A DNA stretch of 64,000 nt from a plasmid. The stretch lies in sequence record NZ_CP103541.1; one strand, written 5' to 3'. A program made the translations under genes and the position numbers. This document shows positions 1-64,000 of this stretch, piece by piece. Positions within the stretch are counted from its first letter, which is position 1, and each line of letters opens with the position of its first letter. The notes below the pieces were generated by a model. The model ran no database searches, was not told the origin of the DNA, and saw only the letters and a list, made by a program, of their open reading frames with translations.

Positions 1-756
<756 letters not shown>

Positions 757-759
757 TCT

Positions 760-1010
760 GAGGGTTATCTGTCACAGATTTGAGGGTGGTTCGTCACATT
801 TGTTCTGACCTACTGAGGGTAATTTGTCACAGTTTTGCTGTTTCCTTCAGCCTGCATGGATTTTCTCATACTTTTTGAACTGTAATTTTTAAGGAAGCCA
901 AATTTGAGGGCAGTTTGTCACAGTTGATTTCCTTCTCTTTCCCTTCGTCATGTGACCTGATATCGGGGGTTAGTTCGTCATCATTGATGAGGGTTGATTA
1001 TCACAGTTTA
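760..1010. repeat. incC: incC iterons: five to six direct repeats of about 22 bp with the core tgagggt-N-tgtcaca, downstream of repE
   Basis: Seen directly: tgagggttatctgtcacag, tgagggtggttcgtcacat, tgagggtaatttgtcacag, tgagggcagtttgtcacag, gggggttagttcgtcatca, tgagggttgattatcacag. Confidence 0.7.
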
Positions 1011-1229
1011 TTACTCTGAATTGGCTATCCGCGTGTGTACCTCTACCTGGAGTTTTTCCCACGGTGGATATTTCTTCTTGCGCTGAGCGTAAGAGCTATC
1101 TGACAGAACAGTTCTTCTTTGCTTCCTCGCCAGTTCGCTCGCTATGCTCGGTTACACGGCTGCGGCGAGCGCTAGTGATAATAAGTGACTGAGGTATGTG
1201 CTCTTCTTATCTCCTTTTGTAGTGTTGCT

Positions 1230-1334
1230 CTTATTTTAAACAACTTTGCGGTTTTTTGATGACTTTGCGATTTTGTTGTTGCTTTGCAGTAAATTGCAAG
1301 ATTTAATAAAAAAACGCAAAGCAATGATTAAAGG
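1230..1334 (+). promoter_or_regulatory. sopAB promoter/operator region with repeated ctttgc/ttgcg motifs
   Basis: AT-rich stretch with several tttgcg/ctttgc repeats immediately upstream of sopA. The F sop operon is known to be autoregulated at such sites. Confidence 0.4.
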
Positions 1335-1343
1335 ATGTTCAGA

Positions 1344-2510
1344 ATGAAACTCATGGAAACACTTAACCAGTGCATAAACGCTGGTCATGAAATGACGAAG
1401 GCTATCGCCATTGCACAGTTTAATGATGACAGCCCGGAAGCGAGGAAAATAACCCGGCGCTGGAGAATAGGTGAAGCAGCGGATTTAGTTGGGGTTTCTT
1501 CTCAGGCTATCAGAGATGCCGAGAAAGCAGGGCGACTACCGCACCCGGATATGGAAATTCGAGGACGGGTTGAGCAACGTGTTGGTTATACAATTGAACA
1601 AATTAATCATATGCGTGATGTGTTTGGTACGCGATTGCGACGTGCTGAAGACGTATTTCCACCGGTGATCGGGGTTGCTGCCCATAAAGGTGGCGTTTAC
1701 AAAACCTCAGTTTCTGTTCATCTTGCTCAGGATCTGGCTCTGAAGGGGCTACGTGTTTTGCTCGTGGAAGGTAACGACCCCCAGGGAACAGCCTCAATGT
1801 ATCACGGATGGGTACCAGATCTTCATATTCATGCAGAAGACACTCTCCTGCCTTTCTATCTTGGGGAAAAGGACGATGTCACTTATGCAATAAAGCCCAC
1901 TTGCTGGCCTGGGCTTGACATTATTCCTTCCTGTCTGGCTCTGCACCGTATTGAAACTGAGTTAATGGGCAAATTTGATGAAGGTAAACTGCCCACCGAT
2001 CCACACCTGATGCTCCGACTGGCCATTGAAACTGTTGCTCATGACTATGATGTCATAGTTATTGACAGCGCGCCTAACCTGGGTATCGGCACGATTAATG
2101 TCGTATGTGCTGCTGATGTGCTGATTGTTCCCACGCCTGCTGAGTTGTTTGACTACACCTCCGCACTGCAGTTTTTCGATATGCTTCGTGATCTGCTCAA
2201 GAACGTTGATCTTAAAGGGTTCGAGCCTGATGTACGTATTTTGCTTACCAAATACAGCAATAGTAATGGCTCTCAGTCCCCGTGGATGGAGGAGCAAATT
2301 CGGGATGCCTGGGGAAGCATGGTTCTAAAAAATGTTGTACGTGAAACGGATGAAGTTGGTAAAGGTCAGATCCGGATGAGAACTGTTTTTGAACAGGCCA
2401 TTGATCAACGCTCTTCAACTGGTGCCTGGAGAAATGCTCTTTCTATTTGGGAACCTGTCTGCAATGAAATTTTCGATCGTCTGATTAAACCACGCTGGGA
2501 GATTAGATAA
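1344..2510 (+). CDS. sopA: SopA partition ATPase (ParA family)
   Basis: [35 protein letters not shown] matches F SopA. Deviant Walker A motif KGGVYKTS. The ORF track shows an upstream extension from 1335. Confidence 0.9.
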
Positions 2511-3481
2511 TGAAGCGTGCGCCTGTTATTCCAAAACATACGCTCAATACTCAACCGGTTGGAGATACTTCGTTATCGACACCAGCTGCCCCGATGGTGG
2601 ATTCGTTAATTGCGCGCGTAGGAGTAATGGCTCGCGGTAATGCCATTACTTTGCCTGTATGTGGTCGGGATGTGAAGTTTACTCTTGAAGTGCTCCGGGG
2701 TGATAGTGTTGAGAAGACCTCTCGGGTATGGTCAGGTAATGAACGTGACCAGGAGCTGCTTACTGAGGACTCACTGGATGATCTCATCCCTTCTTTTCTA
2801 CTGACTGGTCAACAGACACCGGCGTTCGGTCGAAGAGTATCTGGTGTCATAGAAATTGCCGATGGGAGTCGCCGTCGTAAAGCTGCTGCACTTACCGAAA
2901 GTGATTATCGTGTTCTGGTTGGCGAGCTGGATGATGAGCAGATGGCTGCATTATCCAGATTGGGTAACGATTATCGCCCAACAAGTGCTTATGAACGTGG
3001 TCAGCGTTATGCAAGCCGATTGCAGAATGAATTTGCTGGAAATATTTCTGCGCTGGCTGATGCGGAAAATATTTCACGTAAGATTATTACCCGCTGTATC
3101 AACACAGCCAAATTGCCTAAATCAGTTGTTGCTCTTTTTTCTCACCCCGGTGAACTATCTGCCCGGTCAGGTGATGCACTTCAAAAAGCCTTTACAGATA
3201 AAGAGGAATTACTTAAGCAGCAGGCATCTAACCTTCATGAGCAGAAAAAAGCTGGGGTGATATTTGAAGCTGAAGAAGTTATCACTCTTTTAACTTCTGT
3301 GCTTAAAACGTCATCTGCATCAAGAACTAGTTTAAGCTCACGACATCAGTTTGCTCCTGGAGCGACAGTATTGTATAAGGGCGATAAAATGGTGCTTAAC
3401 CTGGACAGGTCTCGTGTTCCAACTGAGTGTATAGAGAAAATTGAGGCCATTCTTAAGGAACTTGAAAAGCCAGCACCCTGA
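2510..3481 (+). CDS. sopB: SopB centromere-binding protein (ParB family)
   Basis: 323-aa ORF overlapping the sopA stop. Its position and length match F SopB, and a ParB-type HTH is visible. Confidence 0.9.
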
Positions 3482-3559
3482 TGCGACCACGTTTTAGTCT
3501 ACGTTTATCTGTCTTTACTTAATGTCCTTTGTTACAGGCCAGAAAGCATAACTGGCCTG

Positions 3560-3965
3560 AATATTCTCTCTGGGCCCACTGTTCCACTTGTATCGTCGGT
3601 CTGATAATCAGACTGGGACCACGGTCCCACTCGTATCGTCGGTCTGATTATTAGTCTGGGACCACGGTCCCACTCGTATCGTCGGTCTGATTATTAGTCT
3701 GGGACCATGGTCCCACTCGTATCGTCGGTCTGATTATTAGTCTGGGACCATGGTCCCACTCGTATCGTCGGTCTGATTATTAGTCTGGGACCACGGTCCC
3801 ACTCGTATCGTCGGTCTGATTATTAGTCTGGGACCACGGTCCCACTCGTATCGTCGGTCTGATTATTAGTCTGGGACCACGATCCCACTCGTGTTGTCGG
3901 TCTGATTATCGGTCTGGGACCACGGTCCCACTTGTATTGTCGATCAGACTATCAGCGTGAGACTA
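3560..3965. repeat. sopC: sopC centromere: about 9 tandem 43-bp repeats, each with the inverted repeat tgggaccacggtccca
   Basis: Period-43 tandem repeat ctgggaccacggtcccactcgtatcgtcggtctgattattagt, seen directly. The last two copies are degenerate. Confidence 0.85.
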
Positions 3966-4323
3966 CGATTCCATCAATGCCTGTCAAGGGCAAGTATTGA
4001 CATGTCGTCGTAACCTGTAGAACGGAGTAACCTCGGTGTGCGGTTGTATGCCTGCTGTGGATTGCTGCTGTGTCCTGCTTATCCACAACATTTTGCGCAC
4101 GGTTATGTGGACAAAATACCTGGTTACCCAGGCCGTGCCGGCACGTTAACCGGGCTGCATCCGATGCAAGTGTGTCGCTGTCGCCGGCCTCCTCACCCGG
4201 TCACGTTTCGTCGTTCCTCCTCCACGCGCTGCGGCTTCGGGGCCGCACCTGCATTCGTATGCGGTCGCCCGGTTACAGGTGCGGCACGGCCTGATGGAGG
4301 CCGCATGTGAGAGGAGAATTCCC

Positions 4324-5250
4324 ATGCCAAACTGGTGTTCGAATCGTATGTATTTTTCTGGTGAACCGGCACAGATCGCTGAGATTAAACGACTGGCCAG
4401 CGGCGCAGTCACACCGTTTTATCGCCGCGCCACAAATGAAGGTATTCAGCTGTTTCTGGTCGGAAGTGCCGGACTTCTGCAGACCACTGAAGATGTGCAG
4501 TTTGAACCGTGCCCCGGACTGACGGCTGCCGGACGTGGTGTTGTATCGCCGGAGAATATCGCGTTCACCCGCTGGCTGACACACCTGCAGAACGGTGTGC
4601 TACTGGATGAACAAAACTGCCTGATGCTGCATGAACTCTGGCTGCAGAGCGGTACTGGACAGCGTCGCTGGGAAGGATTACCGGACGATGTCAGGGATAC
4701 CATCACCGCACTTTTCACCGCAAAAAGAGGTGACTGGTGTGGCTTCTGGAGTAACGAGGATGTATCGGTGTGGTGGAACCGTCTGTGTGACAACGTACTG
4801 CCGGAAAAAACCATGCCGTTTGACCTGCTGACGGTTCTGCCCACCCGCCTGGATGTTGAAGTGAATGGCTTTAACGGTGGTGTTCTGAACGGTGTTCCTT
4901 CTGCATATCACTGGTATACGGAACAGTATGGCGTGAAGTGGCCTGTGGGGTATGAGGTGAATATCAGTAGTCAGGGAGACAACTTCATTCAGGTTGATTT
5001 CGACACGCCGTGGTGTCAGCCGGAAAGCGACGTTATTGCAGAATTAAGCCGCCGTTTCAGCTGCACGCTGGAGCACTGGTATGCCGAACAGGGCTGTGAT
5101 TTCTGTGGCTGGCAGTTGTATGAGCGCGGAGAGCTCGTTGATGTGCTGTGGGGGGAACTGGAATGGTCTTCCCCGACAGATGACGATGAGCTGCCGGAAG
5201 TCACCGGACCTGCGTGGATAGTCGACAATGTGGCGCATTATGGCGGATGA
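4324..5250 (+). CDS. hypothetical conserved plasmid protein (308 aa, Cys/Trp-rich)
   Basis: Long ORF. ATG at 4324 is preceded by gagaggag; the GTG start in the track at 4279 is less likely. A terminator follows. Confidence 0.5.
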   Translation: MPNWCSNRMYFSGEPAQIAEIKRLASGAVTPFYRRATNEGIQLFLVGSAGLLQTTEDVQFEPCPGLTAAGRGVVSPENIAFTRWLTHLQNGVLLDEQNCLMLHELWLQSGTGQRRWEGLPDDVRDTITALFTAKRGDWCGFWSNEDVSVWWNRLCDNVLPEKTMPFDLLTVLPTRLDVEVNGFNGGVLNGVPSAYHWYTEQYGVKWPVGYEVNISSQGDNFIQVDFDTPWCQPESDVIAELSRRFSCTLEHWYAEQGCDFCGWQLYERGELVDVLWGELEWSSPTDDDELPEVTGPAWIVDNVAHYGG

Positions 5251-5264
5251 AGTATGACGGAGAC

Positions 5265-5290
5265 GGGCGGGAAACCGCCCGTTTCTTTTC
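5265..5290 (+). terminator. rho-independent terminator (gggcgggaaaccgcccgtttctttt)
   Basis: Perfect GC hairpin gggcgg-gaaa-ccgccc followed by a T-run, 15 bp after the stop of the 4324-5250 ORF. Confidence 0.5.
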
Positions 5291-5633
5291 CGACAAAGGA
5301 TGTCGCCGTGCTCCTCTTTTTACTGCGCCGGCTGACGCGGCGCGGCATAAACGCTGCCTGTGGTCAGTGTCCCGCGTCCGGCGGGCACGGGACGGGCGCT
5401 TTTACCGCTCCCGGCTGGCGTCGGTGACAGTGTACGCCAGCCCGTCGCCCTTTTCTGATGAACGCCCTTCAAGCAGCTTTCGCGGCATAACCTTGCCGTC
5501 AGAAAGACGACGGCTGCGGTATTCCACGGTCGGCCTGACCCGTTACCGGACGCGGTGAACAGCCCACAGGCAGCGGGGAACGGGCACCACAGGGGTGCCC
5601 TCCCGGTGCCCTCTGTAAGAGAAGGAGTTTCGT

Positions 5634-6317
5634 ATGTCCCGTTTTGTCCTCGGTAACTGCATCGATGTTATGGCCCGTATTCCTGATAACGCCATTGATT
5701 TCATCCTCACCGACCCGCCATATCTCGTCGGTTTCCGTGACCGTTCCGGGCGCACCATCGCCGGCGATAAAACCGATGAGTGGCTGCAACCGGCCTGTAA
5801 TGAAATGTTCCGCGTGCTGAAAAAAGACGCGTTAATGGTGAGCTTCTACGGTTGGAACCGCGTCGATCGCTTTATGGCCGCCTGGAAAAATGCGGGATTC
5901 AGCGTTGTTGGTCATCTGGTCTTCACCAAAAACTACACATCGAAGGCCGCATATGTGGGCTATCGCCACGAATGCGCCTACATCCTGGCAAAAGGCCGTC
6001 CACGTCTGCCACAAAACCCGCTGCCGGACGTGCTGGGCTGGAAATATTCGGGCAATCGCCATCACCCGACGGAAAAGCCCGTTACCAGCCTGCAACCGCT
6101 GATTGAGAGCTTCACACACCCGAACGCAATTGTGCTGGACCCGTTTGCAGGCAGCGGCTCAACCTGCGTCGCCGCCCTCCAGTCCGGACGCCGGTATATC
6201 GGTATCGAGCTGCTTGAGCAGTATCACCGTGCCGGGCAGCAACGCCTTGCCGCCGTGCAACGGGCCATGCAGCAGGGGGCCGCGAATGATGACTGGTTTA
6301 TGCCGGAGGCTGCGTAA
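5634..6317 (+). CDS. orphan DNA methyltransferase (N6-adenine/N4-cytosine, DPPY motif)
   Basis: Motif FILTDPPYL with a downstream SAM-binding segment LDPFAGSGST (beta-class order). No adjacent restriction endonuclease. Typical of leading-region anti-restriction methylases. Confidence 0.75.
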   Translation: MSRFVLGNCIDVMARIPDNAIDFILTDPPYLVGFRDRSGRTIAGDKTDEWLQPACNEMFRVLKKDALMVSFYGWNRVDRFMAAWKNAGFSVVGHLVFTKNYTSKAAYVGYRHECAYILAKGRPRLPQNPLPDVLGWKYSGNRHHPTEKPVTSLQPLIESFTHPNAIVLDPFAGSGSTCVAALQSGRRYIGIELLEQYHRAGQQRLAAVQRAMQQGAANDDWFMPEAA

Positions 6318-6539
6318 ATGAACTATGCAGGACACGAAAAACTGCGCGCCGACGTGGCGGAGGTGGCCAATGCCATGTGCGACCTGCGTACAACCATGAA
6401 TGAGATGGAGCAGCGGTACAGCTTTAATGCCGACACCCTGCCGGAACGTCTGGTGCGTCAGACGCTGTTTCGCGCAAACCGCCTCCTGATGGAGGCATAT
6501 ACCGAAATTCTGGAACTGGATGCGTGCTTTAAAGATTGA
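6318..6539 (+). CDS. hypothetical small protein (73 aa)
   Basis: ORF whose ATG overlaps the methylase stop (taaATG arrangement). Confidence 0.4.
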   Translation: MNYAGHEKLRADVAEVANAMCDLRTTMNEMEQRYSFNADTLPERLVRQTLFRANRLLMEAYTEILELDACFKD

Positions 6540-6552
6540 GAAGGAGACGAGA

Positions 6553-6987
6553 ATGTACGGAACATGCGAAACGCTATGCCGGGAGCTGGCAGCAAAGTAT
6601 CCGGGAAACGCGCCGCTGATGCTGGTTATCTGGTCCCCGGAAGAGATTCAGGCACTGGCTGACGGTATGGAAATTTCTCTGACCGATCATGAAATCAGGA
6701 CCGTCCTGGCGCGCATGGAGGACATCCCGGAAGACCAGCGGACTGAATCCGGTATTTCTTCCGCTGCGGTGATGGAGATTATCAGCAACGTGAGCGAAAA
6801 CCGCCAGGTGACCGTCCCTGCTGAACTGCTGGCGTCCCTGATTCAGACCGCTGAACAGGCACTGTGGAAACGTGAGTGGGCCGCCCGTGATAACGGCCTC
6901 GCCGTCCCGGAATGCGTTACCCGCCGTCAGGCGGTGGTTAATCAGGCCCGCACCCTGCTGAAAAACAACACACACGAAAACAACTGA
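6553..6987 (+). CDS. hypothetical leading-region protein (144 aa), paralogue of 8703-9117
   Basis: RBS aaggagacgag then ATG, N-terminus MYGTCETLC. Shares architecture with the 8703 gene (..[23 protein letters not shown].. / ..[10 protein letters not shown]..). Confidence 0.55.
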
Positions 6988-7037
6988 TGTTATCGCCGCC
7001 TGCCCTGCGGGCGGCGATACAGGGAGAACGCTTAATC

Positions 7038-7814
7038 ATGAACGAAAACAGCACGCTGAACGCACTGATTTGTCGTCACGCCCGTAACCTGCTGCTGGCG
7101 CAGGGCTGGCCGGAAGAGACGGATGTTGACCAGCGAAATCCGAACTATCCGGGCTGGATCAGCATTTACGTGCGGCTGGATGCGCCCCGGCTGGCGACGT
7201 TACTTATCAACCGTCACGGCGGCGTACTGCCGCCGCTCCTGGCCTCCGCCATTCAGAGACTGACCGGAACCGGGGCGGAACTGGTACTGTCCGGCAGTCA
7301 GTGGCAGTCGCTGCCGGTACTTCCGGCAGACGGAACGCAGGTGTCTTTCCCGTATGCCGGAGAATGGCTGACCGAAGACGAAATCAGGGCTGTTCTTGAT
7401 GCGGTGCACGATGCGGTACGAAGCATCTGTTACCAGGTGGCAGAAGATGCGCGACGTATCCGTGCGGCGCTGACCACCACCGGTCAGACGTTGCTGACCC
7501 GCCAGACGCGCCGCTTTCGCCTGGTCGTGAAGGAAAGCGATCACCCCTGCTGGCTCGATGAAGATGACGAAAACCTGCCCGTGGTGCTCGATGCCATCGT
7601 GAACCGGGGAGCACGTTTTTCGTCGGTGGAAATGTATCTGGTCAGTGAGTGTATTGAGCATATCCTGTCCAGTGGGCTGGCCTGCGATGTGCTGCGTATA
7701 CCGGATGAACCGCCCCGCCGCTGGTTTGACCGTGGTGTTCTGCGGGAGGTGGTCCGGGAAGCCCGGACCGAAATCCGCAGCATGGCGGATGCCCTGGCAA
7801 AAATCCGGAAATGA
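7038..7814 (+). CDS. hypothetical leading-region protein (258 aa)
   Basis: ORF with RBS agggagaacg before ATG 7038. The track start at 6987 has no RBS. Confidence 0.5.
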
Positions 7815-8230
7815 TGACACTGGCGGGGTAAATCCCCGCCTTTTTCCTGCCGGTCCCCGGACAGGCACAAAGGAAGTCGCCGCCGGCTCCGCTTTACCCG
7901 GCCATGCAGGGCATGGCCTTGTGGTTTTTCAGTTATGTGGCCTCAGCGTCGTGTGCTGGCTGTGCCGTGCCTCCATCTTAGCCGGGCTGGCGTTGATGCA
8001 AGGGTACGCTTCGCCGCTGCGGTCACCCGGTCCCTCCTTCCCGTCTGCCGTGATTTTCCGGTCGTTCACCCGCTCAGGTTTCGCGGTCTCACCCTCCAAC
8101 TCCCGCCAGCCGTGTGCGTCAGGCTGCGGCTTCCCTTGCGCCCTGTGCATCCCCGCCTTATCGCCCGGCTTTTATGGAGGCACGGCACCGCCCGGTGTCG
8201 CGGAATATGTGAACAACGGAGGAAAACATC

Positions 8231-8656
8231 ATGCAATATGCGAAACCTGTCACTCTGAACGTTGAAGAGTGCGACCGTCTGTCTTTTCTGCCTTACCTGT
8301 TTGGCCAGGATTTTCTGTATGCCGAAGCGTCTGTATACGCGCTGGCGAAACAAATGATGCCGGAATATGAAGGCGGATTCTGGCACTTCATCCGCCTGCC
8401 GGACGGTGGCGGTTACATGATGCCGGATGGCGACCGTTTCCACATGGTGAACGGTGCAAACTGGTTTGACCGTACCGTGAGTGCTGATGCCGCAGGTGTC
8501 ATTCTGACTTCTCTTGTGATTAACCGCCAGTTGTGGCTGTACCACGACAGCGGGGATGCAGGACTGACCCAGCTTTACCGGATGCGCGATGCGCAGTTGT
8601 GGCGTCACATCGAATTTCACCCCGAATGCAACGCGATTTACGCGGCTCTGGACTGA
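8231..8656 (+). CDS. klcA: KlcA/ArdB-family antirestriction protein
   Basis: 141-aa protein [37 protein letters not shown], which I recognise as the KlcA/ArdB family. RBS ggagga present. Confidence 0.75.
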
Positions 8657-8702
8657 TTAACGGACGGGGCGGCAATGCCGCCCCTGTAAAGGAGACGAGA
8701 AC

Positions 8703-9117
8703 ATGTACTGTTAAAGAAATTATCCGCGAAGTGCTGGATACAGACGTGCCGGACAGTGAATGCGTTTTTGCCGTGGTGCTGACCCGTGGGGATGTGCGCC
8801 ATATGGCTCAGGACTGGAACCTGTCAGACGATGAGCTGGAAACCGTCATGCAGCGGCTGGACGATGCTTTTGTATATGGCGCATGTGACAGAGTTGTTTC
8901 CGATATTGTCAATGAACTGATGGAGGAAAAGCGCGTAAACCGTCTTGTAACAGTCCCTGCGGTGCTGCTGGAAAAAGTGATGGTGATGGCTGGTAGTGAA
9001 ATTTATCGCCTCCATGCTGTTGGGAGCGAGAACGGGGGCGACGGTGACGCATTTGTCAGGGAAGAACGTGAGATTATGCGGGTGATGCGTCAGGCGCTGG
9101 ACGGGGAGAACGGGTAA
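8703..9117 (+). CDS. paralogue of 6553-6987 with an apparent frameshift right after the start codon (ATG 8703 reads MYC-stop; the conserved frame continues from 8707)
   Basis: RBS aaggagacgagaac plus ATG is identical in layout to the 6553 gene, but the ATG is in a different frame from the long ORF (TCTVKEIIREVLD...). The track start at 8533 lies inside klcA and is implausible. Confidence 0.45.
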
Positions 9118-9308
9118 TGAATATCAGCACGGAAACCCGCGAAATTCTGCGCAATTACAAAGCCGTGATTAATGCGCGGCGTCGTGAAATGGGGCAGAAA
9201 CCGCTCACCACTGCGCAGATTGTTGATGAAATCTGCGATTTTGTGGCGAATCAGCAGGCGGTTTTCCTCGGTGGTCACTATATCCTTCAGGGCAGCAGAA
9301 ACAGGTGA
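9117..9308 (+). CDS. hypothetical small protein (63 aa)
   Basis: ORF whose start overlaps the stop of the preceding gene. No homology recognised. Confidence 0.3.
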   Translation: MNISTETREILRNYKAVINARRREMGQKPLTTAQIVDEICDFVANQQAVFLGGHYILQGSRNR

Positions 9309-9502
9309 TACAGGGCAGGCGGTGGAGGCCGCCTGTCAGCCCGCGCGAAAACCCTGGCAGGCTGACGCCTGCCGGAAGGGAAGCGGGCCACGCTGGCGCG
9401 TCGCCCGTTACCCTTCCCGTTTGTGATGTGTCCGGAATGTTTTTTTCTGATGGTATGACCCTGTTCCTGTTGTTGTTGTTGTTCTTTTCTCTGCTGCCCT
9501 GA

Positions 9503-10090
9503 TTCTGACTACTGCAGTGTTGTCCTGTCTGCCTGCGCACCTTCGGCTCCCGGCTGCCTGGCGGCATCCGGTCGTCAGGCCCGACTCCGACAGGCAGCTG
9601 CTGGCGCACCCGCCAGTCTCCGCCGAACCCGCTGGCGCGGTTTCGGGCTGTCGCTACGGTCCGATGCGTGAACCCCGGGCTTGCAGCGACCGAACGGTCG
9701 CGCCGCCTCTGTCGCGCCGTGGCCTGCGCTCCCGGCATCCCGGCAAAAGGCCGCCGGGATGTAAGGCGCAACGCCGTTTCGCGCACGCGCTCTCCGTCGT
9801 TGCGGCGGGTCCCTGCTCATTGCCTGCCGGGTGCCACACACCCGTATGAGTCCCTGTCGCCGGGGGCTGATACAGCCACAACCTGCCGCACTGACTGTCC
9901 AGGGTAAATGAACAGCCCACAAAATTTTTTACCCAAAACCCGGTAAAAAATTTTGCGTTCTGCCCCGGACAGGTGCGTCAGGCCGTGGCAGTGATGCCCC
10001 TTGCGGCGAAGGTTCTCAAACGGGTGAAGTTCATACCACAGGGAATACAGCAGCAGGTTCCCGCGAAACGTCAAAACCGCGGCTCCCGAA
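9503..10090 (+). promoter_or_regulatory. Frpo/ssi-like GC-rich repeat copy A (putative single-strand promoter for leading-region genes)
   Basis: About 570 bp, over 90% identical to 16535-17100 and to 33185-33616. Ends ...gttcccgcgaaacgtcaaaaccgcggctcccgaaactcaa. Sits upstream of + strand leading genes. Confidence 0.6.
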
Positions 10091-10336
10091 ACTCAACGGG
10101 TGATGTTCTTTAAAAATCAGGATTTATTTCAGGCTCCGGCAATACGCATTTATTTGTTCTGTCAGTCATCCGGCTGGCAGGTAATGAGAACGCAGGAACA
10201 GAAGGAGGAAAACACCGGAAAGCGTCAGATGCAGATATGAAAAAAGCAGGTCAGGGACCTGCTTAATCCACGCCGTAGAAATCGCCGCAATCGATTTTCA
10301 CGGCTTCACTAACCTGTGTCATAAGGAGTTTCATTT

Positions 10337-10567
10337 ATGACAGTAAGTATTGTTTCACCTTCCGCAGCGGCTGTAAAGCCCCGCCGTCATCCCCGTTTCA
10401 GACGCGAAGACATCCCCGCGCCGGAAATTGACCCCGTGCTGAAAGCCTTCGGGCGACACATAGCCCGGAGTTTTCACCGGGGGCGTGGTGTACACATCCC
10501 CGCCATGAAAAACACGGCCTTCGGGCAGGTGCTCCGCACACTCGAACTGAAACGCGCTTTTAACTGA
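10337..10567 (+). CDS. hypothetical basic small protein (76 aa), first gene after Frpo copy A
   Basis: Good RBS aaggag 7 nt before the ATG. Arg-rich. Confidence 0.45.
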   Translation: MTVSIVSPSAAAVKPRRHPRFRREDIPAPEIDPVLKAFGRHIARSFHRGRGVHIPAMKNTAFGQVLRTLELKRAFN

Positions 10568-10618
10568 TGAGGTGAGCCGCCCCGCGAGGGGCGGCAACAA
10601 ACGGAAGGAGAACATTTT

Positions 10619-11980
10619 ATGACATTAGCAGCAATCACCATGACCGCCCCGGAAGCCGCCAGCCCTGTGCAGATATACCGCGCGACCTACTCACCGGATG
10701 ACAACAAACTGCGCCTGTATGCCGCGTCACGTCTTGACCCGGAGACGTATAAAAAAGTGCATGATGCCGGTTTTCGCTGGGCACCAAAACAGGCGCTGTT
10801 TGTCGCGCCAGCCTGGACACCGGGCCGGGAAGACGTGCTCCTCTCACTTGCCGGAGAGATTGAGGATGAAGACAGCACGCTCGCTGAACGTCAGGAAGCA
10901 CGGGCGGAGCGGTTTACCGGATACAGCGGAAAGCAGGCCAGTGAATCCGCACAGGCACTTGATGAAGTGGAAAGACTGGCCGCGATGATCCCGCCCGGTC
11001 AGCCCATTCTTGTGGGGCATCACAGCGAACGCCGCGCCCGTCGTGATGCGCAGCGTATTGAAAACGGCATGAAACGTGCCGTGATGCTCTTTGAACGTGC
11101 GGAATACTGGGAAGAGCGGGCGCGGTCGGCACGGCTTCACGCGAAGTATAAAGAACGTCCGGATGTTCGCTGGCGTCGTATCAAAAAAATCGAAGCTGAT
11201 TTGCGCAAGGCTGAAAAGACCATCGCGCAGTCGCAGAAATATCTGACGATGTGGCAGGCTGAATCGCTGGATCTGAATATGGCAAAACTCATCAGCAGTC
11301 ATGACCATATCAGCGCCTGTTTCCCGCTGGATAAGTACCCGCGTCCGGCAGAAAAAAGCCAGTATGAAGGAAGTCGATCGTTATGGTCGGCCCTGGATGA
11401 TGACATCATCACCACGGAGCAGGCCCGCGAAATTGCGATCCGTTGTCATGAACGGCAGATTCAGCATCAGCAACGCTGGGTTAACCACTATCAGAACCGC
11501 CTGATCTATGAGCGTGCCATGCTGGACGAAAGCGGCGGCGTGGTTACCCGGACGCAGGATTTTGAGCCGGGCGGGCAGATTTGCAGCCGGGGCGAGTGGC
11601 TGACCATCATTCGCGTGAACAAAAGCAACGGGGCGGTGAGTTCAGTCACAACGCCAAATTACAGTTTCCTCGGGTACAGCGGCACGATGAAAGTGACGCC
11701 CGATCGCATCACGGACTACAAAGCGCCATCGGCAGAAGAGGCCGTTGTCGCCAGACAGGCCGCGAAGCGCCCGCCTGTTGTCAATTATCCGGGAGAAGGT
11801 TTCCGGGAAATGACAAAGGCACAGTGGGCCGCCCTGCCCCGGGACTGTAAGGCCGTGCGCAGTGTGGCAGAGACAGAAGAGCACGGAGCATATCGTTACC
11901 GCCGCACAATGGACAACAATTTCCGTCTGGTGAATGTGTATATCACCGACATGAAAATCACGGAAATCCCGCAAAAATAA
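10619..11980 (+). CDS. hypothetical leading-region protein (453 aa)
   Basis: RBS ggaggagaac before the ATG. Long ORF with normal codon usage. No catalytic motif recognised. Confidence 0.6.
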   Translation: MTLAAITMTAPEAASPVQIYRATYSPDDNKLRLYAASRLDPETYKKVHDAGFRWAPKQALFVAPAWTPGREDVLLSLAGEIEDEDSTLAERQEARAERFTGYSGKQASESAQALDEVERLAAMIPPGQPILVGHHSERRARRDAQRIENGMKRAVMLFERAEYWEERARSARLHAKYKERPDVRWRRIKKIEADLRKAEKTIAQSQKYLTMWQAESLDLNMAKLISSHDHISACFPLDKYPRPAEKSQYEGSRSLWSALDDDIITTEQAREIAIRCHERQIQHQQRWVNHYQNRLIYERAMLDESGGVVTRTQDFEPGGQICSRGEWLTIIRVNKSNGAVSSVTTPNYSFLGYSGTMKVTPDRITDYKAPSAEEAVVARQAAKRPPVVNYPGEGFREMTKAQWAALPRDCKAVRSVAETEEHGAYRYRRTMDNNFRLVNVYITDMKITEIPQK

Positions 11981-12027
11981 GACTTACCCCCCGGAGAAAT
12001 CCCCGGGGGGATGACGGAGACAATGAC

Positions 12028-12591
12028 ATGCACAGTCAGTTAAGGGAGCGTATCCGGCTGATGCGCGCAAGGCTGGACAATGCCAGGCCGGTTATCGAGA
12101 TTCCGGCAGAATTTCAGCTTTTTGTGACACCTGCCCCGGTCTGCGATCGCCTGGTGACGCTGGCGGAAATCAGCAACCGTGATCACATTCTGGAACCCTC
12201 TGCCGGCACCGGAGCCATACTGCGGGCGATTCGGGATACCGCGCCGGGAGCCATGTGTGATGCGGTGGAGATTAACAGCGGACTGGTCCGGTATCTGCGG
12301 GAAAATTTTAACGGTGTCAGGGTGCAGCATGGTGACTTCATGGAATGGCAGCCGACGCAGTATTACAGCCGTATTATTATGAATTCGCCGTTCAGCAACG
12401 GGCAGGATATCCGGCATATCCTGCGGGCCTTTTCCCTGTTGCGTCCGGGGGGCGTGCTGGTCGCTGTCTGTCTGAACGGGCCACGCCAGCAGGAGAAGCT
12501 GTTACCGTTTTCTGACGTCCGCGAGGAACTGCCGCGCGGCACGTTTGCTTATACCCGTGTTCCGACGATGATTATTCGTCTGCGGGCCTGA
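12028..12591 (+). CDS. small SAM-dependent methyltransferase (187 aa), putative orphan DNA methyltransferase
   Basis: SAM-binding motif ILEPSAGTGAIL and motif-IV-like IMNSPF. No cognate endonuclease nearby. Confidence 0.6.
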   Translation: MHSQLRERIRLMRARLDNARPVIEIPAEFQLFVTPAPVCDRLVTLAEISNRDHILEPSAGTGAILRAIRDTAPGAMCDAVEINSGLVRYLRENFNGVRVQHGDFMEWQPTQYYSRIIMNSPFSNGQDIRHILRAFSLLRPGGVLVAVCLNGPRQQEKLLPFSDVREELPRGTFAYTRVPTMIIRLRA

Positions 12592-12770
12592 AGACGCCGG
12601 GCAGGCGGGAGGATAAATGCCCGTCTGCCCGCGCCGGGAAAAGACCGCGCGCCGGTGGCGCTGAAAGGGGCCGCGCTCACGCGCCGCCCCTTTCATTACG
12701 CGGACGTTCTGATGGGGGCTTCTGTTTCTTCATGCCTGTCATTTGTCTGTTACTGATGATGTTGTTGTTC

Positions 12771-12833
12771 CTGCTACTGCTACTGCTACTGCTACTGCTA
12801 CTGCTACTGCTACTGCTACTGTTCTTCTTTTTC
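12771..12833. repeat. hexanucleotide microsatellite (CTGCTA)x10
   Basis: Seen directly. Sits in a pyrimidine-rich tract that also precedes the other Frpo copies (9440-9500, 33030-33090). Confidence 0.9.
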
Positions 12834-12959
12834 CTGCTGCTCTGATTCTGACTACTGCAGTGTTGTCCTGTCTGCCGGGTCGGGTAGCAGCGGCACATTG
12901 CTGCGCCGCCGCCCCCTAAGAACGGAGCGTGCGAGTTTCCCCGCACTCCGCTCAAGCCT

Positions 12960-13746
12960 TTATAAGTGCTTTCGGTGAGCACCGGCTTCCCTGCTGTGTA
13001 ACTGTCGGTGGCAGTTCGGATGTAACAACTCGAGATTGGTCAGTTCGTCACTGCCGCCCATAACTTTCCTGATCCGGTGATGTATATTCCATCCGGTCTG
13101 GTTGGTTATGGGTTGTCCGCACTGCGGACAGTGTTTCCCCTGCCTCTTCCAGAGTTGAACTACTGTCTTCATCTTCTTTGATTTGCCTTTCCAGATTAGA
13201 TCCAGACGACGTTCAAAGTAGATTTCCATTCCGGGGGTGTATGGTGTTGCTTCGCCTTTGATTTTTATATGGCGCTTTATCGGTGTTTCCATTGCCCGGA
13301 AGAGAGTCAGAATTTTCCCTTCCGGGGTTATGGCTTTAAAGATCCAGCGCCTGCCTTCAAAGGAGAAGTATCGTCCGGCGATCCACCGCAATCCTTTTCG
13401 GGGGTGCCTTCTTACACACCATCGCCATATAGCTCGCCAGATTTGGGTGTCGACATAATTAAATGTTTCTTTCGCCACGACGTGTCGGTGATAGGTAGCC
13501 CATCCCCGGATTACCGGGTTTAGCTGGCCTATCAGTTTCCATGCCGGGAGCGTCGGATTGCGTTTAATTATTTCTCTGACTTTACAGAGGAAGTTCTTCA
13601 GGTTTTTCTTCGACGGTTTAATCAGCATTTTACCGTTGTACTTCCTGACGTTCTGCCCTAAAAAGTCGAAGCCTTTATCTATATGTGTAATCGCGGTTTT
13701 TTCTTCCGACAGTTCCAGCCCTCGTTCGCGCATGAAAGCTGCAATC
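12960..13746 (-). pseudogene. group II intron RT/maturase, C-terminal part (X/maturase and HNH domains: HPNCHRQLH)
   Basis: ORF 12960..13931 on the minus strand. True continuity is broken at the IS629 boundary 13746/13747. Confidence 0.7.
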
Positions 13747-13788
13747 TGAACCGCCCCGGGTTTCCTGGAGAGTGTTTTATCTGTGAAC

Positions 13789-14679
13789 TCAGGCTGCCAG
13801 ATCATCGTTTCCGATGGAAGCATAATAAGCTTTTTCTGCTTCTGCCGGAGGAGTATGGCCCAGCCTTTCCAGCAATCGTCGATTGTTATACCAGTCCACC
13901 CACGTGAGTGTGGCCAGTTCCACTTCTGCACGGTTTTTCCAGCTCTTACGGTGTATTACCTCCGCTTTGTAAAGACCATTGATGCTCTCCGCCATCGCGT
14001 TGTCATACGAGTCGCCTGTACTTCCTGTTGATGCCAGTAATCCGGCTTCCTTAAGCCGCTGTGTGTAGGCCAGCGATACATACTGAGAACCTTTATCACT
14101 GTGATGGACCGTGCCGGACGGTCGACGGGCCCATAACGCCTGCTCCAGTGCATCCAGCACGAATGTCGTTTCCATGGACGATGAGACCCGCCACCCCACG
14201 ATGTATCCGGCAAACACATCAATGATGAACGCCACATAGACGAAGCCCCGCCATGTGCTGACGTAAGTAAAATCAGCCACCCACAGCTGGTCAGGTCGTT
14301 CTGCCACGAACTGACGGTTTACGCGGTCGCCTGCGGCAACGGCTTTCCGGCTGATGGTCGTACGGACCTTTTTACCCCGGAGAACACCGGCAAGTCCCAT
14401 AACCGCCATGAGACGTGCCACAGTGCATCTGGCCACTCTGATACCTTCCCGTAACAACTGACGCCAGACTTTACGCACACCGTATACCTTGTGATTTTCA
14501 TCGTATACGCGCTGTATCTCTTTCTTCAGCCAGTCATCGCGCTGCGCACGGGCACTGCGTTTATCCGGATGATGTCGCTGTTGCTGACAGTGGTAATACG
14601 TTGACGGGGCAATATGCAGTTCGCTGCATAGCGGTCCGACCCCGTACTGCTCACGCAGCTTATCCAGCAGTGGCATCAT
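13789..14679 (-). CDS. IS629 OrfB (DDE transposase)
   Basis: 296-aa DDE-domain ORF overlapping orfA by 4 nt (the -1 frameshift arrangement of the IS3 family). Confidence 0.8.
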
Positions 14680-15002
14680 TTTTTCCAGAGGCGGTCGAAC
14701 TCCGCCTTCGCAAAATAAGCGGAAGCCTGGCGAAGGATATCGTTACTGCGGCGCAGTTCACGATTTTCACGTTCCAGCTCTTTCAGACGCTGACGTTCAG
14801 CGGTGGTGAGCCCTCCATCACCGCCCCCGGTATCCCGCTCATGCTGGCGAACCCAGACACGCAGAGTCTCCGGCGTACAGCCAATCTTTGGAGCAATGGA
14901 ACAAATTGTCGCCCATTGTGAGTCATATTCGCTCTGACTTTCCAGAACCATACGGACTGCCCGTTGACGGACTTCGGGGGAAAAACGAGTATTTTTAGTC
15001 AT
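14676..15002 (-). CDS. IS629 OrfA (transposase N-terminal, HTH)
   Basis: 108-aa ORF of IS3-family orfA type. Confidence 0.8.
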
Positions 15003-15056
15003 CCTGTTTACCTCTTTCTCAGGAAGTTTAGTCTCCAGGATTCCCGGGGCGGTTCA

Positions 15057-15940
15057 ATCAGTGGTCTGACCTCATTTTCCAGCAATTCACGGGAGCTGCC
15101 TGAACAGATGAAATCATCAGCATATCTCACATAATTCACCTGGTGCTTTGCACTGTGATAACCACTTTTCCTGAACGTTTGCATCAGTTCCTTCTCCAGT
15201 CCGTCCAGAGCCATGTTGGCGAGAACAGGGGATATGATGCCTCCCTGCGGTGTCCCGCTGTTCGTATGGTTAAACACGCCTCTTTCCATGTAACCTGCTT
15301 TCAACCATTTTTTAAGCAGTCTCCTGTCCATCGGAATATGGGAAAGCAGCCAGTCATGGCTGATGTTATCGAAACACCCTTTAATATCGCCCTCCAGTAT
15401 CCATTTGGGCGATACTTTCTGGCTCATCCGCAGAAAAATGGACTCAATGGCGTCATGCGTGCTGCGCATTGGTCTGAAACCATAGCTGTTATGGTCAGCA
15501 GTGGTCTCGGATACGGGTTCCAGAGCCAGCAGCCACAGTGCCTGCATGGCCCGGTCCCTCATTGTGGGTATGCCCAGCGGTCGCGTTTTGCCGTTTGATT
15601 TTGGGATATGTATTCGCCGTAGTGGCTGTGGCCTGTAACCACACAGATTCAGGCTGCATATTCCTTCCCATTTCTCCTTCGGTGTGTGCCATATTTTTCC
15701 GTCAATACCGGGTGTCCTTTTACCGGTATTTTCAGTTACACGCCTGACAGCCACGGCTTTGCCGGAGAATGAGCGGGTGAGGATGCGCTGTAGTTCTCTG
15801 ACCTGCCGCCATTGTTGCTGTCGGGTTGCCTTTGCAATCCGTAACTGTAGCTTTCGCACCCGGGCATGGCATGCTTTCCAGTCTATGGTGTGCCAGCCTG
15901 TCGGGTGGGGTATCGTGGACACACTGATGTGTGTATTCAT
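15057..15940 (-). pseudogene. group II intron reverse transcriptase, N-terminal part (RT domains 0-7, YADD motif)
   Basis: ORF 15008..15940 (minus) with RPLGIPTMRDRAMQ and VRYADDFI motifs, interrupted by IS629. Confidence 0.75.
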
Positions 15941-16534
15941 CTCGCTGATATCCTTTTGACTGCTTTACAGCTTTTCATGCAATTAAAGACCAGACGGAAG
16001 TCTGCCCGCTTTCGCGTCGGGGAACCTGCCCCGTATCCCGGTCATTACAACCGGGCATTTGCTTTTTCCGTCCTCCTCTGCCCGCACCGCCTACAGTGTT
16101 CCTTACGGTTCACCTGCCTGTAAGGCAGCGATACGGGTTTACCAGGTTCCGCTTAACATACAGAGGGTCAGGGCGGGTTCTGTCTCTTCACCGGGGGTCT
16201 CTGCGCCCATGTGCTCCCTGTGCGCGAGGTAGCAACCGGACCCCGTACCTTTTGGTTCAGGCCTGTCAGCATCTTTGGCCTGTTGCCGATAACGGTGTTT
16301 ATCAACAGTTCACATGTGTTAACCCTTCTGACCAGCCTTGCTCTCCTGCCACATGATGCTTGCAGCAAGGTAAAGCCCCTCACGGGGCTTTACCCGGGCT
16401 GACGCCCGGCTCTCGTTGTCCCGGGAGCTTCAGACCCCGCCGTTGCCGGCAGCGCCTGTCCCGGTAGGCTACAGCTAATGGGATAGCTGGTTTTATCAAT
16501 GTAAAACAATACGTTAAGCGACTTCCTGTCGCAC

Positions 16535-17100
16535 GCGCACCTTCGGCTCCCGGCTGCCTGGCGGCATCCGGTCGTCAGGCCCGACTCCGACAGGCAGCTG
16601 CTGGCGCACCTGCCAGTCTCCGCCGAACCCGCTGGCGCGGTTTCGGGCTGTCGCTACGGTCCGATGCGTGAAAACCCCGGGCTTGCAGCGACCGAACGGT
16701 CGCGCCGCCTCTGTCGCGCCGTGGCCTGCGCTCCTGGCATCCCGGCAAAAGGCCGCCGGGATGTGAGGGGCAACGCCGTTTCGCGCACGCGCTCTTCGTC
16801 GTTGCGGCGGGTGCCTGCCCGTTGTTGTGTCCGGTGCCATACACCTGTTTAAGCCCCTGTCGCCGGGGGCTGATACAGCCACAACCTGCCGCACTGACTG
16901 TCCAGGGTAAATGAACAGCCCACAAAATTTTTTACCCAAAACCCGGTAAAAAATTTTGCGTTCTGCCCAGGACAGGTGCGTCAGGCCGTGGCAGTGATGC
17001 CCCTTGCGGCGAGGGTTCTCAAACAGGTGATGGTGAATACCAGAGGGAACAAAAGGCAGGTCCCCGCAAAACGTCAAAACTGCGGCTCCCGAAACTCAAC
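16535..17100 (+). promoter_or_regulatory. Frpo/ssi-like repeat copy B, with the intron inserted at its left edge
   Basis: Near-identical to 9527-10090. Confidence 0.6.
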
Positions 17101-17601
17101 AGCTACCGTGTTCTGTCAAGAAAAAATCGCTTAAATTCAGTCGTACAGCCCTTAAGTACTGCCAGCAGGCTTGTCAGTACCAAGTTTCCGATACTGCGCG
17201 GCTACGCTAACGGGGTTAAAAGGGCTTACTTATACTACATCATCGCTGAAAGCTTGTATGGTTTCGCGGAACAGGGAGTAACAGGAGAATATTCACTCTC
17301 TACCGGCTAACAGTTAGCTTAATTGCAGTAACTGGTAACCAACTGCTAGAAAAATTCACCATGAATAATAATTGTGCTGATTACCTGCAATTATTGTAGT
17401 GAAATTTCTGTTCATATTTTTTCGCTAGCGATGTCTTGTTTGAGAAAAAACACTATTTGTTGAATAGTTTGATTCTGGTATTTGGAGTCTTTTAAAGGGG
17501 GATTCTATATGGATATCACTTTTTATATGTTGTAAATAATGCCGCTGTAGAAGAACAACGGCAAATGAAGGGGGGTATTGTTACAATAATCTTATTTGTC
17601 T

Positions 17602-18144
17602 CTATTTTTTATCCGAATCAGGTAGCAATTTAAAAGCTTTCAATATGGGGTAAAGTGTTTCATTCTCAAAGTTTTTTGCTAAATCAGTGAGGTGTTTTTT
17701 GATGTCATTGCTGGTAATGAGCTCAATTATGTGAGGAGTCCATTTGATATTATTGTCAATCAACACTTCAGAGTCCCAACTAGATGGTTTATAAAAAGCC
17801 ATGCAAGATAAAATAACTAGTCTCGTCTTCGATAAGAATGGTAATATATATAGTTTGGTACTGTTTATGTTAGGGTGTTTTGATTTTGCCTGCACAGTAA
17901 TTAAGTTATATGAGCAAGTTAGTAATGACTCAATACTAACAGGCGATAAGTAATATTCTGTAACCCACTTGTAATTGTCATCATCATCATAATCAATCCA
18001 CGTATTTATCCTGGCTAAAGTTGTTGCTAGGCCTCTGTTTTTTAGTTTCTTTACAGTCCTTTCCTTTTTCTCAGATTTGGCTTTTACGAATAAATCATCA
18101 TTATTTTTATCAACCCACTCAGCCAGGAGAGGCAATTTAGGAAC
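17602..18144 (-). pseudogene. AT-rich orphan ORF fragment, 5'-truncated by IS2
   Basis: 189-aa track ORF whose first codons lie inside the IS2 terminal repeat. GC is visibly low (about 30%). No homology recognised. Confidence 0.35.
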
Positions 18145-18155
18145 TGGATTTGCCC

Positions 18156-19061
18156 CTATATTTCCAGACACCTGTTATCACTTAACCCATTACTGGCCTG
18201 CTGCCGCAGATATTCCCGTGGCGAGCGATAACCCAGTGCACTATGCGGATGCCATTCGTTATAATGCTCGAACGCCTCTGCAAGGTTCTTTGCTGCCGTT
18301 AACCCGTCTGGTTTGGGCATGATACTGATGTAGTCACGCTTTATCGTTTTCACGAAGCTCTCTGCTATTCCGTTACTCTCCGGACTCCGCACCGCCGTGT
18401 TCTTCGGTTCAAGTCCCAACATCCGGGCGAACTGGCGTGTTTCATTAGCCCGGTAGCATGAACCATTATCCGTCAGCCACTCCACTGGAGACGACGGAAG
18501 ATCGTTGCCGAAGCGGCGTTCCACCGCTCCCAGCATGACGTCCTGTACTGTTTCACTGTTGAAGCCGCCGGTAGTGACCGCCCAGTGCAGTGCCTCACGA
18601 TCACAGCAGTCCAGCGCGAACGTGACACGCAGTCTCTCTCCGTTATCACAGCAGAACTCGAACCCGTCAGAGCACCATCGCTGATTGCTTTCTTTCACGG
18701 CCACTCTGCCTGTATGTGCCCGTTTCGATGGCGGTACAGCAGGTTTTCGCTCAAGCAACAGCGCATTCTGGCGCATGATCCGGTAAACACGTTTGGCATT
18801 GATCGCAGGCATACCATCAAGTTCTGCCTGTCTGCGAAGCAGCGCCCATACCCGACGATAACCATACGTGGGCAGCTCTCCGATAACATGGTGTATACGG
18901 AGAAGCACATCCGTATCATCAGTGTGACGACTGCGGCGGCCATCCATCCAGTCATCGGTTCGTCTGAGAATGACGTACAACTGCGCACGCAACACCCGGA
19001 GACAACGGCTGACTAAGCTTACTCCCCATCCCCGGGCAATAAGGGCGCGTGCGCTATCCAC
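18156..19061 (-). CDS. insD: IS2 InsD transposase (DDE)
   Basis: 301-aa [26 protein letters not shown], recognised as IS2 InsD. Confidence 0.85.
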
Positions 19062-19384
19062 TTTTTTGCACGCCCGTATTCAACGGCTTCTTTAAGGAGT
19101 TCATTTTCCATCGTTTTTTTGCCGAGCAGGCGCTGGAGTTCTTTAATCTGCTTCATGGCAGCAGCAAGTTCAGAGGCAGGAACGACCTGCTCTCCTGCGG
19201 CCACAGCAGTAAGACTTCCCTCCTGGTATTGCTTGCGCCAGAGAAATAACTGGCTGGCTGCCACACCGTGTTGCCGGGCAACAAGGGAGACCGTCATTCC
19301 CGGTTCAAAACTCTGCTGAACAATTGCGATCTTTTCCTGTGTAGTACGCCGTCTGCGTTTCTCCGGTCCTAAGACATCAATCAT
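19019..19384 (-). CDS. insC: IS2 InsC
   Basis: 121-aa [28 protein letters not shown], recognised as IS2 InsC. Confidence 0.85.
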
Positions 19385-19475
19385 CTGCTCTCCAATGACT
19401 AGTCTAAAAACTAGTATTAAGACTATCACTTATTTAAGTGATATTGGTTGTCTGGAGATTCAGGGGGCCAGTCTA

Positions 19476-20233
19476 TCCTCCCGCTGGAAATGCTGGAAAT
19501 TCTGCGCCGCATAGAAAAACGTGGCTCGCTGGAAAAACTGCGTAAGGTCCGCCAATACTGTAATCAGATTTTTCGTTATGCTATCGCCACCGGACGAGCC
19601 ACTGTCAATCCGGCATCTGAACTGACCAGTACGCTGGCGGCACCAAAAGCTGCGCATTTCCCCCACCTGAGAGCAGATGAGCTCCCTGTTTTTCTCCGGA
19701 AGCTCGCTGAATATCATGGCAGTCCTGTTACCCGCATGGCGACAAATCTTCTGCTTCTGACGGGTCTCAGAACCATTGAGCTACGGTCCGCTGAATGGTC
19801 AGAAATTGATTTTGATAATGCCCTGTGGACAATCCCTGAAAGCCGCATGAAAATGCGACGTAAACATGTCGTACCACTGTCACGACAGGCCACTGACATT
19901 CTGCTGCAGCTCAAAACTTTCTCCGAGCAATACCGACTGGTTTTTCCGGGACGTTGTGATATCAACAAGCCAATGAGCGAAGCCAGCATCAATATGGTGC
20001 TCAAACGTATCGGTTACGATGGCAGGGCAACCGGTCATGGTTTTCGTCACACCATGAGTACCATTCTGCACGAACAGGGCTTTAATTCTGCCTGGATTGA
20101 AATGCAGTTAGCTCATGTGGATAAAAATTCCATCAGGGGTACCTATAATCATGCCCTGTATCTCGATGGTCGCCGTGAAATGATGCAATGGTACGCTGAC
20201 TACATTGATTCACTTTCCAGCCAGGAGAGTTAA
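19476..20233 (+). pseudogene. int: P4-type tyrosine integrase, 5'-truncated by IS2 (C-terminal catalytic domain only)
   Basis: Begins exactly at the IS2 end. Motifs HGFRHT and LAH..Y fit a tyrosine recombinase C-terminus. Confidence 0.7.
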
Positions 20234-20317
20234 TTACACTTTGTCCTGAAATTATTCTCACAATCAATAACCTTTCCCTCTGATCTTACAGATCAGAGGG
20301 ATTCCGTTAACTTACAA

Positions 20318-20358
20318 TAAGTGATATTGGTTGTCTGGAGATTCAGGGGGCCAGTCTA
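20318..20358 (+). repeat. solo 41-bp copy of the IS2 left terminal repeat
   Basis: taagtgatattggttgtctggagattcagggggccagtcta is identical to 19435-19475. Confidence 0.6.
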
Positions 20359-20390
20359 ACGGTCTACTATAATAATTAGCAGGAGATAAT

Positions 20391-21401
20391 ATGTCACTTA
20401 AGGCGATTGCCACTGCACTCGGAGTTTCTGTCACCACTGTCAGTCGGGCTCTTGGAGGCTATGCAGATGTGTCAGCTTCCACCCGTGCACGGGTGGAAGC
20501 TGAAGCTCGTCGACGCGGCTACCGTCCTAATACTCAGGCAAGAAGACTCAAAACCGGTAAAACCGATGCTGTCGGTCTGGTTTATCCTGGACGTGATGTG
20601 CCATTTAACAGTGGTGTTTTTATGGATATGGTCAGTTGCATCAGCCGGGAACTTGCTCACCATGATATTGACTTACTACTGATAGCTGATGATGAGCATG
20701 CCGATTGCCACAGCTATATGCGGCTTGTTGAAAGTCGCAGGGTTGATGCTCTCATCATTGCACACACTCTGGATGACGATCCCCGTATCACACACCTTCA
20801 TAAAGCAGGTATTCCATTTCTGGCTCTTGGTCGGGTACCATCTGGTCTGCCCTGTGCGTGGTTTGACTTTGATAATCATGCCGGGACTGGACAGGCAACC
20901 CAGAAACTGATTGCTTTGGGACATAAACGTATTGCATTGTTGAGTGAAGACACTTCACATACCTATGTTATTGCAAGACGTCAGGGATGGCTTGATGCAC
21001 TGAATGAGCATGAACTGGAAGATACATGGCTGCGGCTGGTTTCTCCCACACGGCGAGCAGGATATCAGGCCGTGATGGAGTTAATGTCACTACCGATACC
21101 ACCAACAGCTATTATTACTGACAATGATCTGAGTGGAGATGGTGCTGCCATGGCGCTGCAGTTGAGCGGTCGTCTTTCAGGAAAAGCTGCGGTATCTCTG
21201 GTTGTATATGATGGTTTGCCACAGGACAGTATTATTGAGCTGGATGTAGCTGCAGTTATTCAGTCAACACGAAGCCTCGTTGGTCGCCAGATTTCCGAGA
21301 TGATATATCAGATAATTACTGATTCATCATCAAAACCACTACAGGTTGTCTGGAACCCGGTATTTTATCCGGGAAAGACGATTCATTCTCCTTGCTCCTG
21401 A
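20391..21401 (+). CDS. rafR: RafR raffinose operon repressor (LacI family)
   Basis: 336-aa LacI-family protein with N-terminal HTH MSLKAIATALGVSVTTVSRAL. Followed by rafA, rafB and rafD as in the pRSD2 raf operon. Confidence 0.75.
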   Translation: MSLKAIATALGVSVTTVSRALGGYADVSASTRARVEAEARRRGYRPNTQARRLKTGKTDAVGLVYPGRDVPFNSGVFMDMVSCISRELAHHDIDLLLIADDEHADCHSYMRLVESRRVDALIIAHTLDDDPRITHLHKAGIPFLALGRVPSGLPCAWFDFDNHAGTGQATQKLIALGHKRIALLSEDTSHTYVIARRQGWLDALNEHELEDTWLRLVSPTRRAGYQAVMELMSLPIPPTAIITDNDLSGDGAAMALQLSGRLSGKAAVSLVVYDGLPQDSIIELDVAAVIQSTRSLVGRQISEMIYQIITDSSSKPLQVVWNPVFYPGKTIHSPCS

Positions 21402-21496
21402 TTTTTTTATCCAGCTCACATATCCGAAACGTTTTGGTTGATACCCGAAACGTTTCGGATCAACAGTAAGGCATCCCTGAGAAAGGAGAATGTCTT

Positions 21497-23623
21497 ATGG
21501 TTTCAAAGTACTGCAGACTGAGCAGTCCTCGCTCTGATTTAATTATTAAAACCCATCCACATGCAGAAATTATCTGGTGGGGCTCTGCACTGAAACATTT
21601 CTCACCGGATGACTGTGCCAGCCTGGAAAGACCGGTTGCGAATGGTCGTCTGGATATTGATACGCCACTGACACTGATGGCTGAAAATGCCCTGGGACTT
21701 TTTAGCTCTCCGGGACTGGAAGGACACAGGAATGGGCTGGATTCATCTCCTGTTTTTTATACAGTTGACGTGGAACATACCGAAAACACTCTGAGACTTA
21801 CCAGTGAAGATTCGGTAGCCGGCCTGCGTCTGGTCAGCGAGCTGGTGATGACGCCATCAGGAATTCTGAAAGTTCGTCATGCACTGACCAACCTCAGAGA
21901 GGGGGACTGGCAGATAAATCGTTTCGCCATCACTTTACCTTTAGCGGAGCGTGCGGAAGAAGTCATGGCTTTTCACGGACGCTGGACTCGTGAATTTCAG
22001 CCGCACAGGGTACGTCTCACTCATGATGCTTTTGTTCTGGAAAATCGCAGAGGGCGGACATCTCATGAGCATTTTCCGGCGCTGATTGTCGGCACGCCAG
22101 GCTTCTCGGAACAACAGGGAGAGGTATGGGCTGTGCATCTGGGGTGGAGTGGAAATCACCGTATGAGATGTGAGGCAAAAACTGACGGCAGGCGTTACGT
22201 TCAGGCTGAGGCTCTGTGGATGCCGGGTGAGAAGGCTCTCAGGAAGAATGAAACCCTGTACACCCCGTGGCTATATGCCTGCCACTCTGCGGATGGCCTG
22301 AATGGAATGAGTCAGCAATACCATCGTTTTTTGCGTGATGAAATTATCCGTTTCCCTGAGCAAAAACCCCGCCCCGTACATCTCAATACCTGGGAAGGTA
22401 TTTATTTCAATCACAATCCTGATTACATCATGCAGATGGCTGAGCGTGCAGCAGCACTGGGCGTTGAACGTTTCATTATTGATGATGGCTGGTTTAAAGG
22501 ACGTAACGATGACCGCGCGGCTCTGGGCGACTGGTATACCGATGAACAGAAATACCCGAACGGGCTGATGCCGGTTATTAAACATGTGAAATCTCTCGGT
22601 ATGGAATTTGGCATATGGGTTGAGCCGGAAATGATTAACCCGGATTCTGACCTGTTTCGTCTTCATCCTGACTGGGTATTGTCAATGCCTGGATATTCCC
22701 AGCCAACCGGAAGATATCAGTATGTTCTTAACCTGAATATTCCTGAGGCCTTTGCTTACATTTATGAACGTTTCTCATGGTTACTGGGAGAACATCCGGT
22801 TGATTATGTGAAATGGGACATGAATCGTGAGCTTGTACAGGCAGGGCATGAAGGCCGTGCGGCAGCAGATGCACAGACCCGTCAGTTCTATCGATTGCTT
22901 GATCTCCTCCGTGAACGTTTTCCACATGTTGAGTTTGAGTCCTGTGCTTCCGGTGGGGGGCGTATTGACTTCGAAGTCCTGAAACGCACACACCGGTTCT
23001 GGGCATCTGACAATAATGATGCCCTGGAGCGCTGCACCATACAACGTGGCATGAGTTACTTTTTCCCTCCTGAGGTGATGGGGGCACATATTGGCCATCG
23101 CCGCTGCCATGCAACTTTCCGACAGCACAGCATCGCTTTTCGTGGGCTGACAGCATTGTTCGGCCATATGGGGCTGGAGCTGGATCCGGTGGCCGCAGAT
23201 GCGAAGGAATCTGACGGTTATCGCCGGTATGCCTTGCTCTATAAAGAATGGCGACAACTGATTCATACAGGTGTTCTCTGGCGTGTGGATATGCCAGATC
23301 CTTCGATACAGGTTCAGGGAGTCGTCAGCCCTGATCAGTCTCAGGCACTTTTTATGATCAGCCAGCTTGCAATGCCGGATTACACCTTACCAGGCATACT
23401 TCGTTTTCCCGGTCTGGCGGCGGAAGTGCGTTACCGGCTTCGGGTTATTGATCACCCGGACCTCCAGGTGGTCGGTGAAGGCGGTCATACCATGCGCAAA
23501 TTACCTGTCTGGATGAATCAGAGCCTTGAGGCCAGTGGTGAATGGCTGGCACAGGGAGGGATTCAGCTCCCCGTACTGGATCCGGAGAGTGCGATTTTGA
23601 TAGCACTTGAAAGAGCTGTGTGA
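21497..23623 (+). CDS. rafA: alpha-galactosidase RafA (GH36)
   Basis: 708-aa protein. RBS aaggag lies 7 nt before ATG 21497. Confidence 0.8.
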   Translation: MVSKYCRLSSPRSDLIIKTHPHAEIIWWGSALKHFSPDDCASLERPVANGRLDIDTPLTLMAENALGLFSSPGLEGHRNGLDSSPVFYTVDVEHTENTLRLTSEDSVAGLRLVSELVMTPSGILKVRHALTNLREGDWQINRFAITLPLAERAEEVMAFHGRWTREFQPHRVRLTHDAFVLENRRGRTSHEHFPALIVGTPGFSEQQGEVWAVHLGWSGNHRMRCEAKTDGRRYVQAEALWMPGEKALRKNETLYTPWLYACHSADGLNGMSQQYHRFLRDEIIRFPEQKPRPVHLNTWEGIYFNHNPDYIMQMAERAAALGVERFIIDDGWFKGRNDDRAALGDWYTDEQKYPNGLMPVIKHVKSLGMEFGIWVEPEMINPDSDLFRLHPDWVLSMPGYSQPTGRYQYVLNLNIPEAFAYIYERFSWLLGEHPVDYVKWDMNRELVQAGHEGRAAADAQTRQFYRLLDLLRERFPHVEFESCASGGGRIDFEVLKRTHRFWASDNNDALERCTIQRGMSYFFPPEVMGAHIGHRRCHATFRQHSIAFRGLTALFGHMGLELDPVAADAKESDGYRRYALLYKEWRQLIHTGVLWRVDMPDPSIQVQGVVSPDQSQALFMISQLAMPDYTLPGILRFPGLAAEVRYRLRVIDHPDLQVVGEGGHTMRKLPVWMNQSLEASGEWLAQGGIQLPVLDPESAILIALERAV

Positions 23624-23685
23624 AGAGAGGTACGGAGCCTCAGCTCCGTCCTGTTTCTCAATATTATCCCGTGAGGGTAAGAATA

Positions 23686-24963
23686 ATGAATTCTGCAAGT
23701 ACGCATAAAAATCCCGATTTCTGGATTTTCGGTCTGTTCTTCTTTCTCTACTTTTTCATCATGGCAACCTGTTTTCCGTTTTTGCCTGTATGGCTGTCCG
23801 ATGTGGTCGGGCTGAGTAAAACGGATACAGGTATAGTCTTTTCATGTCTTTCTCTGTTTGCCATCAGTTTCCAGCCATTGCTTGGGGTCATATCAGATCG
23901 CCTGGGACTGAAAAAAAACCTGATCTGGAGTATCAGCCTGTTACTGGTATTTTTCGCCCCCTTTTTTTTATATGTATTTGCGCCCCTGCTGCGCTTCAAT
24001 ATCTGGGCAGGCGCACTGACTGGCGGTGTTTTTATTGGTTTTGTGTTTTCTGCAGGTGCCGGAGCTATTGAAGCTTATATAGAGCGGGTCAGTCGCAGTC
24101 GTGGATTTGAATACGGTAAAGCGAGGATGTTCGGGTGTCTGGGCTGGGCGTTATGTGCGACTATGGCTGGAATGCTTTTTAATGTCGATCCTTCTCTGGT
24201 TTTCTGGATGGGGTCAGGAGGCGCATTATTGTTGCTTCTTCTGTTGTTTCTGGCGCGCCCCAGTACCAGCCAGACGGCAATGGTTATGAATACACTGGGT
24301 GCCAATTCTTCCCTGATTTCGACCAGAATGGTCTTCAGCCTGTTTCGCATGCGTCAGATGTGGATGTTTGTTCTCTACACGATTGGTGTGGCCTGTGTCT
24401 ATGATGTATTTGATCAGCAGTTTGCCACATTTTTTCGTTCATTCTTTGACACTCCTCAGGCAGGAATAAAAGCATTCGGATTTGCTACCACTGCGGGGGA
24501 GATTTGTAATGCCATTATCATGTTCTGTACACCATGGATAATTCATCGCATTGGTGCCAAAAATACCCTGCTTGTTGCGGGGGGAATTATGACCATCCGC
24601 ATTACCGGTTCTGCTTTTGCCACCACCGCGACAGAAGTGGTGATTCTGAAAATGCTTCACGCTCTTGAAGTTCCATTTTTGCTGGTTGGGGCGTTCAAAT
24701 ATATTACGGCAGTGTTTGACACCCGACTGTCAGCGACCGTTTATTTAATAGGTTTTCAGTTTTCCAAACAACTTGCTGCAATACTTCTCTCTACCTTTGC
24801 CGGCCACCTGTATGATCGTATGGGATTCCAGAATACGTATTTTGTGCTCGGGATGATTGCTCTGACTGTTACCGTGATATCAGCTTTCACGCTGAGTTCT
24901 TCCCGCGGGAGCGTACACCCTTCTGTAGAAAAAGCCCCTGCAGCGCATTCGGAGATTAACTGA
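23686..24963 (+). CDS. rafB: raffinose permease RafB (LacY-family MFS)
   Basis: LacY-like N-terminus NPDFWIFGLFFFLYFFIMATCFPFLPVWL. Start taken at ATG 23686 (track start 23620). Confidence 0.8.
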   Translation: MNSASTHKNPDFWIFGLFFFLYFFIMATCFPFLPVWLSDVVGLSKTDTGIVFSCLSLFAISFQPLLGVISDRLGLKKNLIWSISLLLVFFAPFFLYVFAPLLRFNIWAGALTGGVFIGFVFSAGAGAIEAYIERVSRSRGFEYGKARMFGCLGWALCATMAGMLFNVDPSLVFWMGSGGALLLLLLLFLARPSTSQTAMVMNTLGANSSLISTRMVFSLFRMRQMWMFVLYTIGVACVYDVFDQQFATFFRSFFDTPQAGIKAFGFATTAGEICNAIIMFCTPWIIHRIGAKNTLLVAGGIMTIRITGSAFATTATEVVILKMLHALEVPFLLVGAFKYITAVFDTRLSATVYLIGFQFSKQLAAILLSTFAGHLYDRMGFQNTYFVLGMIALTVTVISAFTLSSSRGSVHPSVEKAPAAHSEIN

Positions 24964-26393
24964 TGAAACAGCGTCTTGCTTTGGCACAGTCCGCCCTTGA
25001 AAAACTTTGCGCACGTCGTGGTAATGCCTGGTACCCGATTTTTCATCTGGCTCCACCTGCCGGCTGGATGAATGATCCAAATGGCCTTATTTACTTCAAT
25101 GGGCGTTACCATGCGTTCTTCCAGCATCATCCTGCAAGCGCATATCAGGGGCCAATGCACTGGGGGCATGCCACCAGTACCGACATGTTGCACTGGCAAC
25201 ACGAACCTGTCGCGCTGGCACCCGGAGATAAATATGATCGTGATGGCTGTTTTTCAGGGAGTGCCGTGGATGATGATGGCGTGCTATCACTTATTTATAC
25301 TGGTCATATTTGTCTCGAAGATCGTGGTAATGACAGCATTATCCGTGAAGTACAGTGTCTGGCTACCAGTCATGATGGTATTCACTTTGAGAAGCAGGGC
25401 TGTGTGCTGACACCTCCGGAAGGTATCATGCATTTCCGTGATCCCAAAGTCTGGCACGAAGAAGGCTCCTGGTGGATGGTCATTGGTGCCCGGGACGCTT
25501 CTGACAATGGGCAAGTTCTGTTGTATCGCGGGACATCTTTGCGGGACTGGCATCTGGAGCATGTTCTCGCTCATTCCGCAGCCGGAGAAAGTTATATGTG
25601 GGAATGCCCCGATTTCTTCAGGTGTGGTAATTTTCACTGGCTGATGTTCTCACCACAGGGGATGACCCCTTCCGGTTATCGGTTCCGTAACCTTTTTCAG
25701 AGCGGTGTGTTGGCAGGGAGCTGGAAGCCTGGTTCTGTCTTTGCGCTGAAAGGGGGATTTGAAGAGCTGGATTATGGTCATGACTTTTATGCTCCACAGT
25801 CCATGCTGGCTGAGGACGGCAGGCGTATCATTATGGCATGGATGAATATGTGGGATTCACCCGTGCCCACCCGCAGTGAAGCCTGGGCAGGATGTCTGAC
25901 GCTGCCCAGAGAGGTTTTTGAGCGCGATGGCCGGCTGTGCCAGCGACCTGTGCGTGAAGTCGAATCTCTGCGCAGAAAATGCCAGCCATTATCCCCTGTA
26001 AGGTTACAGGGTTTGCAATTACTGACCGAAAATGTACAGGCCGCAGAATTATTGGTGACGTGGCATACGGTTGACAGTCATGCGGAGCACTATGGCGTCC
26101 GCCTTGGAGACGGTCTGCGACTTTATGTGGATAATCAGGCCGGACGACTGGTACTGTGGCGCTATTACCCTGAGGAAGGGCTGGATGGTTACCGCAGTGT
26201 TGAACTTCCTGATACAGAATATCTGACTCTTCGTATTTTCCTGGATCGTTCATCTGTTGAAGTGTTTGTTAACGATGGTGAGGCAACCTTATCAAGTCGT
26301 ATTTATCCGCAAGCGGACTCGAGACAATTATCGTTATATGCCGCTCATGGCGATGCGATATTAACTAATGGCACTTTATGGATGCTGACCTGA
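24963..26393 (+). CDS. rafD: sucrose-6/raffinose invertase RafD (GH32)
   Basis: GH32 motifs WMNDPNG and RDP. Confidence 0.8.
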   Translation: MKQRLALAQSALEKLCARRGNAWYPIFHLAPPAGWMNDPNGLIYFNGRYHAFFQHHPASAYQGPMHWGHATSTDMLHWQHEPVALAPGDKYDRDGCFSGSAVDDDGVLSLIYTGHICLEDRGNDSIIREVQCLATSHDGIHFEKQGCVLTPPEGIMHFRDPKVWHEEGSWWMVIGARDASDNGQVLLYRGTSLRDWHLEHVLAHSAAGESYMWECPDFFRCGNFHWLMFSPQGMTPSGYRFRNLFQSGVLAGSWKPGSVFALKGGFEELDYGHDFYAPQSMLAEDGRRIIMAWMNMWDSPVPTRSEAWAGCLTLPREVFERDGRLCQRPVREVESLRRKCQPLSPVRLQGLQLLTENVQAAELLVTWHTVDSHAEHYGVRLGDGLRLYVDNQAGRLVLWRYYPEEGLDGYRSVELPDTEYLTLRIFLDRSSVEVFVNDGEATLSSRIYPQADSRQLSLYAAHGDAILTNGTLWMLT

Positions 26394-26587
26394 GATATAT
26401 CGATATCAGTATTTTTTTTGATATTATCTGTCATTACTTTGCCAGTACACATTAATTATCTTTGCTGTGTGCTTTTGGTAATGTGTTGCGATTATATATA
26501 CCAGTCTGGTGAAGAGTATGAATGGTATTTTGTGTTGATACAGAGAATATAAGAGTACCCACATTTGTTTTTATTTAAGGGGGTAAA

Positions 26588-27982
26588 ATGAATAAGTTAC
26601 TCTTGGGTTTGTCTGTTTTTTTATTACTGGAATACAATGCGTGTGCAGCAAAAACAGGGGGGCTAACGCTTGAACAAAGAATGGCATTGCTGGAAGAACG
26701 CCTGGAAGCTGCAGAAAAAAGGGCGGAAAAAGCAGAAAGAATGTTAAAAAGTTTTGATACAGAACAACATTCTGAAATACGTCAAATTAGTTCAGAGCAG
26801 AATAAAAAAGCTGCTAACAGCTATGCAGTAGTTGAGTCAACAAAAGAAAAAACATCTTCTCCAGGTTTTCTGCTCTCTGGTTACAATGATTTGAAGTTTT
26901 ATGGTGATGTGGAGTTTAATATAGATGCTGCCAGTAAACCCGGTCAGTTAGTAATGATAAGTTCCGGGGCGAACAGTGAGTCAGTGAATGAACGGTGGGA
27001 CCTTAATGGCCGTATTCTATTAGGTTTTGACGGTACCCGTAAGCTTGATAATGGTTATTTCGCTGGATTTTCAGCACAACCACTGGCGGATATGCACGGT
27101 TCAGTGAATATTGATGATGCATTATTCTTTTTTGGAAAAGATGACGAGTGGAAAGTGAAAGTCGGTCGTTTTGAAGCTTACGATATGTTCCCTCTAAATC
27201 AGGATACTTTCATTGAGTATTCCGGTAATACAGCTAACGATATTTATGCTGATGGCCGTGGTTATATCTATATGATGAAAGAGGGACGCGGTCGTTCTGA
27301 CGCTGGTGGTAATTTCCTCATCAGTAAACAACTCGATAACTGGTATTTTGAGTTAAACACGTTACTTGAAGACGGAACATCTTTATATAATAACGGTAAT
27401 TATCATGGACGATATATGGAGCAGCAGAAAAATGTCGCTTATCTGCGCCCGGTAATTGCCTGGTCGCCAACGGAAGAATTCACAGTCTCCGCAGCGATGG
27501 AAGCAAACGTGGTAAAAAATGCTTATGGCTATACCGATAATAAGGGGAATTTTGTCGATCAGTCCAATCGTTCCGGTTATGGTATTAGCATGACATGGAA
27601 CGATCTGAAAACAGATCCGGAAAATGGCATCGTGGTTACTCTTAATACCGCCTATTTGGATGCCAGTAATGAGAAAGATTTCACTGCCAGTATTAATGCT
27701 CTGTGGAAACGTTTCGAACTGGGTTATATCTACGCACATAATAAGATTGATGAATTTAGTGGTGTCGTGTGTAATAATGGTTGCTGGATTGATGGTGAAG
27801 GAATATACAACATTCACACCATTCATGCATCTTATCAGTTTGCTAATGTGATGGATATGGAGAACTTTAATATTTACCTCGGGGCTTATTACTCAATTCT
27901 GGATAGTAACTGTAGATATAGTAATTGTGACATTACCGATGATCGTTACGGTGCCCGATTACGTTTCAAATACTTTTTTTGA
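26588..27982 (+). CDS. rafY: raffinose glycoporin RafY (ScrY/LamB-like)
   Basis: Signal peptide, coiled-coil N-terminal extension, C-terminal Phe (beta-barrel signature). Confidence 0.7.
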   Translation: MNKLLLGLSVFLLLEYNACAAKTGGLTLEQRMALLEERLEAAEKRAEKAERMLKSFDTEQHSEIRQISSEQNKKAANSYAVVESTKEKTSSPGFLLSGYNDLKFYGDVEFNIDAASKPGQLVMISSGANSESVNERWDLNGRILLGFDGTRKLDNGYFAGFSAQPLADMHGSVNIDDALFFFGKDDEWKVKVGRFEAYDMFPLNQDTFIEYSGNTANDIYADGRGYIYMMKEGRGRSDAGGNFLISKQLDNWYFELNTLLEDGTSLYNNGNYHGRYMEQQKNVAYLRPVIAWSPTEEFTVSAAMEANVVKNAYGYTDNKGNFVDQSNRSGYGISMTWNDLKTDPENGIVVTLNTAYLDASNEKDFTASINALWKRFELGYIYAHNKIDEFSGVVCNNGCWIDGEGIYNIHTIHASYQFANVMDMENFNIYLGAYYSILDSNCRYSNCDITDDRYGARLRFKYFF

Positions 27983-28388
27983 TGCATAGTAACAAAGTAT
28001 TGTTCCACACTTACATTAACGCGTTTTTCGGGTACACCATCGGTGAGCATACGAATAATCGCTGTCTGTCGATGGTTGATTTAATTTATTGCGCAACGAG
28101 CCAGCTACCGGGAACTGGCTCTGAAGTTGCGTCAGGTCACGAAGTACTGCCCGGGGAATAATGCCAGACTAACTCTGACCAGTGCCACTTGACGTCTCCG
28201 CCAGCGCAGCGGAGGCAAATAGTACTGTCAGACCGTGGGCTTATCCCCGCGCGGAGCGGTACAATGACGGTGATAACCGTCAACCATACTGCGAAATATT
28301 TGCCCCGGCGTGTCACCCAGAGTGCACAGATAGGGTGATGCTGCCAACTTACTGATTTAGTGTATGATGGTGTTTTTGAGGTGCTCCA

Positions 28389-28664
28389 GTGGCTTCTGTT
28401 TCTATCAGCTGTCCCTCCTGTTCAGCTACTGACGGGGTGGTGCGTAACGGCAAAAGCACCGCCGGACATCAGCGCTATCTCTGCTCTCACTGCCGTAAAA
28501 CATGGCAACTGCAGTTCACTTACACCGCTTCTCAACCCGGTACGCACCAGAAAATCATTGATATGGCCATGAATGGCGTTGGATGCCGGGCAACTGCCCG
28601 CATTATGGGCGTTGGCCTCAACACGATTTTACGTCACTTAAAAAACTCAGGCCGCAGTCGGTAA
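28389..28664 (+). CDS. insA: IS1 InsA
   Basis: [32 protein letters not shown], recognised as IS1 InsA. Confidence 0.85.
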
Positions 28665-29082
28665 CCTCGCGCATACAGCCGGGGACGTCATCGTCTGCGC
28701 GGAAATGGACGAACAGTGGGGCTATGTCGGGGCTAAATCGCGCCAGCGCTGGCTGTTTTACGCGTATGACAGTCTCCGGAAGACGGTTGTTGCGCACGTA
28801 TTCGGTGAACGCACTATGGCGACGCTGGGGCGTCTTATGAGCCTGCTGTCACCCTTTGACGTGGTGATATGGATGACGGATGGCTGGCCGCTGTATGAAT
28901 CCCGCCTGAAGGGAAAGCTGCACGTAATCAGCAAGCGATATACGCAGCGAATTGAGCGGCATAACCTGAATCTGAGGCAGCACCTGGCACGGCTGGGACG
29001 GAAGTCGCTGTCGTTCTCAAAATCGGTGGAGCTGCATGACAAAGTCATTGGGCATTATCTGAACATAAAACACTATCAATAA
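28583..29082 (+). CDS. insB: IS1 InsB (expressed as an InsAB' frameshift fusion)
   Basis: Two overlapping track ORFs (28583..28840 and 28705..29082) matching IS1 InsB. Confidence 0.75.
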
Positions 29083-29097
29083 GTTGGAGTCATTACC

Positions 29098-29721
29098 ATG
29101 TTAAAGATAATAAAACAACACAAATTTGCTTTTCTTTTCACAGCACTGCTGAGCACCTTCTTTCTCAATATGTTTCCACCGAGCGCTGCAGGGTACGAGT
29201 TGAATACCGTGCTGCAGATTGTGGCGGGCGTTAATCTGTTGCAGCGTCGCTATCAGGTCGTTTCATTTATTGTGTTGCTGATAATGTTTGTCACCACACA
29301 CTGGCTGCATCCCGTCAATGCCATGATACAGCTGTACTACGGGAGTTATCTGGTCTTTTTCATCATTCTGTCAGTGATTGTGTTCCGCCAGGTGATTTTC
29401 TCCGCCCGGATAAACACAGAGTCCATCTGCGCTGCACTAAGTGGCTTTCTGCTTATTGGCTATATAGGGTTTTTCATGTTTTCTGCGATAGAAAATCATA
29501 TGCCTGGCGCGTTCCGTGGACTGTCAAATGATGAGTTGCAGATGATGAATGAACTTTTTTATTATTCTTTTATCAGTATTCTGACCGTAGGCTATGGCGA
29601 TATTGTTGCCGTCAGCTGGCCGGCTCGTAATGCCACTATTCTGGTTATTCTCACGGGCTATATTTACTCACTGGTCTTTATTGCCCGCATCGTCAGTGGA
29701 TTTTCGGTCTCAGAAAAATAA
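29098..29721 (+). CDS. putative small K+ channel-family membrane protein (TVGYGD selectivity-filter motif)
   Basis: 207-aa hydrophobic protein with the filter signature TVGYGD. The ATG directly abuts the IS1 end, so the N-terminus may be truncated. Confidence 0.5.
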   Translation: MLKIIKQHKFAFLFTALLSTFFLNMFPPSAAGYELNTVLQIVAGVNLLQRRYQVVSFIVLLIMFVTTHWLHPVNAMIQLYYGSYLVFFIILSVIVFRQVIFSARINTESICAALSGFLLIGYIGFFMFSAIENHMPGAFRGLSNDELQMMNELFYYSFISILTVGYGDIVAVSWPARNATILVILTGYIYSLVFIARIVSGFSVSEK

Positions 29722-29817
29722 CTCTTTGTACCAGCTACCAGTCGGCTGTACTACGGGTTCCTGAGTCCGGCAAAACGGCATCGTGTATCGTTCCGGTCGA
29801 GTAGGCAGCCTAACCCG

Positions 29818-30080
29818 ACCACTGAAAACGTCGCGGCAGAGCTGAAGCTGCTGACGGAAAATTGCTGCGATAGTGGGATTTCTCTGGGAGGTGGATCGCC
29901 GCACGACTGCGCGAAAGGAATTGCGTTGGTCGCAACCAATGGTGGAAATATTCGTGATTATGAAGGTGTTGATCGTTCCGCGAAACCGCTGCTGCCAATG
30001 ATTGCGATTAACACCACTGCGGGTACGGCTTCGGAAATGACCCGTTTCTGTATTATGGGGTCAGTTTGGATATCGGAACT
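29818..30080 (+). pseudogene. internal fragment of an iron-containing alcohol dehydrogenase
   Basis: Translation ...[36 protein letters not shown]...[15 protein letters not shown] is the Fe-ADH metal/NAD region, without its N- or C-terminus. Confidence 0.55.
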
Positions 30081-30345
30081 TATTGTACTATAAGGGCTTC
30101 CCCGGCATGTCAACGCCGGTTTTATAGTTTCTGTCTGCTCGTCAGTAAAATAAAGGGGAGAGACTGCGGTACTATAAACGGCCATGATGAATCGTTATCG
30201 ATTCGGGCCCTGATGAAAGACGCGCGTGAGGTTCTTGTTCGTTAAGCGGATACGTATATCCTGTACAATAGCCAGATAGGCCTCACGGGGTCTAACCCTT
30301 TTTCATCAACGAGTTGCAGGTCAGATGGTTATACTGCTTTGTGCT

Positions 30346-30714
30346 TTAGCTGGCTGAGTACAGCCTGAAATCATCACCGTAATGCAACGATGCCCAGCAC
30401 AGCCTCGCGTTTTTGGCGGCGATGGCTACAACAGCCCGCCAGTACCCCCTGCGCTCAACCAACGTACAAACCCAACGGCTGAATGAGTCAGTCCTTTTCT
30501 CTGCACCAATCAAAACCGAACGGGCCCCCTGAACCAGAAGCGTTCGCAGATATGAATCGCCCGCTTTCGTTATTCTGCCAAGCTTTGATTTTCCGCCACT
30601 GCTGTACTGTGATGGTGTAAGTCCCAGCCAGGCTGCCAGTTGGCGTCCATTCTTAAAATCATGGCGTTGACAAGGCAAGTATGGCAGCCAGAGAGGCCGG
30701 TTGCGTATTTTCAT
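30346..30714 (-). pseudogene. IS110-family transposase, C-terminal fragment only
   Basis: FKNGRQLAAWLGLTPSQYSSGGKSKLGRITKAGDSYLRTLL is the conserved IS110/IS116/IS902 C-terminal domain. The N-terminal domain is absent. Confidence 0.55.
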
Positions 30715-30735
30715 GAAAGGAGATCAGTGAAGGTA

Positions 30736-31017
30736 ATTTAAAAACGGTTCTGTGAAAGTGACACGAACCGATCTCCATCGATGTTACTCACCGATCTCCT
30801 TCACGGTAATACGCACCGGTCACGCTGTCCGTGAGATGGAGCGGTGGATGGTGCCGAACAAACTCCGGGAGGCAGCGTGATGCGGCAACAATCACACAGA
30901 TTACCCGTAAACAGTCTGAATGAGCGGGTTATTTTCAGGAAAAGTGAGTGTGGTCAGCGTGCAGGGATATGGGCTATGATGTGCCCGGCGCTTGAGGCTT
31001 TCTGCCTCATGACGTGA
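30736..31017 (+). pseudogene. psiA: probable psiA 3' remnant (open frame entering from the truncation point and ending ...CPALEAFCLMT)
   Basis: Position immediately upstream of the hok/flmA promoter, as in F. The open frame begins abruptly at the island boundary. Identity is inferred, not verified. Confidence 0.4.
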
Positions 31018-31131
31018 AGGTGGTTTGTTACCGTGTTGTGTGGCAGAAGGACAAAAGCCCCGTAGTTAATTTTTCATTAACCCATGTACTGCACCCATTT
31101 TGTTGGACGATGAAATGGAATAGCCCCTAAT

Positions 31132-31653
31132 ATGTCAAAGCCAAAATACCCTTTTGAAAAGCGCCTTGAAGTCGTGAATCACTACTTCACAACTGATGAT
31201 GGTTACAGGATCATCTCGGCACGTTTTGGTGTCCCCCGAACCCAGGTCAGGACATGGGTTGCCCTCTATGAAAAACATGGAGAAAAAGGTTTAATTCCCA
31301 AACCTAAAGGCGTTAGTGCTGATCCAGAGTTGCGTATTAAGGTCGTGAAAGCTGTGATCGAGCAGCACATGTCCCTTAATCAGGCTGCTGCTCACTTTAT
31401 GCTTGCTGGTAGTGGTTCTGTAGCCAGGTGGCTGAAGGTCTATGAAGAGCGCGGAGAAGCTGGTTTACGCGCGCTCAAGATTGGCACCAAAAGAAACATT
31501 GCAATATCAGTTGATCCAGAAAAAGCGGCATCAGCATTGGAGCTGTCAAAAGACCGACGCATTGAGGATCTTGAAAGGCAAGTTCGATTTCTTGAAACGC
31601 GGCTTATGTATCTAAAAAAGCTGAAAGCCTTAGCTCATCCCACGAAAAAGTGA
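31132..31653 (+). CDS. insJ: IS150 InsJ (OrfA)
   Basis: MSKPKYPFEKRLEVVNHYFTTDDGYRIISARFGV, recognised as IS150 InsJ. Confidence 0.85.
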   Translation: MSKPKYPFEKRLEVVNHYFTTDDGYRIISARFGVPRTQVRTWVALYEKHGEKGLIPKPKGVSADPELRIKVVKAVIEQHMSLNQAAAHFMLAGSGSVARWLKVYEERGEAGLRALKIGTKRNIAISVDPEKAASALELSKDRRIEDLERQVRFLETRLMYLKKLKALAHPTKK

Positions 31654-32501
31654 AAGTACTCAACGAGCTAAGGCAGTTTTATCCTCTTGATGAGCTTCTC
31701 AGGGCTGCGGAGATACCGCGCAGTACGTTTTATTATCATCTAAAGGCTCTCAGCAAGCCTGACAAGTATGCGGACGTTAAAAAGCGTATTAGTGAGATTT
31801 ATCACGAGAATAGAGGCCGATACGGATACCGTAGGGTAACGCTGTCTCTTCATCGAGAAGGGAAACAGATTAACCATAAAGCTGTTCAGCGCCTGATGGG
31901 AACCCTCTCACTTAAAGCAGCGATTAAGGTCAAGCGATACCGCTCTTACAGAGGAGAGGTAGGGCAAACCGCCCCTAATGTTCTCCAAAGAGATTTCAAG
32001 GCTACGCGGCCAAACGAGAAGTGGGTTACCGATGTTACTGAATTTGCAGTCAATGGGCGCAAGCTGTATTTGTCTCCAGTAATAGATCTCTTCAACAACG
32101 AAGTTATTTCTTACAGCCTTTCGGAAAGACCAGTGATGAACATGGTTGAGAATATGCTCGATCAGGCATTCAAAAAGCTTAATCCTCACGAGCATCCTGT
32201 TCTGCACTCTGACCAGGGATGGCAGTATCGTATGAGAAGATATCAAAATATCCTTAAAGAACATGGTATTAAACAAAGCATGTCCAGAAAAGGCAATTGT
32301 CTGGATAATGCTGTGGTGGAGTGTTTCTTTGGAACCTTAAAGTCGGAGTGTTTTTATCTTGATGAGTTCAGTAATATAAGCGAACTGAAGGATGCTGTTA
32401 CGGAATATATTGAATACTACAACAGCAGAAGAATTAGCCTGAAATTAAAAGGTCTGACTCCAATTGAATATCGGAATCAGACCTATATGCCTCGTGTTTA
32501 A
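31650..32501 (+). CDS. insK: IS150 InsK (OrfB, DDE transposase)
   Basis: 283-aa DDE ORF overlapping insJ. Confidence 0.85.
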
Positions 32502-32542
32502 CTGTCCAACTTTTTGGGGTCAGTACACCACGAGGCCCCTGC

Positions 32543-32755
32543 ATGCTTAGACAACATCAGGATAGCCTCTTACCGCGCTTTGCGCAAGGAGAAGAAGGCC
32601 ATGAAACTACCACGCAGCTCTCTTGTCTGGTGTGTGTTGATCGTGTGTCTCACACTGTTGATATTCACTTATCTGACACGAAAATCGCTGTGCGAGATTC
32701 GTTACAGAGACGGATACAGGGAGGTGGCGGCTTTCATGGCTTACGAATCCGGTAA
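32543..32755 (+). CDS. mok: Mok (modulator of killing) reading frame overlapping hok
   Basis: 70-aa [24 protein letters not shown] in the expected position relative to hok. Confidence 0.5.
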
Positions 32756-32759
32756 GTAG
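32601..32759 (+). CDS. hok: Hok-family membrane toxin (52 aa; flmA/hok)
   Basis: [52 protein letters not shown] is a near-exact match to Hok. The fbi/3' fold-back region follows (to about 32880). Confidence 0.9.
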
Positions 32760-33099
32760 CAACCTGGAGGCGGGCGCAGGCCCGCCTTTTCAGGGCTGAT
32801 GCTGGTCTGACTGCACTGAAGCGCCTTTATAAAGGGGTTGCTGGTTCGCCGGTGGCCCCTTTCTCCTTGCTGGCATTGTACGGGCATGAACAACCAGACT
32901 GCCAGGAAGGCCATTTCCCTCCGGGAACGGGGATGAACGTGCGCCTGCGGCGCCCGTTCTTTTCCCCCGCCTTCTCTGTTTATGACCTGTCAGAAATCAC
33001 ATCACCTTCCCTTTGATTATTCTCTTTTTCCTCCTGTTCTGACTCTGATTACTGCTGCCCTGATTATTGTCTGTTTTGTTGTTCTCCTGCTTATGCCTT

Positions 33100-33616
33100 T
33101 TCCGGGCGTCCCCCTGGCGGGGCGGGCTGTCGTGAACGGAGCCAGCGAAGCTGTCTCCGCCCTGGCGGGCTTCCATCCCGGACGCGAAACCCCGGGCTTG
33201 CAGCGACCGTTCCGGTCGCGCCGCCTCTGTCGCGCCGTGGCCTGCGCTCCTTACATCCCGGCAAAAGGCCGCCGGGATGTAAGGCGCAACGCCGTTTCGC
33301 AAACCGCGCTTCACGTCGTTGCGGCGGGTGCCTGCCCGTTGTTGTGTCCGGTGCCATTCACCTGTTTAAGCCCCTGTCGCCGGGGGCAAAGACAGCCACA
33401 ACCGTCTCCGCCAGTCCAGGGGTGAAATGTACATCCCGCAAAACTTTTTGCCCAAAAGCAGGCAAAAACTTTTGCGGTCTGCCCCCAGACAGTCGTTTCC
33501 GGCCGTGGCAGTGATGCCCCTTGCGGCGAAGGTTCTCAAAAAGGTGATGGTGAATACCGGAGGGAACAAAAGGCAGGTCCCCGCAAAACGTCAAAACCGC
33601 GGCTCCCGAAACTCAA
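33100..33616 (+). promoter_or_regulatory. Frpo/ssi-like repeat copy C (left part divergent or truncated)
   Basis: 33185-33616 aligns to 9672-10087 and 16680-17099. Confidence 0.55.
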
Positions 33617-33657
33617 AAGATGATGGGGGCTGAAAACCAGAGAGAGGAGAAAGCAGG

Positions 33658-33945
33658 ATGAGTACCCAAAATATCCACGTTAGCACCGCGTCGTACACGC
33701 TTCTTGTTGCCGGGAAGAAAAAAAACACCGGGGAAGAGTGGGACGTCCTAGAATTCAGCAGCCTGACTGAGCTGAAAAAATATCGCAAAAGCCACCCGGA
33801 AAAGATGGCCTTCAGCTATAGCTACGCGCTCAGCCGGGGTGTGGATACGCAGTTCCGCCATATCAACATTGCGGAAGCCGATCACTTCAAACAGTTCCTG
33901 CGTCAGATTAAGCGTGCCGGCCTCGATATCCGGGCGATCTGCTGA
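33658..33945 (+). CDS. hypothetical small protein (95 aa), first gene after Frpo copy C
   Basis: RBS gaggagaaagcagg before ATG 33658. Confidence 0.45.
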   Translation: MSTQNIHVSTASYTLLVAGKKKNTGEEWDVLEFSSLTELKKYRKSHPEKMAFSYSYALSRGVDTQFRHINIAEADHFKQFLRQIKRAGLDIRAIC

Positions 33946-34063
33946 CCGGATGTGATGAATATCCCTCCTGATTGTTGCTGACTTGTTAATGATGGTAGGG
34001 AGGGATGATATTAAGCGGAAAAATTTTTTATTAAATTTATTCTTTCATAAAGGAGTAGCTGTT

Positions 34064-34885
34064 ATGCGATTAGCTTCCCGTTTTGGTCGGTATAATTCCA
34101 TCCGCCGTGAACGTCCTTTAACGGATGATGAATTAATGCAGTTCGTGCCTTCGGTATTTTCCGGTGATAAACATGAGTCCCGGAGTGAACGTTATACGTA
34201 TATTCCAACAATCAATATCATCAATAAGTTACGTGATGAAGGTTTCCAGCCATTCTTTGCCTGTCAGAGTCGGGTTCGTGATTTGGGACGTCGCGAATAC
34301 AGTAAACATATGTTACGTCTTCGCAGGGAAGGGCATATTAACGGGCAGGAAGTTCCTGAAATTATCCTGCTTAATTCACATGATGGTTCATCCAGTTATC
34401 AGATGATCCCCGGAATTTTTCGTTTTGTCTGCACAAATGGCCTGGTGTGCGGAAATAATTTTGGCGAAATCCGCGTTCCACATAAAGGTGATATTGTCGG
34501 GCAGGTTATCGAGGGAGCGTATGAAGTGCTCGGTGTCTTTGATAAGGTCACTGATAATATGGAGGCGATGAAAGAAATTCATCTTAACAGTGACGAGCAA
34601 CATTTATTTGGTAGAGCTGCACTGATGGTCAGGTATGAAGATGAAAATAAAACGCCAGTGACGCCTGAACAAATAATTACTCCCCGTCGTCGGGAGGATA
34701 AACAGAACGATCTCTGGACAACCTGGCAGCGGGCTCAGGAGAATATGATAAAAGGTGGATTATCGGGGCGAAGTGCCTCCGGGAAAAATACCAGGACAAG
34801 AGCCATTACAGGTATTGATGGTGATATAAGGATCAACAAGGCGTTGTGGGTGATTGCTGAACAGTTCAGAAAGTGGAAGTCATGA
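34064..34885 (+). CDS. DUF932-type leading-region protein (orf273 of F)
   Basis: Exactly 273 aa from ATG 34064 (RBS aaaggag). Position next to gene X and oriT, as in F. Confidence 0.7.
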   Translation: MRLASRFGRYNSIRRERPLTDDELMQFVPSVFSGDKHESRSERYTYIPTINIINKLRDEGFQPFFACQSRVRDLGRREYSKHMLRLRREGHINGQEVPEIILLNSHDGSSSYQMIPGIFRFVCTNGLVCGNNFGEIRVPHKGDIVGQVIEGAYEVLGVFDKVTDNMEAMKEIHLNSDEQHLFGRAALMVRYEDENKTPVTPEQIITPRRREDKQNDLWTTWQRAQENMIKGGLSGRSASGKNTRTRAITGIDGDIRINKALWVIAEQFRKWKS

Positions 34886-35180
34886 TAATATAAGTAAAGC
34901 CCCGAAAAATTTTCGGGGCTTTACTTATATTATCATTCTTCGGCATCGCTGTGTCGTCTGATATACATCAATTTCATCAACTGGCTTTCCGGTTGTCTGT
35001 AAATATTGTGCCCGCGAAAAATGGTCTGACAGGAGGCTGCGCAGTTACCGGGTATATATAATATGGGTTCCCGCTTCGCGGGACTTCGGCCAGTCAGCAT
35101 TATCACTCATATGATATTTTTGTGTGTGGCCTTCCATGCCGCTTTTGCGGCATAACCGGTATCTGACAATGTCTGTAAGA

Positions 35181-35690
35181 TTAATTATTCTGCACGCTGT
35201 TAATTTCCGTAAGTGATTTCTTTGTGACCGGAATCCGGATACCTTTACTGCTTTTTATCCCGGTATAAATCCGGTAAACATCTGATGCGTAGGCAAGACG
35301 TCTCTGGTTCTGGCGTTCGGTTTTCCTGAATCCTGCATTATATGCACCAACGGCCTCCCAGGTGACGCCCCATTTTTTAAATGCTATTGCCAGATAATAA
35401 GCACCGGTATAAATGTTCATGCAGGGATCTGTTGTCAGATGTTCCGGCTTAATTCCGTAGCGGGCCAGTTCGTTAAAATGCTGGGAATCTACCTGCATCA
35501 GTCCGCTGCCATATCCCGTTACCGGATTAATACCGACGGCATTAACCCGGTAACGGGATTCTTTCCATGATATTGCTCTCAGTAAATCAGGATCTATTTT
35601 GTAATCCCGTCCTGCAAGATCAAAGCAATCAGTGGCATGGCAGATCTCATTTATAAACATCAGGCAGATGGATAACATCCATTTTTTCAT
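35181..35690 (-). CDS. lytic transglycosylase (gene X / orf169 of F)
   Basis: 169 aa from [12 protein letters not shown]. Signal peptide and SLT-domain motifs (ESRY..., AYNAG). Confidence 0.8.
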
Positions 35691-35699
35691 TTTTCCACC

Positions 35700-36122
35700 T
35701 CTGGTGACTTTATCCGTAAATAATTTAACCCACTCCACAAAAAGGCTCAACATGTTGGTGGTTCTCACCACCAAAAGCACCACACCCCACGCAAAAACAA
35801 GTTTTTGCTGATTTGTGTTTTAAATCATGTAATTAATGAACTATATTTATATTATATAATTTTGAATTATATTGCAGAGATTCGTGATAGATTCGATAGT
35901 GAATCTATCACGAATTGTCAATGATTCAGTAATGACTATTTTTTTTGAAAACATCTATTTACTTGGCGCGTGAATCTATATTAGATTCGTCAATTGATGA
36001 TTGCTGATTCGTATAGTGAATCGTGATTTTAGTATGATGAATCTAATGGCGATTCGTCATAAGGTGCAGAATAGAGAGCACGAAAATATATTGTTTGTTT
36101 AGGAAGGTGAATAAGGTGTGTT
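35700..36122. promoter_or_regulatory. oriT: oriT region: nic site (minus/T strand, about 35781|35782 within ggggtgt|ggtgc), AT-rich IHF/TraY region, TraM-binding inverted repeats, traM promoters
   Basis: The plus strand shows caccaccaaaagcaccacaccccacgcaaaaacaag, which is the complement of the F nic region. Inverted repeats agattcgtgatagattcgatagtgaatctatcacgaat follow. Confidence 0.75.
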
Positions 36123-36506
36123 ATGGCCAAAATTCAGGTTTATGTTAATGACCATGTGTCTGAAAAAATAAATGCTATTGCTGTGCAAAGGCGAGCAGAG
36201 GGAGCAAAAGAGAAAGATGTTAGTTATTCAAGTATTGCCTCTATGTTGCTTGAGTTAGGATTGCGAGTTTATGAAGCGCAGATGGAGCGAAAAGAATCAG
36301 CGTTTAATCAGGCAGAGTTTAATAAACTTCTTCTTGAGTGTGTTGTAAAAACGCAGTCAACGGTGGCAAAGATTTTAGGTATTGAGTCTCTTAGCCCTCA
36401 TGTTTCCGGAAAACCGAAGTTTGAATATGCCAATATGGTTGAAGATATCAGAGAGAAGGTGTCGGTTGAGATGGAAAGGTTTTTTCCAAAAAATGATGAT
36501 GAATAA
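36123..36506 (+). CDS. traM: TraM relaxosome accessory protein
   Basis: 127 aa with F-TraM-like sequence ...LLELGLRVYEAQMERKESAFNQAEFNKLLLECVVKTQS. Confidence 0.9.
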   Translation: MAKIQVYVNDHVSEKINAIAVQRRAEGAKEKDVSYSSIASMLLELGLRVYEAQMERKESAFNQAEFNKLLLECVVKTQSTVAKILGIESLSPHVSGKPKFEYANMVEDIREKVSVEMERFFPKNDDE

Positions 36507-36611
36507 AGTGAAATAAATTTTGACTTTGTTCAAATATCATGGTTTTTTATGGTTCAAACTGATGACAATAATCAGAATAATTAGTATATTGATTATGTGG
36601 TTAATGCCACG

Positions 36612-36690
36612 TTAAAAATTGAAACTGAAAATCGCCGATGCAGGGAGCAGCCACTCCCTGCATCGACTGTCCATAGAATCCTTAGAGGAG
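36612..36690 (-). ncRNA. finP: FinP antisense RNA (complementary to the traJ leader and RBS)
   Basis: Minus-strand stem-loop cgatgcagggagtggctgctccctgcatcg followed by a T-rich run (intrinsic terminator), opposite the traJ RBS. Exact ends are inferred. Confidence 0.5.
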
Positions 36691-36695
36691 GTTCC

Positions 36696-37344
36696 TATGT
36701 GTGCGATGGATCGTAGAGAAAGAGCACTCATCAGTCAATTGCATTTCCCTCATAGTCTTGGAGAGGCTATTTCGTTTTTAAAATATCCAGTATGTGTCCG
36801 CTTCGAGGATGGTTCTTTTATTCAGGAAAATAACCGCTTTGAAAAACTTATCAGATCGTCATTTAATTCATGTGATGAATGGTTTGATAGTTTAACGTTG
36901 GAATGTAAATTACAGTTATCCAGAGCAGAGATTGAATCATGCTCTTCAGTTTATGGTGTAAATTGTAATAATGACATATTACTTAATAATATGTTATGGA
37001 GTGTGATCATAGAAAGTGTTATCACACCATGCGGCTATTTCTTTATCTGGAGATTTATTTGGGTAGCAAATGATAATCTGTCATCGTTTGTTGTGTCTAA
37101 ATACACCAATGAATTAATTGTACTATCTGATGAATATGTAGGCATTGAGCCATATCTGATAGGGTTTAGCCATCATTATTCATCAGCAAAGATGAACATC
37201 ACTGTGTCTAAATCAAAGAAGAAAACCATGAAATTATTTAAACGACATGGATTTAGTTCTAGAGATCTCTGGTTGGATGAAATGATTAGAACGGAAAAGA
37301 TACTTCCTTTATATGCTAAAGTAAAAGAAATATTGGGAAGATAG
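36696..37344 (+). CDS. traJ: TraJ transfer activator
   Basis: RBS gaggagg before ATG 36696. 216 aa, low GC, position between traM and traY. Confidence 0.75.
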
Positions 37345-37479
37345 GCTGTTAACTTATTGTTACTTTGCGGGAACCATTGGTTCCCGTTTTTGTTAATATG
37401 ATTTACTCTATTTTTGTTTTCATTAAAGATGATTTATATGATTATATTTTATTATCTCAAGTAATTATGCGGAGGAAAC

Positions 37480-37695
37480 GTGAGCAGAGGGAGAACCAGA
37501 GCCGCACCGGGTAACAAAGTCTTATTAATACTGGATGAGACAACTAATCAGAAACTTTTAGCAGCTAGAGATCGTAGCGGAAGAACAAAAACTAATGAGG
37601 TGTTCATTAGACTAAAAGATCATCTCAATCGTTTTCCAGACTTTTATAATGCATCTTTAGTAAAGGAGGAAGCTGAAAGCATAGACGATATATAA
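37480..37695 (+). CDS. traY: TraY (ribbon-helix-helix oriT-binding protein, short R100-like form, GTG start)
   Basis: 71 aa ...LLILDETTNQKLLAARDRSGRTKTNEVFIRLKDHLNRFPDFYN. Confidence 0.75.
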   Translation: MSRGRTRAAPGNKVLLILDETTNQKLLAARDRSGRTKTNEVFIRLKDHLNRFPDFYNASLVKEEAESIDDI

Positions 37696-37737
37696 AGAGT
37701 TTTATTTTTCACTATCAATATTAAACAGAGGAATCAT

Positions 37738-38103
37738 ATGGACGCCGTTTTAAGTGTTCAGGGGGTTTCTGCGCCCGTCAAAAAGAAGTCGTTTTTTTCT
37801 AAATTCACTCGTCTGAATATGCTTCGCCTGGCTCGCGCTGTGATCCCGGCTGCTGTTCTGATGATGTTCTTCCCGCAGCTGGCGATGGCCGCCGGCAGCA
37901 GTGGTCAGGACCTGATGGCAAGTGGTAACACCACGGTTAAGGCGACCTTCGGTAAGGACTCCAGTGTTGTTAAATGGGTTGTTCTGGCTGAAGTTCTGGT
38001 CGGTGCGGTCATGTACATGATGACCAAAAACGTCAAGTTCCTGGCCGGTTTTGCCATCATCTCTGTATTTATTGCTGTGGGTATGGCCGTCGTTGGCCTC
38101 TGA
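37738..38103 (+). CDS. traA: TraA propilin (F-pilin)
   Basis: 121 aa. Leader plus mature pilin [70 protein letters not shown]. Confidence 0.95.
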
Positions 38104-38117
38104 CAGGAAATAAAACG

Positions 38118-38429
38118 ATGTCGGGAGACGAGAATAAACTTAAGAAATATCGTTTCCCGGAAACACTGACCAACCAGAGCCGCTGGTTTGGCCTGCCACT
38201 GGATGAACTGATCCCCGCAGCAATCTGTATTGGCTGGGGTATCACAACATCGAAATATCTGTTCGGTATTGGTGCAGCGGTTCTGGTTTATTTCGGGATT
38301 AAAAAACTGAAAAAAGGGCGGGGCAGTTCCTGGTTACGTGACCTGATTTACTGGTATATGCCAACAGCCCTGCTGCGCGGTATTTTTCATAATGTTCCCG
38401 ATTCGTGTTTCCGGCAGTGGATTAAATAG
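38118..38429 (+). CDS. traL: TraL
   Basis: Order and similarity to F TraL. Confidence 0.8.
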
Positions 38430-38450
38430 AACTGATACCAGGATTGTTAT

Positions 38451-39017
38451 ATGGAACACGGTGCCCGTTTAAGTACCAGTCGTGTAATGGCCATCGCCTT
38501 TATATTTATGTCAGTGCTTATTGTTCTCAGCCTCTCTGTTAACGTCATTCAGGGGGTGAATAACTACCGTCTTCAGAATGAGCAACGCACTGCCGTGACG
38601 CCAATGGCATTTAATGCCCCCTTTGCCGTGTCACAGAACAGTGCCGACGCCTCTTATTTACAGCAGATGGCGCTGTCATTTATTGCCCTCCGTCTGAATG
38701 TTTCATCAGAAACCGCCGATGCCTCACATCAGGCGCTTCTGCAATATATCCGCCCGGGCGCACAGAACCAGATGAAAGTTATTCTGGCTGAAGAAGCGAA
38801 GCGTATTAAAAACGATAACGTGAACTCAGCCTTTTTCCAGACCAGTGTTCGTGTCTGGCCTCAGTATGGCCGTGTGGAAATTCGTGGTGTGCTTAAAACC
38901 TGGATTGGTGATTCAAAACCTTTCACTGATATCAAACATTACATCCTTATTCTGAAGCGGGAAAACGGGGTGACCTGGCTGGATAATTTCGGGGAAACAG
39001 ACGATGAGAAAAAATAA
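38451..39017 (+). CDS. traE: TraE
   Basis: 188 aa, N-terminal TM segment. F gene order. Confidence 0.85.
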
Positions 39018-39732
39018 TACAGCAATAATATTAGGCGGCCTGTTTTTTTCCTGCAGCGTGATGGCCGGAGTCGGTACGCTGGCCCCCACCGTGGTGCCAA
39101 TGGTGAACGGTGGTCAGGCCAGTATTGCCATCAGCAATACCAGCCCGAATCTGTTTACCGTTCCCGGTGACCGGATTATCGCCGTGAACAGTCTGGATGG
39201 TGCCCTGACCAATAATGAGCAGACCGCCTCCGGCGGTGTGGTGGTGGCCACCGTCAACAAAAAGCCCTTTACGTTCATTCTGGAAACAGAACGTGGTCTG
39301 AATCTTTCCATTCAGGCCGTTCCCCGTGAAGGCGCGGGGCGTACCATTCAGCTGGTCAGTGACCTGCGCGGAACCGGAGAAGAAGCCGGTGCGTGGGAAA
39401 CGTCCACGCCTTACGAATCCCTGCTTGTGACCATCAGCCAGGCCGTCCGTGGCGGAAAATTACCCGCAGGCTGGTATCAGGTCCCGGTGACAAAGGAAAC
39501 CCTGCAGGCCCCGGCGGGGCTGTCTTCAGTGGCAGATGCCGTATGGACGGGGAATCACCTGAAGATGGTCCGCTTTGCCGTGGAAAATAAAACGCTGTCT
39601 GCCCTGAATATCCGGGAAAGTGACTTCTGGCAGCCGGGAACCCGTGCCGTGATGTTCAGCCAGCCTGCCAGCCAGTTACTGGCAGGTGCGCGCATGGATG
39701 TGTATGTCATCCGTGACGGGGAGGGCAACTGA
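39004..39732 (+). CDS. traK: TraK (secretin-like/VirB9-like)
   Basis: 242 aa with signal peptide. F gene order. Confidence 0.85.
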
Positions 39733-41159
39733 TGGCCAGTATCAATACCATTGTGAAACGCAAGCAGTACCTGTGGCTGGGGATTGTGGTTGTCGGTACA
39801 GCCTCCGCGATTGGTGGGGCACTGTATCTGTCTGATGTGGACATGTCCGGTAACGGTGAAACCGTGGCTGAACAGGAGCCTGTGCCGGATATGACCGGTG
39901 TGGTGGATACGACCTTTGATGACAAGGTGCGTCAGCATGCCACCACCGAGATGCAGGTGACGGCAGCGCAGATGCAGAAGCAGTATGAGGAAATCCGTCG
40001 TGAGCTGGATGTTCTGAACAAACAGCGCGGTGATGACCAGCGTCGTATTGAAAAGTTGGGACAGGACAATGCCGCCCTGGCAGAGCAGGTAAAAGCCCTG
40101 GGTGCTAATCCCGTCACGGCGACCGGTGAGCCTGTACCGCAGATGCCTGCCTCACCGCCCGGCCCGGAAGGCGAACCACAGCCAGGAAACACACCCGTAT
40201 CTTTCCCGCCGCAGGGCAGCGTTGCTGTTCCACCGCCGACGGCGTTTTATCCCGGGAATGGTGTCACGCCACCACCACAGGTGATGTACCAGTCTGTGCC
40301 GGTGCCTAACCGGATACAGCGTAAGGTGTTTACCCGTAATGAGGGAAAACAGGGACCATCACTGCCGTACATTCCGTCAGGAAGTTTTGCGAAAGCCATG
40401 CTGATTGAAGGGGCGGATGCCAATGCCTCTGTCACCGGTAATGAATCCACGGTGCCGATGCAGCTGCGTATCACCGGCCTGGTGGAAATGCCGAACAGCA
40501 AGACGTATGACGCAACGGGATGTTTTGTGGGTCTGGAAGCCTGGGGGGATGTGTCCAGTGAGCGTGCCATTGTACGCACCCGCAATATCAGTTGCCTGAA
40601 GGACGGCAAAACTATTGATATGCCGATTAAGGGGCATGTCAGCTTCCGGGGTAAAAACGGTATCAAGGGCGGAGTGGTGATGCGTAACGGCAAAATCCTC
40701 GGCTGGGCATGGGGCGCGGGATTTGTTGACGGTATCGGTCAGGGAATGGAGCGCGCCTCCCAGCCGGCTGTCGGGCTGGGTGCCACAGCCGCTTACGGGG
40801 CTGGTGATGTCCTGAGAATGGGTATCGGTGGCGGCGCATCGAAAGCCGCACAGACGCTCAGTGACTACTACATCAAACGTGCCGAACAGTATCACCCGGT
40901 GATACCGATTGGTGCGGGCAACGAAGTGACCGTGGTGTTCCAGGACGGCTTCCAGCTGAAAACCGTGGAAGAGATGGCGCTGGAACGCACGCAGAGCAGA
41001 GCGGAAGAAGACAATCCGGAAAGTCCGGTTCCTGTTCCGCCATCGGCTGAAAGTCATCTTAACGGCTTTAATACTGACCAGATGCTGAAGCAGCTGGGCA
41101 ACCTGAATCCGCAGCAGTTTATGTCCGGCAGCCAGGGAGGGGGCAACGATGGCAAATAA
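39732..41159 (+). CDS. traB: TraB (VirB10-like)
   Basis: 475 aa with a Pro-rich region. F gene order. Confidence 0.9.
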   Translation: MASINTIVKRKQYLWLGIVVVGTASAIGGALYLSDVDMSGNGETVAEQEPVPDMTGVVDTTFDDKVRQHATTEMQVTAAQMQKQYEEIRRELDVLNKQRGDDQRRIEKLGQDNAALAEQVKALGANPVTATGEPVPQMPASPPGPEGEPQPGNTPVSFPPQGSVAVPPPTAFYPGNGVTPPPQVMYQSVPVPNRIQRKVFTRNEGKQGPSLPYIPSGSFAKAMLIEGADANASVTGNESTVPMQLRITGLVEMPNSKTYDATGCFVGLEAWGDVSSERAIVRTRNISCLKDGKTIDMPIKGHVSFRGKNGIKGGVVMRNGKILGWAWGAGFVDGIGQGMERASQPAVGLGATAAYGAGDVLRMGIGGGASKAAQTLSDYYIKRAEQYHPVIPIGAGNEVTVVFQDGFQLKTVEEMALERTQSRAEEDNPESPVPVPPSAESHLNGFNTDQMLKQLGNLNPQQFMSGSQGGGNDGK

Positions 41160-41739
41160 TATGTCGTCCCGTCAGGCGTGCCATGCCGCCCGGTATGTTG
41201 TCGCCCGGGTTCTGCGAGGACTGTTCTGGTGTCTGAAGTACACCGTCATTCTGCCACTGGCCACAATGGCCCTGATGGCTCTGTTTGTTTTATGGAAGGA
41301 CAACACCACGCCGGGGAAATTACTGGTTAAGGAGATTAACTTCGTAAGACAAACAGCACCTGCCGGACAGTTCCCGGTCAGTGAATGCTGGTTTTCTTCC
41401 TCTGATTCTTCAGGCAGATCAGAAATACAGGATATCTGCCATTACCGCGCGGCTGATGCTGCAGATTATGTCAGGGAGACTGACCGGTCACTGATGCAAC
41501 TGGTCACCGCATTATGGGCAACACTGGCACTGATGTATGTCTCGCTGGCAGCGATCACCGGGAAATATCCGGTGCGACCAGGAAAAATGAAATGTATCCG
41601 GGTGGTAACCGCAGATGAACATCTGAAAGAAGTTTATACGGAAGACGCTTCCCTGCCGGGAAAAATCAGGAAATGCCCTGTTTATCTTCCTGATGACAGA
41701 ACAAACAGAAACAACGGAGATAAAAATGAACATGCGTAA
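41149..41739 (+). CDS. traP: TraP
   Basis: 196 aa. F gene order. Confidence 0.75.
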   Translation: MANNMSSRQACHAARYVVARVLRGLFWCLKYTVILPLATMALMALFVLWKDNTTPGKLLVKEINFVRQTAPAGQFPVSECWFSSSDSSGRSEIQDICHYRAADAADYVRETDRSLMQLVTALWATLALMYVSLAAITGKYPVRPGKMKCIRVVTADEHLKEVYTEDASLPGKIRKCPVYLPDDRTNRNNGDKNEHA

Positions 41740-41884
41740 TATTAATGTTATTACAGCCCTCTCTGTGCCGGGTAAAACCGTGTCAGATGATTTTATTCAT
41801 GCTGTTCTCAGTAACTGCGCCACAAGAATCGTACTTCCTGCACCGGAGAAATTCGGTTCTTAGTCATTGCCGGACAATTTTAAT

Positions 41885-42049
41885 ATGGCTGCTGTCGGTG
41901 TGATGAAGAAGGGTATGTCGATGAGTTTATTTTCTTCTCCGGGGCATATTGTGGTTGCCGGACAATCCGGTGGCGGAAAATCTGTTCCGGTGAAAGAACT
42001 AATCGACAGAATTATTCAGAAATATAAGGAGCCCTTCGATGAATAAGCT
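41885..42049 (+). CDS. trbD: TrbD (small protein with a GQSGGGKS P-loop-like motif)
   Basis: 54-aa ORF found by manual reading; it is not in the track because it is under 60 aa. Position between traP and trbG. Start is uncertain (ATG 41885 or 41915). Confidence 0.45.
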
Positions 42050-42290
42050 GGTTTCTGATGGCAGCGTCAAAAAAATAAATTATCCGGTGCTGTATGAGTC
42101 CGGAATAACACCTCCGTTATGTGAAGTCAGTGCACCAGAACCTGATGCGGGTGGGAAACGCATTGTGGCATATGTTTATAAATCATCACGGAGTACGGTT
42201 TTTGAAAATCCTGACATTGTAAAAACCTGTACGGTCAGGGATTTGAAGAAGGATTTTGTGAACTGCGATGAGAAAGGTGAGGGACAATGA
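42039..42290 (+). CDS. trbG: TrbG
   Basis: 83 aa. F gene order. Confidence 0.7.
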   Translation: MNKLVSDGSVKKINYPVLYESGITPPLCEVSAPEPDAGGKRIVAYVYKSSRSTVFENPDIVKTCTVRDLKKDFVNCDEKGEGQ

Positions 42291-42802
42291 AACAGATTTC
42301 TTTCTTTATTCCTCTGCTGGGGACCTTATTACTTTCCGGCTGTGCCGGAACCAGTACGGAATTTGAGTGTAACGCCACCACATCCGATACCTGTATGACG
42401 ATGGAGCAGGCCAATGAGAAGGCCAAAAAACTGGAGCAGTCCTCAGAAGCAAAGCCGGTTGCGGCATCACTGCCGTGCCTGGCTGAAGGGAACTTCCGGA
42501 CAATGCCGGTGCAGACCGTCACCGCGACCACTCCGTCCGGCAGCAGACCTGCGGTGACAGCACATCCGGAGCAGAAACTGCTGGCACCACGCCCGCTGTT
42601 TACCGCTGCCCGGGAAGTGAAAACGATTGTTCCGGTCAGTTCAGTTGCGCCGGTAACACCTCCTCGTCCGCTAAGAACGGGTGAGCAGACGGCTGCATTA
42701 TGGATAGCGCCTTATATTGATAATCAGGATGTTTATCATCAGCCATCCAGCGTGTTTTTTGTTATTAAACCGTCTGCGTGGGGAAAACCACGTATTAATT
42801 AA
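42287..42802 (+). CDS. traV: TraV outer-membrane lipoprotein
   Basis: 171 aa with lipobox LLLSGCAG. Confidence 0.9.
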   Translation: MKQISFFIPLLGTLLLSGCAGTSTEFECNATTSDTCMTMEQANEKAKKLEQSSEAKPVAASLPCLAEGNFRTMPVQTVTATTPSGSRPAVTAHPEQKLLAPRPLFTAAREVKTIVPVSSVAPVTPPRPLRTGEQTAALWIAPYIDNQDVYHQPSSVFFVIKPSAWGKPRIN

Positions 42803-42936
42803 CTGGCCCTGAAGTTGTATATCAGCCGGCAATGCCGGCAGGCTTTCTGTATTCAAAATCTGCCTGTAAAACGAGTGCCCTGTGCGTGAAAAGGGATGGG
42901 CGGTAGCGTGTCAGAACATGTCGGGAGGAATATTCC

Positions 42937-43158
42937 GTGAGTGATGAAGCCGATGAAGCATATTCAGTGACAGAACAACTGACCATGACAGGAATAAACC
43001 GGATACGCCAGAAAATAAATGCTCATGGTATTCCTGTTTATCTCTGTGAAGCATGCGGAAATCCTGTTCCGGAAGCCCGGCGGAAAATATTTCCCGGTGT
43101 GACGTTGTGCGTTGAATGTCAGGCGTATCAGGAAAGACAGAGAAAACATTATGCATAA
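42937..43158 (+). CDS. traR: TraR (DksA/TraR C4 zinc-finger family)
   Basis: 73 aa with the four-cysteine motif CEACG...CVEC. Confidence 0.9.
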   Translation: MSDEADEAYSVTEQLTMTGINRIRQKINAHGIPVYLCEACGNPVPEARRKIFPGVTLCVECQAYQERQRKHYA

Positions 43159-43317
43159 GTCAGTCGCAGAACATAGTGATTTAATTCCGGATGAACATGA
43201 GTGGATATCCAGAAAACAGAAATCTTTGTATATGCGCCGGGAAATGGCGCGTTAATTACAGGTATTCCCTTCATGGCTACCGCATTTCTCGCTTTATTTT
43301 TCAACTAAGGAATTCAT

Positions 43318-45945
43318 GTGAATAATCCACTTGAGGCCGTCACTCAGGCGGTTAACTCCCTCGTCACAGCACTGAAACTGCCTGACGAATCCGCAAAGGC
43401 CAATGAAGTTCTGGGCGAAATGAGCTTCCCGCAGTTCAGTCGTCTGCTGCCGTACCGTGATTACAACCAGGAATCCGGTCTGTTCATGAATGACACCACG
43501 ATGGGCTTTATGCTGGAAGCCATTCCCATCAATGGGGCGAATGAGTCCATTGTGGAGGCCCTCGATCACATGCTGCGCACCAAACTGCCGCGCGGGGTGC
43601 CGTTCTGCATCCATCTGATGTCCAGTCAGCTGGTTGGTGACAGGATTGAATACGGGCTGCGTGAGTTCTCCTGGTCGGGTGAACAGGCTGAACGGTTTAA
43701 CGCCATTACCCGTGCCTATTATATGAACGCGGCAGCGACACAGTTTCCGCTGCCGGAGGGGATGAATCTGCCCCTGACCCTGCGCCATTACCGGGTATTC
43801 TTCTCGTACTGTTCTCCCTCGAAGAAAAAAAGCCGGGCTGATATTCTGGAAATGGAAAACCTGGTGAAAATCATCCGGGCGTCGTTACAGGGGGCCAGTA
43901 TCACCACACAGGCGGTGGATGCACAGGCCTTTATCGATATTGTCGGGGAGATGATTAACCATAACCCGGACTCCCTGTATCCGAAAAGACGTCAGCTGGA
44001 CCCGTATTCTGATCTGAATTATCAGTGTGTGGAGGACAGTTTTGACCTGAAAGTCCGGGCGGATTACCTGACGCTGGGCCTGCGTGAGAAGGGTAGGAAC
44101 AGCACGGCCCGCATCCTGAATTTCCATCTGGCCCGTAACCCGGAAATCGCCTTCCTGTGGAACATGGCCGACAACTACAGCAACCTGCTGAACCCGGAAC
44201 TGTCCATCTCCTGTCCGTTCATCCTGACGCTGACTCTGGTGGTGGAAGACCAGGTGAAAACCCACAGCGAAGCCAACCTGAAGTACATGGACCTGGAGAA
44301 AAAGTCGAAGACCTCCTATGCCAAATGGTTTCCGTCCGTGGAGAAAGAGGCGAAGGAGTGGGGGGAACTGCGTCAGCGGCTGGGCTCCGGTCAGTCTTCT
44401 GTCGTGTCCTACTTCCTCAACATCACAGCATTCTGCAAGGACAACAATGAAACGGCACTGGAAGTGGAGCAGGACATCCTGAACAGCTTCCGTAAAAACG
44501 GTTTTGAGCTGATTTCACCGCGCTTTAACCACATGCGCAATTTCCTGACCTGTCTGCCCTTTATGGCCGGGAAAGGGTTGTTTAAACAGCTGAAAGAGGC
44601 CGGAGTGGTACAGCGCGCAGAGAGCTTTAATGTGGCCAACCTGATGCCGTTAGTGGCGGATAACCCCCTGACACCGGCAGGTCTGCTGGCACCCACCTAC
44701 CGTAACCAGCTGGCGTTTATCGATATTTTCTTCCGGGGGATGAATAACACCAACTATAACATGGCGGTCTGTGGCACCTCCGGGGCCGGTAAAACCGGGC
44801 TGATACAGCCACTTATCCGCAGCGTGCTGGACTCCGGGGGCTTTGCCGTGGTGTTCGACATGGGGGATGGCTACAAGTCCCTGTGTGAGAACATGGGGGG
44901 CGTATATCTGGACGGTGAAACCCTGCGCTTTAACCCGTTTGCGAACATCACCGATATTGACCAGTCAGCGGAGCGTGTCCGCGACCAGCTGTCGGTGATG
45001 GCCAGCCCCAACGGTAACCTGGATGAAGTGCATGAAGGTCTGCTGCTGCAGGCAGTCAGGGCATCATGGCTGGCCAAAGAGAACAGGGCACGTATTGATG
45101 ACGTGGTGGATTTCCTGAAAAACGCCAGTGACAGCGAGCAGTATGCCGAGTCACCGACCATCCGCAGCCGTCTGGACGAAATGATTGTGCTGCTTGACCA
45201 GTACACTGCTAACGGCACTTATGGCCAGTATTTCAACTCCGATGAGCCGTCCCTGCGGGATGATGCGAAAATGGTGGTGCTGGAGCTGGGCGGACTGGAA
45301 GACCGTCCGTCCCTGCTGGTTGCGGTGATGTTCAGCCTTATCATTTACATTGAGAACCGGATGTACCGCACGCCGCGTAACCTCAAGAAACTGAACGTCA
45401 TTGATGAAGGCTGGCGTCTGCTGGACTTCAAAAATCACAAGGTCGGTGAATTTATTGAGAAAGGCTACCGTACCGCCCGCCGTCATACCGGTGCCTATAT
45501 CACCATCACACAGAACATCGTCGACTTTGACTCTGACAAGGCCTCCAGTGCGGCCCGTGCAGCATGGGGTAACTCCTCCTACAAAATTATCCTCAAACAG
45601 AGTGCGAAGGAGTTCGCGAAATACAACCAGCTGTATCCGGACCAGTTCCTGCCACTGCAGCGTGACATGATTGGTAAGTTCGGTGCGGCCAAAGATCAGT
45701 GGTTCAGTTCCTTCCTGCTGCAGGTGGAAAACCATTCCTCCTGGCACCGCCTGTTTGTTGACCCGTTAAGCCGCGCCATGTACAGCTCTGACGGCCCGGA
45801 TTTTGAGTTTGTGCAGCAGAAACGTAAAGAGGGGCTGAGTATTCATGAGGCGGTGTGGCAGCTGGCGTGGAAGAAGTCAGGGCCGGAGATGGCTTCGCTG
45901 GAAGCCTGGCTGGAAGAACATGAGAAATACAGGAGTGTGGCATGA
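43318..45945 (+). CDS. traC: TraC (VirB4-family ATPase)
   Basis: 875 aa. Walker A GTSGAGKT. Confidence 0.95.
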   Translation: MNNPLEAVTQAVNSLVTALKLPDESAKANEVLGEMSFPQFSRLLPYRDYNQESGLFMNDTTMGFMLEAIPINGANESIVEALDHMLRTKLPRGVPFCIHLMSSQLVGDRIEYGLREFSWSGEQAERFNAITRAYYMNAAATQFPLPEGMNLPLTLRHYRVFFSYCSPSKKKSRADILEMENLVKIIRASLQGASITTQAVDAQAFIDIVGEMINHNPDSLYPKRRQLDPYSDLNYQCVEDSFDLKVRADYLTLGLREKGRNSTARILNFHLARNPEIAFLWNMADNYSNLLNPELSISCPFILTLTLVVEDQVKTHSEANLKYMDLEKKSKTSYAKWFPSVEKEAKEWGELRQRLGSGQSSVVSYFLNITAFCKDNNETALEVEQDILNSFRKNGFELISPRFNHMRNFLTCLPFMAGKGLFKQLKEAGVVQRAESFNVANLMPLVADNPLTPAGLLAPTYRNQLAFIDIFFRGMNNTNYNMAVCGTSGAGKTGLIQPLIRSVLDSGGFAVVFDMGDGYKSLCENMGGVYLDGETLRFNPFANITDIDQSAERVRDQLSVMASPNGNLDEVHEGLLLQAVRASWLAKENRARIDDVVDFLKNASDSEQYAESPTIRSRLDEMIVLLDQYTANGTYGQYFNSDEPSLRDDAKMVVLELGGLEDRPSLLVAVMFSLIIYIENRMYRTPRNLKKLNVIDEGWRLLDFKNHKVGEFIEKGYRTARRHTGAYITITQNIVDFDSDKASSAARAAWGNSSYKIILKQSAKEFAKYNQLYPDQFLPLQRDMIGKFGAAKDQWFSSFLLQVENHSSWHRLFVDPLSRAMYSSDGPDFEFVQQKRKEGLSIHEAVWQLAWKKSGPEMASLEAWLEEHEKYRSVA

Positions 45946-46328
45946 CCACAACGCAAAAAACGACTGACGTTACAGCCCGTCGACGCAGCCACTGGTGGTG
46001 GGCGGTGCCGGGATGCCTGGCAATGGTGTTACTGAACGCAGCCATCAGTTACGGCATTGTCAGACTGAACGCACCGGTGACTGCCGCCTTCAACATGAAA
46101 CAGACCGTGGATGCGTTTTTTGACAGCGCCAGTCAGAAACAACTGTCAGAAGCGCAGTCAAAAGCCCTTTCAGCGCGTTTTAACACGGCACTGGAAGCCA
46201 GCCTGCAGGTATGGCAGCAGAAACACCACGCGGTCATTCTGGTGTCGCCTGCCGTGGTACAGGGGGCACCGGATATCACCCGGGAAATCCAGCAGGATAT
46301 CGCCCGGCGAATGAGGGCGGAGCCATGA
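45942..46328 (+). CDS. trbI: TrbI
   Basis: 128 aa. F gene order. Confidence 0.8.
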   Translation: MTTTQKTTDVTARRRSHWWWAVPGCLAMVLLNAAISYGIVRLNAPVTAAFNMKQTVDAFFDSASQKQLSEAQSKALSARFNTALEASLQVWQQKHHAVILVSPAVVQGAPDITREIQQDIARRMRAEP

Positions 46329-46957
46329 GATGCCGGGGGCTGATTGCCCTGCTGATATGGGGGCAGAGTGTGGCCGCCGCCGATCTTGGTACCTGGGGCG
46401 ATCTGTGGCCGGTAAAGGAGCCGGACATGCTGACGGTGATCATGCAGCGCCTGACGGCACTGGAGCAGTCCGGTGAGATGGGCCGGAAAATGGATGCCTT
46501 TAAGGAGCGGGTGATCCGCAACAGTCTGCGGCCCCCTGCCGTGCCCGGTATCGGACGCACGGAGAAATACGGCAGCCGGTTGTTTGACCCGTCCGTCAGA
46601 CTGGCTGCGGATATCCGGGATAACGAAGGGCGGGTGTTTGCCCGTCAGGGTGAAGTGATGAATCCGCTGCAGTATGTTCCTTTTAACCAGACGCTGTATT
46701 TCATCAATGGCGATGATCCGGCGCAGGTGGCCTGGATGAAACGCCAGACGCCGCCCACACTGGAGAGCAAAATTATCCTCGTGCAGGGCAGTATCCCGGA
46801 GATGCAGAAGTCTCTGGACAGCCGTGTTTACTTTGACCAGAACGGTGTGCTCTGCCAGCGCCTCGGCATTGATCAGGTCCCGGCACGGGTGAGCGCCGTT
46901 CCCGGCGATCGCTTCCTGAAGGTGGAATTTATTCCGGCAGAGGAGGGCAGAAAATGA
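46325..46957 (+). CDS. traW: TraW
   Basis: 210 aa from MRCRGLIALLIWGQSVAA (signal peptide). The track ORF is extended upstream. Confidence 0.85.
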   Translation: MRCRGLIALLIWGQSVAAADLGTWGDLWPVKEPDMLTVIMQRLTALEQSGEMGRKMDAFKERVIRNSLRPPAVPGIGRTEKYGSRLFDPSVRLAADIRDNEGRVFARQGEVMNPLQYVPFNQTLYFINGDDPAQVAWMKRQTPPTLESKIILVQGSIPEMQKSLDSRVYFDQNGVLCQRLGIDQVPARVSAVPGDRFLKVEFIPAEEGRK

Positions 46958-47946
46958 AGCGAAGCCTGTGGCTGCTGATGTTATTCCTTCTCGCCGGTCA
47001 TGTCCCTGCAGCGTCTGCGGATTCTGCCTGTGAGGGGCGTTTTGTAAACCCGATCACGGATATCTGCTGGAGCTGTATTTTCCCGCTCTCGCTGGGCAGT
47101 ATCAAAGTCAGTCAGGGTAAGGTCCCCGACACGGCGAACCCGTCGATGCCCATTCAGATTTGTCCGGCACCGCCGCCGCTGTTCAGGCGTATCGGGCTGG
47201 CCATTGGTTACTGGGAGCCGATGGCGCTGACGGACGTCACCCGATCACCGGGATGCATGGTTAACCTGGGCTTCAGCCTGCCGGCTTTTGGTAAAACGGC
47301 ACAGGGAACGGCGAAAAAGGATGAGAAGCAGGTGAACGGGGCGTTCTATCACGTTCACTGGTACAAATACCCGCTGACGTACTGGCTTAACATCATCACA
47401 TCGCTGGGCTGTCTGGAAGGTGGTGACCTGGATATCGCTTATCTTTCTGAAATCGACCCCACCTGGACGGACAGCAGCCTGACCACCATTCTCAATCCGG
47501 AAGCTGTCATCTTTGCCAATCCGATAGCACAGGGAGCCTGCGCAGCAGATGCCATTGCCAGCGCCTTTAATATGCCTCTCGATGTTCTGTTCTGGTGTGC
47601 CGGTTCGCAGGGCAGTATGTACCCGTTCAATGGCTGGGTGAGTAATGAGTCCAGTCCGTTGCAGTCCTCCCTGCTGGTCAGTGAACGCATGGCGTTCAAG
47701 CTGCACCGTCAGGGCATGATTATGGAAACCATCGGGAAAAATAACGCCGTCTGTAATGAATATCCGTCCCCAATCCTGCCCAAAGAACGCTGGCGTTACC
47801 AGATGGTGAATATGTACCCGGACAGCGGACAGTGCCACCCGTTCGGGCGCAGTGTGACCCGCTGGGAAACCGGGAAAAATCCGCCCAATACAAAGAAAAA
47901 CTTCGGCTACCTGATGTGGCGTAAACGTAACTGTGTCTTCCTGTGA
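46954..47946 (+). CDS. traU: TraU
   Basis: 330 aa with signal peptide. F gene order. Confidence 0.9.
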   Translation: MKRSLWLLMLFLLAGHVPAASADSACEGRFVNPITDICWSCIFPLSLGSIKVSQGKVPDTANPSMPIQICPAPPPLFRRIGLAIGYWEPMALTDVTRSPGCMVNLGFSLPAFGKTAQGTAKKDEKQVNGAFYHVHWYKYPLTYWLNIITSLGCLEGGDLDIAYLSEIDPTWTDSSLTTILNPEAVIFANPIAQGACAADAIASAFNMPLDVLFWCAGSQGSMYPFNGWVSNESSPLQSSLLVSERMAFKLHRQGMIMETIGKNNAVCNEYPSPILPKERWRYQMVNMYPDSGQCHPFGRSVTRWETGKNPPNTKKNFGYLMWRKRNCVFL

Positions 47947-47951
47947 GGTGA

Positions 47952-48593
47952 ATGATGAAGCTGAGTATGAAATCTCTGGCAGCACTGCTGATGATGCTGA
48001 ACGGGGCGGTTATGGCGTCAGAAAACGTGAACACTCCTGAAAACCGCCAGTTCCTGAAGCAGCAGGAAAATTTAAGCAGACAACTGCGTGAAAAACCTGA
48101 CCATCAGCTGAAAGCCTGGGCGGAGAAGCAGGTGCTGGAAAACCCCCTTCAGCGTTCAGATAACCATTTCCTGGATGAGCTGGTTCGTAAACAGCAGGCT
48201 TCGCAGGACGGGAAACCCCGGCAGGGTGCTCTGTATTTTGTGTCGTTTTCCATTCCCGAAGAGGGGCTGAAACGAATGCTGGGCGAAACCCGGCACTACG
48301 GTATACCCGCCACACTGCGGGGCATGGTGAACAATGACCTGAAGACCACCGCTGAAGCCGTGCTGTCCCTGGTGAAAGACGGCGCGACTGATGGTGTTCA
48401 GATCGACCCGACGCTGTTTTCACAGTACGGCATTCGCAGTGTACCGGCACTGGTGGTGTTCTGCAGTCAGGGATACGACATCATCCGGGGAAACCTGCGG
48501 GTCGGCCAGGCGCTGGAGAAAGTGGCCGCCACGGGTGACTGCCGGCAGGTGGCTCATGATTTACTGGCAGGGAAAGGAGATTCCGGGAAATGA
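47952..48593 (+). CDS. trbC: TrbC
   Basis: 213 aa with signal peptide. F gene order. Confidence 0.85.
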   Translation: MMKLSMKSLAALLMMLNGAVMASENVNTPENRQFLKQQENLSRQLREKPDHQLKAWAEKQVLENPLQRSDNHFLDELVRKQQASQDGKPRQGALYFVSFSIPEEGLKRMLGETRHYGIPATLRGMVNNDLKTTAEAVLSLVKDGATDGVQIDPTLFSQYGIRSVPALVVFCSQGYDIIRGNLRVGQALEKVAATGDCRQVAHDLLAGKGDSGK

Positions 48594-50398
48594 AACGTAT
48601 TTTACCTCTGATACTGGCTCTGGTTGCCGGCATGGCACTGGCTGACAGCAACAGTGATTACCGGGCCGGCTCTGATTTTGCTCACCAGATCAAAGGACAG
48701 GGAAGCAGCAGTATTCAGGGCTTTAAGCCACAGGAGAGTATCCCCGGCTATAACGCGAATCCGGACGAGACAAAATACTACGGTGGCGTGACTGCCGGCG
48801 GGGATGGTGGCCTGAAAAATGACGGCACCACGGAATGGGCGACCGGTGAAACCGGAAAAACCATCACAGAGTCATTCATGAACAAGCCGAAAGACATTCT
48901 TTCACCGGATGCACCGTTTATCCAGACCGGCAGGGATGTGGTGAACCGGGCTGACAGCATTGTGGGAAACACCGGGCAGCAGTGCAGTGCGCAGGAGATT
49001 AGCCGGAGTGAATACACGAATTACACCTGTGAGCGGGATTTACAGGTGGAGCAGTACTGCACACGAACTGCCCGTATGGAGCTGCAGGGGAGTACCACGT
49101 GGGAAACCCGGACGCTGGAGTATGAAATGAGTCAGCTACCTGCACGTGAAGTGAATGGTCAGTATGTTGTCTCCATTACCTCTCCCGTTACCGGTGAAAT
49201 TGTCGATGCGCATTACAGCTGGAGTCGTACTTACCTGCAGAAGAGTGTACCTATGACAATTACAGTACTGGGAACCCCACTGAGCTGGAATGCCAAATAC
49301 TCAGCAGATGCCTCATTTACACCAGTACAGAAAACACTGACTGCCGGTGTGGCTTTTACCTCATCTCACCCCGTCCGGGTCGGGAATACAAAATTCAGAC
49401 GTCATACGGCAATGAAGCTGCGTCTGGTTGTCAGGGTAAAAAAAGCCTCGTACACCCCGTATGTTGTCTGGTCTGAAAGCTGCCCGTTCAGCAAGGAGCT
49501 GGGGAAACTGACAAAAACAGAATGTACGGAGGCTGGCGGGAACAGGACGCTGGTGAAAGACGGTCAGTCATACAGCATGTACCAGAGCTGCTGGGCATAC
49601 CGGGACACGTATGTCACGCAGTCAGCAGACAAGGGAACCTGTCAGACCTACACCGACAATCCTGCCTGTACCCTGGTGTCACACCAGTGTGCCTTTTACT
49701 CCGAAGAAGGTGCCTGTCTGCATGAATATGCCACGTACTCCTGTGAGTCAAAAACATCCGGGAAAGTGATGGTCTGTGGGGGAGACGTATTCTGTCTCGA
49801 TGGCGAATGCGATAAGGCTCAGAGCGGGAAGAGTAATGATTTTGCCGAAGCCGTTTCTCAGCTGGCGGCACTGGCCGCTGCAGGTAAGGATGTTGCGGCG
49901 CTGAACGGGGTGGATGTCCGTGCTTTCACCGGTCAGGCGAAATTTTGTAAGAAGGCTGCAGCCGGATACAGCAACTGCTGTAAGGACAGCGGCTGGGGAC
50001 AGGATATCGGGCTGGCCAAATGCAGCAGTGATGAAAAAGCCCTGGCTAAAGCAAAATCAAACAAACTGACCGTCAGTGTCGGAGAGTTCTGTTCGAAGAA
50101 AGTGCTGGGTGTCTGTCTGGAGAAAAAACGCAGCTACTGTCAGTTTGATTCGAAGCTGGCGCAGATAGTCCAGCAGCAGGGACGCAACGGTCAGCTGCGT
50201 ATCAGTTTTGGCAGTGCGAAGCATCCTGACTGTCGGGGGATTACGGTTGATGAGCTGCAGAAAATTCAGTTCGACAGACTGGATTTCACTAACTTCTACG
50301 AAGACCTGATGAATAACCAGAAAATCCCGGACAGTGGCGTTCTGACGCAGAAAGTGAAAGAGCAGATTGCTGACCAGCTGAAGCAGGCAGGACAGTAA
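48590..50398 (+). CDS. traN: TraN (mating-pair stabilisation, Cys-rich outer-membrane protein)
   Basis: 602 aa. Many conserved cysteines in the C-terminal half. Confidence 0.9.
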   Translation: MKRILPLILALVAGMALADSNSDYRAGSDFAHQIKGQGSSSIQGFKPQESIPGYNANPDETKYYGGVTAGGDGGLKNDGTTEWATGETGKTITESFMNKPKDILSPDAPFIQTGRDVVNRADSIVGNTGQQCSAQEISRSEYTNYTCERDLQVEQYCTRTARMELQGSTTWETRTLEYEMSQLPAREVNGQYVVSITSPVTGEIVDAHYSWSRTYLQKSVPMTITVLGTPLSWNAKYSADASFTPVQKTLTAGVAFTSSHPVRVGNTKFRRHTAMKLRLVVRVKKASYTPYVVWSESCPFSKELGKLTKTECTEAGGNRTLVKDGQSYSMYQSCWAYRDTYVTQSADKGTCQTYTDNPACTLVSHQCAFYSEEGACLHEYATYSCESKTSGKVMVCGGDVFCLDGECDKAQSGKSNDFAEAVSQLAALAAAGKDVAALNGVDVRAFTGQAKFCKKAAAGYSNCCKDSGWGQDIGLAKCSSDEKALAKAKSNKLTVSVGEFCSKKVLGVCLEKKRSYCQFDSKLAQIVQQQGRNGQLRISFGSAKHPDCRGITVDELQKIQFDRLDFTNFYEDLMNNQKIPDSGVLTQKVKEQIADQLKQAGQ

Positions 50399-50421
50399 GG
50401 TATGGAAAATAACCGGGGGAA

Positions 50422-50682
50422 ATGATGAAAGTTATATTCACTTCTAATCGTCTTGTTGATTTTCTTATCCGGCTTTCGATTACAGCGATTGTCATTTCCC
50501 CGGTAATTATCTGGTCGTGGGATACGGTAAAAGAAACCACGGCAGACGGGATGCTTGCCGCTGCTTTCGTTATCCTTTACTCCGGTGTGCTCCTGTTTAT
50601 TCTGTATTTTTGTTTTTCTGCCCTGACTGACCTGCAGAAAACCGATGAAAGAAATAATGATGAAAGAAATGAAGATGAATAA
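50422..50682 (+). CDS. trbE: TrbE
   Basis: 86 aa membrane protein. F gene order. Confidence 0.7.
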   Translation: MMKVIFTSNRLVDFLIRLSITAIVISPVIIWSWDTVKETTADGMLAAAFVILYSGVLLFILYFCFSALTDLQKTDERNNDERNEDE

Positions 50683-51418
50683 AGCATTACTGCCACTGTT
50701 ACTCTGCTGCTTTATTTTTCCGGCGTCAGGGAAAGATGCAGGCTGGCAGTGGTATAACGAGAAAATAACTCCGAAGGAAAAAGAAAATAAACCTGTACCT
50801 GCAGCCCCCCGTCAGGAGCCGGATATTATGCAGAAACTGGCCGCGCTGCAGACGGCAACAAAGCGGGCGCTGTACGAAGCCATTCTGTATCCCGGCGTGG
50901 ATAATTTTGTGAAATATTTCCGGCTGCAGAATTACTGGACTCAGCAGGCCGGGCTTTTCACCATGAGTGCTAAAAAGGCCATGCTGGCACATCCTGAACT
51001 GGACTATAACCTGCAGTACAGCCATTACAACGGCACGGTACGGAACCAGCTGGCGGCAGACCAGGCGCAGCAGCGACAGGCCATTGCGAAACTGGCTGAA
51101 CACTACGGCATCATGTTTTTTTACCGGGGGCAGGACCCCATCGACGGGCAGCTGGCGCAGGTCATTAATGGCTTCCGGGATACGTATGGTCTGAGTGTTA
51201 TTCCCGTTTCCGTGGATGGCGTGATTAATCCGTTGTTGCCGGATTCCCGGACTGACCAGGGGCAGGCGCAGCGCCTCGGCGTGAAATATTTCCCGGCCAT
51301 GATGCTGGTTGACCCGAAACAGGGTAGTGTTCGTCCGTTATCATACGGTTTTATTTCGCAGGACGACCTGGCAAAACAGTTCCTGAATGTCTCTGAGGAT
51401 TTTAAACCGAATTTTTAA
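50675..51418 (+). CDS. traF: TraF (thioredoxin-like periplasmic pilus-assembly protein)
   Basis: 247 aa from MNKALLPLLLCC, matching F TraF length. Confidence 0.9.
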   Translation: MNKALLPLLLCCFIFPASGKDAGWQWYNEKITPKEKENKPVPAAPRQEPDIMQKLAALQTATKRALYEAILYPGVDNFVKYFRLQNYWTQQAGLFTMSAKKAMLAHPELDYNLQYSHYNGTVRNQLAADQAQQRQAIAKLAEHYGIMFFYRGQDPIDGQLAQVINGFRDTYGLSVIPVSVDGVINPLLPDSRTDQGQAQRLGVKYFPAMMLVDPKQGSVRPLSYGFISQDDLAKQFLNVSEDFKPNF

Positions 51419-51431
51419 CCAAAGGATATAT

Positions 51432-51773
51432 ATGCATACAGGGGATTTGTGTTTTTTTACAGGTGCCAGCCTGTTTATCGTGGGGGTTGTTGGTTATTTC
51501 TTTACAGGACTAAATAATAAAGGAGTTTATCTACTGAGCTCGTTTGTCTTCTTTGTAGTAAATGTCATAAGTGTATGTATGCTGCCAGATAATTTCTTGT
51601 TTCTTTGTGGTGCGGTTATGAATCAGTGTGCCGTACCGGTTGTTTCAATGGCAGTCAGCACCATGCCGATTATCACGAAGTTTGACAGTTTCAGAAGGAT
51701 GTTTATTTGTATTATGTTGTCAGCCATATGGTCTGGAGTGATGTGGTTTTTTATTATTTCATTAGTGAAATGA
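51432..51773 (+). CDS. trbA: TrbA
   Basis: 113-aa membrane protein. F gene order. Confidence 0.7.
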   Translation: MHTGDLCFFTGASLFIVGVVGYFFTGLNNKGVYLLSSFVFFVVNVISVCMLPDNFLFLCGAVMNQCAVPVVSMAVSTMPIITKFDSFRRMFICIMLSAIWSGVMWFFIISLVK

Positions 51774-52089
51774 CTGGTGCTAATTTGTCATAAATGCCAA
51801 ATCCAATAGTGAGATTGATTACCACAGACCAGAGGATAAACCAGACTGCTATCCAGTGACTTCTGAATAAATCACAAAAATAAACATAGATGATTAGAAA
51901 TAGCCATATCACAACAGCGATAATTGCTATAAATAACAGTATCGTCACAAATAAATCAGCAAAGGTTTTAATGGGGAGAGTGTGCAACAATGAATACACC
52001 AGTAAAGCAAAAGCCGCATTACCTGATAATGACTCTCTTATGATGTTTCTCACTATTTCCAGTTTTTCTTTAAAAGATCGCTTTTCCAT
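51754..52089 (-). CDS. artA: ArtA (antisense-orientation membrane ORF within the tra operon)
   Basis: 111-aa hydrophobic ORF on the opposite strand between trbA and traQ, as in F. Confidence 0.6.
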   Translation of the reverse strand: MEKRSFKEKLEIVRNIIRESLSGNAAFALLVYSLLHTLPIKTFADLFVTILLFIAIIAVVIWLFLIIYVYFCDLFRSHWIAVWFILWSVVINLTIGFGIYDKLAPVISLMK

Positions 52090-52169
52090 TTGTACCTCTG
52101 ACTAATATCACACAAACGCGAATATTACAGACATGAATACTCTCATGTAAATAATAACCGGAGTTTAAC

Positions 52170-52454
52170 ATGATAAGTAAACGCAGATTCTCTTTACCCC
52201 GGCTTGATATTACGGGAATGTGGGTATTTTCCCTGGGCGTCTGGTTTCATATCGTCGCCCGTCTTGTTCACAGCAAACCCTGGATGGCTTTTTTTCTGGC
52301 GGAGCTGATTGCGGCCATCCTTGTGCTGTTCGGCGCATACCAGGTGCTGGATGCATGGATTGCCCGTGTCAGCCGGGAAGAGCGTGAGGCACTGGAAGCC
52401 AGGCAACAGGCCATGATGGCAGAGCAGCAGGAGGGCGGACATGTCTCTCACTAA
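52170..52454 (+). CDS. traQ: TraQ (pilin chaperone)
   Basis: 94 aa. F gene order. Confidence 0.85.
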   Translation: MISKRRFSLPRLDITGMWVFSLGVWFHIVARLVHSKPWMAFFLAELIAAILVLFGAYQVLDAWIARVSREEREALEARQQAMMAEQQEGGHVSH

Positions 52455-52995
52455 ATTACTGCCGGTTATTCTGTTGATGATGGCCACAGGTGTGCAGGCC
52501 TCCACCCGGGATGAAATTGAACGACTCTGGCATCCGCAGGGTATGGCTGCGCAGCCTGCACAACCGGCAGCAGACACGCCAGCCAGGACAGACAAGACAG
52601 AAAAGCCGGCTCCCCGCTGGTTCCGCCTCAGCAACGGCAGGCAGGTTAACCTGGCCGACTGGAAGGTGGTGCTGTTTATGCAGGGGCATTGCCCTTACTG
52701 TCACCAGTTTGACCCGGTACTGAAGCAGCTGGCACAGCAGTACGGCTTTTCCGTTTTTCCCTACACTCTGGATGGTCAGGGGGATATGGCCTTTCCGGAA
52801 GCATTACCGGTGCCACCGGACGTGATGCAGACCTTCTTCCCGAATATCCCGGTGGCCACACCGACCACCTTCCTGGTCAACGTCAACACGCTTGAGGCAT
52901 TACCGCTTTTACAGGGGGCAACGGATGCCGCCGGTTTTATGGCGCGGATGGATACCGTTCTGCAGATGTACGGAGGGAAAAAAGGTGCGAAATAA
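52441..52995 (+). CDS. trbB: TrbB (thioredoxin/DsbC-like, CPYC motif)
   Basis: 184 aa with signal peptide and CPYC. Confidence 0.85.
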   Translation: MSLTKLLPVILLMMATGVQASTRDEIERLWHPQGMAAQPAQPAADTPARTDKTEKPAPRWFRLSNGRQVNLADWKVVLFMQGHCPYCHQFDPVLKQLAQQYGFSVFPYTLDGQGDMAFPEALPVPPDVMQTFFPNIPVATPTTFLVNVNTLEALPLLQGATDAAGFMARMDTVLQMYGGKKGAK

Positions 52996-53209
52996 GCAGG
53001 TGGTGTTACTCATTGCCGGAATATCCGGCATCGCGACGGGAATAATCGTCAGCCTGAATATTCCCTTTATCCGTCAGGGGCTTTTTTATCCCGCCAGTCC
53101 TGTAGAAATAGTCGTTTCGCTGTGTCTTACCTTTTCTGTTTCTGTTGTGTTTTTTGTGGGGCAATTGTGGGATGGATTTCGGTGTCTGAAATATATTACA
53201 GCCGCATGA
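52985..53209 (+). CDS. trbJ: TrbJ (GTG start)
   Basis: 74-aa membrane protein. Start is inferred from the GTG after RBS ggaggg. Confidence 0.55.
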   Translation: MRNKQVVLLIAGISGIATGIIVSLNIPFIRQGLFYPASPVEIVVSLCLTFSVSVVFFVGQLWDGFRCLKYITAA

Positions 53210-53251
53210 CCGGTCTGAATGAATCATCAGTAATATCAGAGGAAACTTATA

Positions 53252-53644
53252 ATGACAAAAAACAAAAAGAATCAGGAATTCAAAATCAGAAAAATTAGAC
53301 GGAATATTGAGTATAGTTTCAGAGGTTCTGACAGATATTTTGATTTGTTTATTGTTTTCCTTGTTGCCGGAATTGTTTTATGGGCTGTTATGCACGTTAT
53401 TTTCGATGTCTGTATTGATTCGTGGATGGCCGACCCGAAATTACTTAATTTCCAGTATATGTGGAATGTTCTGATGAAAGTCATTCCGTTTACGTTATGG
53501 GCGCTGGCAGCAGGGTTTCTTGTTACATTTTTTCTGTCCCCAATGTGCGAATTAATATTCGGAAATATCATGATATTCCTGCTGAAACGCCGTATGCGCC
53601 GGGAGAACACATTAAGGGAGGGCAAGAATGATGCCACGCATTAA
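53252..53644 (+). CDS. trbF: TrbF
   Basis: 130-aa membrane protein. F gene order. Confidence 0.7.
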   Translation: MTKNKKNQEFKIRKIRRNIEYSFRGSDRYFDLFIVFLVAGIVLWAVMHVIFDVCIDSWMADPKLLNFQYMWNVLMKVIPFTLWALAAGFLVTFFLSPMCELIFGNIMIFLLKRRMRRENTLREGKNDATH

Positions 53645-55004
53645 ACCTCTTCTGGTTCTTTGTGCTGCTTTACTGACGGTCACACCCGCAGCGTCAGCGG
53701 ATGTGAACAGCGACATGAATCAGTTCTTTAACAAGCTGGGCTTCGCCTCCAATACCACCCAGCCGGGCGTCTGGCAGGGGCAGGCCGCCGGCTATGCTTA
53801 CGGTGGCTCCCTGTATGCCCGTACTCAGGTTAAAAATGTTCATCTGATTTCCATGACGCTGCCGGATATCAATGCCGGATGTGGCGGCATCGACGCCTAT
53901 CTCGGCTCGTTCAGCTTTATTAATAGCGAGCAGTTGCAGCGTTTTGTTAAGCAGATTATGAGCAATGCTGCCGGTTACTTCTTTGACCTTGCCCTGCAGA
54001 CAACGGTGCCGGAAATCAAAACCGCAAAAGACTTCCTGCAGAAAATGGCAAGCGACATTAACAGTATGAACCTCAGTTCCTGCCAGGCGGCACAGGGGAT
54101 TATCGGCGGGCTTTTCCCCCGGACGCAGGTGTCCCAGCAGAAAGTCTGTCAGGACATTGCCGGTGAGAGCAATATTTTTGCTGACTGGGCTGCTTCCCGG
54201 CAGGGATGTACCGTTGGCGGGAAATCTGACAGCGTCAGGGATAAAGCCAGCGACAAGGATAAGGAGCGGGTGACCAAAAACATCAACATCATGTGGAATG
54301 CGCTTTCCAAAAACAGAATGTTTGACGGCAACAAAGAGCTGAAAGAGTTTGTGATGACGCTGACCGGCTCACTGGTGTTTGGTCCCAACGGCGAAATCAC
54401 ACCGCTATCGGCCAGAACCACTGACCGCTCAATTATCCGGGCCATGATGGAAGGCGGTACAGCAAAAATTTATCACTGCAACGATTCTGACAAATGCCTG
54501 AAAGTGGTGGCAGACACACCGGTGACCATCAGCCGGGATAATGCACTGAAGTCTCAGATTACTAAACTTCTGGCCAGCATTCAGAACAAGGCTGTCAGTG
54601 ACACGCCTCTGGATGACAAGGAAAAAGGCTTTATTTCCAGTACCACCATCCCCGTCTTCAAATACCTGGTTGACCCGCAGATGCTCGGTGTTTCCAACAG
54701 TATGATTTACCAGCTGACGGACTATATCGGTTACGACATCCTGCTGCAGTACATTCAGGAGCTGATACAGCAGGCCCGGGCGATGGTGGCCACGGGAAAT
54801 TATGACGAAGCAGTTATCGAACATATTAACGACAATATTAATGATGCCACCCGGCAGATTGCGGCGTTTCAGTCACAGGTACAGGTGCAGCAGGATGCGC
54901 TGCTGGTCGTCGATCGTCAGATGAGCTACATGCGTCAGCAGCTTTCCGCCCGCATGCTCAGTCGTTACCAGAACAACTATCACTTCGGAGGGAGCACGCT
55001 GTGA
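53628..55004 (+). CDS. traH: TraH
   Basis: 458 aa with signal peptide. F gene order. Confidence 0.9.
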   Translation: MMPRIKPLLVLCAALLTVTPAASADVNSDMNQFFNKLGFASNTTQPGVWQGQAAGYAYGGSLYARTQVKNVHLISMTLPDINAGCGGIDAYLGSFSFINSEQLQRFVKQIMSNAAGYFFDLALQTTVPEIKTAKDFLQKMASDINSMNLSSCQAAQGIIGGLFPRTQVSQQKVCQDIAGESNIFADWAASRQGCTVGGKSDSVRDKASDKDKERVTKNINIMWNALSKNRMFDGNKELKEFVMTLTGSLVFGPNGEITPLSARTTDRSIIRAMMEGGTAKIYHCNDSDKCLKVVADTPVTISRDNALKSQITKLLASIQNKAVSDTPLDDKEKGFISSTTIPVFKYLVDPQMLGVSNSMIYQLTDYIGYDILLQYIQELIQQARAMVATGNYDEAVIEHINDNINDATRQIAAFQSQVQVQQDALLVVDRQMSYMRQQLSARMLSRYQNNYHFGGSTL

Positions 55005-57826
55005 ATGAAGTTTATGTGATTGCCGGTGGTGAATGGTTGCGGAATAACCTGAACGCCATTGCCGCCTTTATGGGAACCAGGACGTGGGATTCCATTGAAA
55101 AAATTGCTCTCACCCTGTCTGTTGTTGCGGTGGCCTTTATGTGGGTACAGCGCCATAACGTGATGGATTTGCTGGGCTGGGCGGCGGTGTTTGTACTTAT
55201 CAGCCTGCTGGTTAATATCCGTACGTCGGTGCAGATTATTGATAACAGTGACCTGGTCAAAGTCCATCGGGTGGATAATGTGCCGGTCGGACTGGCGATG
55301 CCACTTTCACTGACGACCCGTATCGGGCATGCAATGGTGGCCAGTTACGAGATGATCTACACGCAACCGGACAGTTTCACCTACAGCAAAACGGGGATGC
55401 TGTTTGGCGCAGAACTGGTATCAAAAAGCACCGACTTTTTGTCCCGCAATCCGGAAATCGCCAATCTTTTTCAGGATTATGTGCAGAACTGTGTGATGGG
55501 GGATATTTACCTGAACCACAAATACACGCTGGAGGAGCTGATGGCCTCCAATGATCCCTACACGCTGATTTTTTCCCGCCCCAGTCCGCTGCGGGGCGTT
55601 TATGACAGCAATAATAATTTCGTGACCTGTAAGGACGCGTCGGTTTCGCTGAAAGACAAGCTGAATCTGGACACACAGAGTGGCGGAAAAACCTGGCATT
55701 ATTATGCCCAGCAGTTATTTGGTGGTCGCCCTGATCCGAACCTGTTGTTCAGTACGCTGATTGGCGACAGTTACCGTTACTTCTATGACTCAAGTAAATC
55801 AGCCAGCCAGATCATCCGCCAGAATGTCACCATTAATGCGCTGAAGGAGGGGATCACCAGTTATGCAGCACGTAATGGTGACTCAGCCAGCCTGGTGAAT
55901 CTGGCCACCACGTCATCGATGGAGAAGCAACGTCTGGCACATGTCTCCATCGGTCATGTGGCGATGCGGACACTGCCCATGACGCAGACCATCCTGACGG
56001 GGATCGCCATCGGTATTTTCCCGCTCCTGGTACTGGCGGCTGTCTTCAACAAACTGACGCTGTCTGTCCTGAAAGGCTATGTGTTTGCCCTGATGTGGTT
56101 GCAGTCATGGCCAATGTTGTACGCCATTCTGAACAGCGCCATGACATTTTATGCGAAGCAGAATGGTGCACCGGTGGTGCTCTCGGAAATTTCACAGATA
56201 CAGCTGAAATACTCCGATCTGGCTTCCACTGCCGGGTATCTTTCCATGATGATCCCGCCATTATCCTGGATGATGGTCAGGGGACTCGGGGCCGGATTTT
56301 CCAGTGTGTACAGCCATTTCGCTTCCTCTGCTATCAGCCCGACCGCCAGTGCGGCAGGCAGTGTGGTTGACGGTAATTACTCCTACGGCAACATGCAGAC
56401 GGAAAACGTGAACGGCTTCAGCTGGAGCACCAACAGCACCACGTCGTTTGGTCAGATGATGTACCAGACCGGCAGTGGTGCAACCACCACACAGACCCGT
56501 GACGGTAATATGGTGATGGATGCAAGCGGAGCGATGTCCCGGTTACCGGTTGGTATCAATGCAACGCGTCAGATTGCAGCGGCACAACAGGAAATGGCCC
56601 GGGAGGCATCGAACAGAGCAGAAAGCGCCCTGCATGGGTTCAGCAGCAGTATTGCCAGTGCCTGGAACTCGCTCAGTCAGTTTGGTTCTAACCGGGGGAG
56701 CAGTGATTCTGTCACAGGTGGTGCTGACAGCACGATGAGCGCACAGGATTCCATGATGGCCAGCCGTATGCGCAGTGCAGTGGAAAGCTATGCGAAGGCG
56801 CATAATATCAGTAATGAGCAGGCGACTCAGGAACTGGCATCAACAAGTACCAGGCTATCTGGTGGAATGTATGCTGATGCTCATGCTGAATGGGGGGTTA
56901 AACCTAAAATTCTTGGTGTTGGTGGTGGGGTAGGCATCAGAGGTGGATTTAAGGGGAGCTTGGATGCAACGGATGATGACTCACATTCAGCAAGTAGTGG
57001 CAGCAGGGCTACCCATGATGCTCGCCATGATATCGATGCCAGAGCTACACAAGACTTTAAAGAGGCCAGCGATTACTTTACCAGTCGCAAAGTCAGTGAA
57101 TCCGGCAGCCATACTGACAATAATGCTGATTCCCGTGTGGACCAGCTGTCTGCAGCCCTGAATTCAGCGAAACAGAGTTACGATCAGTACACGACGAATA
57201 TGACCCGCAGCCATGAATATGCTGAAATGGCATCCCGTACTGAAAGCATGAGTGGGCAGATGAGTGAAGATCTGTCGCAACAGTTTGCACAGTATGTGAT
57301 GAAACACGCACCGCAGGATGCCGAAGCTATTCTGACAAACACCAGTTCACCGGAGATTGCAGAACGCCGTCGGGCGATGGCATGGTCTTTTGTTCAGGAA
57401 CAGGTGCAGCCTGGTGTTGATAATGCCTGGCGTGAATCCCGTGGGGATATTGGTAAAGGAATGGAGAGCGTACCTTCGGGTGGTGGCAGCCAGGATATTA
57501 TTGCTGACCATCAGGGGCATCAGGCCATTATTGATCAAAGAACGCAGGACAGTAATATCCGTAATGATGTAAAACATCAGGTTGATAATATGGTCACAGA
57601 ATATAAAGGGAATATCGGAGATACTCAGAATAGTATTCATGGCGAAGAAAATATTGTAGACAGACAATATTCAGAGTTAAAAAATAATCACAAACAGGAA
57701 GAAATTCAACAAAACAACAGATATAATGAAGAAAATAAACGACAGAAATTAATACCAACACCGTCTGAAGATGCGTTAAAACAGATGGTGGATGATAAGA
57801 AAGAACGATTGAAGGGGCCATTATGA
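55001..57826 (+). CDS. traG: TraG (pilus assembly/mating-pair stabilisation, VirB6-like N-terminal domain)
   Basis: 941 aa, polytopic N-terminal half. Confidence 0.9.
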   Translation: MNEVYVIAGGEWLRNNLNAIAAFMGTRTWDSIEKIALTLSVVAVAFMWVQRHNVMDLLGWAAVFVLISLLVNIRTSVQIIDNSDLVKVHRVDNVPVGLAMPLSLTTRIGHAMVASYEMIYTQPDSFTYSKTGMLFGAELVSKSTDFLSRNPEIANLFQDYVQNCVMGDIYLNHKYTLEELMASNDPYTLIFSRPSPLRGVYDSNNNFVTCKDASVSLKDKLNLDTQSGGKTWHYYAQQLFGGRPDPNLLFSTLIGDSYRYFYDSSKSASQIIRQNVTINALKEGITSYAARNGDSASLVNLATTSSMEKQRLAHVSIGHVAMRTLPMTQTILTGIAIGIFPLLVLAAVFNKLTLSVLKGYVFALMWLQSWPMLYAILNSAMTFYAKQNGAPVVLSEISQIQLKYSDLASTAGYLSMMIPPLSWMMVRGLGAGFSSVYSHFASSAISPTASAAGSVVDGNYSYGNMQTENVNGFSWSTNSTTSFGQMMYQTGSGATTTQTRDGNMVMDASGAMSRLPVGINATRQIAAAQQEMAREASNRAESALHGFSSSIASAWNSLSQFGSNRGSSDSVTGGADSTMSAQDSMMASRMRSAVESYAKAHNISNEQATQELASTSTRLSGGMYADAHAEWGVKPKILGVGGGVGIRGGFKGSLDATDDDSHSASSGSRATHDARHDIDARATQDFKEASDYFTSRKVSESGSHTDNNADSRVDQLSAALNSAKQSYDQYTTNMTRSHEYAEMASRTESMSGQMSEDLSQQFAQYVMKHAPQDAEAILTNTSSPEIAERRRAMAWSFVQEQVQPGVDNAWRESRGDIGKGMESVPSGGGSQDIIADHQGHQAIIDQRTQDSNIRNDVKHQVDNMVTEYKGNIGDTQNSIHGEENIVDRQYSELKNNHKQEEIQQNNRYNEENKRQKLIPTPSEDALKQMVDDKKERLKGPL

Positions 57827-58332
57827 TCACTCACTATGATATAAAAATGGAGATGCAAAAACTAAAGGAGGTACTCTCTGTAGAGGGTGTTAATATCCCA
57901 TCATTATTACAAGTCATAAAGCCGGGAACTTATGTGTTTTTATGGGTTTTATTATGGCCAACTTTTCTGCGTTTAGTATCGGTTAAAAGTGATGTCAGGG
58001 ATGTTGGCTTTGATATATGTGCTAGTGGAATGATGGGGTTCCTGCTTTTTGTGGCTATTACAAATGGAATGATGTTATACCTTGCGATTCCTGATAGTTT
58101 CAGAAAGGATTCAAAAATAATAAATTTTATGTATTCTAAGAGTAAGACATATATTTTGTTGTTTTTGATTGTTTTTTCTATGGTTTCGTTTATGCATTCT
58201 ATCTTATATGTTTTTGCACTAATGATTACATTCATATTATTTTTCTTGGTGTATACCATAGATATAAATCGTTATAATCTCTCAGCAATAGTCTCAGTAA
58301 TAGGACTGTTCAAAAAAGAGTCTGTTAGTTAA
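57823..58332 (+). CDS. traS: TraS entry-exclusion protein
   Basis: 169-aa hydrophobic, AT-rich ORF between traG and traT. Confidence 0.75.
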
Positions 58333-58345
58333 AAGGATATTTTGG

Positions 58346-59077
58346 ATGAAAACAAAAAAATTGATGATGGTTGCACTGGTCAGTTCCACTCTGGCCCTTT
58401 CAGGGTGTGGTGCGATGAGCACAGCAATCAAGAAGCGTAACCTTGAGGTGAAGACTCAGATGAGTGAGACCATCTGGCTTGAACCCGCCAGCGAACGCAC
58501 GGTATTTCTGCAGATCAAAAACACGTCTGATAAAGACATGAGTGGGCTGCAGGGCAAAATTGCTGATGCTGTGAAAGCAAAAGGGTATCAGGTGGTGACT
58601 TCTCCGGATAAAGCCTACTACTGGATTCAGGCGAATGTGCTGAAGGCCGATAAGATGGATCTGCGGGAGTCTCAGGGATGGCTGAACCGTGGTTATGAAG
58701 GCGCAGCAGTTGGTGCAGCGTTAGGTGCCGGTATCACCGGATATAATTCCAGTTCTGCCGGTGCCACACTCGGTGTGGGCCTTGCTGCCGGTCTGGTGGG
58801 TATGGCTGCAGATGCGATGGTGGAAGATGTGAACTATACCATGATCACGGATGTGCAGATTGCAGAGCGTACTAAGGCAACGGTGACAACGGATAATGTT
58901 GCCGCCCTGCGTCAGGGCACATCAGGTGCGAAAATTCAGACCAGTACTGAAACAGGTAACCAGCATAAATACCAGACCCGTGTGGTCTCAAATGCGAACA
59001 AGGTTAACCTGAAATTTGAAGAGGCGAAGCCTGTTCTCGAAGACCAGCTGGCCAAATCAATCGCAAATATTCTCTGA
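58346..59077 (+). CDS. traT: TraT surface-exclusion/serum-resistance lipoprotein
   Basis: [47 protein letters not shown] matches TraT. Confidence 0.95.
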
Positions 59078-59328
59078 TTATCTTCCGGAGGCTGGTCTGA
59101 CCGGCCTCCTGACTGACGCCTCGCTTTGCTCGTTGTCCAACCCCGGAAAGAAATAAAATAAATTTTATTTCTCCCCGGCGTTTCCGAAATAAATATGAAA
59201 ACACTGAGCGGTTGTGCAAATTCTTTGTGCGACCGTGAAGTGTTGCCGGCGAAGCCGGAATTTAACGGTTATTAATCTTTTCATCATTAATAATCAGTCC
59301 GACTGACTTTTTTCTTCGGAATATCATC

Positions 59329-61518
59329 ATGAGTTTTAACGCAAAGGATATGACCCAGGGCGGTCAGATTGCGTCCATGCGTATCCGCATGTTCAGCCAG
59401 ATCGCCAATATCATGCTTTACTGCCTGTTTATTTTTTTCTGGATACTCGTTGGTCTGGTTTTATGGGTAAAAATAAGCTGGCAGACGTTTGTGAACGGCT
59501 GTATTTACTGGTGGTGTACCACGCTGGAAGGCATGCGGGATTTAATCAAGTCCCAGCCGGTATATGAGATCCAGTATTACGGCAAAACCTTCCGGATGAA
59601 CGCTGCTCAGGTACTGCATGATAAATATATGATTTGGTGCGGAGAGCAGCTATGGTCCGCATTCGTTCTGGCCACAGTTGTGGCACTGGTTATTTGCCTG
59701 ATTACCTTCTTTGTTGTCTCCTGGATTCTGGGGCGTCAGGGTAAACAACAGAGCGAAAATGAAGTCACAGGTGGTCGTCAGCTGACAGACAATCCGAAAG
59801 ACGTTGCCCGGATGCTGAAAAAAGACGACAAGGACTCCGATATCCGGATTGGCGACCTGCCGATTATCCGGGATTCTGAAATCCAGAACTTCTGTCTGCA
59901 CGGCACGGTCGGGGCCGGTAAGTCGGAAGTTATCCGTCGTCTGGCCAACTACGCCCGTAAGCGCGGTGATATGGTGGTGATTTATGACCGTTCAGGGGAA
60001 TTTGTTAAAAGTTACTATGATCCCTCCATCGATAAAATCCTGAATCCGCTGGATGCCCGCTGTGCCGCATGGGATTTATGGAAGGAGTGTCTGACACAGC
60101 CGGATTTTGATAATACGGCAAATACCCTGATCCCGATGGGCACAAAAGAGGACCCGTTCTGGCAGGGTTCAGGACGTACCATTTTTGCGGAAGCGGCGTA
60201 CCTGATGCGTAATGACCCCAACCGCAGCTACAGCAAACTGGTGGACACTCTGCTTTCCATCAAAATCGAAAAACTGCGTACCTTCCTGCGTAATTCACCG
60301 GCGGCCAACCTGGTGGAAGAGAAAATCGAGAAAACGGCGATTTCCATCCGTGCTGTGCTGACCAACTACGTGAAAGCCATCCGTTACCTGCAGGGGATTG
60401 AGCATAACGGTGAGCCCTTCACCATCCGTGACTGGATGCGTGGTGTCCGGGAAGATCAGAAAAACGGCTGGCTGTTTATCTCATCGAACGCCGACACCCA
60501 TGCCTCCCTGAAGCCGGTGATCTCCATGTGGCTGTCCATTGCCATTCGTGGTCTGCTGGCAATGGGAGAAAACCGTAAACGTCGTGTGTGGTTTTTCTGT
60601 GACGAGTTACCCACGTTACACAAACTGCCTGACCTGGTGGAGATCCTGCCGGAAGCCCGTAAGTTCGGTGGCTGTTATGTGTTTGGTATCCAGTCCTATG
60701 CCCAGCTGGAAGATATCTACGGTGAGAAAGCGGCTGCCACGTTGTTTGACGTCATGAACACCCGTGCCTTTTTCCGTTCTCCCAGCCATAAGATTGCAGA
60801 GTTCGCTGCCGGTGAGATTGGTGAGAAAGAGCACCTGAAAGCCAGCGAGCAGTATTCCTACGGTGCTGATCCGGTACGTGACGGGGTATCGACCGGTAAG
60901 GATATGGAGCGCCAGACGCTGGTCAGTTATTCCGACATTCAGTCTCTGCCGGATCTGACCTGTTATGTCACCCTGCCCGGACCGTATCCGGCAGTAAAAC
61001 TCTCTCTGAAATATCAGACACGACCGAAGGTCGCTCCGGAGTTTATTCCGCGTGACATCAACCCGGAAATGGAGAACCGCCTGAGTGCCGTACTTGCCGC
61101 AAGGGAAGCAGAAGGTCGTCAGATAGCCAGCCTCTTCGAACCGGATGTCCCGGAGGTTGTTTCCGGAGAAGACGTGACTCAGGCTGAACAGCCGCAACAG
61201 CCGCAACAGCCGCAACAGCCGCAACAGCCGCAACAGCCGGTGTCTCCTGCCATCAACGATAAGAAGTCAGATTCAGGTGTGAATGTTCCGGCAGGGGGGA
61301 TCGAGCAGGAGCTGAAAATGAAACCGGAAGAAGAGATGGAACAGCAACTGCCACCCGGGATCAGTGAATCCGGTGAAGTGGTGGATATGGCCGCTTATGA
61401 GGCATGGCAACAGGAAAATCATCCGGACACCCAGCAGCAGATGCAGCGTCGTGAAGAGGTGAACATTAATGTGCACCGGGAGCGCGGGGAGGATGTTGAG
61501 CCGGGAGATGATTTCTGA
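59329..61518 (+). CDS. traD: TraD type IV coupling protein
   Basis: [31 protein letters not shown]-terminal QQP repeats. Confidence 0.95.
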
Positions 61519-64000
61519 TGATGAGTATCGCACAGGTCAGATCGGCCGGAAGTGCCGGTAACTATTATACCGACAAGGATAATTACTATGTACTGGGCAG
61601 CATGGGAGAACGCTGGGCCGGCAGGGGGGCTGAACAGCTGGGACTGCAGGGCAGTGTCGATAAGGATGTTTTTACCCGTCTTCTGGAGGGAAGGCTGCCG
61701 GACGGAGCGGATCTAAGCCGCATGCAGGATGGCAGTAATAAGCATCGTCCCGGCTACGACCTGACCTTCTCCGCCCCCAAAAGTGTCTCCATGATGGCCA
61801 TGTTAGGTGGCGATAAGCGCCTGATTGATGCACATAACCAGGCCGTGGACTTTGCTGTTCGTCAGGTGGAGGCGCTGGCCTCCACACGGGTGATGACGGA
61901 CGGACAGTCAGAAACGGTACTGACCGGTAATCTGGTGATGGCACTGTTTAACCACGACACCAGTCGCGATCAGGAACCACAGTTACACACGCATGCGGTG
62001 GTAGCTAATGTCACGCAGCATAACGGTGAGTGGAAGACACTGAGCAGTGACAAAGTGGGGAAAACGGGGTTCATTGAGAATGTGTACGCTAATCAGATTG
62101 CCTTTGGCAGGCTCTACCGGGAAAAACTGAAAGAGCAGGTTGAGGCGCTGGGCTATGAAACGGAAGTGGTGGGTAAGCACGGTATGTGGGAAATGCCGGG
62201 CGTACCGGTGGAGGCCTTTTCCGGACGCTCACAGACTATCCGGGAGACCGTCGGGGAGGACGCCTCGCTGAAATCCCGGGATGTGGCGGCGCTGGATACG
62301 CGTAAATCCAAACAGCACGTCGATCCTGAAATCAAAATGACCGAGTGGATGCAGACGCTGAAGGAAACCGGGTTCGATATCCGGGCGTATCGTGACGCAG
62401 CGGAACAACGGGCATATACCCGCACGCAGACACCCGGACCAGCTTCACAGGACGGGCCGGATGTGCAGCAGGCGGTGACACAGGCGATTGCCGGATTAAG
62501 TGAACGCAAAGTGCAGTTTACGTACACGGACGTGCTGGCCAGGACGGTCGGCATACTGCCGCCGGAAGCCGGTGTGATTGAGCGGGCACGCGCCGGTATC
62601 GATGAGGCCATCAGCCGTGAGCAGCTTATCCCCCTCGATCGTGAGAAGGGGATGTTCACGTCCGGGATTCATGTGCTCGATGAGCTGTCAGTCCGGGCAC
62701 TCAGTCGTGACATCATGAAACAGAACCGGGTGACCGTACATCCGGAGAAAAGTGTCCCCCGGACGGCCGGTTACAGCGATGCCGTCAGTGTTCTGGCACA
62801 GGATCGCCCGTCGCTGGCCATTGTGTCCGGGCAGGGCGGTGCAGCCGGGCAGCGTGAGCGGGTGGCTGAACTGGCAATGATGGCCCGGGAGCAGGGGCGG
62901 GAGGTGCAGATTATCGCCGCTGACCGTCGCTCGCAGATGAACCTGAAGCAGGATGAACGGCTGTCCGGTGAGCTGATAACCGGACGTCGTCAGCTGCAGG
63001 AGGGCATGGCCTTCACGCCGGGCAGTACCGTTATCGTCGACCAGGGCGAAAAACTCTCCCTGAAAGAGACGTTAACCCTGCTGGACGGTGCCGCACGTCA
63101 TAACGTACAGGTCCTGATAACCGACAGCGGGCAGCGAACCGGTACAGGCAGTGCGCTGATGGCCATGAAGTATGCCGGGGTGAACACGTATCGCTGGCAG
63201 GGCGGAGAACAGCGACCGGCAACCATCATCAGTGAACCGGACCGGAATGTCCGCTATGACCGGCTGGCCGGAGATTTTGCGGCCAGCGTGAAAGCCGGAG
63301 AAGAGAGCGTGGCACAGGTCAGCGGGGTACGGGAACAGGCCATACTGACACAGGCCATTCGCAGTGAGCTGAAAACACAGGGCGTGCTCGGACACCCGGA
63401 GGTGACCATGACCGCCCTGTCACCGGTCTGGCTGGACAGCCGGAGCCGTTATCTGCGGGATATGTACCGACCGGGGATGGTGATGGAGCAGTGGAACCCG
63501 GAGACACGCAGTCATGACCGCTATGTTATCGACCGGGTGACGGCGCAGAGTCACAGCCTGACCCTGCGGGATGCGCAGGGCGAAACGCAGGTGGTGCGTA
63601 TTTCCTCCCTGGACAGCAGCTGGTCGCTGTTCCGGCCGGAAAAAATGCCGGTGGCAGACGGCGAGCGACTGAGGGTGACAGGGAAAATTCCCGGACTCCG
63701 CGTCTCCGGCGGTGACCGCCTGCAGGTGGCATCCGTCAGTGAAGATGCGATGACGGTTGTTGTGCCGGGGCGGGCTGAACCGGCCACCCTGCCTGTGGCT
63801 GATTCACCGTTCACGGCACTGAAGCTGGAGAACGGCTGGGTGGAAACGCCCGGGCATTCCGTCAGTGACAGTGCGACGGTGTTTGCCTCCGTCACACAGA
63901 TGGCAATGGACAACGCCACCCTGAACGGTCTGGCCCGCAGCGGTCGTGATGTCCGGCTGTATTCCTCACTGGATGAAACCCGTACTGCGGAAAAACTTGC
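61518..64000 (+). CDS. traI: TraI relaxase/helicase, 5' portion (continues beyond the window)
   Basis: [35 protein letters not shown]. The ATG overlaps the traD stop. The ORF is open to the window end. Confidence 0.95.
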   Translation, partial: MMSIAQVRSAGSAGNYYTDKDNYYVLGSMGERWAGRGAEQLGLQGSVDKDVFTRLLEGRLPDGADLSRMQDGSNKHRPGYDLTFSAPKSVSMMAMLGGDKRLIDAHNQAVDFAVRQVEALASTRVMTDGQSETVLTGNLVMALFNHDTSRDQEPQLHTHAVVANVTQHNGEWKTLSSDKVGKTGFIENVYANQIAFGRLYREKLKEQVEALGYETEVVGKHGMWEMPGVPVEAFSGRSQTIRETVGEDASLKSRDVAALDTRKSKQHVDPEIKMTEWMQTLKETGFDIRAYRDAAEQRAYTRTQTPGPASQDGPDVQQAVTQAIAGLSERKVQFTYTDVLARTVGILPPEAGVIERARAGIDEAISREQLIPLDREKGMFTSGIHVLDELSVRALSRDIMKQNRVTVHPEKSVPRTAGYSDAVSVLAQDRPSLAIVSGQGGAAGQRERVAELAMMAREQGREVQIIAADRRSQMNLKQDERLSGELITGRRQLQEGMAFTPGSTVIVDQGEKLSLKETLTLLDGAARHNVQVLITDSGQRTGTGSALMAMKYAGVNTYRWQGGEQRPATIISEPDRNVRYDRLAGDFAASVKAGEESVAQVSGVREQAILTQAIRSELKTQGVLGHPEVTMTALSPVWLDSRSRYLRDMYRPGMVMEQWNPETRSHDRYVIDRVTAQSHSLTLRDAQGETQVVRISSLDSSWSLFRPEKMPVADGERLRVTGKIPGLRVSGGDRLQVASVSEDAMTVVVPGRAEPATLPVADSPFTALKLENGWVETPGHSVSDSATVFASVTQMAMDNATLNGLARSGRDVRLYSSLDETRTAEKL

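Follow-up and report, generated by a model that had tools for sequence, protein, structure and literature searches.

The leading region and its transferred strand

The window analyzed here is a 64,000-nt stretch of plasmid record NZ_CP103541.1. Its ORF map, read together with the annotation of an essentially identical RefSeq plasmid, places it on an IncFIA/FIB/FII plasmid of E. coli. From left to right it carries repE, sopAB, and the sopC repeats, a leading region of + strand genes, an F-type origin of transfer, and the start of the tra genes (Table 1). The F nic sequence GTGGGGTGTGGTGCTTTT was matched without mismatch on the minus strand, with the tra genes to its right and the leading genes to its left, both on the + strand. 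Its exact match there identifies the minus strand as the transferred (T) strand, which thus serves as template for all + strand genes left of oriT. An earlier note on this DNA, made from the sequence alone, had reasoned that the + strand genes are templated by a transferred minus strand, and the position of the nic site bears this out.

Table 1 Features of the window discussed in the text. Candidate boxes are predicted; the hairpins of copies 1–3 are minimum free energy folds of the minus strand.
Feature	Position	Strand	Remarks
repE	1-756		
sopAB	1335-3481		
sopC 43-bp repeats	3483-4016		
Leading region	right of sopC, left of oriT	+ (genes)	
Class 3 hairpin	about 5250-5640		
Class 2 hairpin	about 7900-8235		
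Tract before copy 1	9438-9518	+	includes (TGT)5 at 9468-9483
Copy 1 left domain, type A	9519-9670	not assigned	GC-rich; 99% shared with copy 2
Copy 1 core	9671-10105	minus (T), functional strand	91.7% identical to F Frpo2
Copy 1 hairpin	9786-10081	minus	296 nt, 110 bp; apical loop GGGTTTTG
Candidate P1, copy 1	TTGTGG 9922-9917; GACAGT 9899-9894	minus	predicted; 17-nt spacer
Candidate P2, copy 1	TTGTGG 9881-9876; GACAGG 9858-9853	minus	predicted; 17-nt spacer
Operon behind copy 1	10337-12591	+	three genes, listed below
76-aa ORF	10337-10567	+	
DUF3560 protein	10619-11980	+	453 aa
Class I SAM methyltransferase	12028-12591	+	187 aa
Pyrimidine tract and left end of copy 2	12735-12878	+	with (CTGCTA)8.5; 'fourth copy' of the earlier note
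Group II intron in copy 2 left domain	12879-16534	minus	Rfam matches; not part of the repeat
IS3-family element nested in the intron	about 13789-15002		annotation of related plasmid
Copy 2 remainder	16535-17108	minus	left domain 16535-16672, core 16673-17108
Copy 2 hairpin	16779-17094	minus	316 nt, 119 bp
Candidate P2 boxes, copy 2	16884-16879 and 16861-16856	minus	predicted
Tract before copy 3	32951-33118	+	up to 80% pyrimidines; not a microsatellite
Copy 3 core	33188-33625	minus	97.7% identical to F Frpo1/ssiD
Copy 3 hairpin	33294-33612	minus	319 nt, 119 bp
Candidate P2 boxes, copy 3	33401-33396 and 33378-33373	minus	predicted
Operon behind copy 3	33658-34885	+	two genes, listed below
YgeA-like ORF	33658-33945	+	95 aa
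YgeB-like DUF932 protein	34064-34885	+	
SLT transglycosylase	35181-35783	minus	
F-type oriT nic sequence	35773-35790	minus	GTGGGGTGT / GGTGCTTTT; exact sequence match
traM, traJ, tra operon	from 36123	+	

Within the leading region, repeat finding, alignment, and BLAST identified long direct repeats at about 9503-10105, 16535-17108, and 33188-33625 (hereafter copies 1, 2, and 3), all in one orientation and upstream of + strand genes. Their GC content of 0.60–0.64, against 0.51 for the window, agrees with their earlier description as GC-rich. Over 579 nt, copies 1 and 2 share 93.3% identity, and in the 435-nt core common to all copies identity reaches 89.9% between copies 1 and 2, 81.1% between copies 1 and 3, and 86.9% between copies 2 and 3. 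The claim that the copies are over 90% identical to one another thus holds for the full alignment of copies 1 and 2 but does not extend to copy 3.

The same note had described four near-identical repeats, the fourth being a separate copy interrupted at 12876. The repeats are real, but there are three of them: the segment 12820-12876, which matches copy 1 at its left end (93% identity to 9477-9533), belongs to copy 2 as its own left end, and copy 2 is split by a group II intron of 3,656 bp (3.66 kb). Rfam matches on the minus strand place the 3' domains of this intron at 12879-12955 and its 5' domains at 16341-16490. NZ_CP021204, whose flanks are 100% identical, has no intron at this point and its sequence is continuous as CTGTCTGCCGGGCGCACC; the window therefore contains three copies, with copy 2 interrupted by the intron.

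Genes behind the copies

Co-oriented genes templated by the T strand lie directly downstream of copies 1 and 3, and for these two the suggestion that the genes behind each copy are candidates for early-entry functions stands. Copy 1 heads an operon that F lacks, comprising a 76-aa ORF, a DUF3560 protein, and a SAM methyltransferase. This module was found in at least 3958 plasmids; its DUF3560 protein matched no NCBIfam family and had no relative in the PDB by sequence. Behind copy 3 lie YgeA-like and YgeB-like genes, and in F, transfer depends more on the early expression of ygeA and ygeB than on that of any other gene (PMC9849209).

The suggestion fails for copy 2, whose operon has been replaced by cargo. 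Homology to the other copies stops near 17100, from which point cargo DNA begins, and the junction is lineage-restricted, being seen in 137 plasmids. Beyond it come a minus-strand ORF, IS2, the raffinose operon, IS1, and, at about 30815, what is left of psiA. For ~1 kb to the right of copy 2, the + strand has no ORF of ≥70 aa, and at 17000-17650 only three + strand ORFs overlap, of 29–52 aa. Copy 2 is orphaned, its ssb-psiB-psiA genes lost to an IS2/raffinose cargo island. It precedes no plausible early gene, and at least one copy is therefore not currently serving gene expression.

A conserved hairpin on the transferred strand

To evaluate their structure on the transferred strand, 451–453 nt of minus strand around each hairpin were folded as single-stranded DNA (ssDNA) and compared with 100 shuffles each. 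Minimum free energies were −129.3, −124.2, and −138.6 kcal/mol for copies 1, 2, and 3 (z-scores of −7.96, −7.95, and −9.17), and for none of the copies was any of the 100 shuffles as stable as the native T strand. The dominant fold of each copy is one imperfect hairpin of about 300 nt with an A/T-rich apex, so that the folding proposed earlier as a check on these repeats came out in favor of a stable structure. In all three copies the T strand is 8–12 kcal/mol more stable than its complement, because its G.T pairs turn into C.A mismatches on the other strand.

The pairing is also supported by covariation across eight F-type homologues (the three copies here, two from F, one from Serratia, and two from an insect metagenome). 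When the copy 1 structure was projected on these sequences, 83% of cells were paired, versus 38–48% for slid structures, and 15 pairs were changed on both sides in a compensatory manner, versus 4–9 for slid structures. This projected-structure count replaced an RNAalifold analysis of a 10-sequence MAFFT alignment including ColIb, which was degraded by misalignment. The basal stem occurs in two sequence versions, a copy-1 type and a copy-3 type, with the arms matching within each. Searches of Rfam at both gathering and permissive thresholds found no family covering the repeat.

Relationship to known single-stranded promoters

F Frpo1 is also known as the Frpo of Masai & Arai 1997, ssiD, and ssp1a, and F Frpo2 as ssp1b. 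Using the F plasmid (NC_002483) as a reference, copy 3 was 97.7% identical over 437 nt to the segment upstream of ygeA/ygeB (Frpo1/ssiD), and its minus strand agrees with ssiD as published (D90178). Copies 1 and 2 were 91.7% and 92.4% identical to the segment upstream of ssb (Frpo2). These alignments to F, together with the position of the repeats, their orientation relative to nic, and the T-strand hairpin, confirm their earlier identification as Frpo/ssi elements.

Copy 3 corresponds to F Frpo1 and, by analogy with F, would drive the ygeA/ygeB homologues. Copy 3 and Frpo1 agree in position, between hok/flm and the ygeA/ygeB homologues, in orientation relative to nic, and in their hairpin of about 320 nt; the two differ by point differences only, although an IS150 is inserted upstream here, in the hok/sok region. 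F Frpo2 in turn lies upstream of ssb-yfjA-yfjB-psiB-psiA. It shares with copy 1 an upstream neighbor, the gene for the 63-aa protein WP_001027495, whereas copy 2 retains the right-hand part that in F Frpo2 adjoins ssb, and copy 2 thus corresponds to the ssb-linked Frpo2. Where F has one Frpo2 copy the window has two, flanking the 76-aa/DUF3560/methyltransferase module, with cargo in place of ssb-psiB-psiA.

The class-1 elements ssi1–ssi3 of the IncI1 plasmids ColIb-P9 and pESBL are likewise three dispersed direct repeats upstream of leading-region operons. They share the hairpin architecture, the A/T-rich apex, and conserved CTGTCCGGGG / CCCTGGAC / GCCCCCGG motifs, but when aligned with the F-type copies their hairpin shows clearly greater divergence, their basal stem differs, their relaxase is MOBP, and the pyrimidine tract upstream is weaker. 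The class 2 (ssp2) and class 3 (ssp3) elements of F and pESBL follow the same logic, with a T-strand hairpin upstream of klcA/ardB and of an M.EcoGIX-like methylase, respectively. Both are represented in the window, but show no homology to the three repeats in their sequence as a whole, and the class 2 boxes are near-consensus (TTGCAT/TAAGAT). More remotely, the sso of rolling-circle plasmids is also a folded ssDNA on which host RNA polymerase makes a primer RNA (PMC7690428), but it acts in replication only, is not placed to express downstream genes, and has no sequence relationship to the repeats.

Published catalogues covering thousands of plasmids already list Frpo-like repeats ahead of leading-region operons (PMC11541004, PMC9849209, PMC12672017), and Samuel et al. 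2024 (PMC11541004) counted 13,089 Frpo homologues across 6,006 conjugative elements. The copy 1 hairpin was detected in 3367 of 5426 complete E. coli genomes, at 9153 plasmid and 103 chromosomal places. The median of three per genome indicates that the three-copy layout is the common one.

Candidate promoter boxes

A strict sigma-70 consensus scan of both strands of the three copies returned no hexamer pair with ≥9/12 matches, and no duplex-form sigma-70 site was found on the + strand upstream of the downstream genes. When the 3' arm of the T strand was read from loop to base, two weak candidate box pairs with a 17-nt spacer were found, P1 and P2 (Table 1), and we infer that these are the candidates for the boxes serving as promoter. 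P1 matches the consensus at 3/6 and 3/6 positions; it comes directly after the A/T-rich apex, which could act as an UP element, and an 8-nt bulge falls within its spacer. P2 (3/6 and 2/6) is closer to the hairpin base and occurs in all three copies; when folded, it has a bulged C in its −10 and a 2×2 mismatch just downstream. The duplex-form counterparts on the right arm are worse, reading TTGCGT-N9-GACAGG for P1 and CCGTGG-N19-GAAGGT for P2, the latter because the TT of the −35 is held in conserved G.T wobble pairs. Such poorer duplex-form sequences would explain a candidate promoter that works only when folded.

Two further observations bear on the direction of reading. The published functional Frpo2-acrIIA4 cassette (Samuel et al.) runs from 3 nt past GACAGG to the ssb start codon, limits that fit transcription from loop to base. 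The class 2 hairpin of the window, upstream of klcA, carries TTGCAT-15-TAAGAT on the 3' arm, boxes that are near consensus and include a mismatched −10, a geometry that supports the same orientation. A TTGAGA-17-CATCAC pair on the 5' arm, which would direct transcription towards the loop, is disfavored, the functional Frpo2 cassette lacking the partner of its −35; TTGACG at the hairpin base was rejected in that it has no usable −10. Across 11 family members, a PWM scan identified no hexamer pair kept in both F-type and ColIb-type copies, and the candidate P1 and P2 boxes are not conserved in ColIb-P9.

Proposed function and alternative explanations

Taken together, the observed homology to F Frpo, the T-strand assignment, the hairpin with its strand asymmetry and covariation, and the absence of a duplex-form promoter make it very likely that the three repeats are class-1 ssDNA promoters (Frpo/ssi, ssp1) of an IncF leading region. 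Promoter activity, the exact boxes, and the start site would be as in published work on F and ColIb-P9/pESBL, from which we infer them by analogy. There, rifampicin-sensitive transcription from ssDNA only and zygotic induction have been demonstrated for F and pESBL (PMC9849209, PMC12672017), and Wen et al. 2025 (PMC12672017), who classed these elements as class-1 ssDNA promoters, located start sites in pESBL by 5' RACE. In conjugation, transfer of the minus strand into the recipient would begin at the nick near 35781, with the 5' end leading, and proceed towards lower coordinates; hairpin copies 3, 2, and 1 lie ~2.2, 18.7, and 25.7 kb from the nick on the entering side. On the entering single strand, each copy would fold into its imperfect hairpin, which host RNA polymerase may use as a duplex promoter, with the 3' arm (the left arm in window coordinates) as the non-template and the 5' arm as the template strand. 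Transcription would proceed from the loop side, off the hairpin base, and into the + strand genes on the right, and the same RNA may also act as a primer for the complementary strand. Synthesis of that strand would replace the hairpin with a duplex lacking a usable promoter, and expression would stop.

The last property of the RNA leads to the closest alternative, namely that the repeats are mainly single-strand initiation (ssi) signals making primer RNA for the complementary strand, with gene expression secondary. Members of the family were originally discovered as ssi sequences, the Frpo RNA serves as a primer for DNA synthesis in vitro (PMC7690428), and in vivo data suggest that ssp1/Frpo transcription contributes to conversion (bioRxiv 10.64898/2026.01.09.698686). 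In the window, orphan copy 2 keeps an intact hairpin of −91 kcal/mol even though its operon is gone. However, F plasmids deleted for Frpo1 or Frpo2 lose early expression of the genes downstream (PMC9849209), every intact copy lies directly upstream of a co-oriented operon, and priming at these sites copies DNA only towards the nick. This alternative, which overlaps the promoter explanation, is thus possible but the less probable of the two.

The sequence relationships among the copies raise a second alternative, in which they are recombination scars or module boundaries that shuffle leading-region cassettes, copies 1 and 2 having no promoter role. The copies are indeed mosaics. At the informative sites, copy 2 is of the copy-1 type in its apex but of the copy-3 type in both arms of the basal stem; F Frpo2 is also of mixed type, with a copy-1-type left half and a copy-2/3-type right half, so that its basal arms are of mismatched types. 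The F Frpo2 hairpin is the least stable of the set (−84.7 versus −88 to −94 kcal/mol). This is the pattern expected if F Frpo2 were a recombinant of copy 1 and copy 2, produced by a crossover that would have deleted the DUF3560 module in F. In IncI plasmids, a 9.7-kb module has been lost or gained between Frpo repeats (PMC3817090), and the point at which ColIb-P9 and IncF cease to be homologous falls within the repeat, the left domain being nearly identical and the hairpin diverged. Crossover between repeats is nevertheless expected whatever their function, and pairing has been kept through the mosaic, as both arms of copy 2 switch type together, while the T strand is energetically favored; this points to selection on structure rather than to mere homology. 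We therefore consider a role limited to recombination very unlikely for these copies.

A mobile palindromic element (MITE- or ERIC-like) or a repeated protein-coding fragment is more improbable still: the repeat is a long imperfect palindrome in several copies over which PGAP places hypothetical or frameshifted CDSs and even an 'ssb pseudogene', but plasmids account for 9153 of its 9256 places, the repeat always occupying the leading region with a single orientation to oriT, no terminal inverted repeats or target duplications were seen in the sequences read at the ends of the three copies, there is no Rfam family match, and the ORFs lie on both strands of a GC-rich sequence and are called frameshifted.

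Sequences upstream of the hairpins

Along with the promoter reading of the hairpins, we evaluated the sequences preceding them. The tract before each copy consists of 70–73% pyrimidines, is T-rich and A-poor, and ranks in the top 0.35% of 60-nt windows. The earlier description of a pyrimidine-rich microsatellite before each copy therefore holds for composition at all three, but for the microsatellite at copies 1 and 2 only, with (TGT)5 at 9468-9483 and (CTGCTA)8.5 at 12771-12821. The (CTGCTA) array has two units more in NZ_CP021204 than here, and thus slips. A slippage-prone tract of (TGT)n, (CTGCTA)n, or (CTT)n-like sequence precedes every copy both here and in F, leaving the T strand purine-rich; its sequence varies from copy to copy but its composition is conserved, and a GC-rich domain of ~150 nt comes next. 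The tract is weaker in ColIb-P9, with at most 0.70 pyrimidines, and was rejected as a universal feature, being an IncF trait at best. As for the GC-rich domain, the type A version of copies 1 and 2 also occurs, nearly identical, upstream of the ssb-linked ssi of ColIb-P9, whereas copy 3 and F Frpo2 are without it and carry a different, type B left domain. The domain was rejected as a structured element, its z-score being only −2.25 and its low energy reflecting GC content.

In the literature consulted, no role is described for the tract and GC-rich domain upstream of IncF copies. That the two form an undescribed part of an IncF functional unit larger than the published ~328-nt Frpo is, in our estimation, unlikely. 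They could act as a Rho-dependent insulator between early operons, or as a T-strand modulator of complementary-strand synthesis, and hence of the length of the early-expression window. They could also be just crossover zones swapping early-gene cassettes between IncF and IncI plasmids.

Implications for early gene expression after plasmid entry

Hairpins of this kind set which plasmid genes are made first, in the seconds to minutes after entry. These early genes include anti-restriction, SOS inhibition, methylase, and uncharacterized genes, and are relevant to the spread of resistance plasmids. The role in early gene expression has already been established in work on F, ColIb-P9, and pESBL, and catalogues of it cover thousands of plasmids; the repeats described here are in this sense ordinary, already known Frpo/ssi promoters of an F-type leading region. 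What the window adds is a tidy three-copy IncF layout, an orphaned copy 2 with a raffinose island in place of the ssb-psiB operon, and sequence evidence suggesting that F Frpo2 is a recombinant of two such copies. The DUF3560 protein, the small SAM methyltransferase, YgeA, and the DUF932 protein are reasonable, but already recognized, targets in the search for early-entry functions.

Additional single-stranded folds and elements bordering the Frpo copies

Beyond the Frpo copies, i.e., the T-strand hairpin repeats assigned to the class-1 (ssp1) single-stranded DNA promoters, two further strong folds were detected on the transferred (T) strand, upstream of a klcA/ArdB-like antirestriction gene and of an N6/N4 DNA methylase gene (Table). 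By position, these correspond to class 2 (ssp2) and class 3 (ssp3) ssDNA promoters, respectively, both already described in F and pESBL, and the fold upstream of the antirestriction gene carries TTGCAT-15-TAAGAT on its 3' arm.

Left of copies 1 and 2, the pyrimidine tracts are themselves each preceded by a GC-rich element, the two occurrences sharing ~60% identity and the one at copy 2 reaching -81 kcal/mol in a 300-nt window. Since this element recurs before both tracts, the Frpo repeated unit may extend further left, at low identity; the element could be an operon-end structure. For the tracts, composition is kept between plasmids whereas sequence is not. The tract before Frpo2 in the F plasmid (9981-10107) is nearly pure pyrimidine (98% over 60 nt) and CTT/CCT-rich, far more extreme in pyrimidine content than those of the window.

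RefSeq/PGAP calls overlapping the Frpo hairpins and their flanks are labeled as "single-stranded DNA-binding protein, frameshifted", a 68-aa hypothetical protein, and frameshifted hypotheticals, and look like annotation artefacts of a structured non-coding element. The direct repeat array after sopB is the ordinary sopC centromere of an F-type partition system.

Features of the window associated with or surrounding the Frpo copies
Feature	Coordinates	Strand	Details
43-bp direct repeat array	3483-4016		after sopB; 9 overlapping 190-nt copies, 43-bp spacing
Fold before N6/N4 DNA methylase (5634)	5250-5640	minus	dG -114.6 kcal/mol, z -8.9
Fold before klcA/ArdB-like antirestriction gene (8231)	7900-8235	minus	dG -102.6 kcal/mol, z -4.1
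RefSeq/PGAP CDS or pseudogenes	9293-9492, 16911-17134, 33427-33633		over Frpo hairpins and flanks
GC-rich element, ~100 nt (GCAGGCGG...GCCCGCGC...)	9315-9420, 12600-12700		directly before pyrimidine tracts of copies 1 and 2
Rfam AS-pc01 ("antisense to pHK01_035")	10241-10342	minus	105 bits
Group II intron	12879-16534	minus	non-coding left flank of copy 2
IS3-family element			nested in group II intron; ALIL frameshift pseudoknot 14605-14721
Cargo island	17101-30800		in place of ssb, psiB, and most of psiA
psiA remnant	~30815-30923
Split hok/sok (flm) locus	30986-32759		adjoins copy 3
Rfam sok match	30986-31161
IS150	~31132-32501		between sok match and hok
hok toxin ORF	~32634-32759

Cargo and mobile elements around the Frpo copies

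Alongside IS2, an integrase fragment, IS1, and an ion-channel gene, the cargo island includes a raffinose operon (LacI-type regulator, alpha-galactosidase, MFS transporter, GH32 invertase, and porin) and a 189-aa ORF on the minus strand, where a "caspase family protein" is annotated in a related plasmid. As a result of this replacement, the plasmid lacks the genes for SOS inhibition that Frpo-bearing plasmids typically carry. The hok/sok locus next to copy 3 is split by the IS150 insertion.

The group II intron starts with GTGCG at 16534 and finishes with AC at 12879, and its reverse transcriptase is split by the nested IS3-family element. In a sequence comparison, the otherwise identical plasmid NZ_CP021204 was without the intron. 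The intron has the same sense as the transferred strand, which conjugation makes single-stranded, and retrohoming into ssDNA would fit as a candidate route of its insertion.

CRISPR spacers within the Frpo repeat and putative antisense control

Some published chromosomal CRISPR spacers of K. pneumoniae lie within the Frpo repeat (16790-16825 and the equivalents in copies 1 and 3; PMC6965323). One of these, GAGCAGGCACCCGCCGCAACGACGAAGAGCGC, was reported as "intergenic, 2-4 hits per plasmid, 524 plasmids", and a second Frpo-repeat spacer was filed under "DUF3560" (PMC6965323). Compared by eye, GAGCAGGCACCCGCCGCAACGACGAAGAGCGC showed no difference from the Serratia Frpo sequence (Samuel et al., supplementary table 2) and a 1-base difference from copy 2.

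Finally, the AS-pc01 match overlaps the start of the first gene behind copy 1, the 76-aa ORF, at both its ribosome-binding site and its start codon. The antisense RNA would be templated by the + strand and is therefore possible only once the complementary strand has been synthesized, which would fit a putative shut-off of the 76-aa ORF following an early burst.

Follow-up and report, generated by a model that had tools for sequence, protein, structure and literature searches.

A known group II intron, disrupted by an IS629-type element, at its probable homing site in the leading region of an F-type plasmid

A 64,000-nucleotide stretch of the plasmid record NZ_CP103541.1 (the window) contains a group II intron close to a relative of the single-strand promoter Frpo, or ssiD, of the F plasmid (Masai and Arai 1997; Couturier et al. 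2023, PMC9849209). This arrangement raises the question of how the intron came to its site: by recognition of folded promoter DNA, as an earlier note on this DNA had suggested, or by pairing of the intron RNA with a short sequence. The best explanation, with a probability of about 0.9, is that the intron is a site-specific retroelement at a regular homing site, which it would find by base pairing, and that it was later broken by an IS629-type element.

Boundaries and identity of the intron

Rfam searches and reading of the ends place the intron on the minus strand at 12879-16534. As found it measures 3656 nt, consisting of a 2343-nt intron, a 1310-bp insertion sequence (IS) and a 3-bp duplication. 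The intron and its ribozyme parts are:

12879..16534, minus strand: whole group II intron (ends read, Rfam matches, published 2,343-bp length and junctions)
15941..16534, minus strand: 5' ribozyme part, with domains I-III and the start of domain IV (RF02012; domain I alignment with EcI5)
12879..12955, minus strand: domains V and VI, with the 3' end ...CUACCCGAC (RF00029, 60.1 bits)
12843..12878, minus strand: 3' exon, forming the short arm of a repeat, with +1 the C at 12878 (sequence reading, published naive site, ssiD comparison)

The D1-D4 model RF02012 matches 16341-16490 on the minus strand with 119.7 bits. The model for domains V and VI, RF00029, matches over its full length with a score well above the gathering score of 40, which reveals a catalytic domain V and a domain VI with a bulged A. 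The conserved group II ends, GUGYG and AY, are present as GTGCGAC at 16534 and ...CCCGAC at 12879. The earlier note had correctly recognised the 5' GTGCG, domain V and an HNH-type reverse transcriptase (RT), and the canonical domain V/VI structure on which it had made its reading depend is in place. Its span of 12877-16534 is right at the upper end but starts 2 nt too low, as the GG at 12877-12878 consists of 3' exon bases outside the intron. The boundary is set at 12879 because of the published naive site (...CTGTCTGCCGG|GCGCACC..., PMC8765060 Text S1) and the Rfam alignment. The intron is an endonuclease-bearing relative of EcI5 of the IIB1/CL type, a class assignment based on the RF02012 match and the domain I alignment with EcI5.

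After removal of the IS, the window intron shows 0 differences from five intact copies (L002, L011, L012, L023 and L037). Judged by its sequence, it is the 2,343-bp group II intron already published for pHN7A8-type IncF plasmids, described in pHN7A8/FII-33 and in other IncF plasmids (Hawkey et al. 2022, PMC8765060; PMC6052338). The protein of the published intron is annotated by PGAP as ltrA (WP_012372796.1), and the IS-free window intron is identical to copies that encode WP_012372796.1. Comparison with known E. coli introns, which the earlier note had called for, identifies a relative of EcI5 that is nevertheless distinct from the named introns EcI5, E.c.I11 and Kl.pn.I5. EcI5 is located at pO157 36274-37998 and encodes a 574-aa protein with 56% identity; the sole ltrA in 50 kb of pEC958, leading region included, is a 633-aa gene inside ssb that belongs to a different intron, which we take to be E.c.I11; and the ltrA in pK245 encodes 495 aa. 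A Zimmerly-database name for the window intron was not found in the literature searched. The observation is real but ordinary: size, insertion point and the pattern of presence and absence in IncF plasmids have all been published, as has the intron itself, and they serve as lineage markers. The discovery value is small.

Disruption of the intron protein

The intact intron-encoded protein (IEP), whose reading frame lies in domain IV, comprises 555 residues, with RVT_N, RVT_1, GIIM and HNH domains identified by domain searches of intact copies; these are the RT, maturase and HNH endonuclease parts. In the window the protein is divided as follows:

15057..15940, minus strand: N-terminal IEP fragment, approximately codons 1-294, with RVT_N and most of the RT domain (ORF 15008..15940, minus strand; break located by alignment with an intact copy)
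12960..13746, minus strand: C-terminal IEP fragment, with the end of the RT domain, the maturase and the HNH endonuclease (ORF 12960..13931, minus strand; domains as in the intact protein)
13747..15056, minus strand: complete IS629-type insertion sequence of the IS3 family, oriented like the intron (97% identity to the pO157 IS629, same ends)
13744..13746, no strand: ATC target duplication, left copy (sequence reading and intact-copy alignment)
15057..15059, no strand: ATC target duplication, right copy (sequence reading and intact-copy alignment)

An intact intron copy runs uninterrupted through the insertion point (GCAATCAGTGG). Both ends of the 1310-bp element read TGAACCGCCCCGGG..., and its mean column identity across the full length is 97% to the IS629 annotated in pO157 Sakai, which was the sole reference used; IS1203 and IS3411 are related named elements. 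With the pO157 copy it shares the length, the terminal inverted repeats, orfA (HTH_Tnp_1) and orfB (HTH_21 and rve), both intact, an IS3-type ALIL frameshift pseudoknot (14605-14721, 120.2 bits in Rfam) and the 3-bp duplication. The identity exceeds the 95% to an annotated reference taken here to define IS629, and the remaining divergence of about 3% makes the window element an isoform.

Comparison with the intact copy thus bears out the earlier observation that the RT reading frame is split by a complete IS629 with inverted repeats and an ATC duplication. It also agrees with the expectation that the intron is probably immobile: having lost its own protein, it would be unable to move by itself. 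Since the ribozyme parts are untouched, this copy could still be mobile, provided that the protein came from another copy. The lack of any difference from the five intact copies, once the IS is removed, indicates that the IS hit is recent. Such a hit within an intron is routine plasmid decay. Among PLSDB records the disrupted allele is carried by CP137937.1 alone (99.9% match to the window), and in RefSeq by two further plasmids, NZ_CP166436.1 and one of strain CAVP814; the allele is usable as a marker of a small plasmid lineage.

The homing site and its recognition

The insertion point lies at the outer end of a repeat of about 620 bp in F-type leading regions, which also carries Frpo-like promoters. 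Two further features of the window are relevant here:

9497..9561, minus strand: paralogous empty homing site, junction 9534|9535, upstream of the Frpo-like copy A at 9762-10094 (self-comparison, ssiD comparison)
16766..17097, minus strand: Frpo/ssiD-like copy B, adjoining the intron yet separate from it (85.5% identity to F ssiD over 337 aligned columns)

The 80-mer obtained by joining the intron flanks recurs with 100% identity in many plasmids; at 99% identity or more it is found in at least 2,070 PLSDB records and, among complete genomes of E. coli, in 1,934 records. Related plasmids have the two flanks contiguous, as the earlier note had assumed, and the survey of sites that it had proposed gives 2,361 complete E. 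coli records with an empty site spanning the junction against 402 with an occupied junction; the intron is present in 453. The empty copy in the window, noticed before near 9510-9535, differs from the joined flanks solely by a T in place of GG. As part of the Frpo-bearing repeat, the homing site is available, often repeatedly within one plasmid, in over 2,000 complete genomes of E. coli. In the literature searched no paper was found that links the homing site of this intron to the Frpo-bearing repeat; this link, the exact coordinates and the 2-nt correction of the boundary are modestly useful. Species-representative genomes yielded only 6 hits when scanned. Most of these are on contigs that belong to metagenome bins of unrelated taxa and are probably misbinned plasmid DNA, informative for the flanks only.

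The site is not confined to one allele. In NZ_CP173461.1 an identical intron occupies exactly the allele of the empty copy (3' exon AGGCAGACAGG), which rules out that the empty site in the window is refractory by having A rather than C at +1. Both repeat copies are occupied in p45407_1, and an identical intron likewise occurs in chromosomal rfbK. The rfbK site retains GTGCGT, GCCGG (wobble-compatible), the A at -14 and the C at +1, while other positions differ. That the intron may be capable of splicing and mobility is suggested indirectly by the occurrence of identical copies at several sites and in each of the two repeat copies, and by the new junctions reported for a putative intron in PMC10104558 (see below).

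The recognition elements assigned in domain I and in the 5' exon are:

16285-16289, minus strand: EBS2, UCGGC (EcI5 domain I alignment)
16291, minus strand: EBS2a, U (EcI5 domain I alignment)
16220-16225, minus strand: EBS1, GCGCAC (complementarity to exon positions -6..-1)
16535..16548, minus strand: 5' exon recognition bases (complementarity to EBS1, EBS2 and EBS2a)
16535-16540, minus strand: IBS1, GTGCGC, positions -6..-1 (pairs with EBS1)
16543-16547, minus strand: IBS2, GCCGA, positions -13..-9 (pairs with EBS2)
16548, minus strand: IBS2a, A, position -14 (pairs with EBS2a)

The computed complementarity amounts to 6 of 6 Watson-Crick pairs for EBS1-IBS1, 5 of 5 for EBS2-IBS2 and 1 of 1 for EBS2a-IBS2a. 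In the domain I alignment EBS2 and EBS2a coincide with the positions mapped experimentally in EcI5. The EBS1 of EcI5 was not located by simple complementarity in the homologous loop, and the assignment of EBS1 therefore rests on perfect complementarity, the hexamer being the sole perfect complement to exon positions -6..-1 within the first 420 nt of the intron, and on natural covariation: a 98.6%-identical intron (L016/L019) with EBS1 GGACAC adjoins the exon GTGTCC. In five metagenome copies the 5' exon ends in TGGGCG, which does not pair with EBS1, so that not every copy is in a cognate site; these exons possibly arose by recombination between copies or by later mutation. At +1, five distinct 3' exons have C and one site with an identical intron has A; EBS3 was not located, and the EBS3-IBS3 contact is evidently not strict. 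Taken together, the predicted pairings of EBS1, EBS2 and EBS2a with the 5' exon indicate that the target is recognised by sequence and not by a hairpin.

The minus strand of the window matches F ssiD at three places, and the orientation of traJ/FinP agrees with this strand call. It follows that the intron has the transferred strand as its sense strand and runs antisense to the genes of the leading region, as stated in the earlier note. The intron lies exactly between the end of a leading-region operon (12839) and the Frpo-like copy B (16766). Copy B combines ssiD homology on the transferred strand with a predicted long single-stranded stem-loop at 16775-17075 (MFE -178 kcal/mol, z-score -8.5 for a 705-nt stretch). 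The insertion point 16534|16535 lies outside both: the segment homologous to ssiD is 231 bp away, and the predicted hairpin base 240 nt. The description of the intron as inserted at the edge of a Frpo-like copy thus holds for the larger repeat, but not for the ssiD/Frpo segment itself. IS2 and a raffinose-utilisation block have taken the place of the operon normally found downstream of copy B. A consensus scan for a promoter driving the intron gave 2 hits against 1.0 expected and is uninformative.

These observations are best accommodated by the following course of events. A 2,343-nt IIB1/CL intron with an RT-maturase-HNH protein would insert at a short sequence with which the repeat ends on its outer side, upstream of the Frpo-like single-strand promoters. 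The site would be found by RNA-DNA pairing (EBS1-IBS1, EBS2-IBS2, and EBS2a with A-14), presumably assisted by protein contacts like those of EcI5, and entry would occur by reverse splicing and target-primed reverse transcription, as in EcI5 and its family (PMC8643678). The inserted intron would always have the transferred strand as its sense strand, run antisense to the genes of the leading region and leave the promoter hairpin uninterrupted. The site is non-coding and conserved, often occurs twice on a plasmid and travels with conjugative plasmids; it would thus be a place where the intron can land at low cost and from which it is spread. In the window the IS629-type element would later have transposed into the RT coding region, with the ATC duplication and loss of the intron protein, while the second homing site, 9534|9535, remains empty.

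The agreement between intron sense and transferred strand could also point to entry coupled to conjugation. The homing site, inside an ssi/Frpo-priming repeat, would then have been selected for its place on the transferred strand, the ribonucleoprotein (RNP) would reverse-splice into incoming single-stranded plasmids, and synthesis initiated at an upstream Frpo/ssi would prime the cDNA. The transferred strand does carry the top strand of the homing site and, from the coordinates, complementary-strand synthesis from Frpo copy A would meet the occupied site from its 3'-exon side, the geometry needed for priming. In addition, a putative group II intron, possibly the same element, which a resident IncF plasmid and p1ESBL already carried, is reported to have made new junctions in two replicate populations, in the leading region of a conjugative IncI plasmid beside the ssi3 operon (PMC10104558). 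However, the HNH endonuclease of the intron protein removes the need for single-stranded DNA or replication primers, the chromosomal rfbK has also been homed into, and since the orientation of a site-specific element is always fixed, the strand match is a 1-in-2 coincidence. Entry of this kind is therefore unlikely; if true, it would mean conjugation-coupled spread of the intron between co-resident and incoming plasmids.

It is still less probable that the insertion is retained for an effect on leading-region expression, by blocking read-through into the unit of copy B or by an antisense RNA, instead of being neutral and selfish. The exact placement of the intron between 12839 and 16766 would fit such a role, but conjugative plasmids exist both with and without the intron (PMC8765060), the site is mostly empty (2,361 against 402 records), and the operon that copy B would serve has already been exchanged in this plasmid.

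The least probable reading is the proposal of the earlier note that a single-stranded promoter hairpin is a new class of structured target: the homing site does share the repeat with a Frpo-like element, and the canonical allele can form a small predicted hairpin on the transferred strand (GCCGGGAGC...GCGCCCGGC), but the site is distant from the long hairpin, Frpo copy C (97% identical to F ssiD) has no homing site, EBS1 and IBS1 co-vary, and identical introns occupy rfbK and the AGGCAG allele, at both of which the small hairpin is lost. The small hairpin is thus rejected as a determinant, and the proposal is largely refuted. With sequence pairing as the preferred reading, the exon-binding sites, the covariation and the rfbK site would allow the intron to be tested and re-targeted like EcI5.

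Comparison with known systems

DNA stem-loops, among them terminators and the attC sites of integrons, are what group IIC and attC-type introns recognise. These introns lack EBS2 and an endonuclease domain, and insert just after the hairpin. The window intron resembles them in its insertion in non-coding DNA near a structured element, but unlike these structure-seeking introns it has a paired EBS2, an HNH domain and sites without a hairpin, and it does not belong to this group.

Copy B resembles F Frpo/ssiD in sequence, in its position on the transferred strand and in its predicted long hairpin. It differs in the absence of its normal downstream operon, and the intron lies outside it; its role as a promoter is presumed from this likeness.

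Among solved structures the closest relative of the RT is that of the T.el4h/Th.e.I3 RNP (PDB entries 6ME0 and 6MEC; E=1e-178 for 6ME0), which recognises DNA in the same way through EBS1, EBS2 and EBS2a (PMC8643678). T.el4h/Th.e.I3 is a cyanobacterial intron with a different target, and the solved structure is that of T.el4h and not of the window intron.

EcI5 of pO157 is an experimentally characterised IIB1/CL1 mobile intron (PMC8643678), also hosted by an F-type plasmid. Its protein has the same domain architecture as that of the window intron, both introns match RF02012 (133.4 bits for EcI5, 119.7 bits for the window intron), EBS2 and EBS2a are at homologous positions, and the exon has A at -14. 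The two introns differ in sequence, site, orientation and exon-binding sequences: EcI5 is placed between sopB and the leading region and shares the strand of the genes in that region, whereas the window intron is antisense.

The closest correspondence is with the pHN7A8-type intron, which has the same length. The intron-side halves of its published left and right junction signatures are identical to the window, and the exon halves differ at allelic bases only. In insertion point and core (CTGTCTGCCGG|GCGCACC), the joined flanks of the window agree with the published naive site. Peculiar to the window copy is the 1310-bp IS629-type insertion in the RT gene.

Intron boundaries and the nested IS629-type element

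On the minus strand, the group II intron matches the Rfam models RF02012 (D1-D4 model; 16341-16490, 119.7 bits) and RF00029 (domains V/VI; 12879-12955, 60.1 bits). Its RNA starts with 5' GTGCGAC at 16534 and ends with 3' ...CUACCCGAC at 12879, giving a length of 3,656 nt as present and of 2,343 nt without the insertion sequence and one ATC. The intron seen in the earlier note is thereby confirmed, but its lower end, placed there at 12877, is corrected to 12879, with the GG at 12877-12878 being exonic. This boundary follows from the published "intron-naive" site, whose insertion point and core (CTGTCTGCCGG|GCGCACC) are those of the window flanks joined at 12878|16535 (site B, by Frpo-like copy B). 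Both intron and site have been published before: a 2,343-bp group II intron is described from the backbone of pHN7A8-type IncF plasmids, where it serves as a lineage marker (PMC8765060, PMC6052338). In the published "intron-left" and "intron-right" signatures the intron ends are those of the window junctions, and the exon halves differ at allelic bases only.

The intron is interrupted by an IS629-type element, which contains an ALIL match (IS3-family frameshift pseudoknot; Rfam, 14605-14721).

Insertion within the intron, positions by base count
13747-15056, IS629-type element, 1310 bp
13744-13746 and 15057-15059, ATC duplication

The insertion is clean: in the alignment an intact intron copy reads GCAATCAGTGG across the point where the window reads GCAATC[TGAACCGCC...GGCGGTTCA]ATCAGTGG. 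Over its full length the element shares 97% identity with the annotated pO157 IS629, and both its transposase reading frames are intact. This alignment and identity bear out the nesting, the completeness of IS629 and the ATC duplication proposed earlier, and the loss of autonomous mobility was also rightly judged, as the insertion interrupts the intron's own protein. Without the insertion the window intron shows 0 differences from copies at five other loci, which indicates that the insertion is recent. The disrupted allele is rare; in PLSDB it occurs only in CP137937.1, a 99.9% match to the window, and in RefSeq the disrupted junction is found in two further plasmids. CP077216.1 (4060-8600) carries an intact intron; a gene for an IS3-family transposase, matching the window IS629, lies ∼900 bp past the intron 5' end, as placed from annotated gene coordinates; it would be an independent hit in the same neighbourhood.

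Target recognition by base pairing

In an alignment of domain I, UCGGC (intron 246-250, window 16285-16289) coincides with the experimentally mapped EBS2 of EcI5 (nt 253-257, then A258), and the U two bases upstream with its EBS2a. The pairing partners of these exon-binding sequences in the 5' exon are GCCGA (-13..-9) and A (-14), respectively (-1 being the last 5' exon base, +1 the first 3' exon base). EBS1 is assigned to GCGCAC (intron 310-315, window 16220-16225), located in the loop of the next hairpin; within the first 420 intron nt, approximately domain I, no other 6-mer is perfectly complementary to GTGCGC, the exon bases -6..-1.

Three independent observations support these assignments. 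Firstly, two metagenome contigs (L016, QZMH01000896.1, 3830-6120; and L019) carry a 98.6%-identical intron with EBS1 loop GGACAC and adjoining exon GTGTCC. Its EBS1 hairpin contains a diverged patch, and the flanking stems also show compensating changes, suggestive of natural retargeting in which intron and site changed together. Secondly, identical introns are inserted, in the sense strand, in the 3' portion of the chromosomal phosphomannomutase gene rfbK of O8/O9-type O-antigen clusters in two E. coli chromosomes (NZ_CP081192.1 and NZ_CP127493.1, locus ∼3001-5343), where PGAP annotates the downstream piece as a partial phosphomannomutase. The rfbK exon keeps GTGCGT, GCCGG, A-14 and +1 C, each of which allows pairing, and differs at other positions; rfbK is a second, protein-coding homing site. 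Thirdly, the 3' exons of occupied sites vary freely (CCGGCAG..., CAATAAA..., CAACAAA..., CTGAACG..., CGTACAG..., AGGCAGA...). In six other metagenome contigs (L018, L020, L023, L027, L029 and L034) the 5' exon ends in ...CCGAAGTGGGCG, a sequence not complementary to EBS1, which is unchanged; several of these have a different 3' exon (CAATAAAAGACAGCC...), so that homology to the window stops right at the insertion point. These copies may have arisen by recombination among introns or by later mutation.

Many plasmids contain the rebuilt 80-nt empty site at 100% identity, and at least 2,070 PLSDB records match it at ≥99%. Among 5,426 complete E. coli genomes, a match across the empty junction is present in 2,361 records (2,110 genomes) and the occupied 5' junction in 402 (315 genomes); the intron itself occurs in 453 records (328 genomes), at 530 plasmid and 49 chromosomal places. 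Thus, of the records with the intron, about nine in ten carry it at this site, and the site is unoccupied in most of the records that contain it. In p45407_1 both repeat copies are occupied. A scan of species-representative genomes gave six exact matches to the intron 3' end (L005-L010), in Oscillibacter, Erysipelotrichaceae, Ferruginibacter and Hyphomicrobiales bins and one Streptomyces assembly. In five of these six the flanks are of E. coli plasmid type, suggesting plasmid DNA that was misbinned or came in as contamination; in L010 the 3' exon differs (CGTACAGCACC...).

The paralogous site by copy A (9534|9535) is empty and reads GCC-T-GCGC, versus the canonical GCC-GG-GCGC, so that +1 is A instead of C on the intron's strand. 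Resistance through this +1 A was considered and rejected: a search with the hypothetical occupied copy A junction returned exact matches, and NZ_CP173461.1 carries the identical intron at exactly that allele. Site 9534|9535 is therefore usable for homing and still unoccupied; that it is empty agrees with the loss of the intron protein and is no proof of immobility.

Frpo-like elements and the promoter hairpin

Searches with F ssiD (Frpo; sequence from the supplement of PMC11541004) gave three matches.

Frpo-like elements in the window, with identity to F ssiD
9762-10094, minus, Frpo-like copy A, 78.5%
16766-17097, minus, Frpo-like copy B, 85.5%
33280-33629, minus, Frpo copy C, 97.2%

All three lie on the minus strand, which is the transferred strand; this agrees with the orientation of traJ/FinP at 36.6 kb, away from the leading region. 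The intron sense strand is consequently the transferred strand, as was originally read from the sequence. Copies A and B are part of a longer repeat with the intron site at its far end, 231 bp (B) and 227 bp (A) beyond the ssiD homology; copy C lacks the site. When the rebuilt empty transferred strand is folded as DNA, the long Frpo hairpin is predicted at 16775-17075, and the intron site lies 240 nt away within a separate small hairpin. The promoter hairpin is therefore not what the intron targets, and the suggestion in the earlier note of a new kind of target is not upheld. Nor does insertion seem to depend on DNA structure, since the small hairpin is absent at the AGGCAG allele and at rfbK, both occupied by identical introns. 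It is improbable that the intron invades incoming single-stranded plasmids: its polarity is that of the transferred strand and this, with nearby ssi priming, could allow such entry, but it has its own endonuclease, also uses a chromosomal site, and would show a fixed orientation like any site-specific element. The only paper that a full-text search returned for group II introns together with Frpo (PMC10104558) has an intron junction adjoining the ssi3 operon and does not discuss homing-site logic.

According to the CP137937.1 annotation, leading-region genes (antirestriction, DUF1380, DUF3560, methyltransferase) lie upstream of the intron, which is followed by Frpo-like copy B, insertions, hok, and Frpo copy C with oriT/traM. 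At 17100-33280 the ssb-psiB-psiA operon, usual downstream of copy B, is replaced by IS2, a raffinose-utilisation block (LacI-type regulator, alpha-galactosidase, MFS transporter, GH32 hydrolase, porin), IS1A, an ion-channel gene and IS150, leaving copy B with none of the genes that would be under its control; insertions make a patchwork of the whole region. A short ORF annotated as single-stranded DNA-binding protein (33425-33631) lies inside copy C, and similar ORFs, judged by position only, lie at or beside Frpo/ssiD-like repeats of pEC958 (15748-16017, 23805-24010); these look like annotation artefacts of the repeat, not ssb genes. Just before site B, a (GCTACT)n tandem repeat (12775-12832) is located inside a small annotated ORF (12588-12839), with a (GTT)n run (9466-9480) at the corresponding place in copy A; a GCTACT repeat in 'yddA' varies in copy number (PMC6052338). 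Rfam also places AS-pc01, the antisense RNA of pHK01, at 10241-10342 (minus), just downstream of copy A, which points to antisense transcription in the direction of the Frpo repeat and the empty site; beside copy B there is no such match.

Relation to known group II introns

At least three distinct group II introns occur in or beside the leading region of F-type plasmids: the window intron and the following two, both in the sense of the leading-region genes.

Other introns of F-type leading regions
pO157 35665-38071, EcI5, between sopB and the leading-region genes
pEC958 16017-18682, intron inside ssb, apparently E.c.I11

The window intron is not EcI5, whose site and strand differ, nor the ssb intron in the first 50 kb of pEC958, taken to be the E.c.I11 of that plasmid's paper, nor Kl.pn.I5. 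The intact intron protein (555 aa) comprises RVT_N, RVT_1, a group II maturase domain and an HNH endonuclease, and its closest solved structure is the T.el4h RT in a retroelement complex (6ME0, E=1e-178). The intact protein shares 56% identity with that of EcI5, a well-studied IIB1/CL1 intron carried by pO157 and matched by the same Rfam D1-D4 model. The apparent independence from DNA structure fits an endonuclease-bearing IIB intron of this kind, and not a structure-seeking IIC intron.

Follow-up and report, generated by a model that had tools for sequence, protein, structure and literature searches.

[quoted passage not shown] The locus described here raises the question of how an IncF plasmid came to lack the genes for both, and with what effect. 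The window, the whole stretch of 64,000 nucleotides analyzed from sequence record NZ_CP103541.1, belongs to an Escherichia coli IncF (FIA/FIB/FII) resistance plasmid that is near-identical to CP137937.1, the two differing by two small indels within the window. A sequence-only reading of positions 17100-20360 had suggested that ssb and psiB were lost through IS2-mediated deletion and capture of foreign DNA. The answer favored here, to which we assign a probability of roughly 0.8, is that the Frpo2-controlled block of an F/R100-type leading region was replaced in several IS-associated steps. Judging by the database records, the layout is real and common to well over a hundred sequenced plasmids, and the rearrangement is of an ordinary kind.

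Boundaries and contents of the replaced slot

The canonical leading-region layout was taken from F and the R100-like plasmid CP010174. Mapped against more than 5,000 plasmids and by alignment, the left backbone breakpoint lies at 17102/17103, where identity to F and CP010174 stops 39 bp before their ssb ATG; backbone homology returns at ~30675, within the last ~30 codons of psiA. Foreign DNA fills 17103-30815 (13.7 kb), the replaced slot proper running from 17103 to ~30674, and the backbone has lost ~4.07 kb of early-expressed genes, comprising ssb, yubL/yfjA (DUF905), the ParB-like yfjB, psiB and, from its start, ~88% of psiA. The Frpo1–ygeA–ygeB unit, hok, the anti-restriction genes and the entire tra region are kept, and the synteny comparison proposed by the sequence-only reading, made here with F and CP010174, finds the backbone order preserved on either side. 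The elements it placed at 17100-20360 are there, but this interval is only the first quarter of the slot; the whole raf operon, an IS1 and other fragments lie beyond it (Table 1).

The absence of ssb and psiB from their slot was borne out by the suggested tblastn searches, which detected no intact copy: F SSB, YubL, ParB-like protein and PsiB gave a best E-value of 0.4 in the window and the whole of CP137937.1, and the same queries returned no match at E <= 0.01 in the whole of pM217_FII. The sole leading-block protein match by tblastn is the C-terminal remnant of PsiA. For the 79 kb beyond the window, whole-replicon absence of ssb and psiB is read from CP137937.1 as a near-identical proxy. 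The psiA stump is split by a mini-ISEc12, which was considered as the right-hand deletion agent and rejected; because both termini of this 114-bp element, along with a CCGGT duplication of its own, lie within psiA sequence, it is, by end mapping, a later simple insertion into the stump.

Table 1. Features of the replaced slot and its retained surroundings (window positions)
Feature	Position	Strand	Remarks
Frpo-type repeat copy B (F Frpo2 homologue)	16535..17102	-	hairpin core 16673-17102
AT-rich non-coding DNA	17103-17601 (499 bp)	.	GC 0.383
Predicted terminator of orphan ORF	17540-17563	-	inside AT-rich DNA
Orphan gene remnant, 180 codons	17602-18144	-	N-terminus removed by IS2
Complete IS2, 1331 bp	18145-19475	-	IRR at 18145, IRL at 19475
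raf island block int' – IS2 relic – rafRABDY	19474-28112	+	colinear with chromosomal tRNA-Phe island
P4-type tRNA-Phe island integrase, 3' part	19476-20233	+	residues 143-394 of 394
Solo 41-bp IS2 left end	20318-20358	-	tip toward rafR; exact copy of 19435-19475
rafR	20391-21401	+	annotation
rafA	21497-23623	+	annotation
rafB, rafD, rafY	end 27982	+	annotation
IS1, 768 bp	28333-29100	+	annotation; IS1-piece matches
Ion-channel (Ion_trans_2) gene, then alcohol-dehydrogenase fragment	29098..29721	+	Pfam; PGAP pseudogene notes, pM217_FII
IS110-family transposase fragment without N-terminus	30150-30663	-	adjoins right backbone breakpoint
psiA remnant	30675-30701 + 30816-30880 (unit 30675..30880)	+	tblastn; PGAP psiA pseudogene
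mini-ISEc12, 114 bp	30702-30815		splits psiA remnant; CCGGT duplication; end mapping, reconstruction alignment
Frpo-type repeat copy C (Frpo1 homologue)	33083-33637	+	core 90% identical to F Frpo2
ygeA-like ORF	33658-33945	+	annotation, F homology
DUF932/ygeB-like gene	33983-34885	+	annotation, F homology

The pieces recognized from the letters alone are confirmed, namely Frpo copy B in the position that its homologue occupies upstream of ssb in F, about 0.5 kb of AT-rich non-coding DNA (38% GC), a 5'-truncated minus-strand ORF cut by IS2, an IS2 devoid of target duplication, a P4-type integrase without its N-terminus and a second, isolated 41-bp IS2 terminus; the capture of foreign DNA likewise stands, as the slot holds unrelated pieces including the raf island. 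In a megablast search of 5,426 complete E. coli genomes, the AT-rich fragment proved nearly restricted to this plasmid lineage (169 plasmid places, 4 chromosomal). An alignment to Enterobacter DNA is confined to 17533-18096 at 72-73% identity and touches the AT-rich part in 17533-17601 only, and Rfam gave no family at gathering thresholds across 17103-20360. Relative to a 224-aa homologue, the orphan ORF lacks ~37-44 N-terminal residues. Only five homologues were found among 5.8 billion proteins; its relatives are 224-aa standalone proteins and a 490-aa caspase-domain protein of a P2-like prophage, to which it is related through the C-terminal domain; the locus and Pfam matches of the latter were examined in Pseudescherichia vulneris.

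The adjoining IS2 has the length of the element and its ~41-bp imperfect inverted repeat, with arms at 18153-18185 and 19434-19466 that are 79% complementary. Its minus-strand ORFs, 19019-19429 and 18156-19061, show the orfA/orfB -1 frameshift arrangement, and for the copy in pM217_FII, which is 100% identical, PGAP reports an intact IS3-like IS2 transposase gene read by programmed frameshift. The flanks, GGAAC and TCCTC, show that the 5-bp target duplication is missing, and they differ in origin. Since a duplication is the signature of simple insertion and no requirement of the family, its absence is, on these flanks, a mark of rearrangement after insertion and not of non-membership. Two further candidates around this element were discarded. 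The segment 18145-20358 (IS2, int' and the solo IRL) as a single 2.2-kb transposing unit has outer flanks GGAAC and ACGGT, with no duplication; an 18-nt direct repeat (18120-18137 and 20218-20235) was treated as coincidence because chance alone would give its 12-nt exact core ~0.35 times in 3.4 kb.

The integrase fragment is 99% identical to the chromosomal integrase of E. coli GPEC1054 and is missing the arm-binding domain together with half of the central one. The catalytic Phage_integrase domain PF00589 is present (E = 8e-27), and neither the arm domain PF13356, found at residues 3-88 of the full chromosomal orthologue, nor a complete central domain was detected. As the fragment begins at residue 143 of 394 without the arm domain, the plasmid copy is considered a pseudogene. 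A neighboring tRNA gene was found for the GPEC1054 orthologue only (tRNA-Phe, 176 bp upstream) and not for the plasmid copy. The raf block as a whole, a raffinose-utilization island of chromosomal type, is 98.85% identical to GPEC1054 over 8,641 bp, the chromosomal island lying on the pheU side and adjoining dsbD/dicD. It also accounts for the solo IS2 end, for which chance matches are expected zero times and which the sequence-only reading had taken for a product of the rearrangement. In chromosomal tRNA-Phe islands the same relic separates int from rafR, and 446 of 5,426 genomes have this int–relic–rafR junction, so the solo end is ancestral to the raf island and that part of the earlier claim falls.

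Spread of the module and consequences for recipients

Among PLSDB plasmids, at least 137 have the left junction and at least 127 the right one. Of 5,426 complete E. coli genomes, 167 contain the module; these come from humans, animals, food and water. The lineage that carries it also carries NDM-5 and CTX-M-15. Literature searches recovered no paper on this module or on missing ssb/psiB in these plasmids. Positions 16524-35825, which take in the module plus all of the leading region's oriT-proximal half, are 99.9% (99.96%) identical to pM217_FII. The backbone beside this shared block shows only 91-94% identity on the left and 80% at traM/traJ, and because these values are far lower than 99.9%, the block must have moved between IncF backbones by homologous recombination.

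This abundance (167/5,426 complete genomes) invites the reading that the loss was adaptive, a lower plasmid cost or a payoff from the raf cargo having favored vertical persistence in high-risk clones. Carriage of NDM-5 and CTX-M-15 and the transfer of the module between backbones speak in the same direction, as does experimental evolution, in which a 16-kb leading-region deletion including psiA and psiB arose and cut plasmid cost (PMC10976473). However, psiB itself was not responsible for that reduction (PMC10976473), and hitch-hiking with resistance genes accounts for the abundance equally well; adaptive loss is therefore regarded as possible but doubtful.

Frpo regulons of the F leading region were reportedly described by Masai and Arai in 1997. 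Frpo copy B (16673-17102) is 92.4% identical to F 58174-58603, just upstream of ssb, and its minus strand, the transferred one, folds into a single long hairpin (-123.2 kcal/mol, z = -8.07). The predicted single-stranded DNA promoter would form on this strand and fire toward higher coordinates. Downstream of the intact hairpin, the cognate genes are gone: ssb, psiB and psiA are missing apart from ~30 C-terminal codons of psiA, which leaves copy B orphaned. Between copy B and the integrase remnant, no plus-strand ORF of at least 60 codons is found and IS2 is antisense; no plus-strand intrinsic terminator is predicted in 17103-20450. An early transient transcript from copy B would lie antisense to both the orphan gene and the transposase gene of IS2, and might extend as far as rafR. 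We regard as rather improbable the bolder proposal that the orphan promoter has kept its activity on the entering strand and been re-purposed, loss of the Frpo2 regulon having been selected as cost-lowering in epidemic carbapenemase plasmids. If it held, the copy B transcript could keep IS2 silent or, upon entry, prime the use of raffinose, and the lineage would constitute a natural experiment in which PsiB, SSB and PsiA are dispensable in the wild.

Under the replacement favored here, recipients would obtain no plasmid SSB, PsiB or PsiA from the entering strand. Going by the literature, the transient SOS response is probably stronger and the first rounds of replication slower, and transfer may be lower in some hosts. 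The prediction of the sequence-only reading that establishment would change is thus plausible in direction, but the loss is not disabling and the module does not stop conjugation: pM217_FII, with the identical module, was transferred by conjugation (PMC5598989), and deletion of Frpo2, ssb or psiB leaves the transconjugant frequency of F unchanged (PMC9849209). The pM217_FII donor strain also holds an IncI1 plasmid (PMC7193042), which might provide PsiB or SSB in trans, and, unlike in F, deletion of psiB reduced the conjugation frequency of the IncF cointegrate pL53T (PMC10976473). CP137936.1, considered as a co-resident source of psiB in trans, is actually a mislabelled 365-kb chromosome piece.

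The oriT-proximal Frpo1–ygeA–ygeB unit (33083..34885) is present within 32520-35825, which is 97.6% identical to F. The names Frpo1 and Frpo2 follow the study in which this unit was found to matter more in F than Frpo2 (Couturier et al. 2023, PMC9849209). A widespread conjugative NDM-5/CTX-M-15 lineage that has dispensed with the Frpo2 regulon and retains Frpo1–ygeA–ygeB fits the laboratory deletions in F, and cautions that not every F-like plasmid need suppress the recipient SOS response. A stronger SOS response in recipients could influence integron and IS activity after transfer.

Assembly of the replacement

Several steps may be proposed. The hybrid flanks of IS2 show that it took part in a rearrangement; it would have linked the orphan fragment with the raf island, through homologous recombination of two IS2 copies or through an intramolecular IS2 event. 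The raf operon may formerly have lain between two directly repeated IS2 copies, relics of which surround it as a 41-bp IRL upstream and, in the chromosome, a 293-bp IRR end downstream. At the left backbone breakpoint the neighbor is orphan DNA, 1,042 bp long and devoid of IS ends, and at the right one it is the 5'-truncated IS110-family fragment; because neither is at an IS terminus, illegitimate recombination or later trimming would have produced them. No intermediate was found, either as a plasmid combining the orphan fragment with intact ssb/psiB or as a chromosome with IS2 at this position of int. A chromosomal donor with IS2 inside int was likewise not found: the IS2::int junction occurs in 165 genomes, a count that fits the plasmid lineage, and the 30 best-scoring of these 165 records are all plasmid-sized.

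A simpler scheme, in essence that of the sequence-only reading, is a single IS2-mediated adjacent deletion near ssb/psiB that left IS2 at the scar together with captured DNA. An IS2 lacking target duplication between flanks of mixed origin is indeed the signature of IS-mediated rearrangement or of two-copy recombination, and a second IS2 end lies close by. Yet an adjacent deletion would put an IS2 end directly on backbone sequence, whereas here IS2 is separated from the breakpoints by 1,042 bp of foreign DNA at the left and 11 kb at the right, and the solo end was inherited from the raf island. Since IS2 touches neither backbone breakpoint, adjacent deletion alone cannot explain the loss and is an improbable account, although the involvement of IS2 in a rearrangement stands.

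Very improbable is that ssb and psiB were relocated on the replicon or replaced by a functional analogue. This rests on annotation: GenBank/RefSeq names a 68-aa ORF (33427-33633) and its frameshifted twin (~16911-17134) as single-stranded DNA-binding protein. Against it stand the tblastn searches for SSB and PsiB, negative in the window and in the whole of CP137937.1 and pM217_FII, and the nature of the ORF, which sits within the non-coding Frpo repeat, has no Pfam or NCBIfam match (including the SSB OB-fold PF00436) and cannot be aligned with F SSB by BLASTP, even with the cutoff relaxed to E <= 100. Its 68 aa are too few for an OB-fold SSB, and by these comparisons it is not one; the misnomer would mask the loss of ssb in automated gene-presence surveys. 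An assembly artefact, conceivable in a region rich in IS copies and repeats, which are classic mis-assembly sites, has a negligible chance of being correct, as the same junctions recur among independent complete plasmid records (at least 127-137) and among complete genomes (165-167) produced by many laboratories, and both backbone breakpoints lie outside repeats.

Comparison with known systems

The multi-step replacement can be compared first with the F/R100 type. The two are colinear over sopAB, the methylase, DUF1380, anti-restriction, DUF3560 and methyltransferase genes and Frpo copy B; colinearity resumes at the psiA stump and takes in hok, Frpo copy C, the ygeA-like gene, DUF932, gene X, oriT and traM; the hairpin-forming single-stranded DNA promoter repeats are conserved at 90-92%. 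In between, the F/R100 type has the Frpo2-controlled block of ssb, yubL, the parB-like gene, psiB and psiA, whereas the window has 13.7 kb of foreign DNA. Identical breakpoints are found in pM217_FII (AP018147; F2:A-:B- blaNDM IncFII group). The window plasmid differs from it in its extra FIA/FIB replicons, in a different distal leading region and traM/traJ, and in insertions acquired later, three in all: a group II intron interrupted by an IS3 (12880-16523), and an IS150 upstream of hok.

Deletions of ssb–psiBA have been called frequent in IncF33 plasmids (PMC10654068). Both in these and in the evolved pL53T, ssb–parB–psiBA were lost as well, while replication and, mostly, transfer were kept (PMC10654068; PMC10976473). 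Those losses are simple deletions, sporadic or of laboratory origin, whereas here the block was replaced with metabolic cargo and the replacement is fixed in a widespread lineage. The cargo itself matches the chromosomal raf island of GPEC1054 and the classical Raf plasmids in the order int – IRL relic – rafR-rafA-rafB-rafD-rafY. The plasmid block differs from the chromosomal island in that a complete IS2 cuts int at codon 143 and the tRNA side is missing, and its IRL relic is a perfect 41 bp, whereas that of the chromosome has 1 mismatch and an 8-bp deletion.

Loss of ssb and psiB and limits of the replaced segment

The segment 15000-23000 was matched at 100% by megablast to CP137937.1, the 142,969-bp plasmid of Escherichia coli 2023CK-00004 (IncFIA/FIB/FIC/FII, MOBF relaxase, MPF_F mating system). 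Across the whole window, this record shows no mismatches and two small indels, and it was used as a stand-in for the replicon outside the window. Another record of the same strain, CP137936.1 (365 kb, labelled 'plasmid unnamed1'), holds the core chromosomal genes nap, ccm, fru and yej and looks like a mislabelled chromosome fragment. Along the window, repE, sopA and sopB are followed by plus-strand leading genes, the segment under study and the raf operon, and then by IS1, hok, a DUF932 gene, gene X, oriT, traM and the tra operon. During conjugation the minus strand of the window is the one transferred, so the plus-strand leading genes are read off the entering strand.

The absence of ssb and psiB, proposed from the sequence alone, was confirmed by tblastn searches with F SSB, YubL, the ParB-like protein, PsiB, PsiA and Hok against the window and the entire records of CP137937.1 and pM217_FII (AP018147), an IncFII plasmid with the same inserted DNA. 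In all three targets only hok and a C-terminal remnant of PsiA were detected, and SSB, YubL, the ParB-like protein and PsiB gave no match; ssb and psiB are likewise missing from the annotations of both plasmids. All elements described between 17100 and 20360 were recovered.

Features of the replaced segment and its surroundings (window coordinates)
Feature	Position	Strand	Details
Frpo copy A	9667-10105		matches F sequence 5' of ssb
AS-pc01 (Rfam; antisense to pHK01_035)	10241-10342	minus	directly 3' of Frpo copy A
Group II intron	12880-16523	minus	Rfam matches at 12879-12955 and 16341-16490
IS3 copy	ORFs 13789-15002		interrupts intron ltrA gene
Frpo copy B	16673-17102		matches F sequence 5' of ssb
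Frameshifted twin of 68-aa ORF	~16911-17134		near copy B
AT-rich non-coding DNA	directly after 17102		499 bp, 38% GC
Orphan ORF	17602-18144	minus	N-terminus replaced by IS2 end
IS2	18145-19475		1331 bp; flanks GGAAC / TCCTC
Integrase fragment	19476-20233		residues 143-394 of 394-aa integrase
Solo IS2 left end	20318-20358		exact 41-bp copy of IS2 left end
Mini-ISEc12 (IS21 family)	30702-30815		114 bp; first 25 bp + last 99 bp of ISEc12; 5-bp CCGGT duplication
IS150	~31085-32527		~13 bp upstream of mok start, ~110 bp upstream of hok
hok	32634-32759
Frpo copy C	33083-33637		matches F sequence 5' of ssb
68-aa ORF	33427-33633

Synteny with F and the R100-like plasmid CP010174 places the left breakpoint precisely: identity stops exactly at 17102, and ssb starts 39-40 bp past the equivalent point in both plasmids. 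No IS end adjoins this breakpoint. The right breakpoint adjoins a 5'-truncated IS110-family fragment, and backbone homology picks up again only in the tail of psiA, which PGAP annotates as a pseudogene. This remnant houses the mini-ISEc12, and with the element taken out of the sequence psiA is restored from ~30675 to the stop at 30880. The backbone thus lost ~4.07 kb, comprising ssb, a DUF905 gene, the ParB-like gene, psiB and most of psiA, and the inserted DNA extends from 17103 to ~30674 (13.7 kb when counted to 30815).

Sources of the inserted DNA and contribution of IS2

Only a handful of homologues exist for the orphan ORF, among them a 224-aa protein adjoining folA-apaH-type genes and a partial protein of Enterobacter cloacae encoded where a contig ends, near sigma-factor and DsbD/DsbC-type genes. 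It also matches, at 64% identity, the last 180 residues of a 490-aa protein with a Peptidase_C14 (caspase) domain from Pseudescherichia vulneris; the gene for this protein lies in a P2-like prophage, between the tail-completion gene gpR and the baseplate genes (locus coordinates 3071-4543). The orphan ORF may be what is left of an accessory or defence gene carried by a phage.

Downstream, 19474-28112 shares 98.85% identity across 8.6 kb with an island in the chromosome of E. coli GPEC1054; in this island a tRNA-Phe gene (adjoining dsbD/dicD) is followed by the integrase gene, rafR, rafA, rafB, rafD and rafY. In this chromosome, a relic of the IS2 left end, with 1 mismatch and an 8-bp deletion, separates int from rafR, and a 293-bp relic of the IS2 right end directly follows rafY, beside IS1 fragments (locus coordinates 9793-10563). 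Since the tips of both flanking relics point toward the operon, their arrangement suggests that two IS2 copies in direct repeat formerly flanked raf and made up an old composite transposon (IS2–raf–IS2). The solo IS2 end, previously taken as a mark of the plasmid rearrangement, is older: besides the GPEC1054 relic, the int–relic–rafR junction is found in 446 of 5,426 complete genomes, a number far beyond what the plasmid lineage by itself would account for.

IS2 lacks a target duplication, as its flanks differ, and these flanks also differ in source (the orphan gene on one side, the integrase gene on the other); therefore, IS2 joined the two pieces. The joining could have proceeded through recombination between two IS2 copies or an intramolecular IS2 event, both of which fit the data. 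The IS2::int junction was detected in 165 genomes, with the 30 best-scoring records all of plasmid size; no intermediate of the rearrangement was found. Although the observation itself holds, its explanation as IS2-mediated deletion with capture of foreign DNA is thus only partly supported: IS2 linked the foreign pieces but contacts neither backbone breakpoint, so a simple IS2 adjacent deletion does not account for the loss of ssb–psiB. The result is a mosaic of an ordinary, IS-associated kind in a plasmid lineage that has been sampled well, and all of its elements are known. No paper on this module, or noting the missing ssb and psiB, was found in the literature.

Frpo repeats and exchange between backbones

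The F sequence 5' of ssb, which includes the single-stranded promoter Frpo, matches the window at three sites (copies A to C). The minus strand of copy B is predicted to fold into a long hairpin (-123 kcal/mol, z = -8.07). The 68-aa ORF and its twin are named 'single-stranded DNA-binding protein' in GenBank/RefSeq; both fall within the non-coding repeats, lack any Pfam/NCBIfam match, do not resemble F SSB in BLASTP and show no detectable similarity to other SSBs. We regard this name as an annotation error, which could mislead automated calls of ssb presence or absence. The group II intron lies exactly at the start of repeat unit B, and the related plasmid pLZ135-CTX has intact copies upstream of both units A and B, a placement suggestive of a homing site for the intron within the Frpo repeat.

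In PLSDB, at least 137 plasmids have the left junction and at least 127 the right one; 167 of 5,426 complete E. coli genomes contain the orphan fragment, which is nearly always plasmid-borne. Relative to pM217_FII, an F2:A-:B- blaNDM plasmid, 16524-31084 is 99.96% and 32528-35825 is 99.9% identical, whereas the distal leading region to the left reaches just 91-94% and traM/traJ to the right ~80%. This sharp step at 16524-35825 shows that the module and the oriT-proximal leading region were exchanged between IncF backbones by homologous recombination. The group II intron, IS3 and IS150 are missing from pM217_FII and are later insertions. With IS150 in place, the toxin gene is cut off from its upstream hok mRNA leader and the sok region, and the hok/sok (flm) killer system of the window plasmid may be inactive or deregulated.

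Consequences of the loss in comparison with other IncF plasmids

With ssb–psiB gone, SOS induction is probably higher and establishment somewhat slower; our reading is that the loss is tolerated and presents no barrier to spread. Conjugative transfer has been reported for pM217_FII, which carries the identical module (PMC5598989), in a host that additionally carried an IncI1 plasmid (PMC7193042). In another IncF cointegrate, psiB deletion lowered transfer, which was restored by psiB in the recipient (PMC10976473), and ssb–psiBA deletions are described as frequent in IncF33 plasmids (PMC10654068). In F, ssb, yfjA, yfjB, psiB and psiA are expressed early from an ssDNA template under the control of Frpo2, and Frpo1 drives ygeA and ygeB; deletion of Frpo2, ssb or psiB left transconjugant frequency unchanged, ssb deletion delayed the first plasmid duplications, and Frpo1 and ygeA were of far greater importance (PMC9849209). 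Compared with F, the module takes out precisely the Frpo2 regulon, while the Frpo1 unit (33083-34885) is retained.

What the first reader, a model, noticed from the sequence alone, without database searches (positions are those of the whole stretch)
30736..32759. hok/sok (flm) addiction locus split by IS150 with a CCA target duplication; psiA reduced to a 3' remnant
IS150 sits between ...ttttcattaacc(ca) and ccacgagg..., about 15 bp upstream of mok. The hok promoter and leader (30960-31084) and the sok promoter region are now 1.4 kb away from the mok/hok coding part. hok is intact (52 aa) but probably silent, or read from an IS150 outward promoter without Sok control. Immediately upstream, an open frame ending ...CPALEAFCLMT enters from the island boundary, consistent with a psiA 3' end.
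Basis: partly seen in the sequence, partly recalled or inferred. Interest (0 to 1): 0.65.

Follow-up and report, generated by a model that had tools for sequence, protein, structure and literature searches.

The report
IS150 splits a plasmid hok/sok locus
A mobile element (IS150) has landed inside the control region of a plasmid "addiction" toxin gene (hok/sok), at the exact base where it lands in most other hok genes of E. coli. This is a real but ordinary case of a partly known insertion hot spot.

Summary
The core observation holds. A 1443-bp IS150, 100% identical to the K-12 copy, lies at 31085-32527 with a CCA duplication. Removing it restores a sequence 100% identical to uninterrupted IncF plasmids and 97.8% identical to F flm. 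hok (52 aa, identical to F Hok) and mok are intact.

Two details are wrong:
- The Sok promoter and the first 25 nt of Sok stay on the mok/hok side. The IS bisects the sok gene, one base upstream of the mok Shine-Dalgarno sequence.
- The psiA remnant is 30816-30880, in a different frame from the cited CPALEAFCLMT ORF.

The insertion is not a one-off. IS150 sits in the same register (3-bp duplication, then Y-GAGG) in plasmid hok alleles and in chromosomal hokA, hokB, hokC, hokE and a cysH-iap hok. At least 1938 of 5926 IS150 copies in 5426 complete E. coli genomes lie there. K-12 hokA::IS150, the trg/mokB hot spot and hok-linked insertion hot spots are already published.

Likely consequence (inferred): post-segregational killing is lost, while Hok stays silent. 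Folding predicts that IS150's right end masks the mok SD in read-through RNA and gives Sok a substitute 3' hairpin. vapBC, ccdAB and sopAB in the same window provide backup maintenance.

The parts
30816..30880 (+). psiA 3' remnant (last 20 codons plus stop, GHAVREMERWMVPNKLREAA*). Homology to the F-type leading region starts at 30816.
   Evidence: Translation compared with the intact PsiA of CP057513. blastn to F and to pIP1206.
30951..30980 (+). hok promoter: -35 TGGTCA, 18-nt spacer, -10 TATGAT.
   Evidence: Consensus scan. The -10 TATGAT is the mapped R1 hok -10 box (PMC9841398).
30987..31084 (+). 5' 98 nt of the hok mRNA leader, now detached. It holds tac (GGCGCUU, 30987-30993) and the ucb anti-SD (about 31057-31062).
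   Evidence: Rfam RF01794 model positions 1-82. R1 numbering from PMC9841398. Predicted ucb-SD pairing in the restored leader has P=0.98.
31047..31084 (-). Detached 3' part of the sok gene (3' arm of the Sok stem-loop and U-tail terminator). The 3' end is placed by homology to the R1 Sok 3' end.
   Evidence: Sok ends taken from the primer sequences in PMC1635323. Fold of the restored Sok.
31082..31084 (.). Left copy of the CCA target-site duplication.
31085..32527 (+). IS150 (IS3 family), 1443 bp, same direction as hok. insA 31132-31653, A6G frameshift site 31614-31620, insB 31650-32501.
   Evidence: 100% identity to K-12 IS150. ORFs. Pfam HTH_28 and rve domains.
32450..32484 (-). 15-bp hairpin followed by UUUAAUUU on the antisense strand of the IS150 right end. 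Candidate substitute terminator for transcripts from the Sok promoter.
   Evidence: Terminator-like scan. Fold of the chimeric RNA. Function is inferred.
32487..32494 (+). IS150 segment GCCTCGTG, the perfect complement of CACGAGGC (32529-32536) that contains the mok SD.
   Evidence: Read from the sequence. Predicted pairing in sense read-through RNA and in antisense Sok-IS150 RNA.
32528..32530 (.). Right copy of the CCA target-site duplication (R1 positions +101 to +103).
32528..32552 (-). 5' 25 nt of Sok RNA (start G at 32552). It includes the 11-nt single-stranded tail and the complement of the mok SD and AUG. It is still joined to its promoter.
   Evidence: Mapped from R1 Sok (64 nt, 11-nt tail; primer sequences in PMC1635323) onto the R1-type allele (L006) and this allele.
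32559..32587 (-). Sok promoter: -35 TTGCGC (32587..32582), 17-nt spacer, -10 TATCCT (32564..32559). This stretch is identical to the R1-type allele.
   Evidence: Read from the sequence. PMC9841398 states that the Sok promoter mutation lies in dcb, downstream of the mok SD.
32532..32535 (+). mok Shine-Dalgarno GAGG (R1 G105-G108), 4 nt right of the IS end.
   Evidence: R1 numbering from PMC9841398. The offset to the hok AUG is 69 nt, as in R1.
32543..32755 (+). mok, 70 aa, intact.
   Evidence: ORF list. Pfam DUF5431, 131.8 bits.
32601..32759 (+). hok (flmA-type), 52 aa, intact.
   Evidence: Pfam HOK_GEF, 74.8 bits. 52/52 identical to F Hok and 51/52 to the R1-type Hok.
32760..32825 (+). hok mRNA 3' UTR. 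It ends in fbi (AAGCGCC, 32819-32825), which is complementary to tac.
   Evidence: Complementarity shown. A full-length mRNA of 398 nt for R1 is recalled from the R1 literature, and the 39-nt 3' trimming is stated in PMC1635323.

Best explanation
Shown: this is the flm-type hok/mok/sok type I toxin-antitoxin locus of an IncF (FIA/FIC) NDM-5-type plasmid, interrupted by one canonical IS150. The IS lies between R1 positions +103 and +104, one base upstream of the mok Shine-Dalgarno sequence, in the same direction as hok, with a CCA duplication. On the left remain the hok promoter, tac, the ucb anti-SD and the 3' stem and terminator of Sok. On the right remain the Sok promoter, the first 25 nt of Sok, the mok SD, mok, hok and fbi. 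The site is a sequence-specific and strongly orientation-biased IS150 hot spot shared by hok loci in general. The 3-bp duplication is always followed by Y-GAGG, the mok SD.

Inferred consequences:
1. The normal 398-nt hok mRNA, with its stable and inert tac-fbi-closed form, can no longer be made. The mRNA reservoir needed for post-segregational killing is therefore gone.
2. Transcripts that read out of IS150 into mok probably have the mok SD masked by an 8-bp helix with the IS150 segment GCCUCGUG.
3. The Sok promoter now makes a chimeric RNA of about 110 nt. This RNA keeps the target-recognition tail and its complementarity to the mok initiation region, and it may end at an IS150 hairpin.
4. 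Hok therefore stays silent, and the insertion is harmless to the host.
5. Plasmid maintenance falls to vapBC, ccdAB and sopAB in the same window.
For: Structure:
- IS150 boundaries, terminal repeats and duplication. 100% identity to the K-12 IS150.
- Exact empty site in at least 40 plasmids, and in pIP1206 with the same left context. 97.8% identity to F flm.
- Identical interrupted arrangement in 9 plasmid records at 100% and 2 more at 99.4-99.6%, all over the full 2901-base query.
- The Rfam sok model is split: model positions 1-82 lie left of the IS and 83-157 lie right. The intact control scores 92.6 bits.

Map:
- mok SD G105/A106, mok AUG 116-118, hok AUG 174-176 and the -10 TATGAT come from PMC9841398.
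- Sok is 64 nt with an 11-nt tail, and its ends are fixed by primer sequences in PMC1635323.

Hot spot:
- The same register and orientation were read in a diverged plasmid allele, the R1-type allele, hokB, hokA, hokC, hokE, the cysH-iap hok and the pNDM33-1 hok. Duplications differ between sites, and three IS150 sequence variants are involved.
- The forward junction is found in 1056 records for plasmid-type hok plus hokB and 882 for hokA, out of 5926 IS150 right ends. The reverse junction of the plasmid type is found in only 2 records.
- A non-hok site in aphA shows the same NNN|TGAGGCC arrangement.
- Literature: the trg/mokB IS150 hot spot in mutation-accumulation lines (PMC5289635); IS150 insertions next to hokC, hokE and mokB in evolution experiments (PMC5419217); hok/sok near insertion hot spots (bioRxiv 10.1101/527788).

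Functional inference:
- Folds of the antisense chimera and of the sense read-through RNA.
- No plus-strand promoter-like site near the IS150 right end.
- vapBC, ccdAB and sopAB lie in the window.
Against: - No expression data exist. All RNA consequences rest on thermodynamic folding and simple consensus scans.
- The tail after the IS150 antisense hairpin (UUUAAUUU) is a weak terminator signal.
- No plus-strand terminator was found inside IS150. A 1.8-kb read-through mRNA from the hok promoter, carrying tac, ucb and fbi, cannot be excluded.
- hok and mok remain intact in every interrupted locus examined. This fits very recent insertion, but it also fits some retained function.
- In one forward hokA allele (L011) the SD is not predicted to pair with the IS segment.
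- Record counts are not counts of independent events, because many genomes are clonally related.
Confidence: 0.8

Rival explanations
1. The locus still works as an addiction module. The hok promoter reads through the whole IS150 to give a 1.8-kb mRNA that retains tac, ucb, mok/hok and fbi. The chimeric Sok provides the unstable antidote.
For: No plus-strand terminator-like site lies inside IS150. tac and fbi are both intact and complementary. The Sok promoter and tail are retained. hok and mok are intact in all interrupted loci seen.
Against: 1443 nt of translated sequence now separates ucb from the mok SD. Ribosomes on insA/insB would disrupt the long-range folds on which the system depends (PMC9841398). 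The hok promoter is described as weak (PMC1635323). The stability of the chimeric Sok is unknown, and it would need to be short-lived for killing to occur.
Confidence: 0.1
2. hok is transcribed from an outward promoter in the IS150 right end and escapes Sok control.
For: The mok SD and AUG lie only 4-15 nt beyond the IS end, and the native anti-SD (ucb) is gone.
Against: No sigma-70-like site faces outward at the right end. The Sok promoter and the 25 nt complementary to the mok initiation region remain in cis. Unrepressed Hok kills even from a single chromosomal copy (PMC9841398), yet this arrangement persists in over a thousand records. The SD is predicted to be masked by IS150 sequence.
Confidence: 0.03
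3. The recurrence reflects selection for knocking out hok loci, or inheritance of a few old insertions. It does not reflect target-site preference of IS150.
For: Durrant et al. suggested adaptive disruption. Many genomes in the collection are clonal, for example ST131. The forward bias could come from survival of non-toxic arrangements.
Against: The register is identical to the base in at least 9 non-identical hok loci, with different duplications (CCA, AAC, AAG, ACC, CCC) and three IS150 variants. The hot spot is also seen in mutation-accumulation lines, where selection is minimal (PMC5289635). The same motif is present at a non-hok site. Selection for inactivation alone would accept many positions.
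Confidence: 0.12

Closest known systems
F plasmid flm locus (flmA/flmB/flmC, i.e. hok/sok/mok of the F leading region), NC_002483
   Same: 97.8% DNA identity over 1140 nt across the restored site. Hok is 52/52 identical. It has the same position between psiA and the DUF932/SLT/traM genes.
   Different: F has no IS150 and keeps a full psiA. Here the locus is split, and ssb-psiB-psiA is replaced by a raf-like sugar operon plus an IS110-family remnant.
R1 parB hok/mok/sok (the experimentally mapped reference)
   Same: All mapped landmarks transfer by direct alignment: -10 TATGAT, tac GGCGCUU, ucb, mok SD, mok AUG, Sok promoter and start, hok AUG, fbi. Hok is 51/52 identical. An R1-type allele (NZ_CP107185) carries IS150 at the same CCA.
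   Different: The leader is 5 nt shorter here. The locus is interrupted, so it cannot produce the mapped hok mRNA or the 64-nt Sok.
E. coli K-12 hokA/mokA/sokA::IS150 (b4455, b4647, b4614)
   Same: The same IS (100% identical) lies in the same leader region of a hok locus, splitting sok from mok/hok. RefSeq annotates mokA and sokA as pseudogenes.
   Different: The K-12 copy is in the opposite orientation and has no duplication. About 40 nt, including the mok SD, the mok start and the Sok -10 box, are deleted. Other strains carry IS150 at hokA in the forward orientation with an AAG duplication.
IS150 hot spot between trg and mokB in E. coli B mutation-accumulation and evolution lines
   Same: Recurrent IS150 insertion immediately upstream of a mok gene (PMC5289635; PMC5419217). 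A natural hokB example read here has the duplication AAC followed by CGAGG.
   Different: Those reports concern chromosomal loci in one laboratory lineage. In the text I read, they do not state the base-exact register, the orientation or the link to plasmid hok.

Membership tests
[quoted passage not shown] | Hok toxin of about 50 aa with the Hok/Gef domain | tested here: met
   PF01848, 74.8 bits. Identical to F Hok.
[quoted passage not shown] | Overlapping mok reading frame with its own SD, starting upstream of hok | tested here: met
   70-aa ORF at 32543-32755, PF17496, 131.8 bits. GAGG lies 7 nt upstream of the ATG. Spacing to hok is identical to R1.
[quoted passage not shown] | Contiguous hok mRNA leader (promoter, tac, ucb) joined to mok/hok | tested here: not met
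   1443 bp of IS150 separates ucb (about 31057-31062) from the mok SD (32532). The Rfam model is split, compared with 92.6 bits for the intact control.
[quoted passage not shown] | Intact cis-encoded Sok antisense RNA gene (promoter, 5' tail, stem-loop and terminator) | tested here: not met
   The promoter and nt 1-25 lie right of the IS. The remaining 35-38 nt lie left of it.
[quoted passage not shown] | 3' fbi element complementary to the 5' tac | tested here: met
   GGCGCUU at 30987-30993 against AAGCGCC at 32819-32825. The two are no longer on one normal transcript.
[quoted passage not shown] | Post-segregational killing or plasmid stabilisation activity | not testable with these tools
   Requires a plasmid-loss assay.
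IS150 (IS3 family) | 1443-bp element with imperfect terminal inverted repeats | tested here: met
   1443/1443 identity to the K-12 IS150. Terminal repeats aligned.
IS150 (IS3 family) | insA and insB reading frames with an A6G -1 frameshift site, an HTH domain and a DDE (rve) domain | tested here: met
   ORFs 31132-31653 and 31650-32501. AAAAAAG at 31614-31620. Pfam HTH_28 and rve.
IS150 (IS3 family) | Short (3-4 bp) target-site duplication and an identifiable empty site | tested here: met
   CCA on both sides. The restored site is 100% identical to many plasmids.
psiA (plasmid SOS inhibition protein A) | Full-length 239-aa reading frame | tested here: not met
   Only the last 20 codons remain (30816-30880).

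The most novel reading that the evidence does not exclude
IS150 recognises the conserved mok ribosome-binding motif (NNN|YGAGGC) as a specific, oriented target. This would make hok leaders its main natural landing site in E. coli. In the forward orientation the arrangement would be self-neutralising. The IS150 right end supplies a substitute anti-SD (GCCUCGUG) that silences mok/hok on read-through RNA. It also supplies a stem plus hairpin that turns the truncated Sok into a stable chimeric antisense RNA. That RNA would also run antisense to the 3' end of the transposase mRNA. Under this reading the IS gains a safe harbour rather than merely breaking a gene.
Probability: 0.2. Interest if true: 0.55.

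Novelty: new member of a known kind. Interest (0 to 1): 0.3.

Why it matters
For this plasmid, a toxin-antitoxin screen that looks only for an intact hok ORF would count the leading-region hok/sok module as present, but it is probably not a working addiction system. Stability of this NDM-5 IncF backbone more likely rests on vapBC, ccdAB and sopAB.

More generally, about a third or more of all IS150 copies in complete E. coli genomes sit at one base-exact site in hok leaders. Parallel IS150 hits at hok loci in evolution experiments should therefore be read first as target preference, not as evidence of adaptation. If the predicted chimeric Sok and the substitute anti-SD are real, they would explain why this insertion is tolerated and why one orientation dominates.

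Tried and rejected
- **IR-targeted insertion (IS911-style).** I compared the hok leader with the IS150 ends.
  - An 8-10 nt match (CACGAGGC(AT)) to a subterminal IRR segment reached p of about 0.004 in 2 of 6 alleles. That does not survive 24 tests, and the segment is not shared with IRL.
  - The left flank shows no significant similarity to IRR or IRL (p 0.13-0.99). Rejected as an explanation of the hot spot.
- **Outward promoter at the IS150 right end.** The consensus scan found none.
Rejected by translation.
- **Reverse orientation tolerated only when the transposase or the Sok promoter is disabled.**
  - K-12 (Sok -10 deleted) and ST131 hokA (insB frameshift) fit.
  - The IncI2 copy has a fused, presumably active InsAB, and pNDM5_020007 has an intact IS.
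  - Four cases are too few, so this is left open.
- **Look-ups that failed.** AP001918 and KY749247 are not in the collections. No supplement text is held for PMC9841398. An R1-type allele from NZ_CP107185, together with published primer sequences, was used instead.
- **Literature.** Searches found no paper in the library that links IS150 to plasmid hok or psiA, or that gives an IS150 target consensus.
Full report
**What is in the sequence**

Window 31085-32527 is a 1443-bp IS150. It starts TGTACTGCACCC and ends GGGGTCAGTACA, and it carries insA (31132-31653) and insB (31650-32501) with an AAAAAAG slippery site at 31614-31620. It is 1443/1443 identical to the IS150 of E. coli K-12. CCA is present on both sides (31082-31084 and 32528-32530).

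Removing the IS and one CCA gives a 639-nt sequence that matches at least 40 listed plasmids at 100% in a single piece. One of them, pIP1206, shares the whole left-hand context. The F plasmid matches at 97.8% over 1140 nt without interruption.

The interrupted arrangement covers the whole 2901-base query in 11 plasmid records, 9 at 100% identity and 2 at 99.4-99.6%. The annotation coordinates of one of them, p_dm702b_NDM5, coincide with the window over at least 50 kb. The insertion is therefore real, precisely bounded and not an assembly artefact. It is the only IS150 copy and the only hok locus in the window.

**Mapping the hok/sok parts**

I placed the locus on the experimentally mapped R1 system using two papers.

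- Le Rhun et al. (PMC9841398) give these landmarks:
  - the hok -10 box TATGAT;
  - tac positions G4-T6;
  - the ucb anti-SD at about 70-74;
  - the mok SD at G105/A106;
  - the mok AUG at 116-118;
  - the hok AUG at 174-176;
  - the stop codon at 330-332.
- They also state that the Sok-promoter mutation lies in dcb, downstream of the mok SD.
- Faridani et al. (PMC1635323) state that Sok is 64 nt with an 11-nt 5' tail, and they give primers that fix both of its ends.

All of these sequences are found in an R1-type allele (NZ_CP107185) and transfer to the window by direct alignment. The resulting map is:

| Feature | Window coordinates |
|---|---|
| hok -10 box | 30975-30980 |
| hok mRNA start | 30987 |
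| ucb (anti-SD) | about 31057-31062 |
| mok SD (GAGG) | 32532-32535 |
| mok | 32543-32755 |
| hok | 32601-32759 |
| fbi (AAGCGCC) | 32819-32825 |
| Sok promoter, minus strand (TTGCGC-17-TATCCT) | 32587..32559 |
| Sok start | 32552 |
| Sok 3' end, by homology | about 31047 |

The IS lies between R1 positions +103 and +104, one base upstream of the mok SD.

The Rfam sok model (RF01794, which is drawn on the hok-leader strand) shows the split directly. Model positions 1-82 align left of the IS and positions 83-157 align right of it. The uninterrupted control scores 92.6 bits as one hit.

- The hok promoter, tac and ucb are indeed separated from mok/hok.
- The sok promoter is not separated. It remains beside mok, and the sok gene itself is cut after nt 25. 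The target-recognition tail and the complement of the mok SD and AUG stay with the promoter. The 3' stem and terminator are carried to the far side.
- A psiA remnant exists, but it is 30816-30880 (GHAVREMERWMVPNKLREAA*). The ORF ending CPALEAFCLMT is in another frame, runs across the hok promoter and start, and has no family match.
- The psiA truncation is older than the IS, because pIP1206 has the truncation without IS150.

**The site is a hot spot**

A query made of the IS150 right end joined to the mok flank is covered at 80% or more in 1056 records from 946 of 5426 complete E. coli genomes. I read the junctions in a sample of them. IS150 has the same direction as hok in all of the following:

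| Locus | Junction (3-bp duplication, then flank) |
|---|---|
| This window | CCA, then CGAGG |
| Diverged plasmid allele | CCA or CCCA, then CGAGG |
| R1-type allele | CCA, then CGAGG |
| pNDM33-1 hok | ACC, then CGAGG |
| Chromosomal hokB | AAC, then CGAGG |
| hokA, two alleles | AAG, then TGAGG |
| hokC | ACC, then CGAGG |
| hokE | CCC, then TGGGG |
| hok between cysH and iap | ACC, then TGAGG |

The register is identical to the base in each case: a 3-bp duplication, one pyrimidine, then the mok SD. Three IS150 sequence variants are involved, and the duplications differ, so these are separate events.

- **Near-site variants.** A TTC duplication lies 11 nt upstream in one plasmid. In another plasmid the IS has no duplication and most of the leader is deleted.
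- **Reverse orientation.** Reverse insertions exist but are rare for plasmid hok, with 2 records against 1056. One of them is in the same backbone as the window, with an ACC duplication 2 nt away, so it is an independent event.
- **hokA.** At hokA both orientations occur at the same AAG. The K-12 copy is reversed and has lost about 40 nt, including the mok SD and the Sok -10 box.
- **Overall share.** The forward hokA junction is found in 882 genomes, and there are 5926 IS150 right ends in total. At least a third of all IS150 copies in these genomes therefore lie at this site.
- **Spot check of other copies.** Of six hits that had looked like plain IS150 copies, four were in hok leaders. One, in aphA, had AGA followed by TGAGGCC. 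One, in hyf, had no motif.

**What is already known**

- RefSeq annotates K-12 mokA and sokA as pseudogenes flanking IS150.
- Shewaramani et al. called trg/mokB an IS150 hot spot in mutation-accumulation lines (PMC5289635).
- Finn et al. listed IS150 insertions next to hokC, hokE and mokB (PMC5419217).
- Durrant et al. found four E. coli hok homologues near mobile-element insertion hot spots (bioRxiv 10.1101/527788).
- I found no paper in the library that describes the plasmid case, the base-exact register or a target motif.

**How it probably works (inferred)**

The native system needs a stable and inert full-length hok mRNA. That mRNA is closed by tac-fbi pairing and has the mok SD held by ucb. 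It also needs an unstable Sok (PMC9841398; PMC1635323). With 1443 bp between ucb and the SD, that mRNA cannot form, so the reservoir behind post-segregational killing should be lost.

Hok is unlikely to be let loose, for three reasons.

1. No outward promoter-like site was found at the IS end.
2. IS150 carries GCCTCGTG at 32487-32494, the exact complement of CACGAGGC (32529-32536), which contains the mok SD.
   - In folds of read-through RNA the SD pairs with this segment in both the minimum-energy and centroid structures.
   - The pairing probability is about 1.0 here and in four other forward loci. It is 0.66-0.95 in one hokA allele and absent in another. It is mixed for reverse insertions.
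3. A transcript from the Sok promoter is predicted to keep its first 16 nt unpaired. It then forms a stem using the same 8-bp complementarity, followed by a 15-bp hairpin (32484..32450) and UUUAAUUU.

These are predictions only. vapBC, ccdAB and sopAB in the window would cover plasmid maintenance.

**Cause of the hot spot**

This is unresolved. Similarity of the target to the IS150 ends was tested and is not significant. The shared feature is the motif NNN|YGAGGC, which every hok locus must keep because it is the mok ribosome-binding site and one arm of the Sok-target stem. The orientation bias could reflect asymmetric target recognition, or it could reflect survival of the non-toxic arrangement.

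**Verdict**

Two details need correction: the sok promoter side and the psiA frame. The event is one ordinary instance of a partly documented IS150 hot spot in hok leaders.

Noticed in passing
window 20391-30714: The ssb-psiB-psiA part of the F-type leading region is replaced by a raffinose-type sugar operon (LacI-family regulator, alpha-galactosidase, MFS transporter, GH32 hydrolase, carbohydrate porin). This is followed by an ion-channel gene and a C-terminal remnant of an IS110-family transposase (30346-30714, minus strand, PF02371). pIP1206 has the same junction.
   Followed up: partly
window 12879-16490 (minus strand): Rfam finds group II intron domain hits at 16341-16490 (D1-D4) and 12879-12955 (Intron_gpII), about 3.6 kb apart. 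An ALIL pseudoknot (an IS3-family frameshift element) lies at 14605-14721 between them. This may be an intron carrying or interrupted by another element.
   Followed up: no
window 524-7261: vapBC (524-1167), ccdAB (1727-2252), repE and sopAB are annotated in the 100%-identical plasmid. They give redundant maintenance systems beside the broken hok/sok.
   Followed up: partly
window 32487-32494 and 32529-32536: There is an 8-bp perfect inverted repeat between an IS150 subterminal segment (GCCTCGTG, the end of insB) and the flank that holds the mok SD (CACGAGGC). It is 10 bp in the R1-type allele. Whether this is chance or is linked to the orientation bias is unknown.
   Followed up: partly
L013 (NZ_CP144929 IncI2 plasmid) and L014 (NZ_CP030337, hokA): Two reverse-oriented IS150 copies at hok leaders are 1442 bp long. 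The IncI2 copy lacks one A of the A6G frameshift run, which would fuse InsA and InsB in frame. The chromosomal hokA copy has a 1-nt deletion in insB and is annotated as a pseudogene.
   Followed up: partly
L007 (NZ_JCAPTM010000002): IS150 is joined directly to hok mRNA position +6 on the left and to TTAACCACCACGAGG on the right, with no duplication. Most of the hok leader has been deleted next to the IS.
   Followed up: partly
L020 (NZ_AP027800, aphA): A non-hok IS150 copy has the right-hand flank AGA TGAGGCC. This is the same 3 nt plus YGAGGC arrangement as in hok leaders, and it suggests a general IS150 target motif.
   Followed up: partly
window 10241-10342 and 36595-36703: Rfam gathering-level hits to AS-pc01 (antisense to pHK01_035) and to the traJ 5' UTR / FinP pair. 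These are ordinary for IncF plasmids.
   Followed up: no
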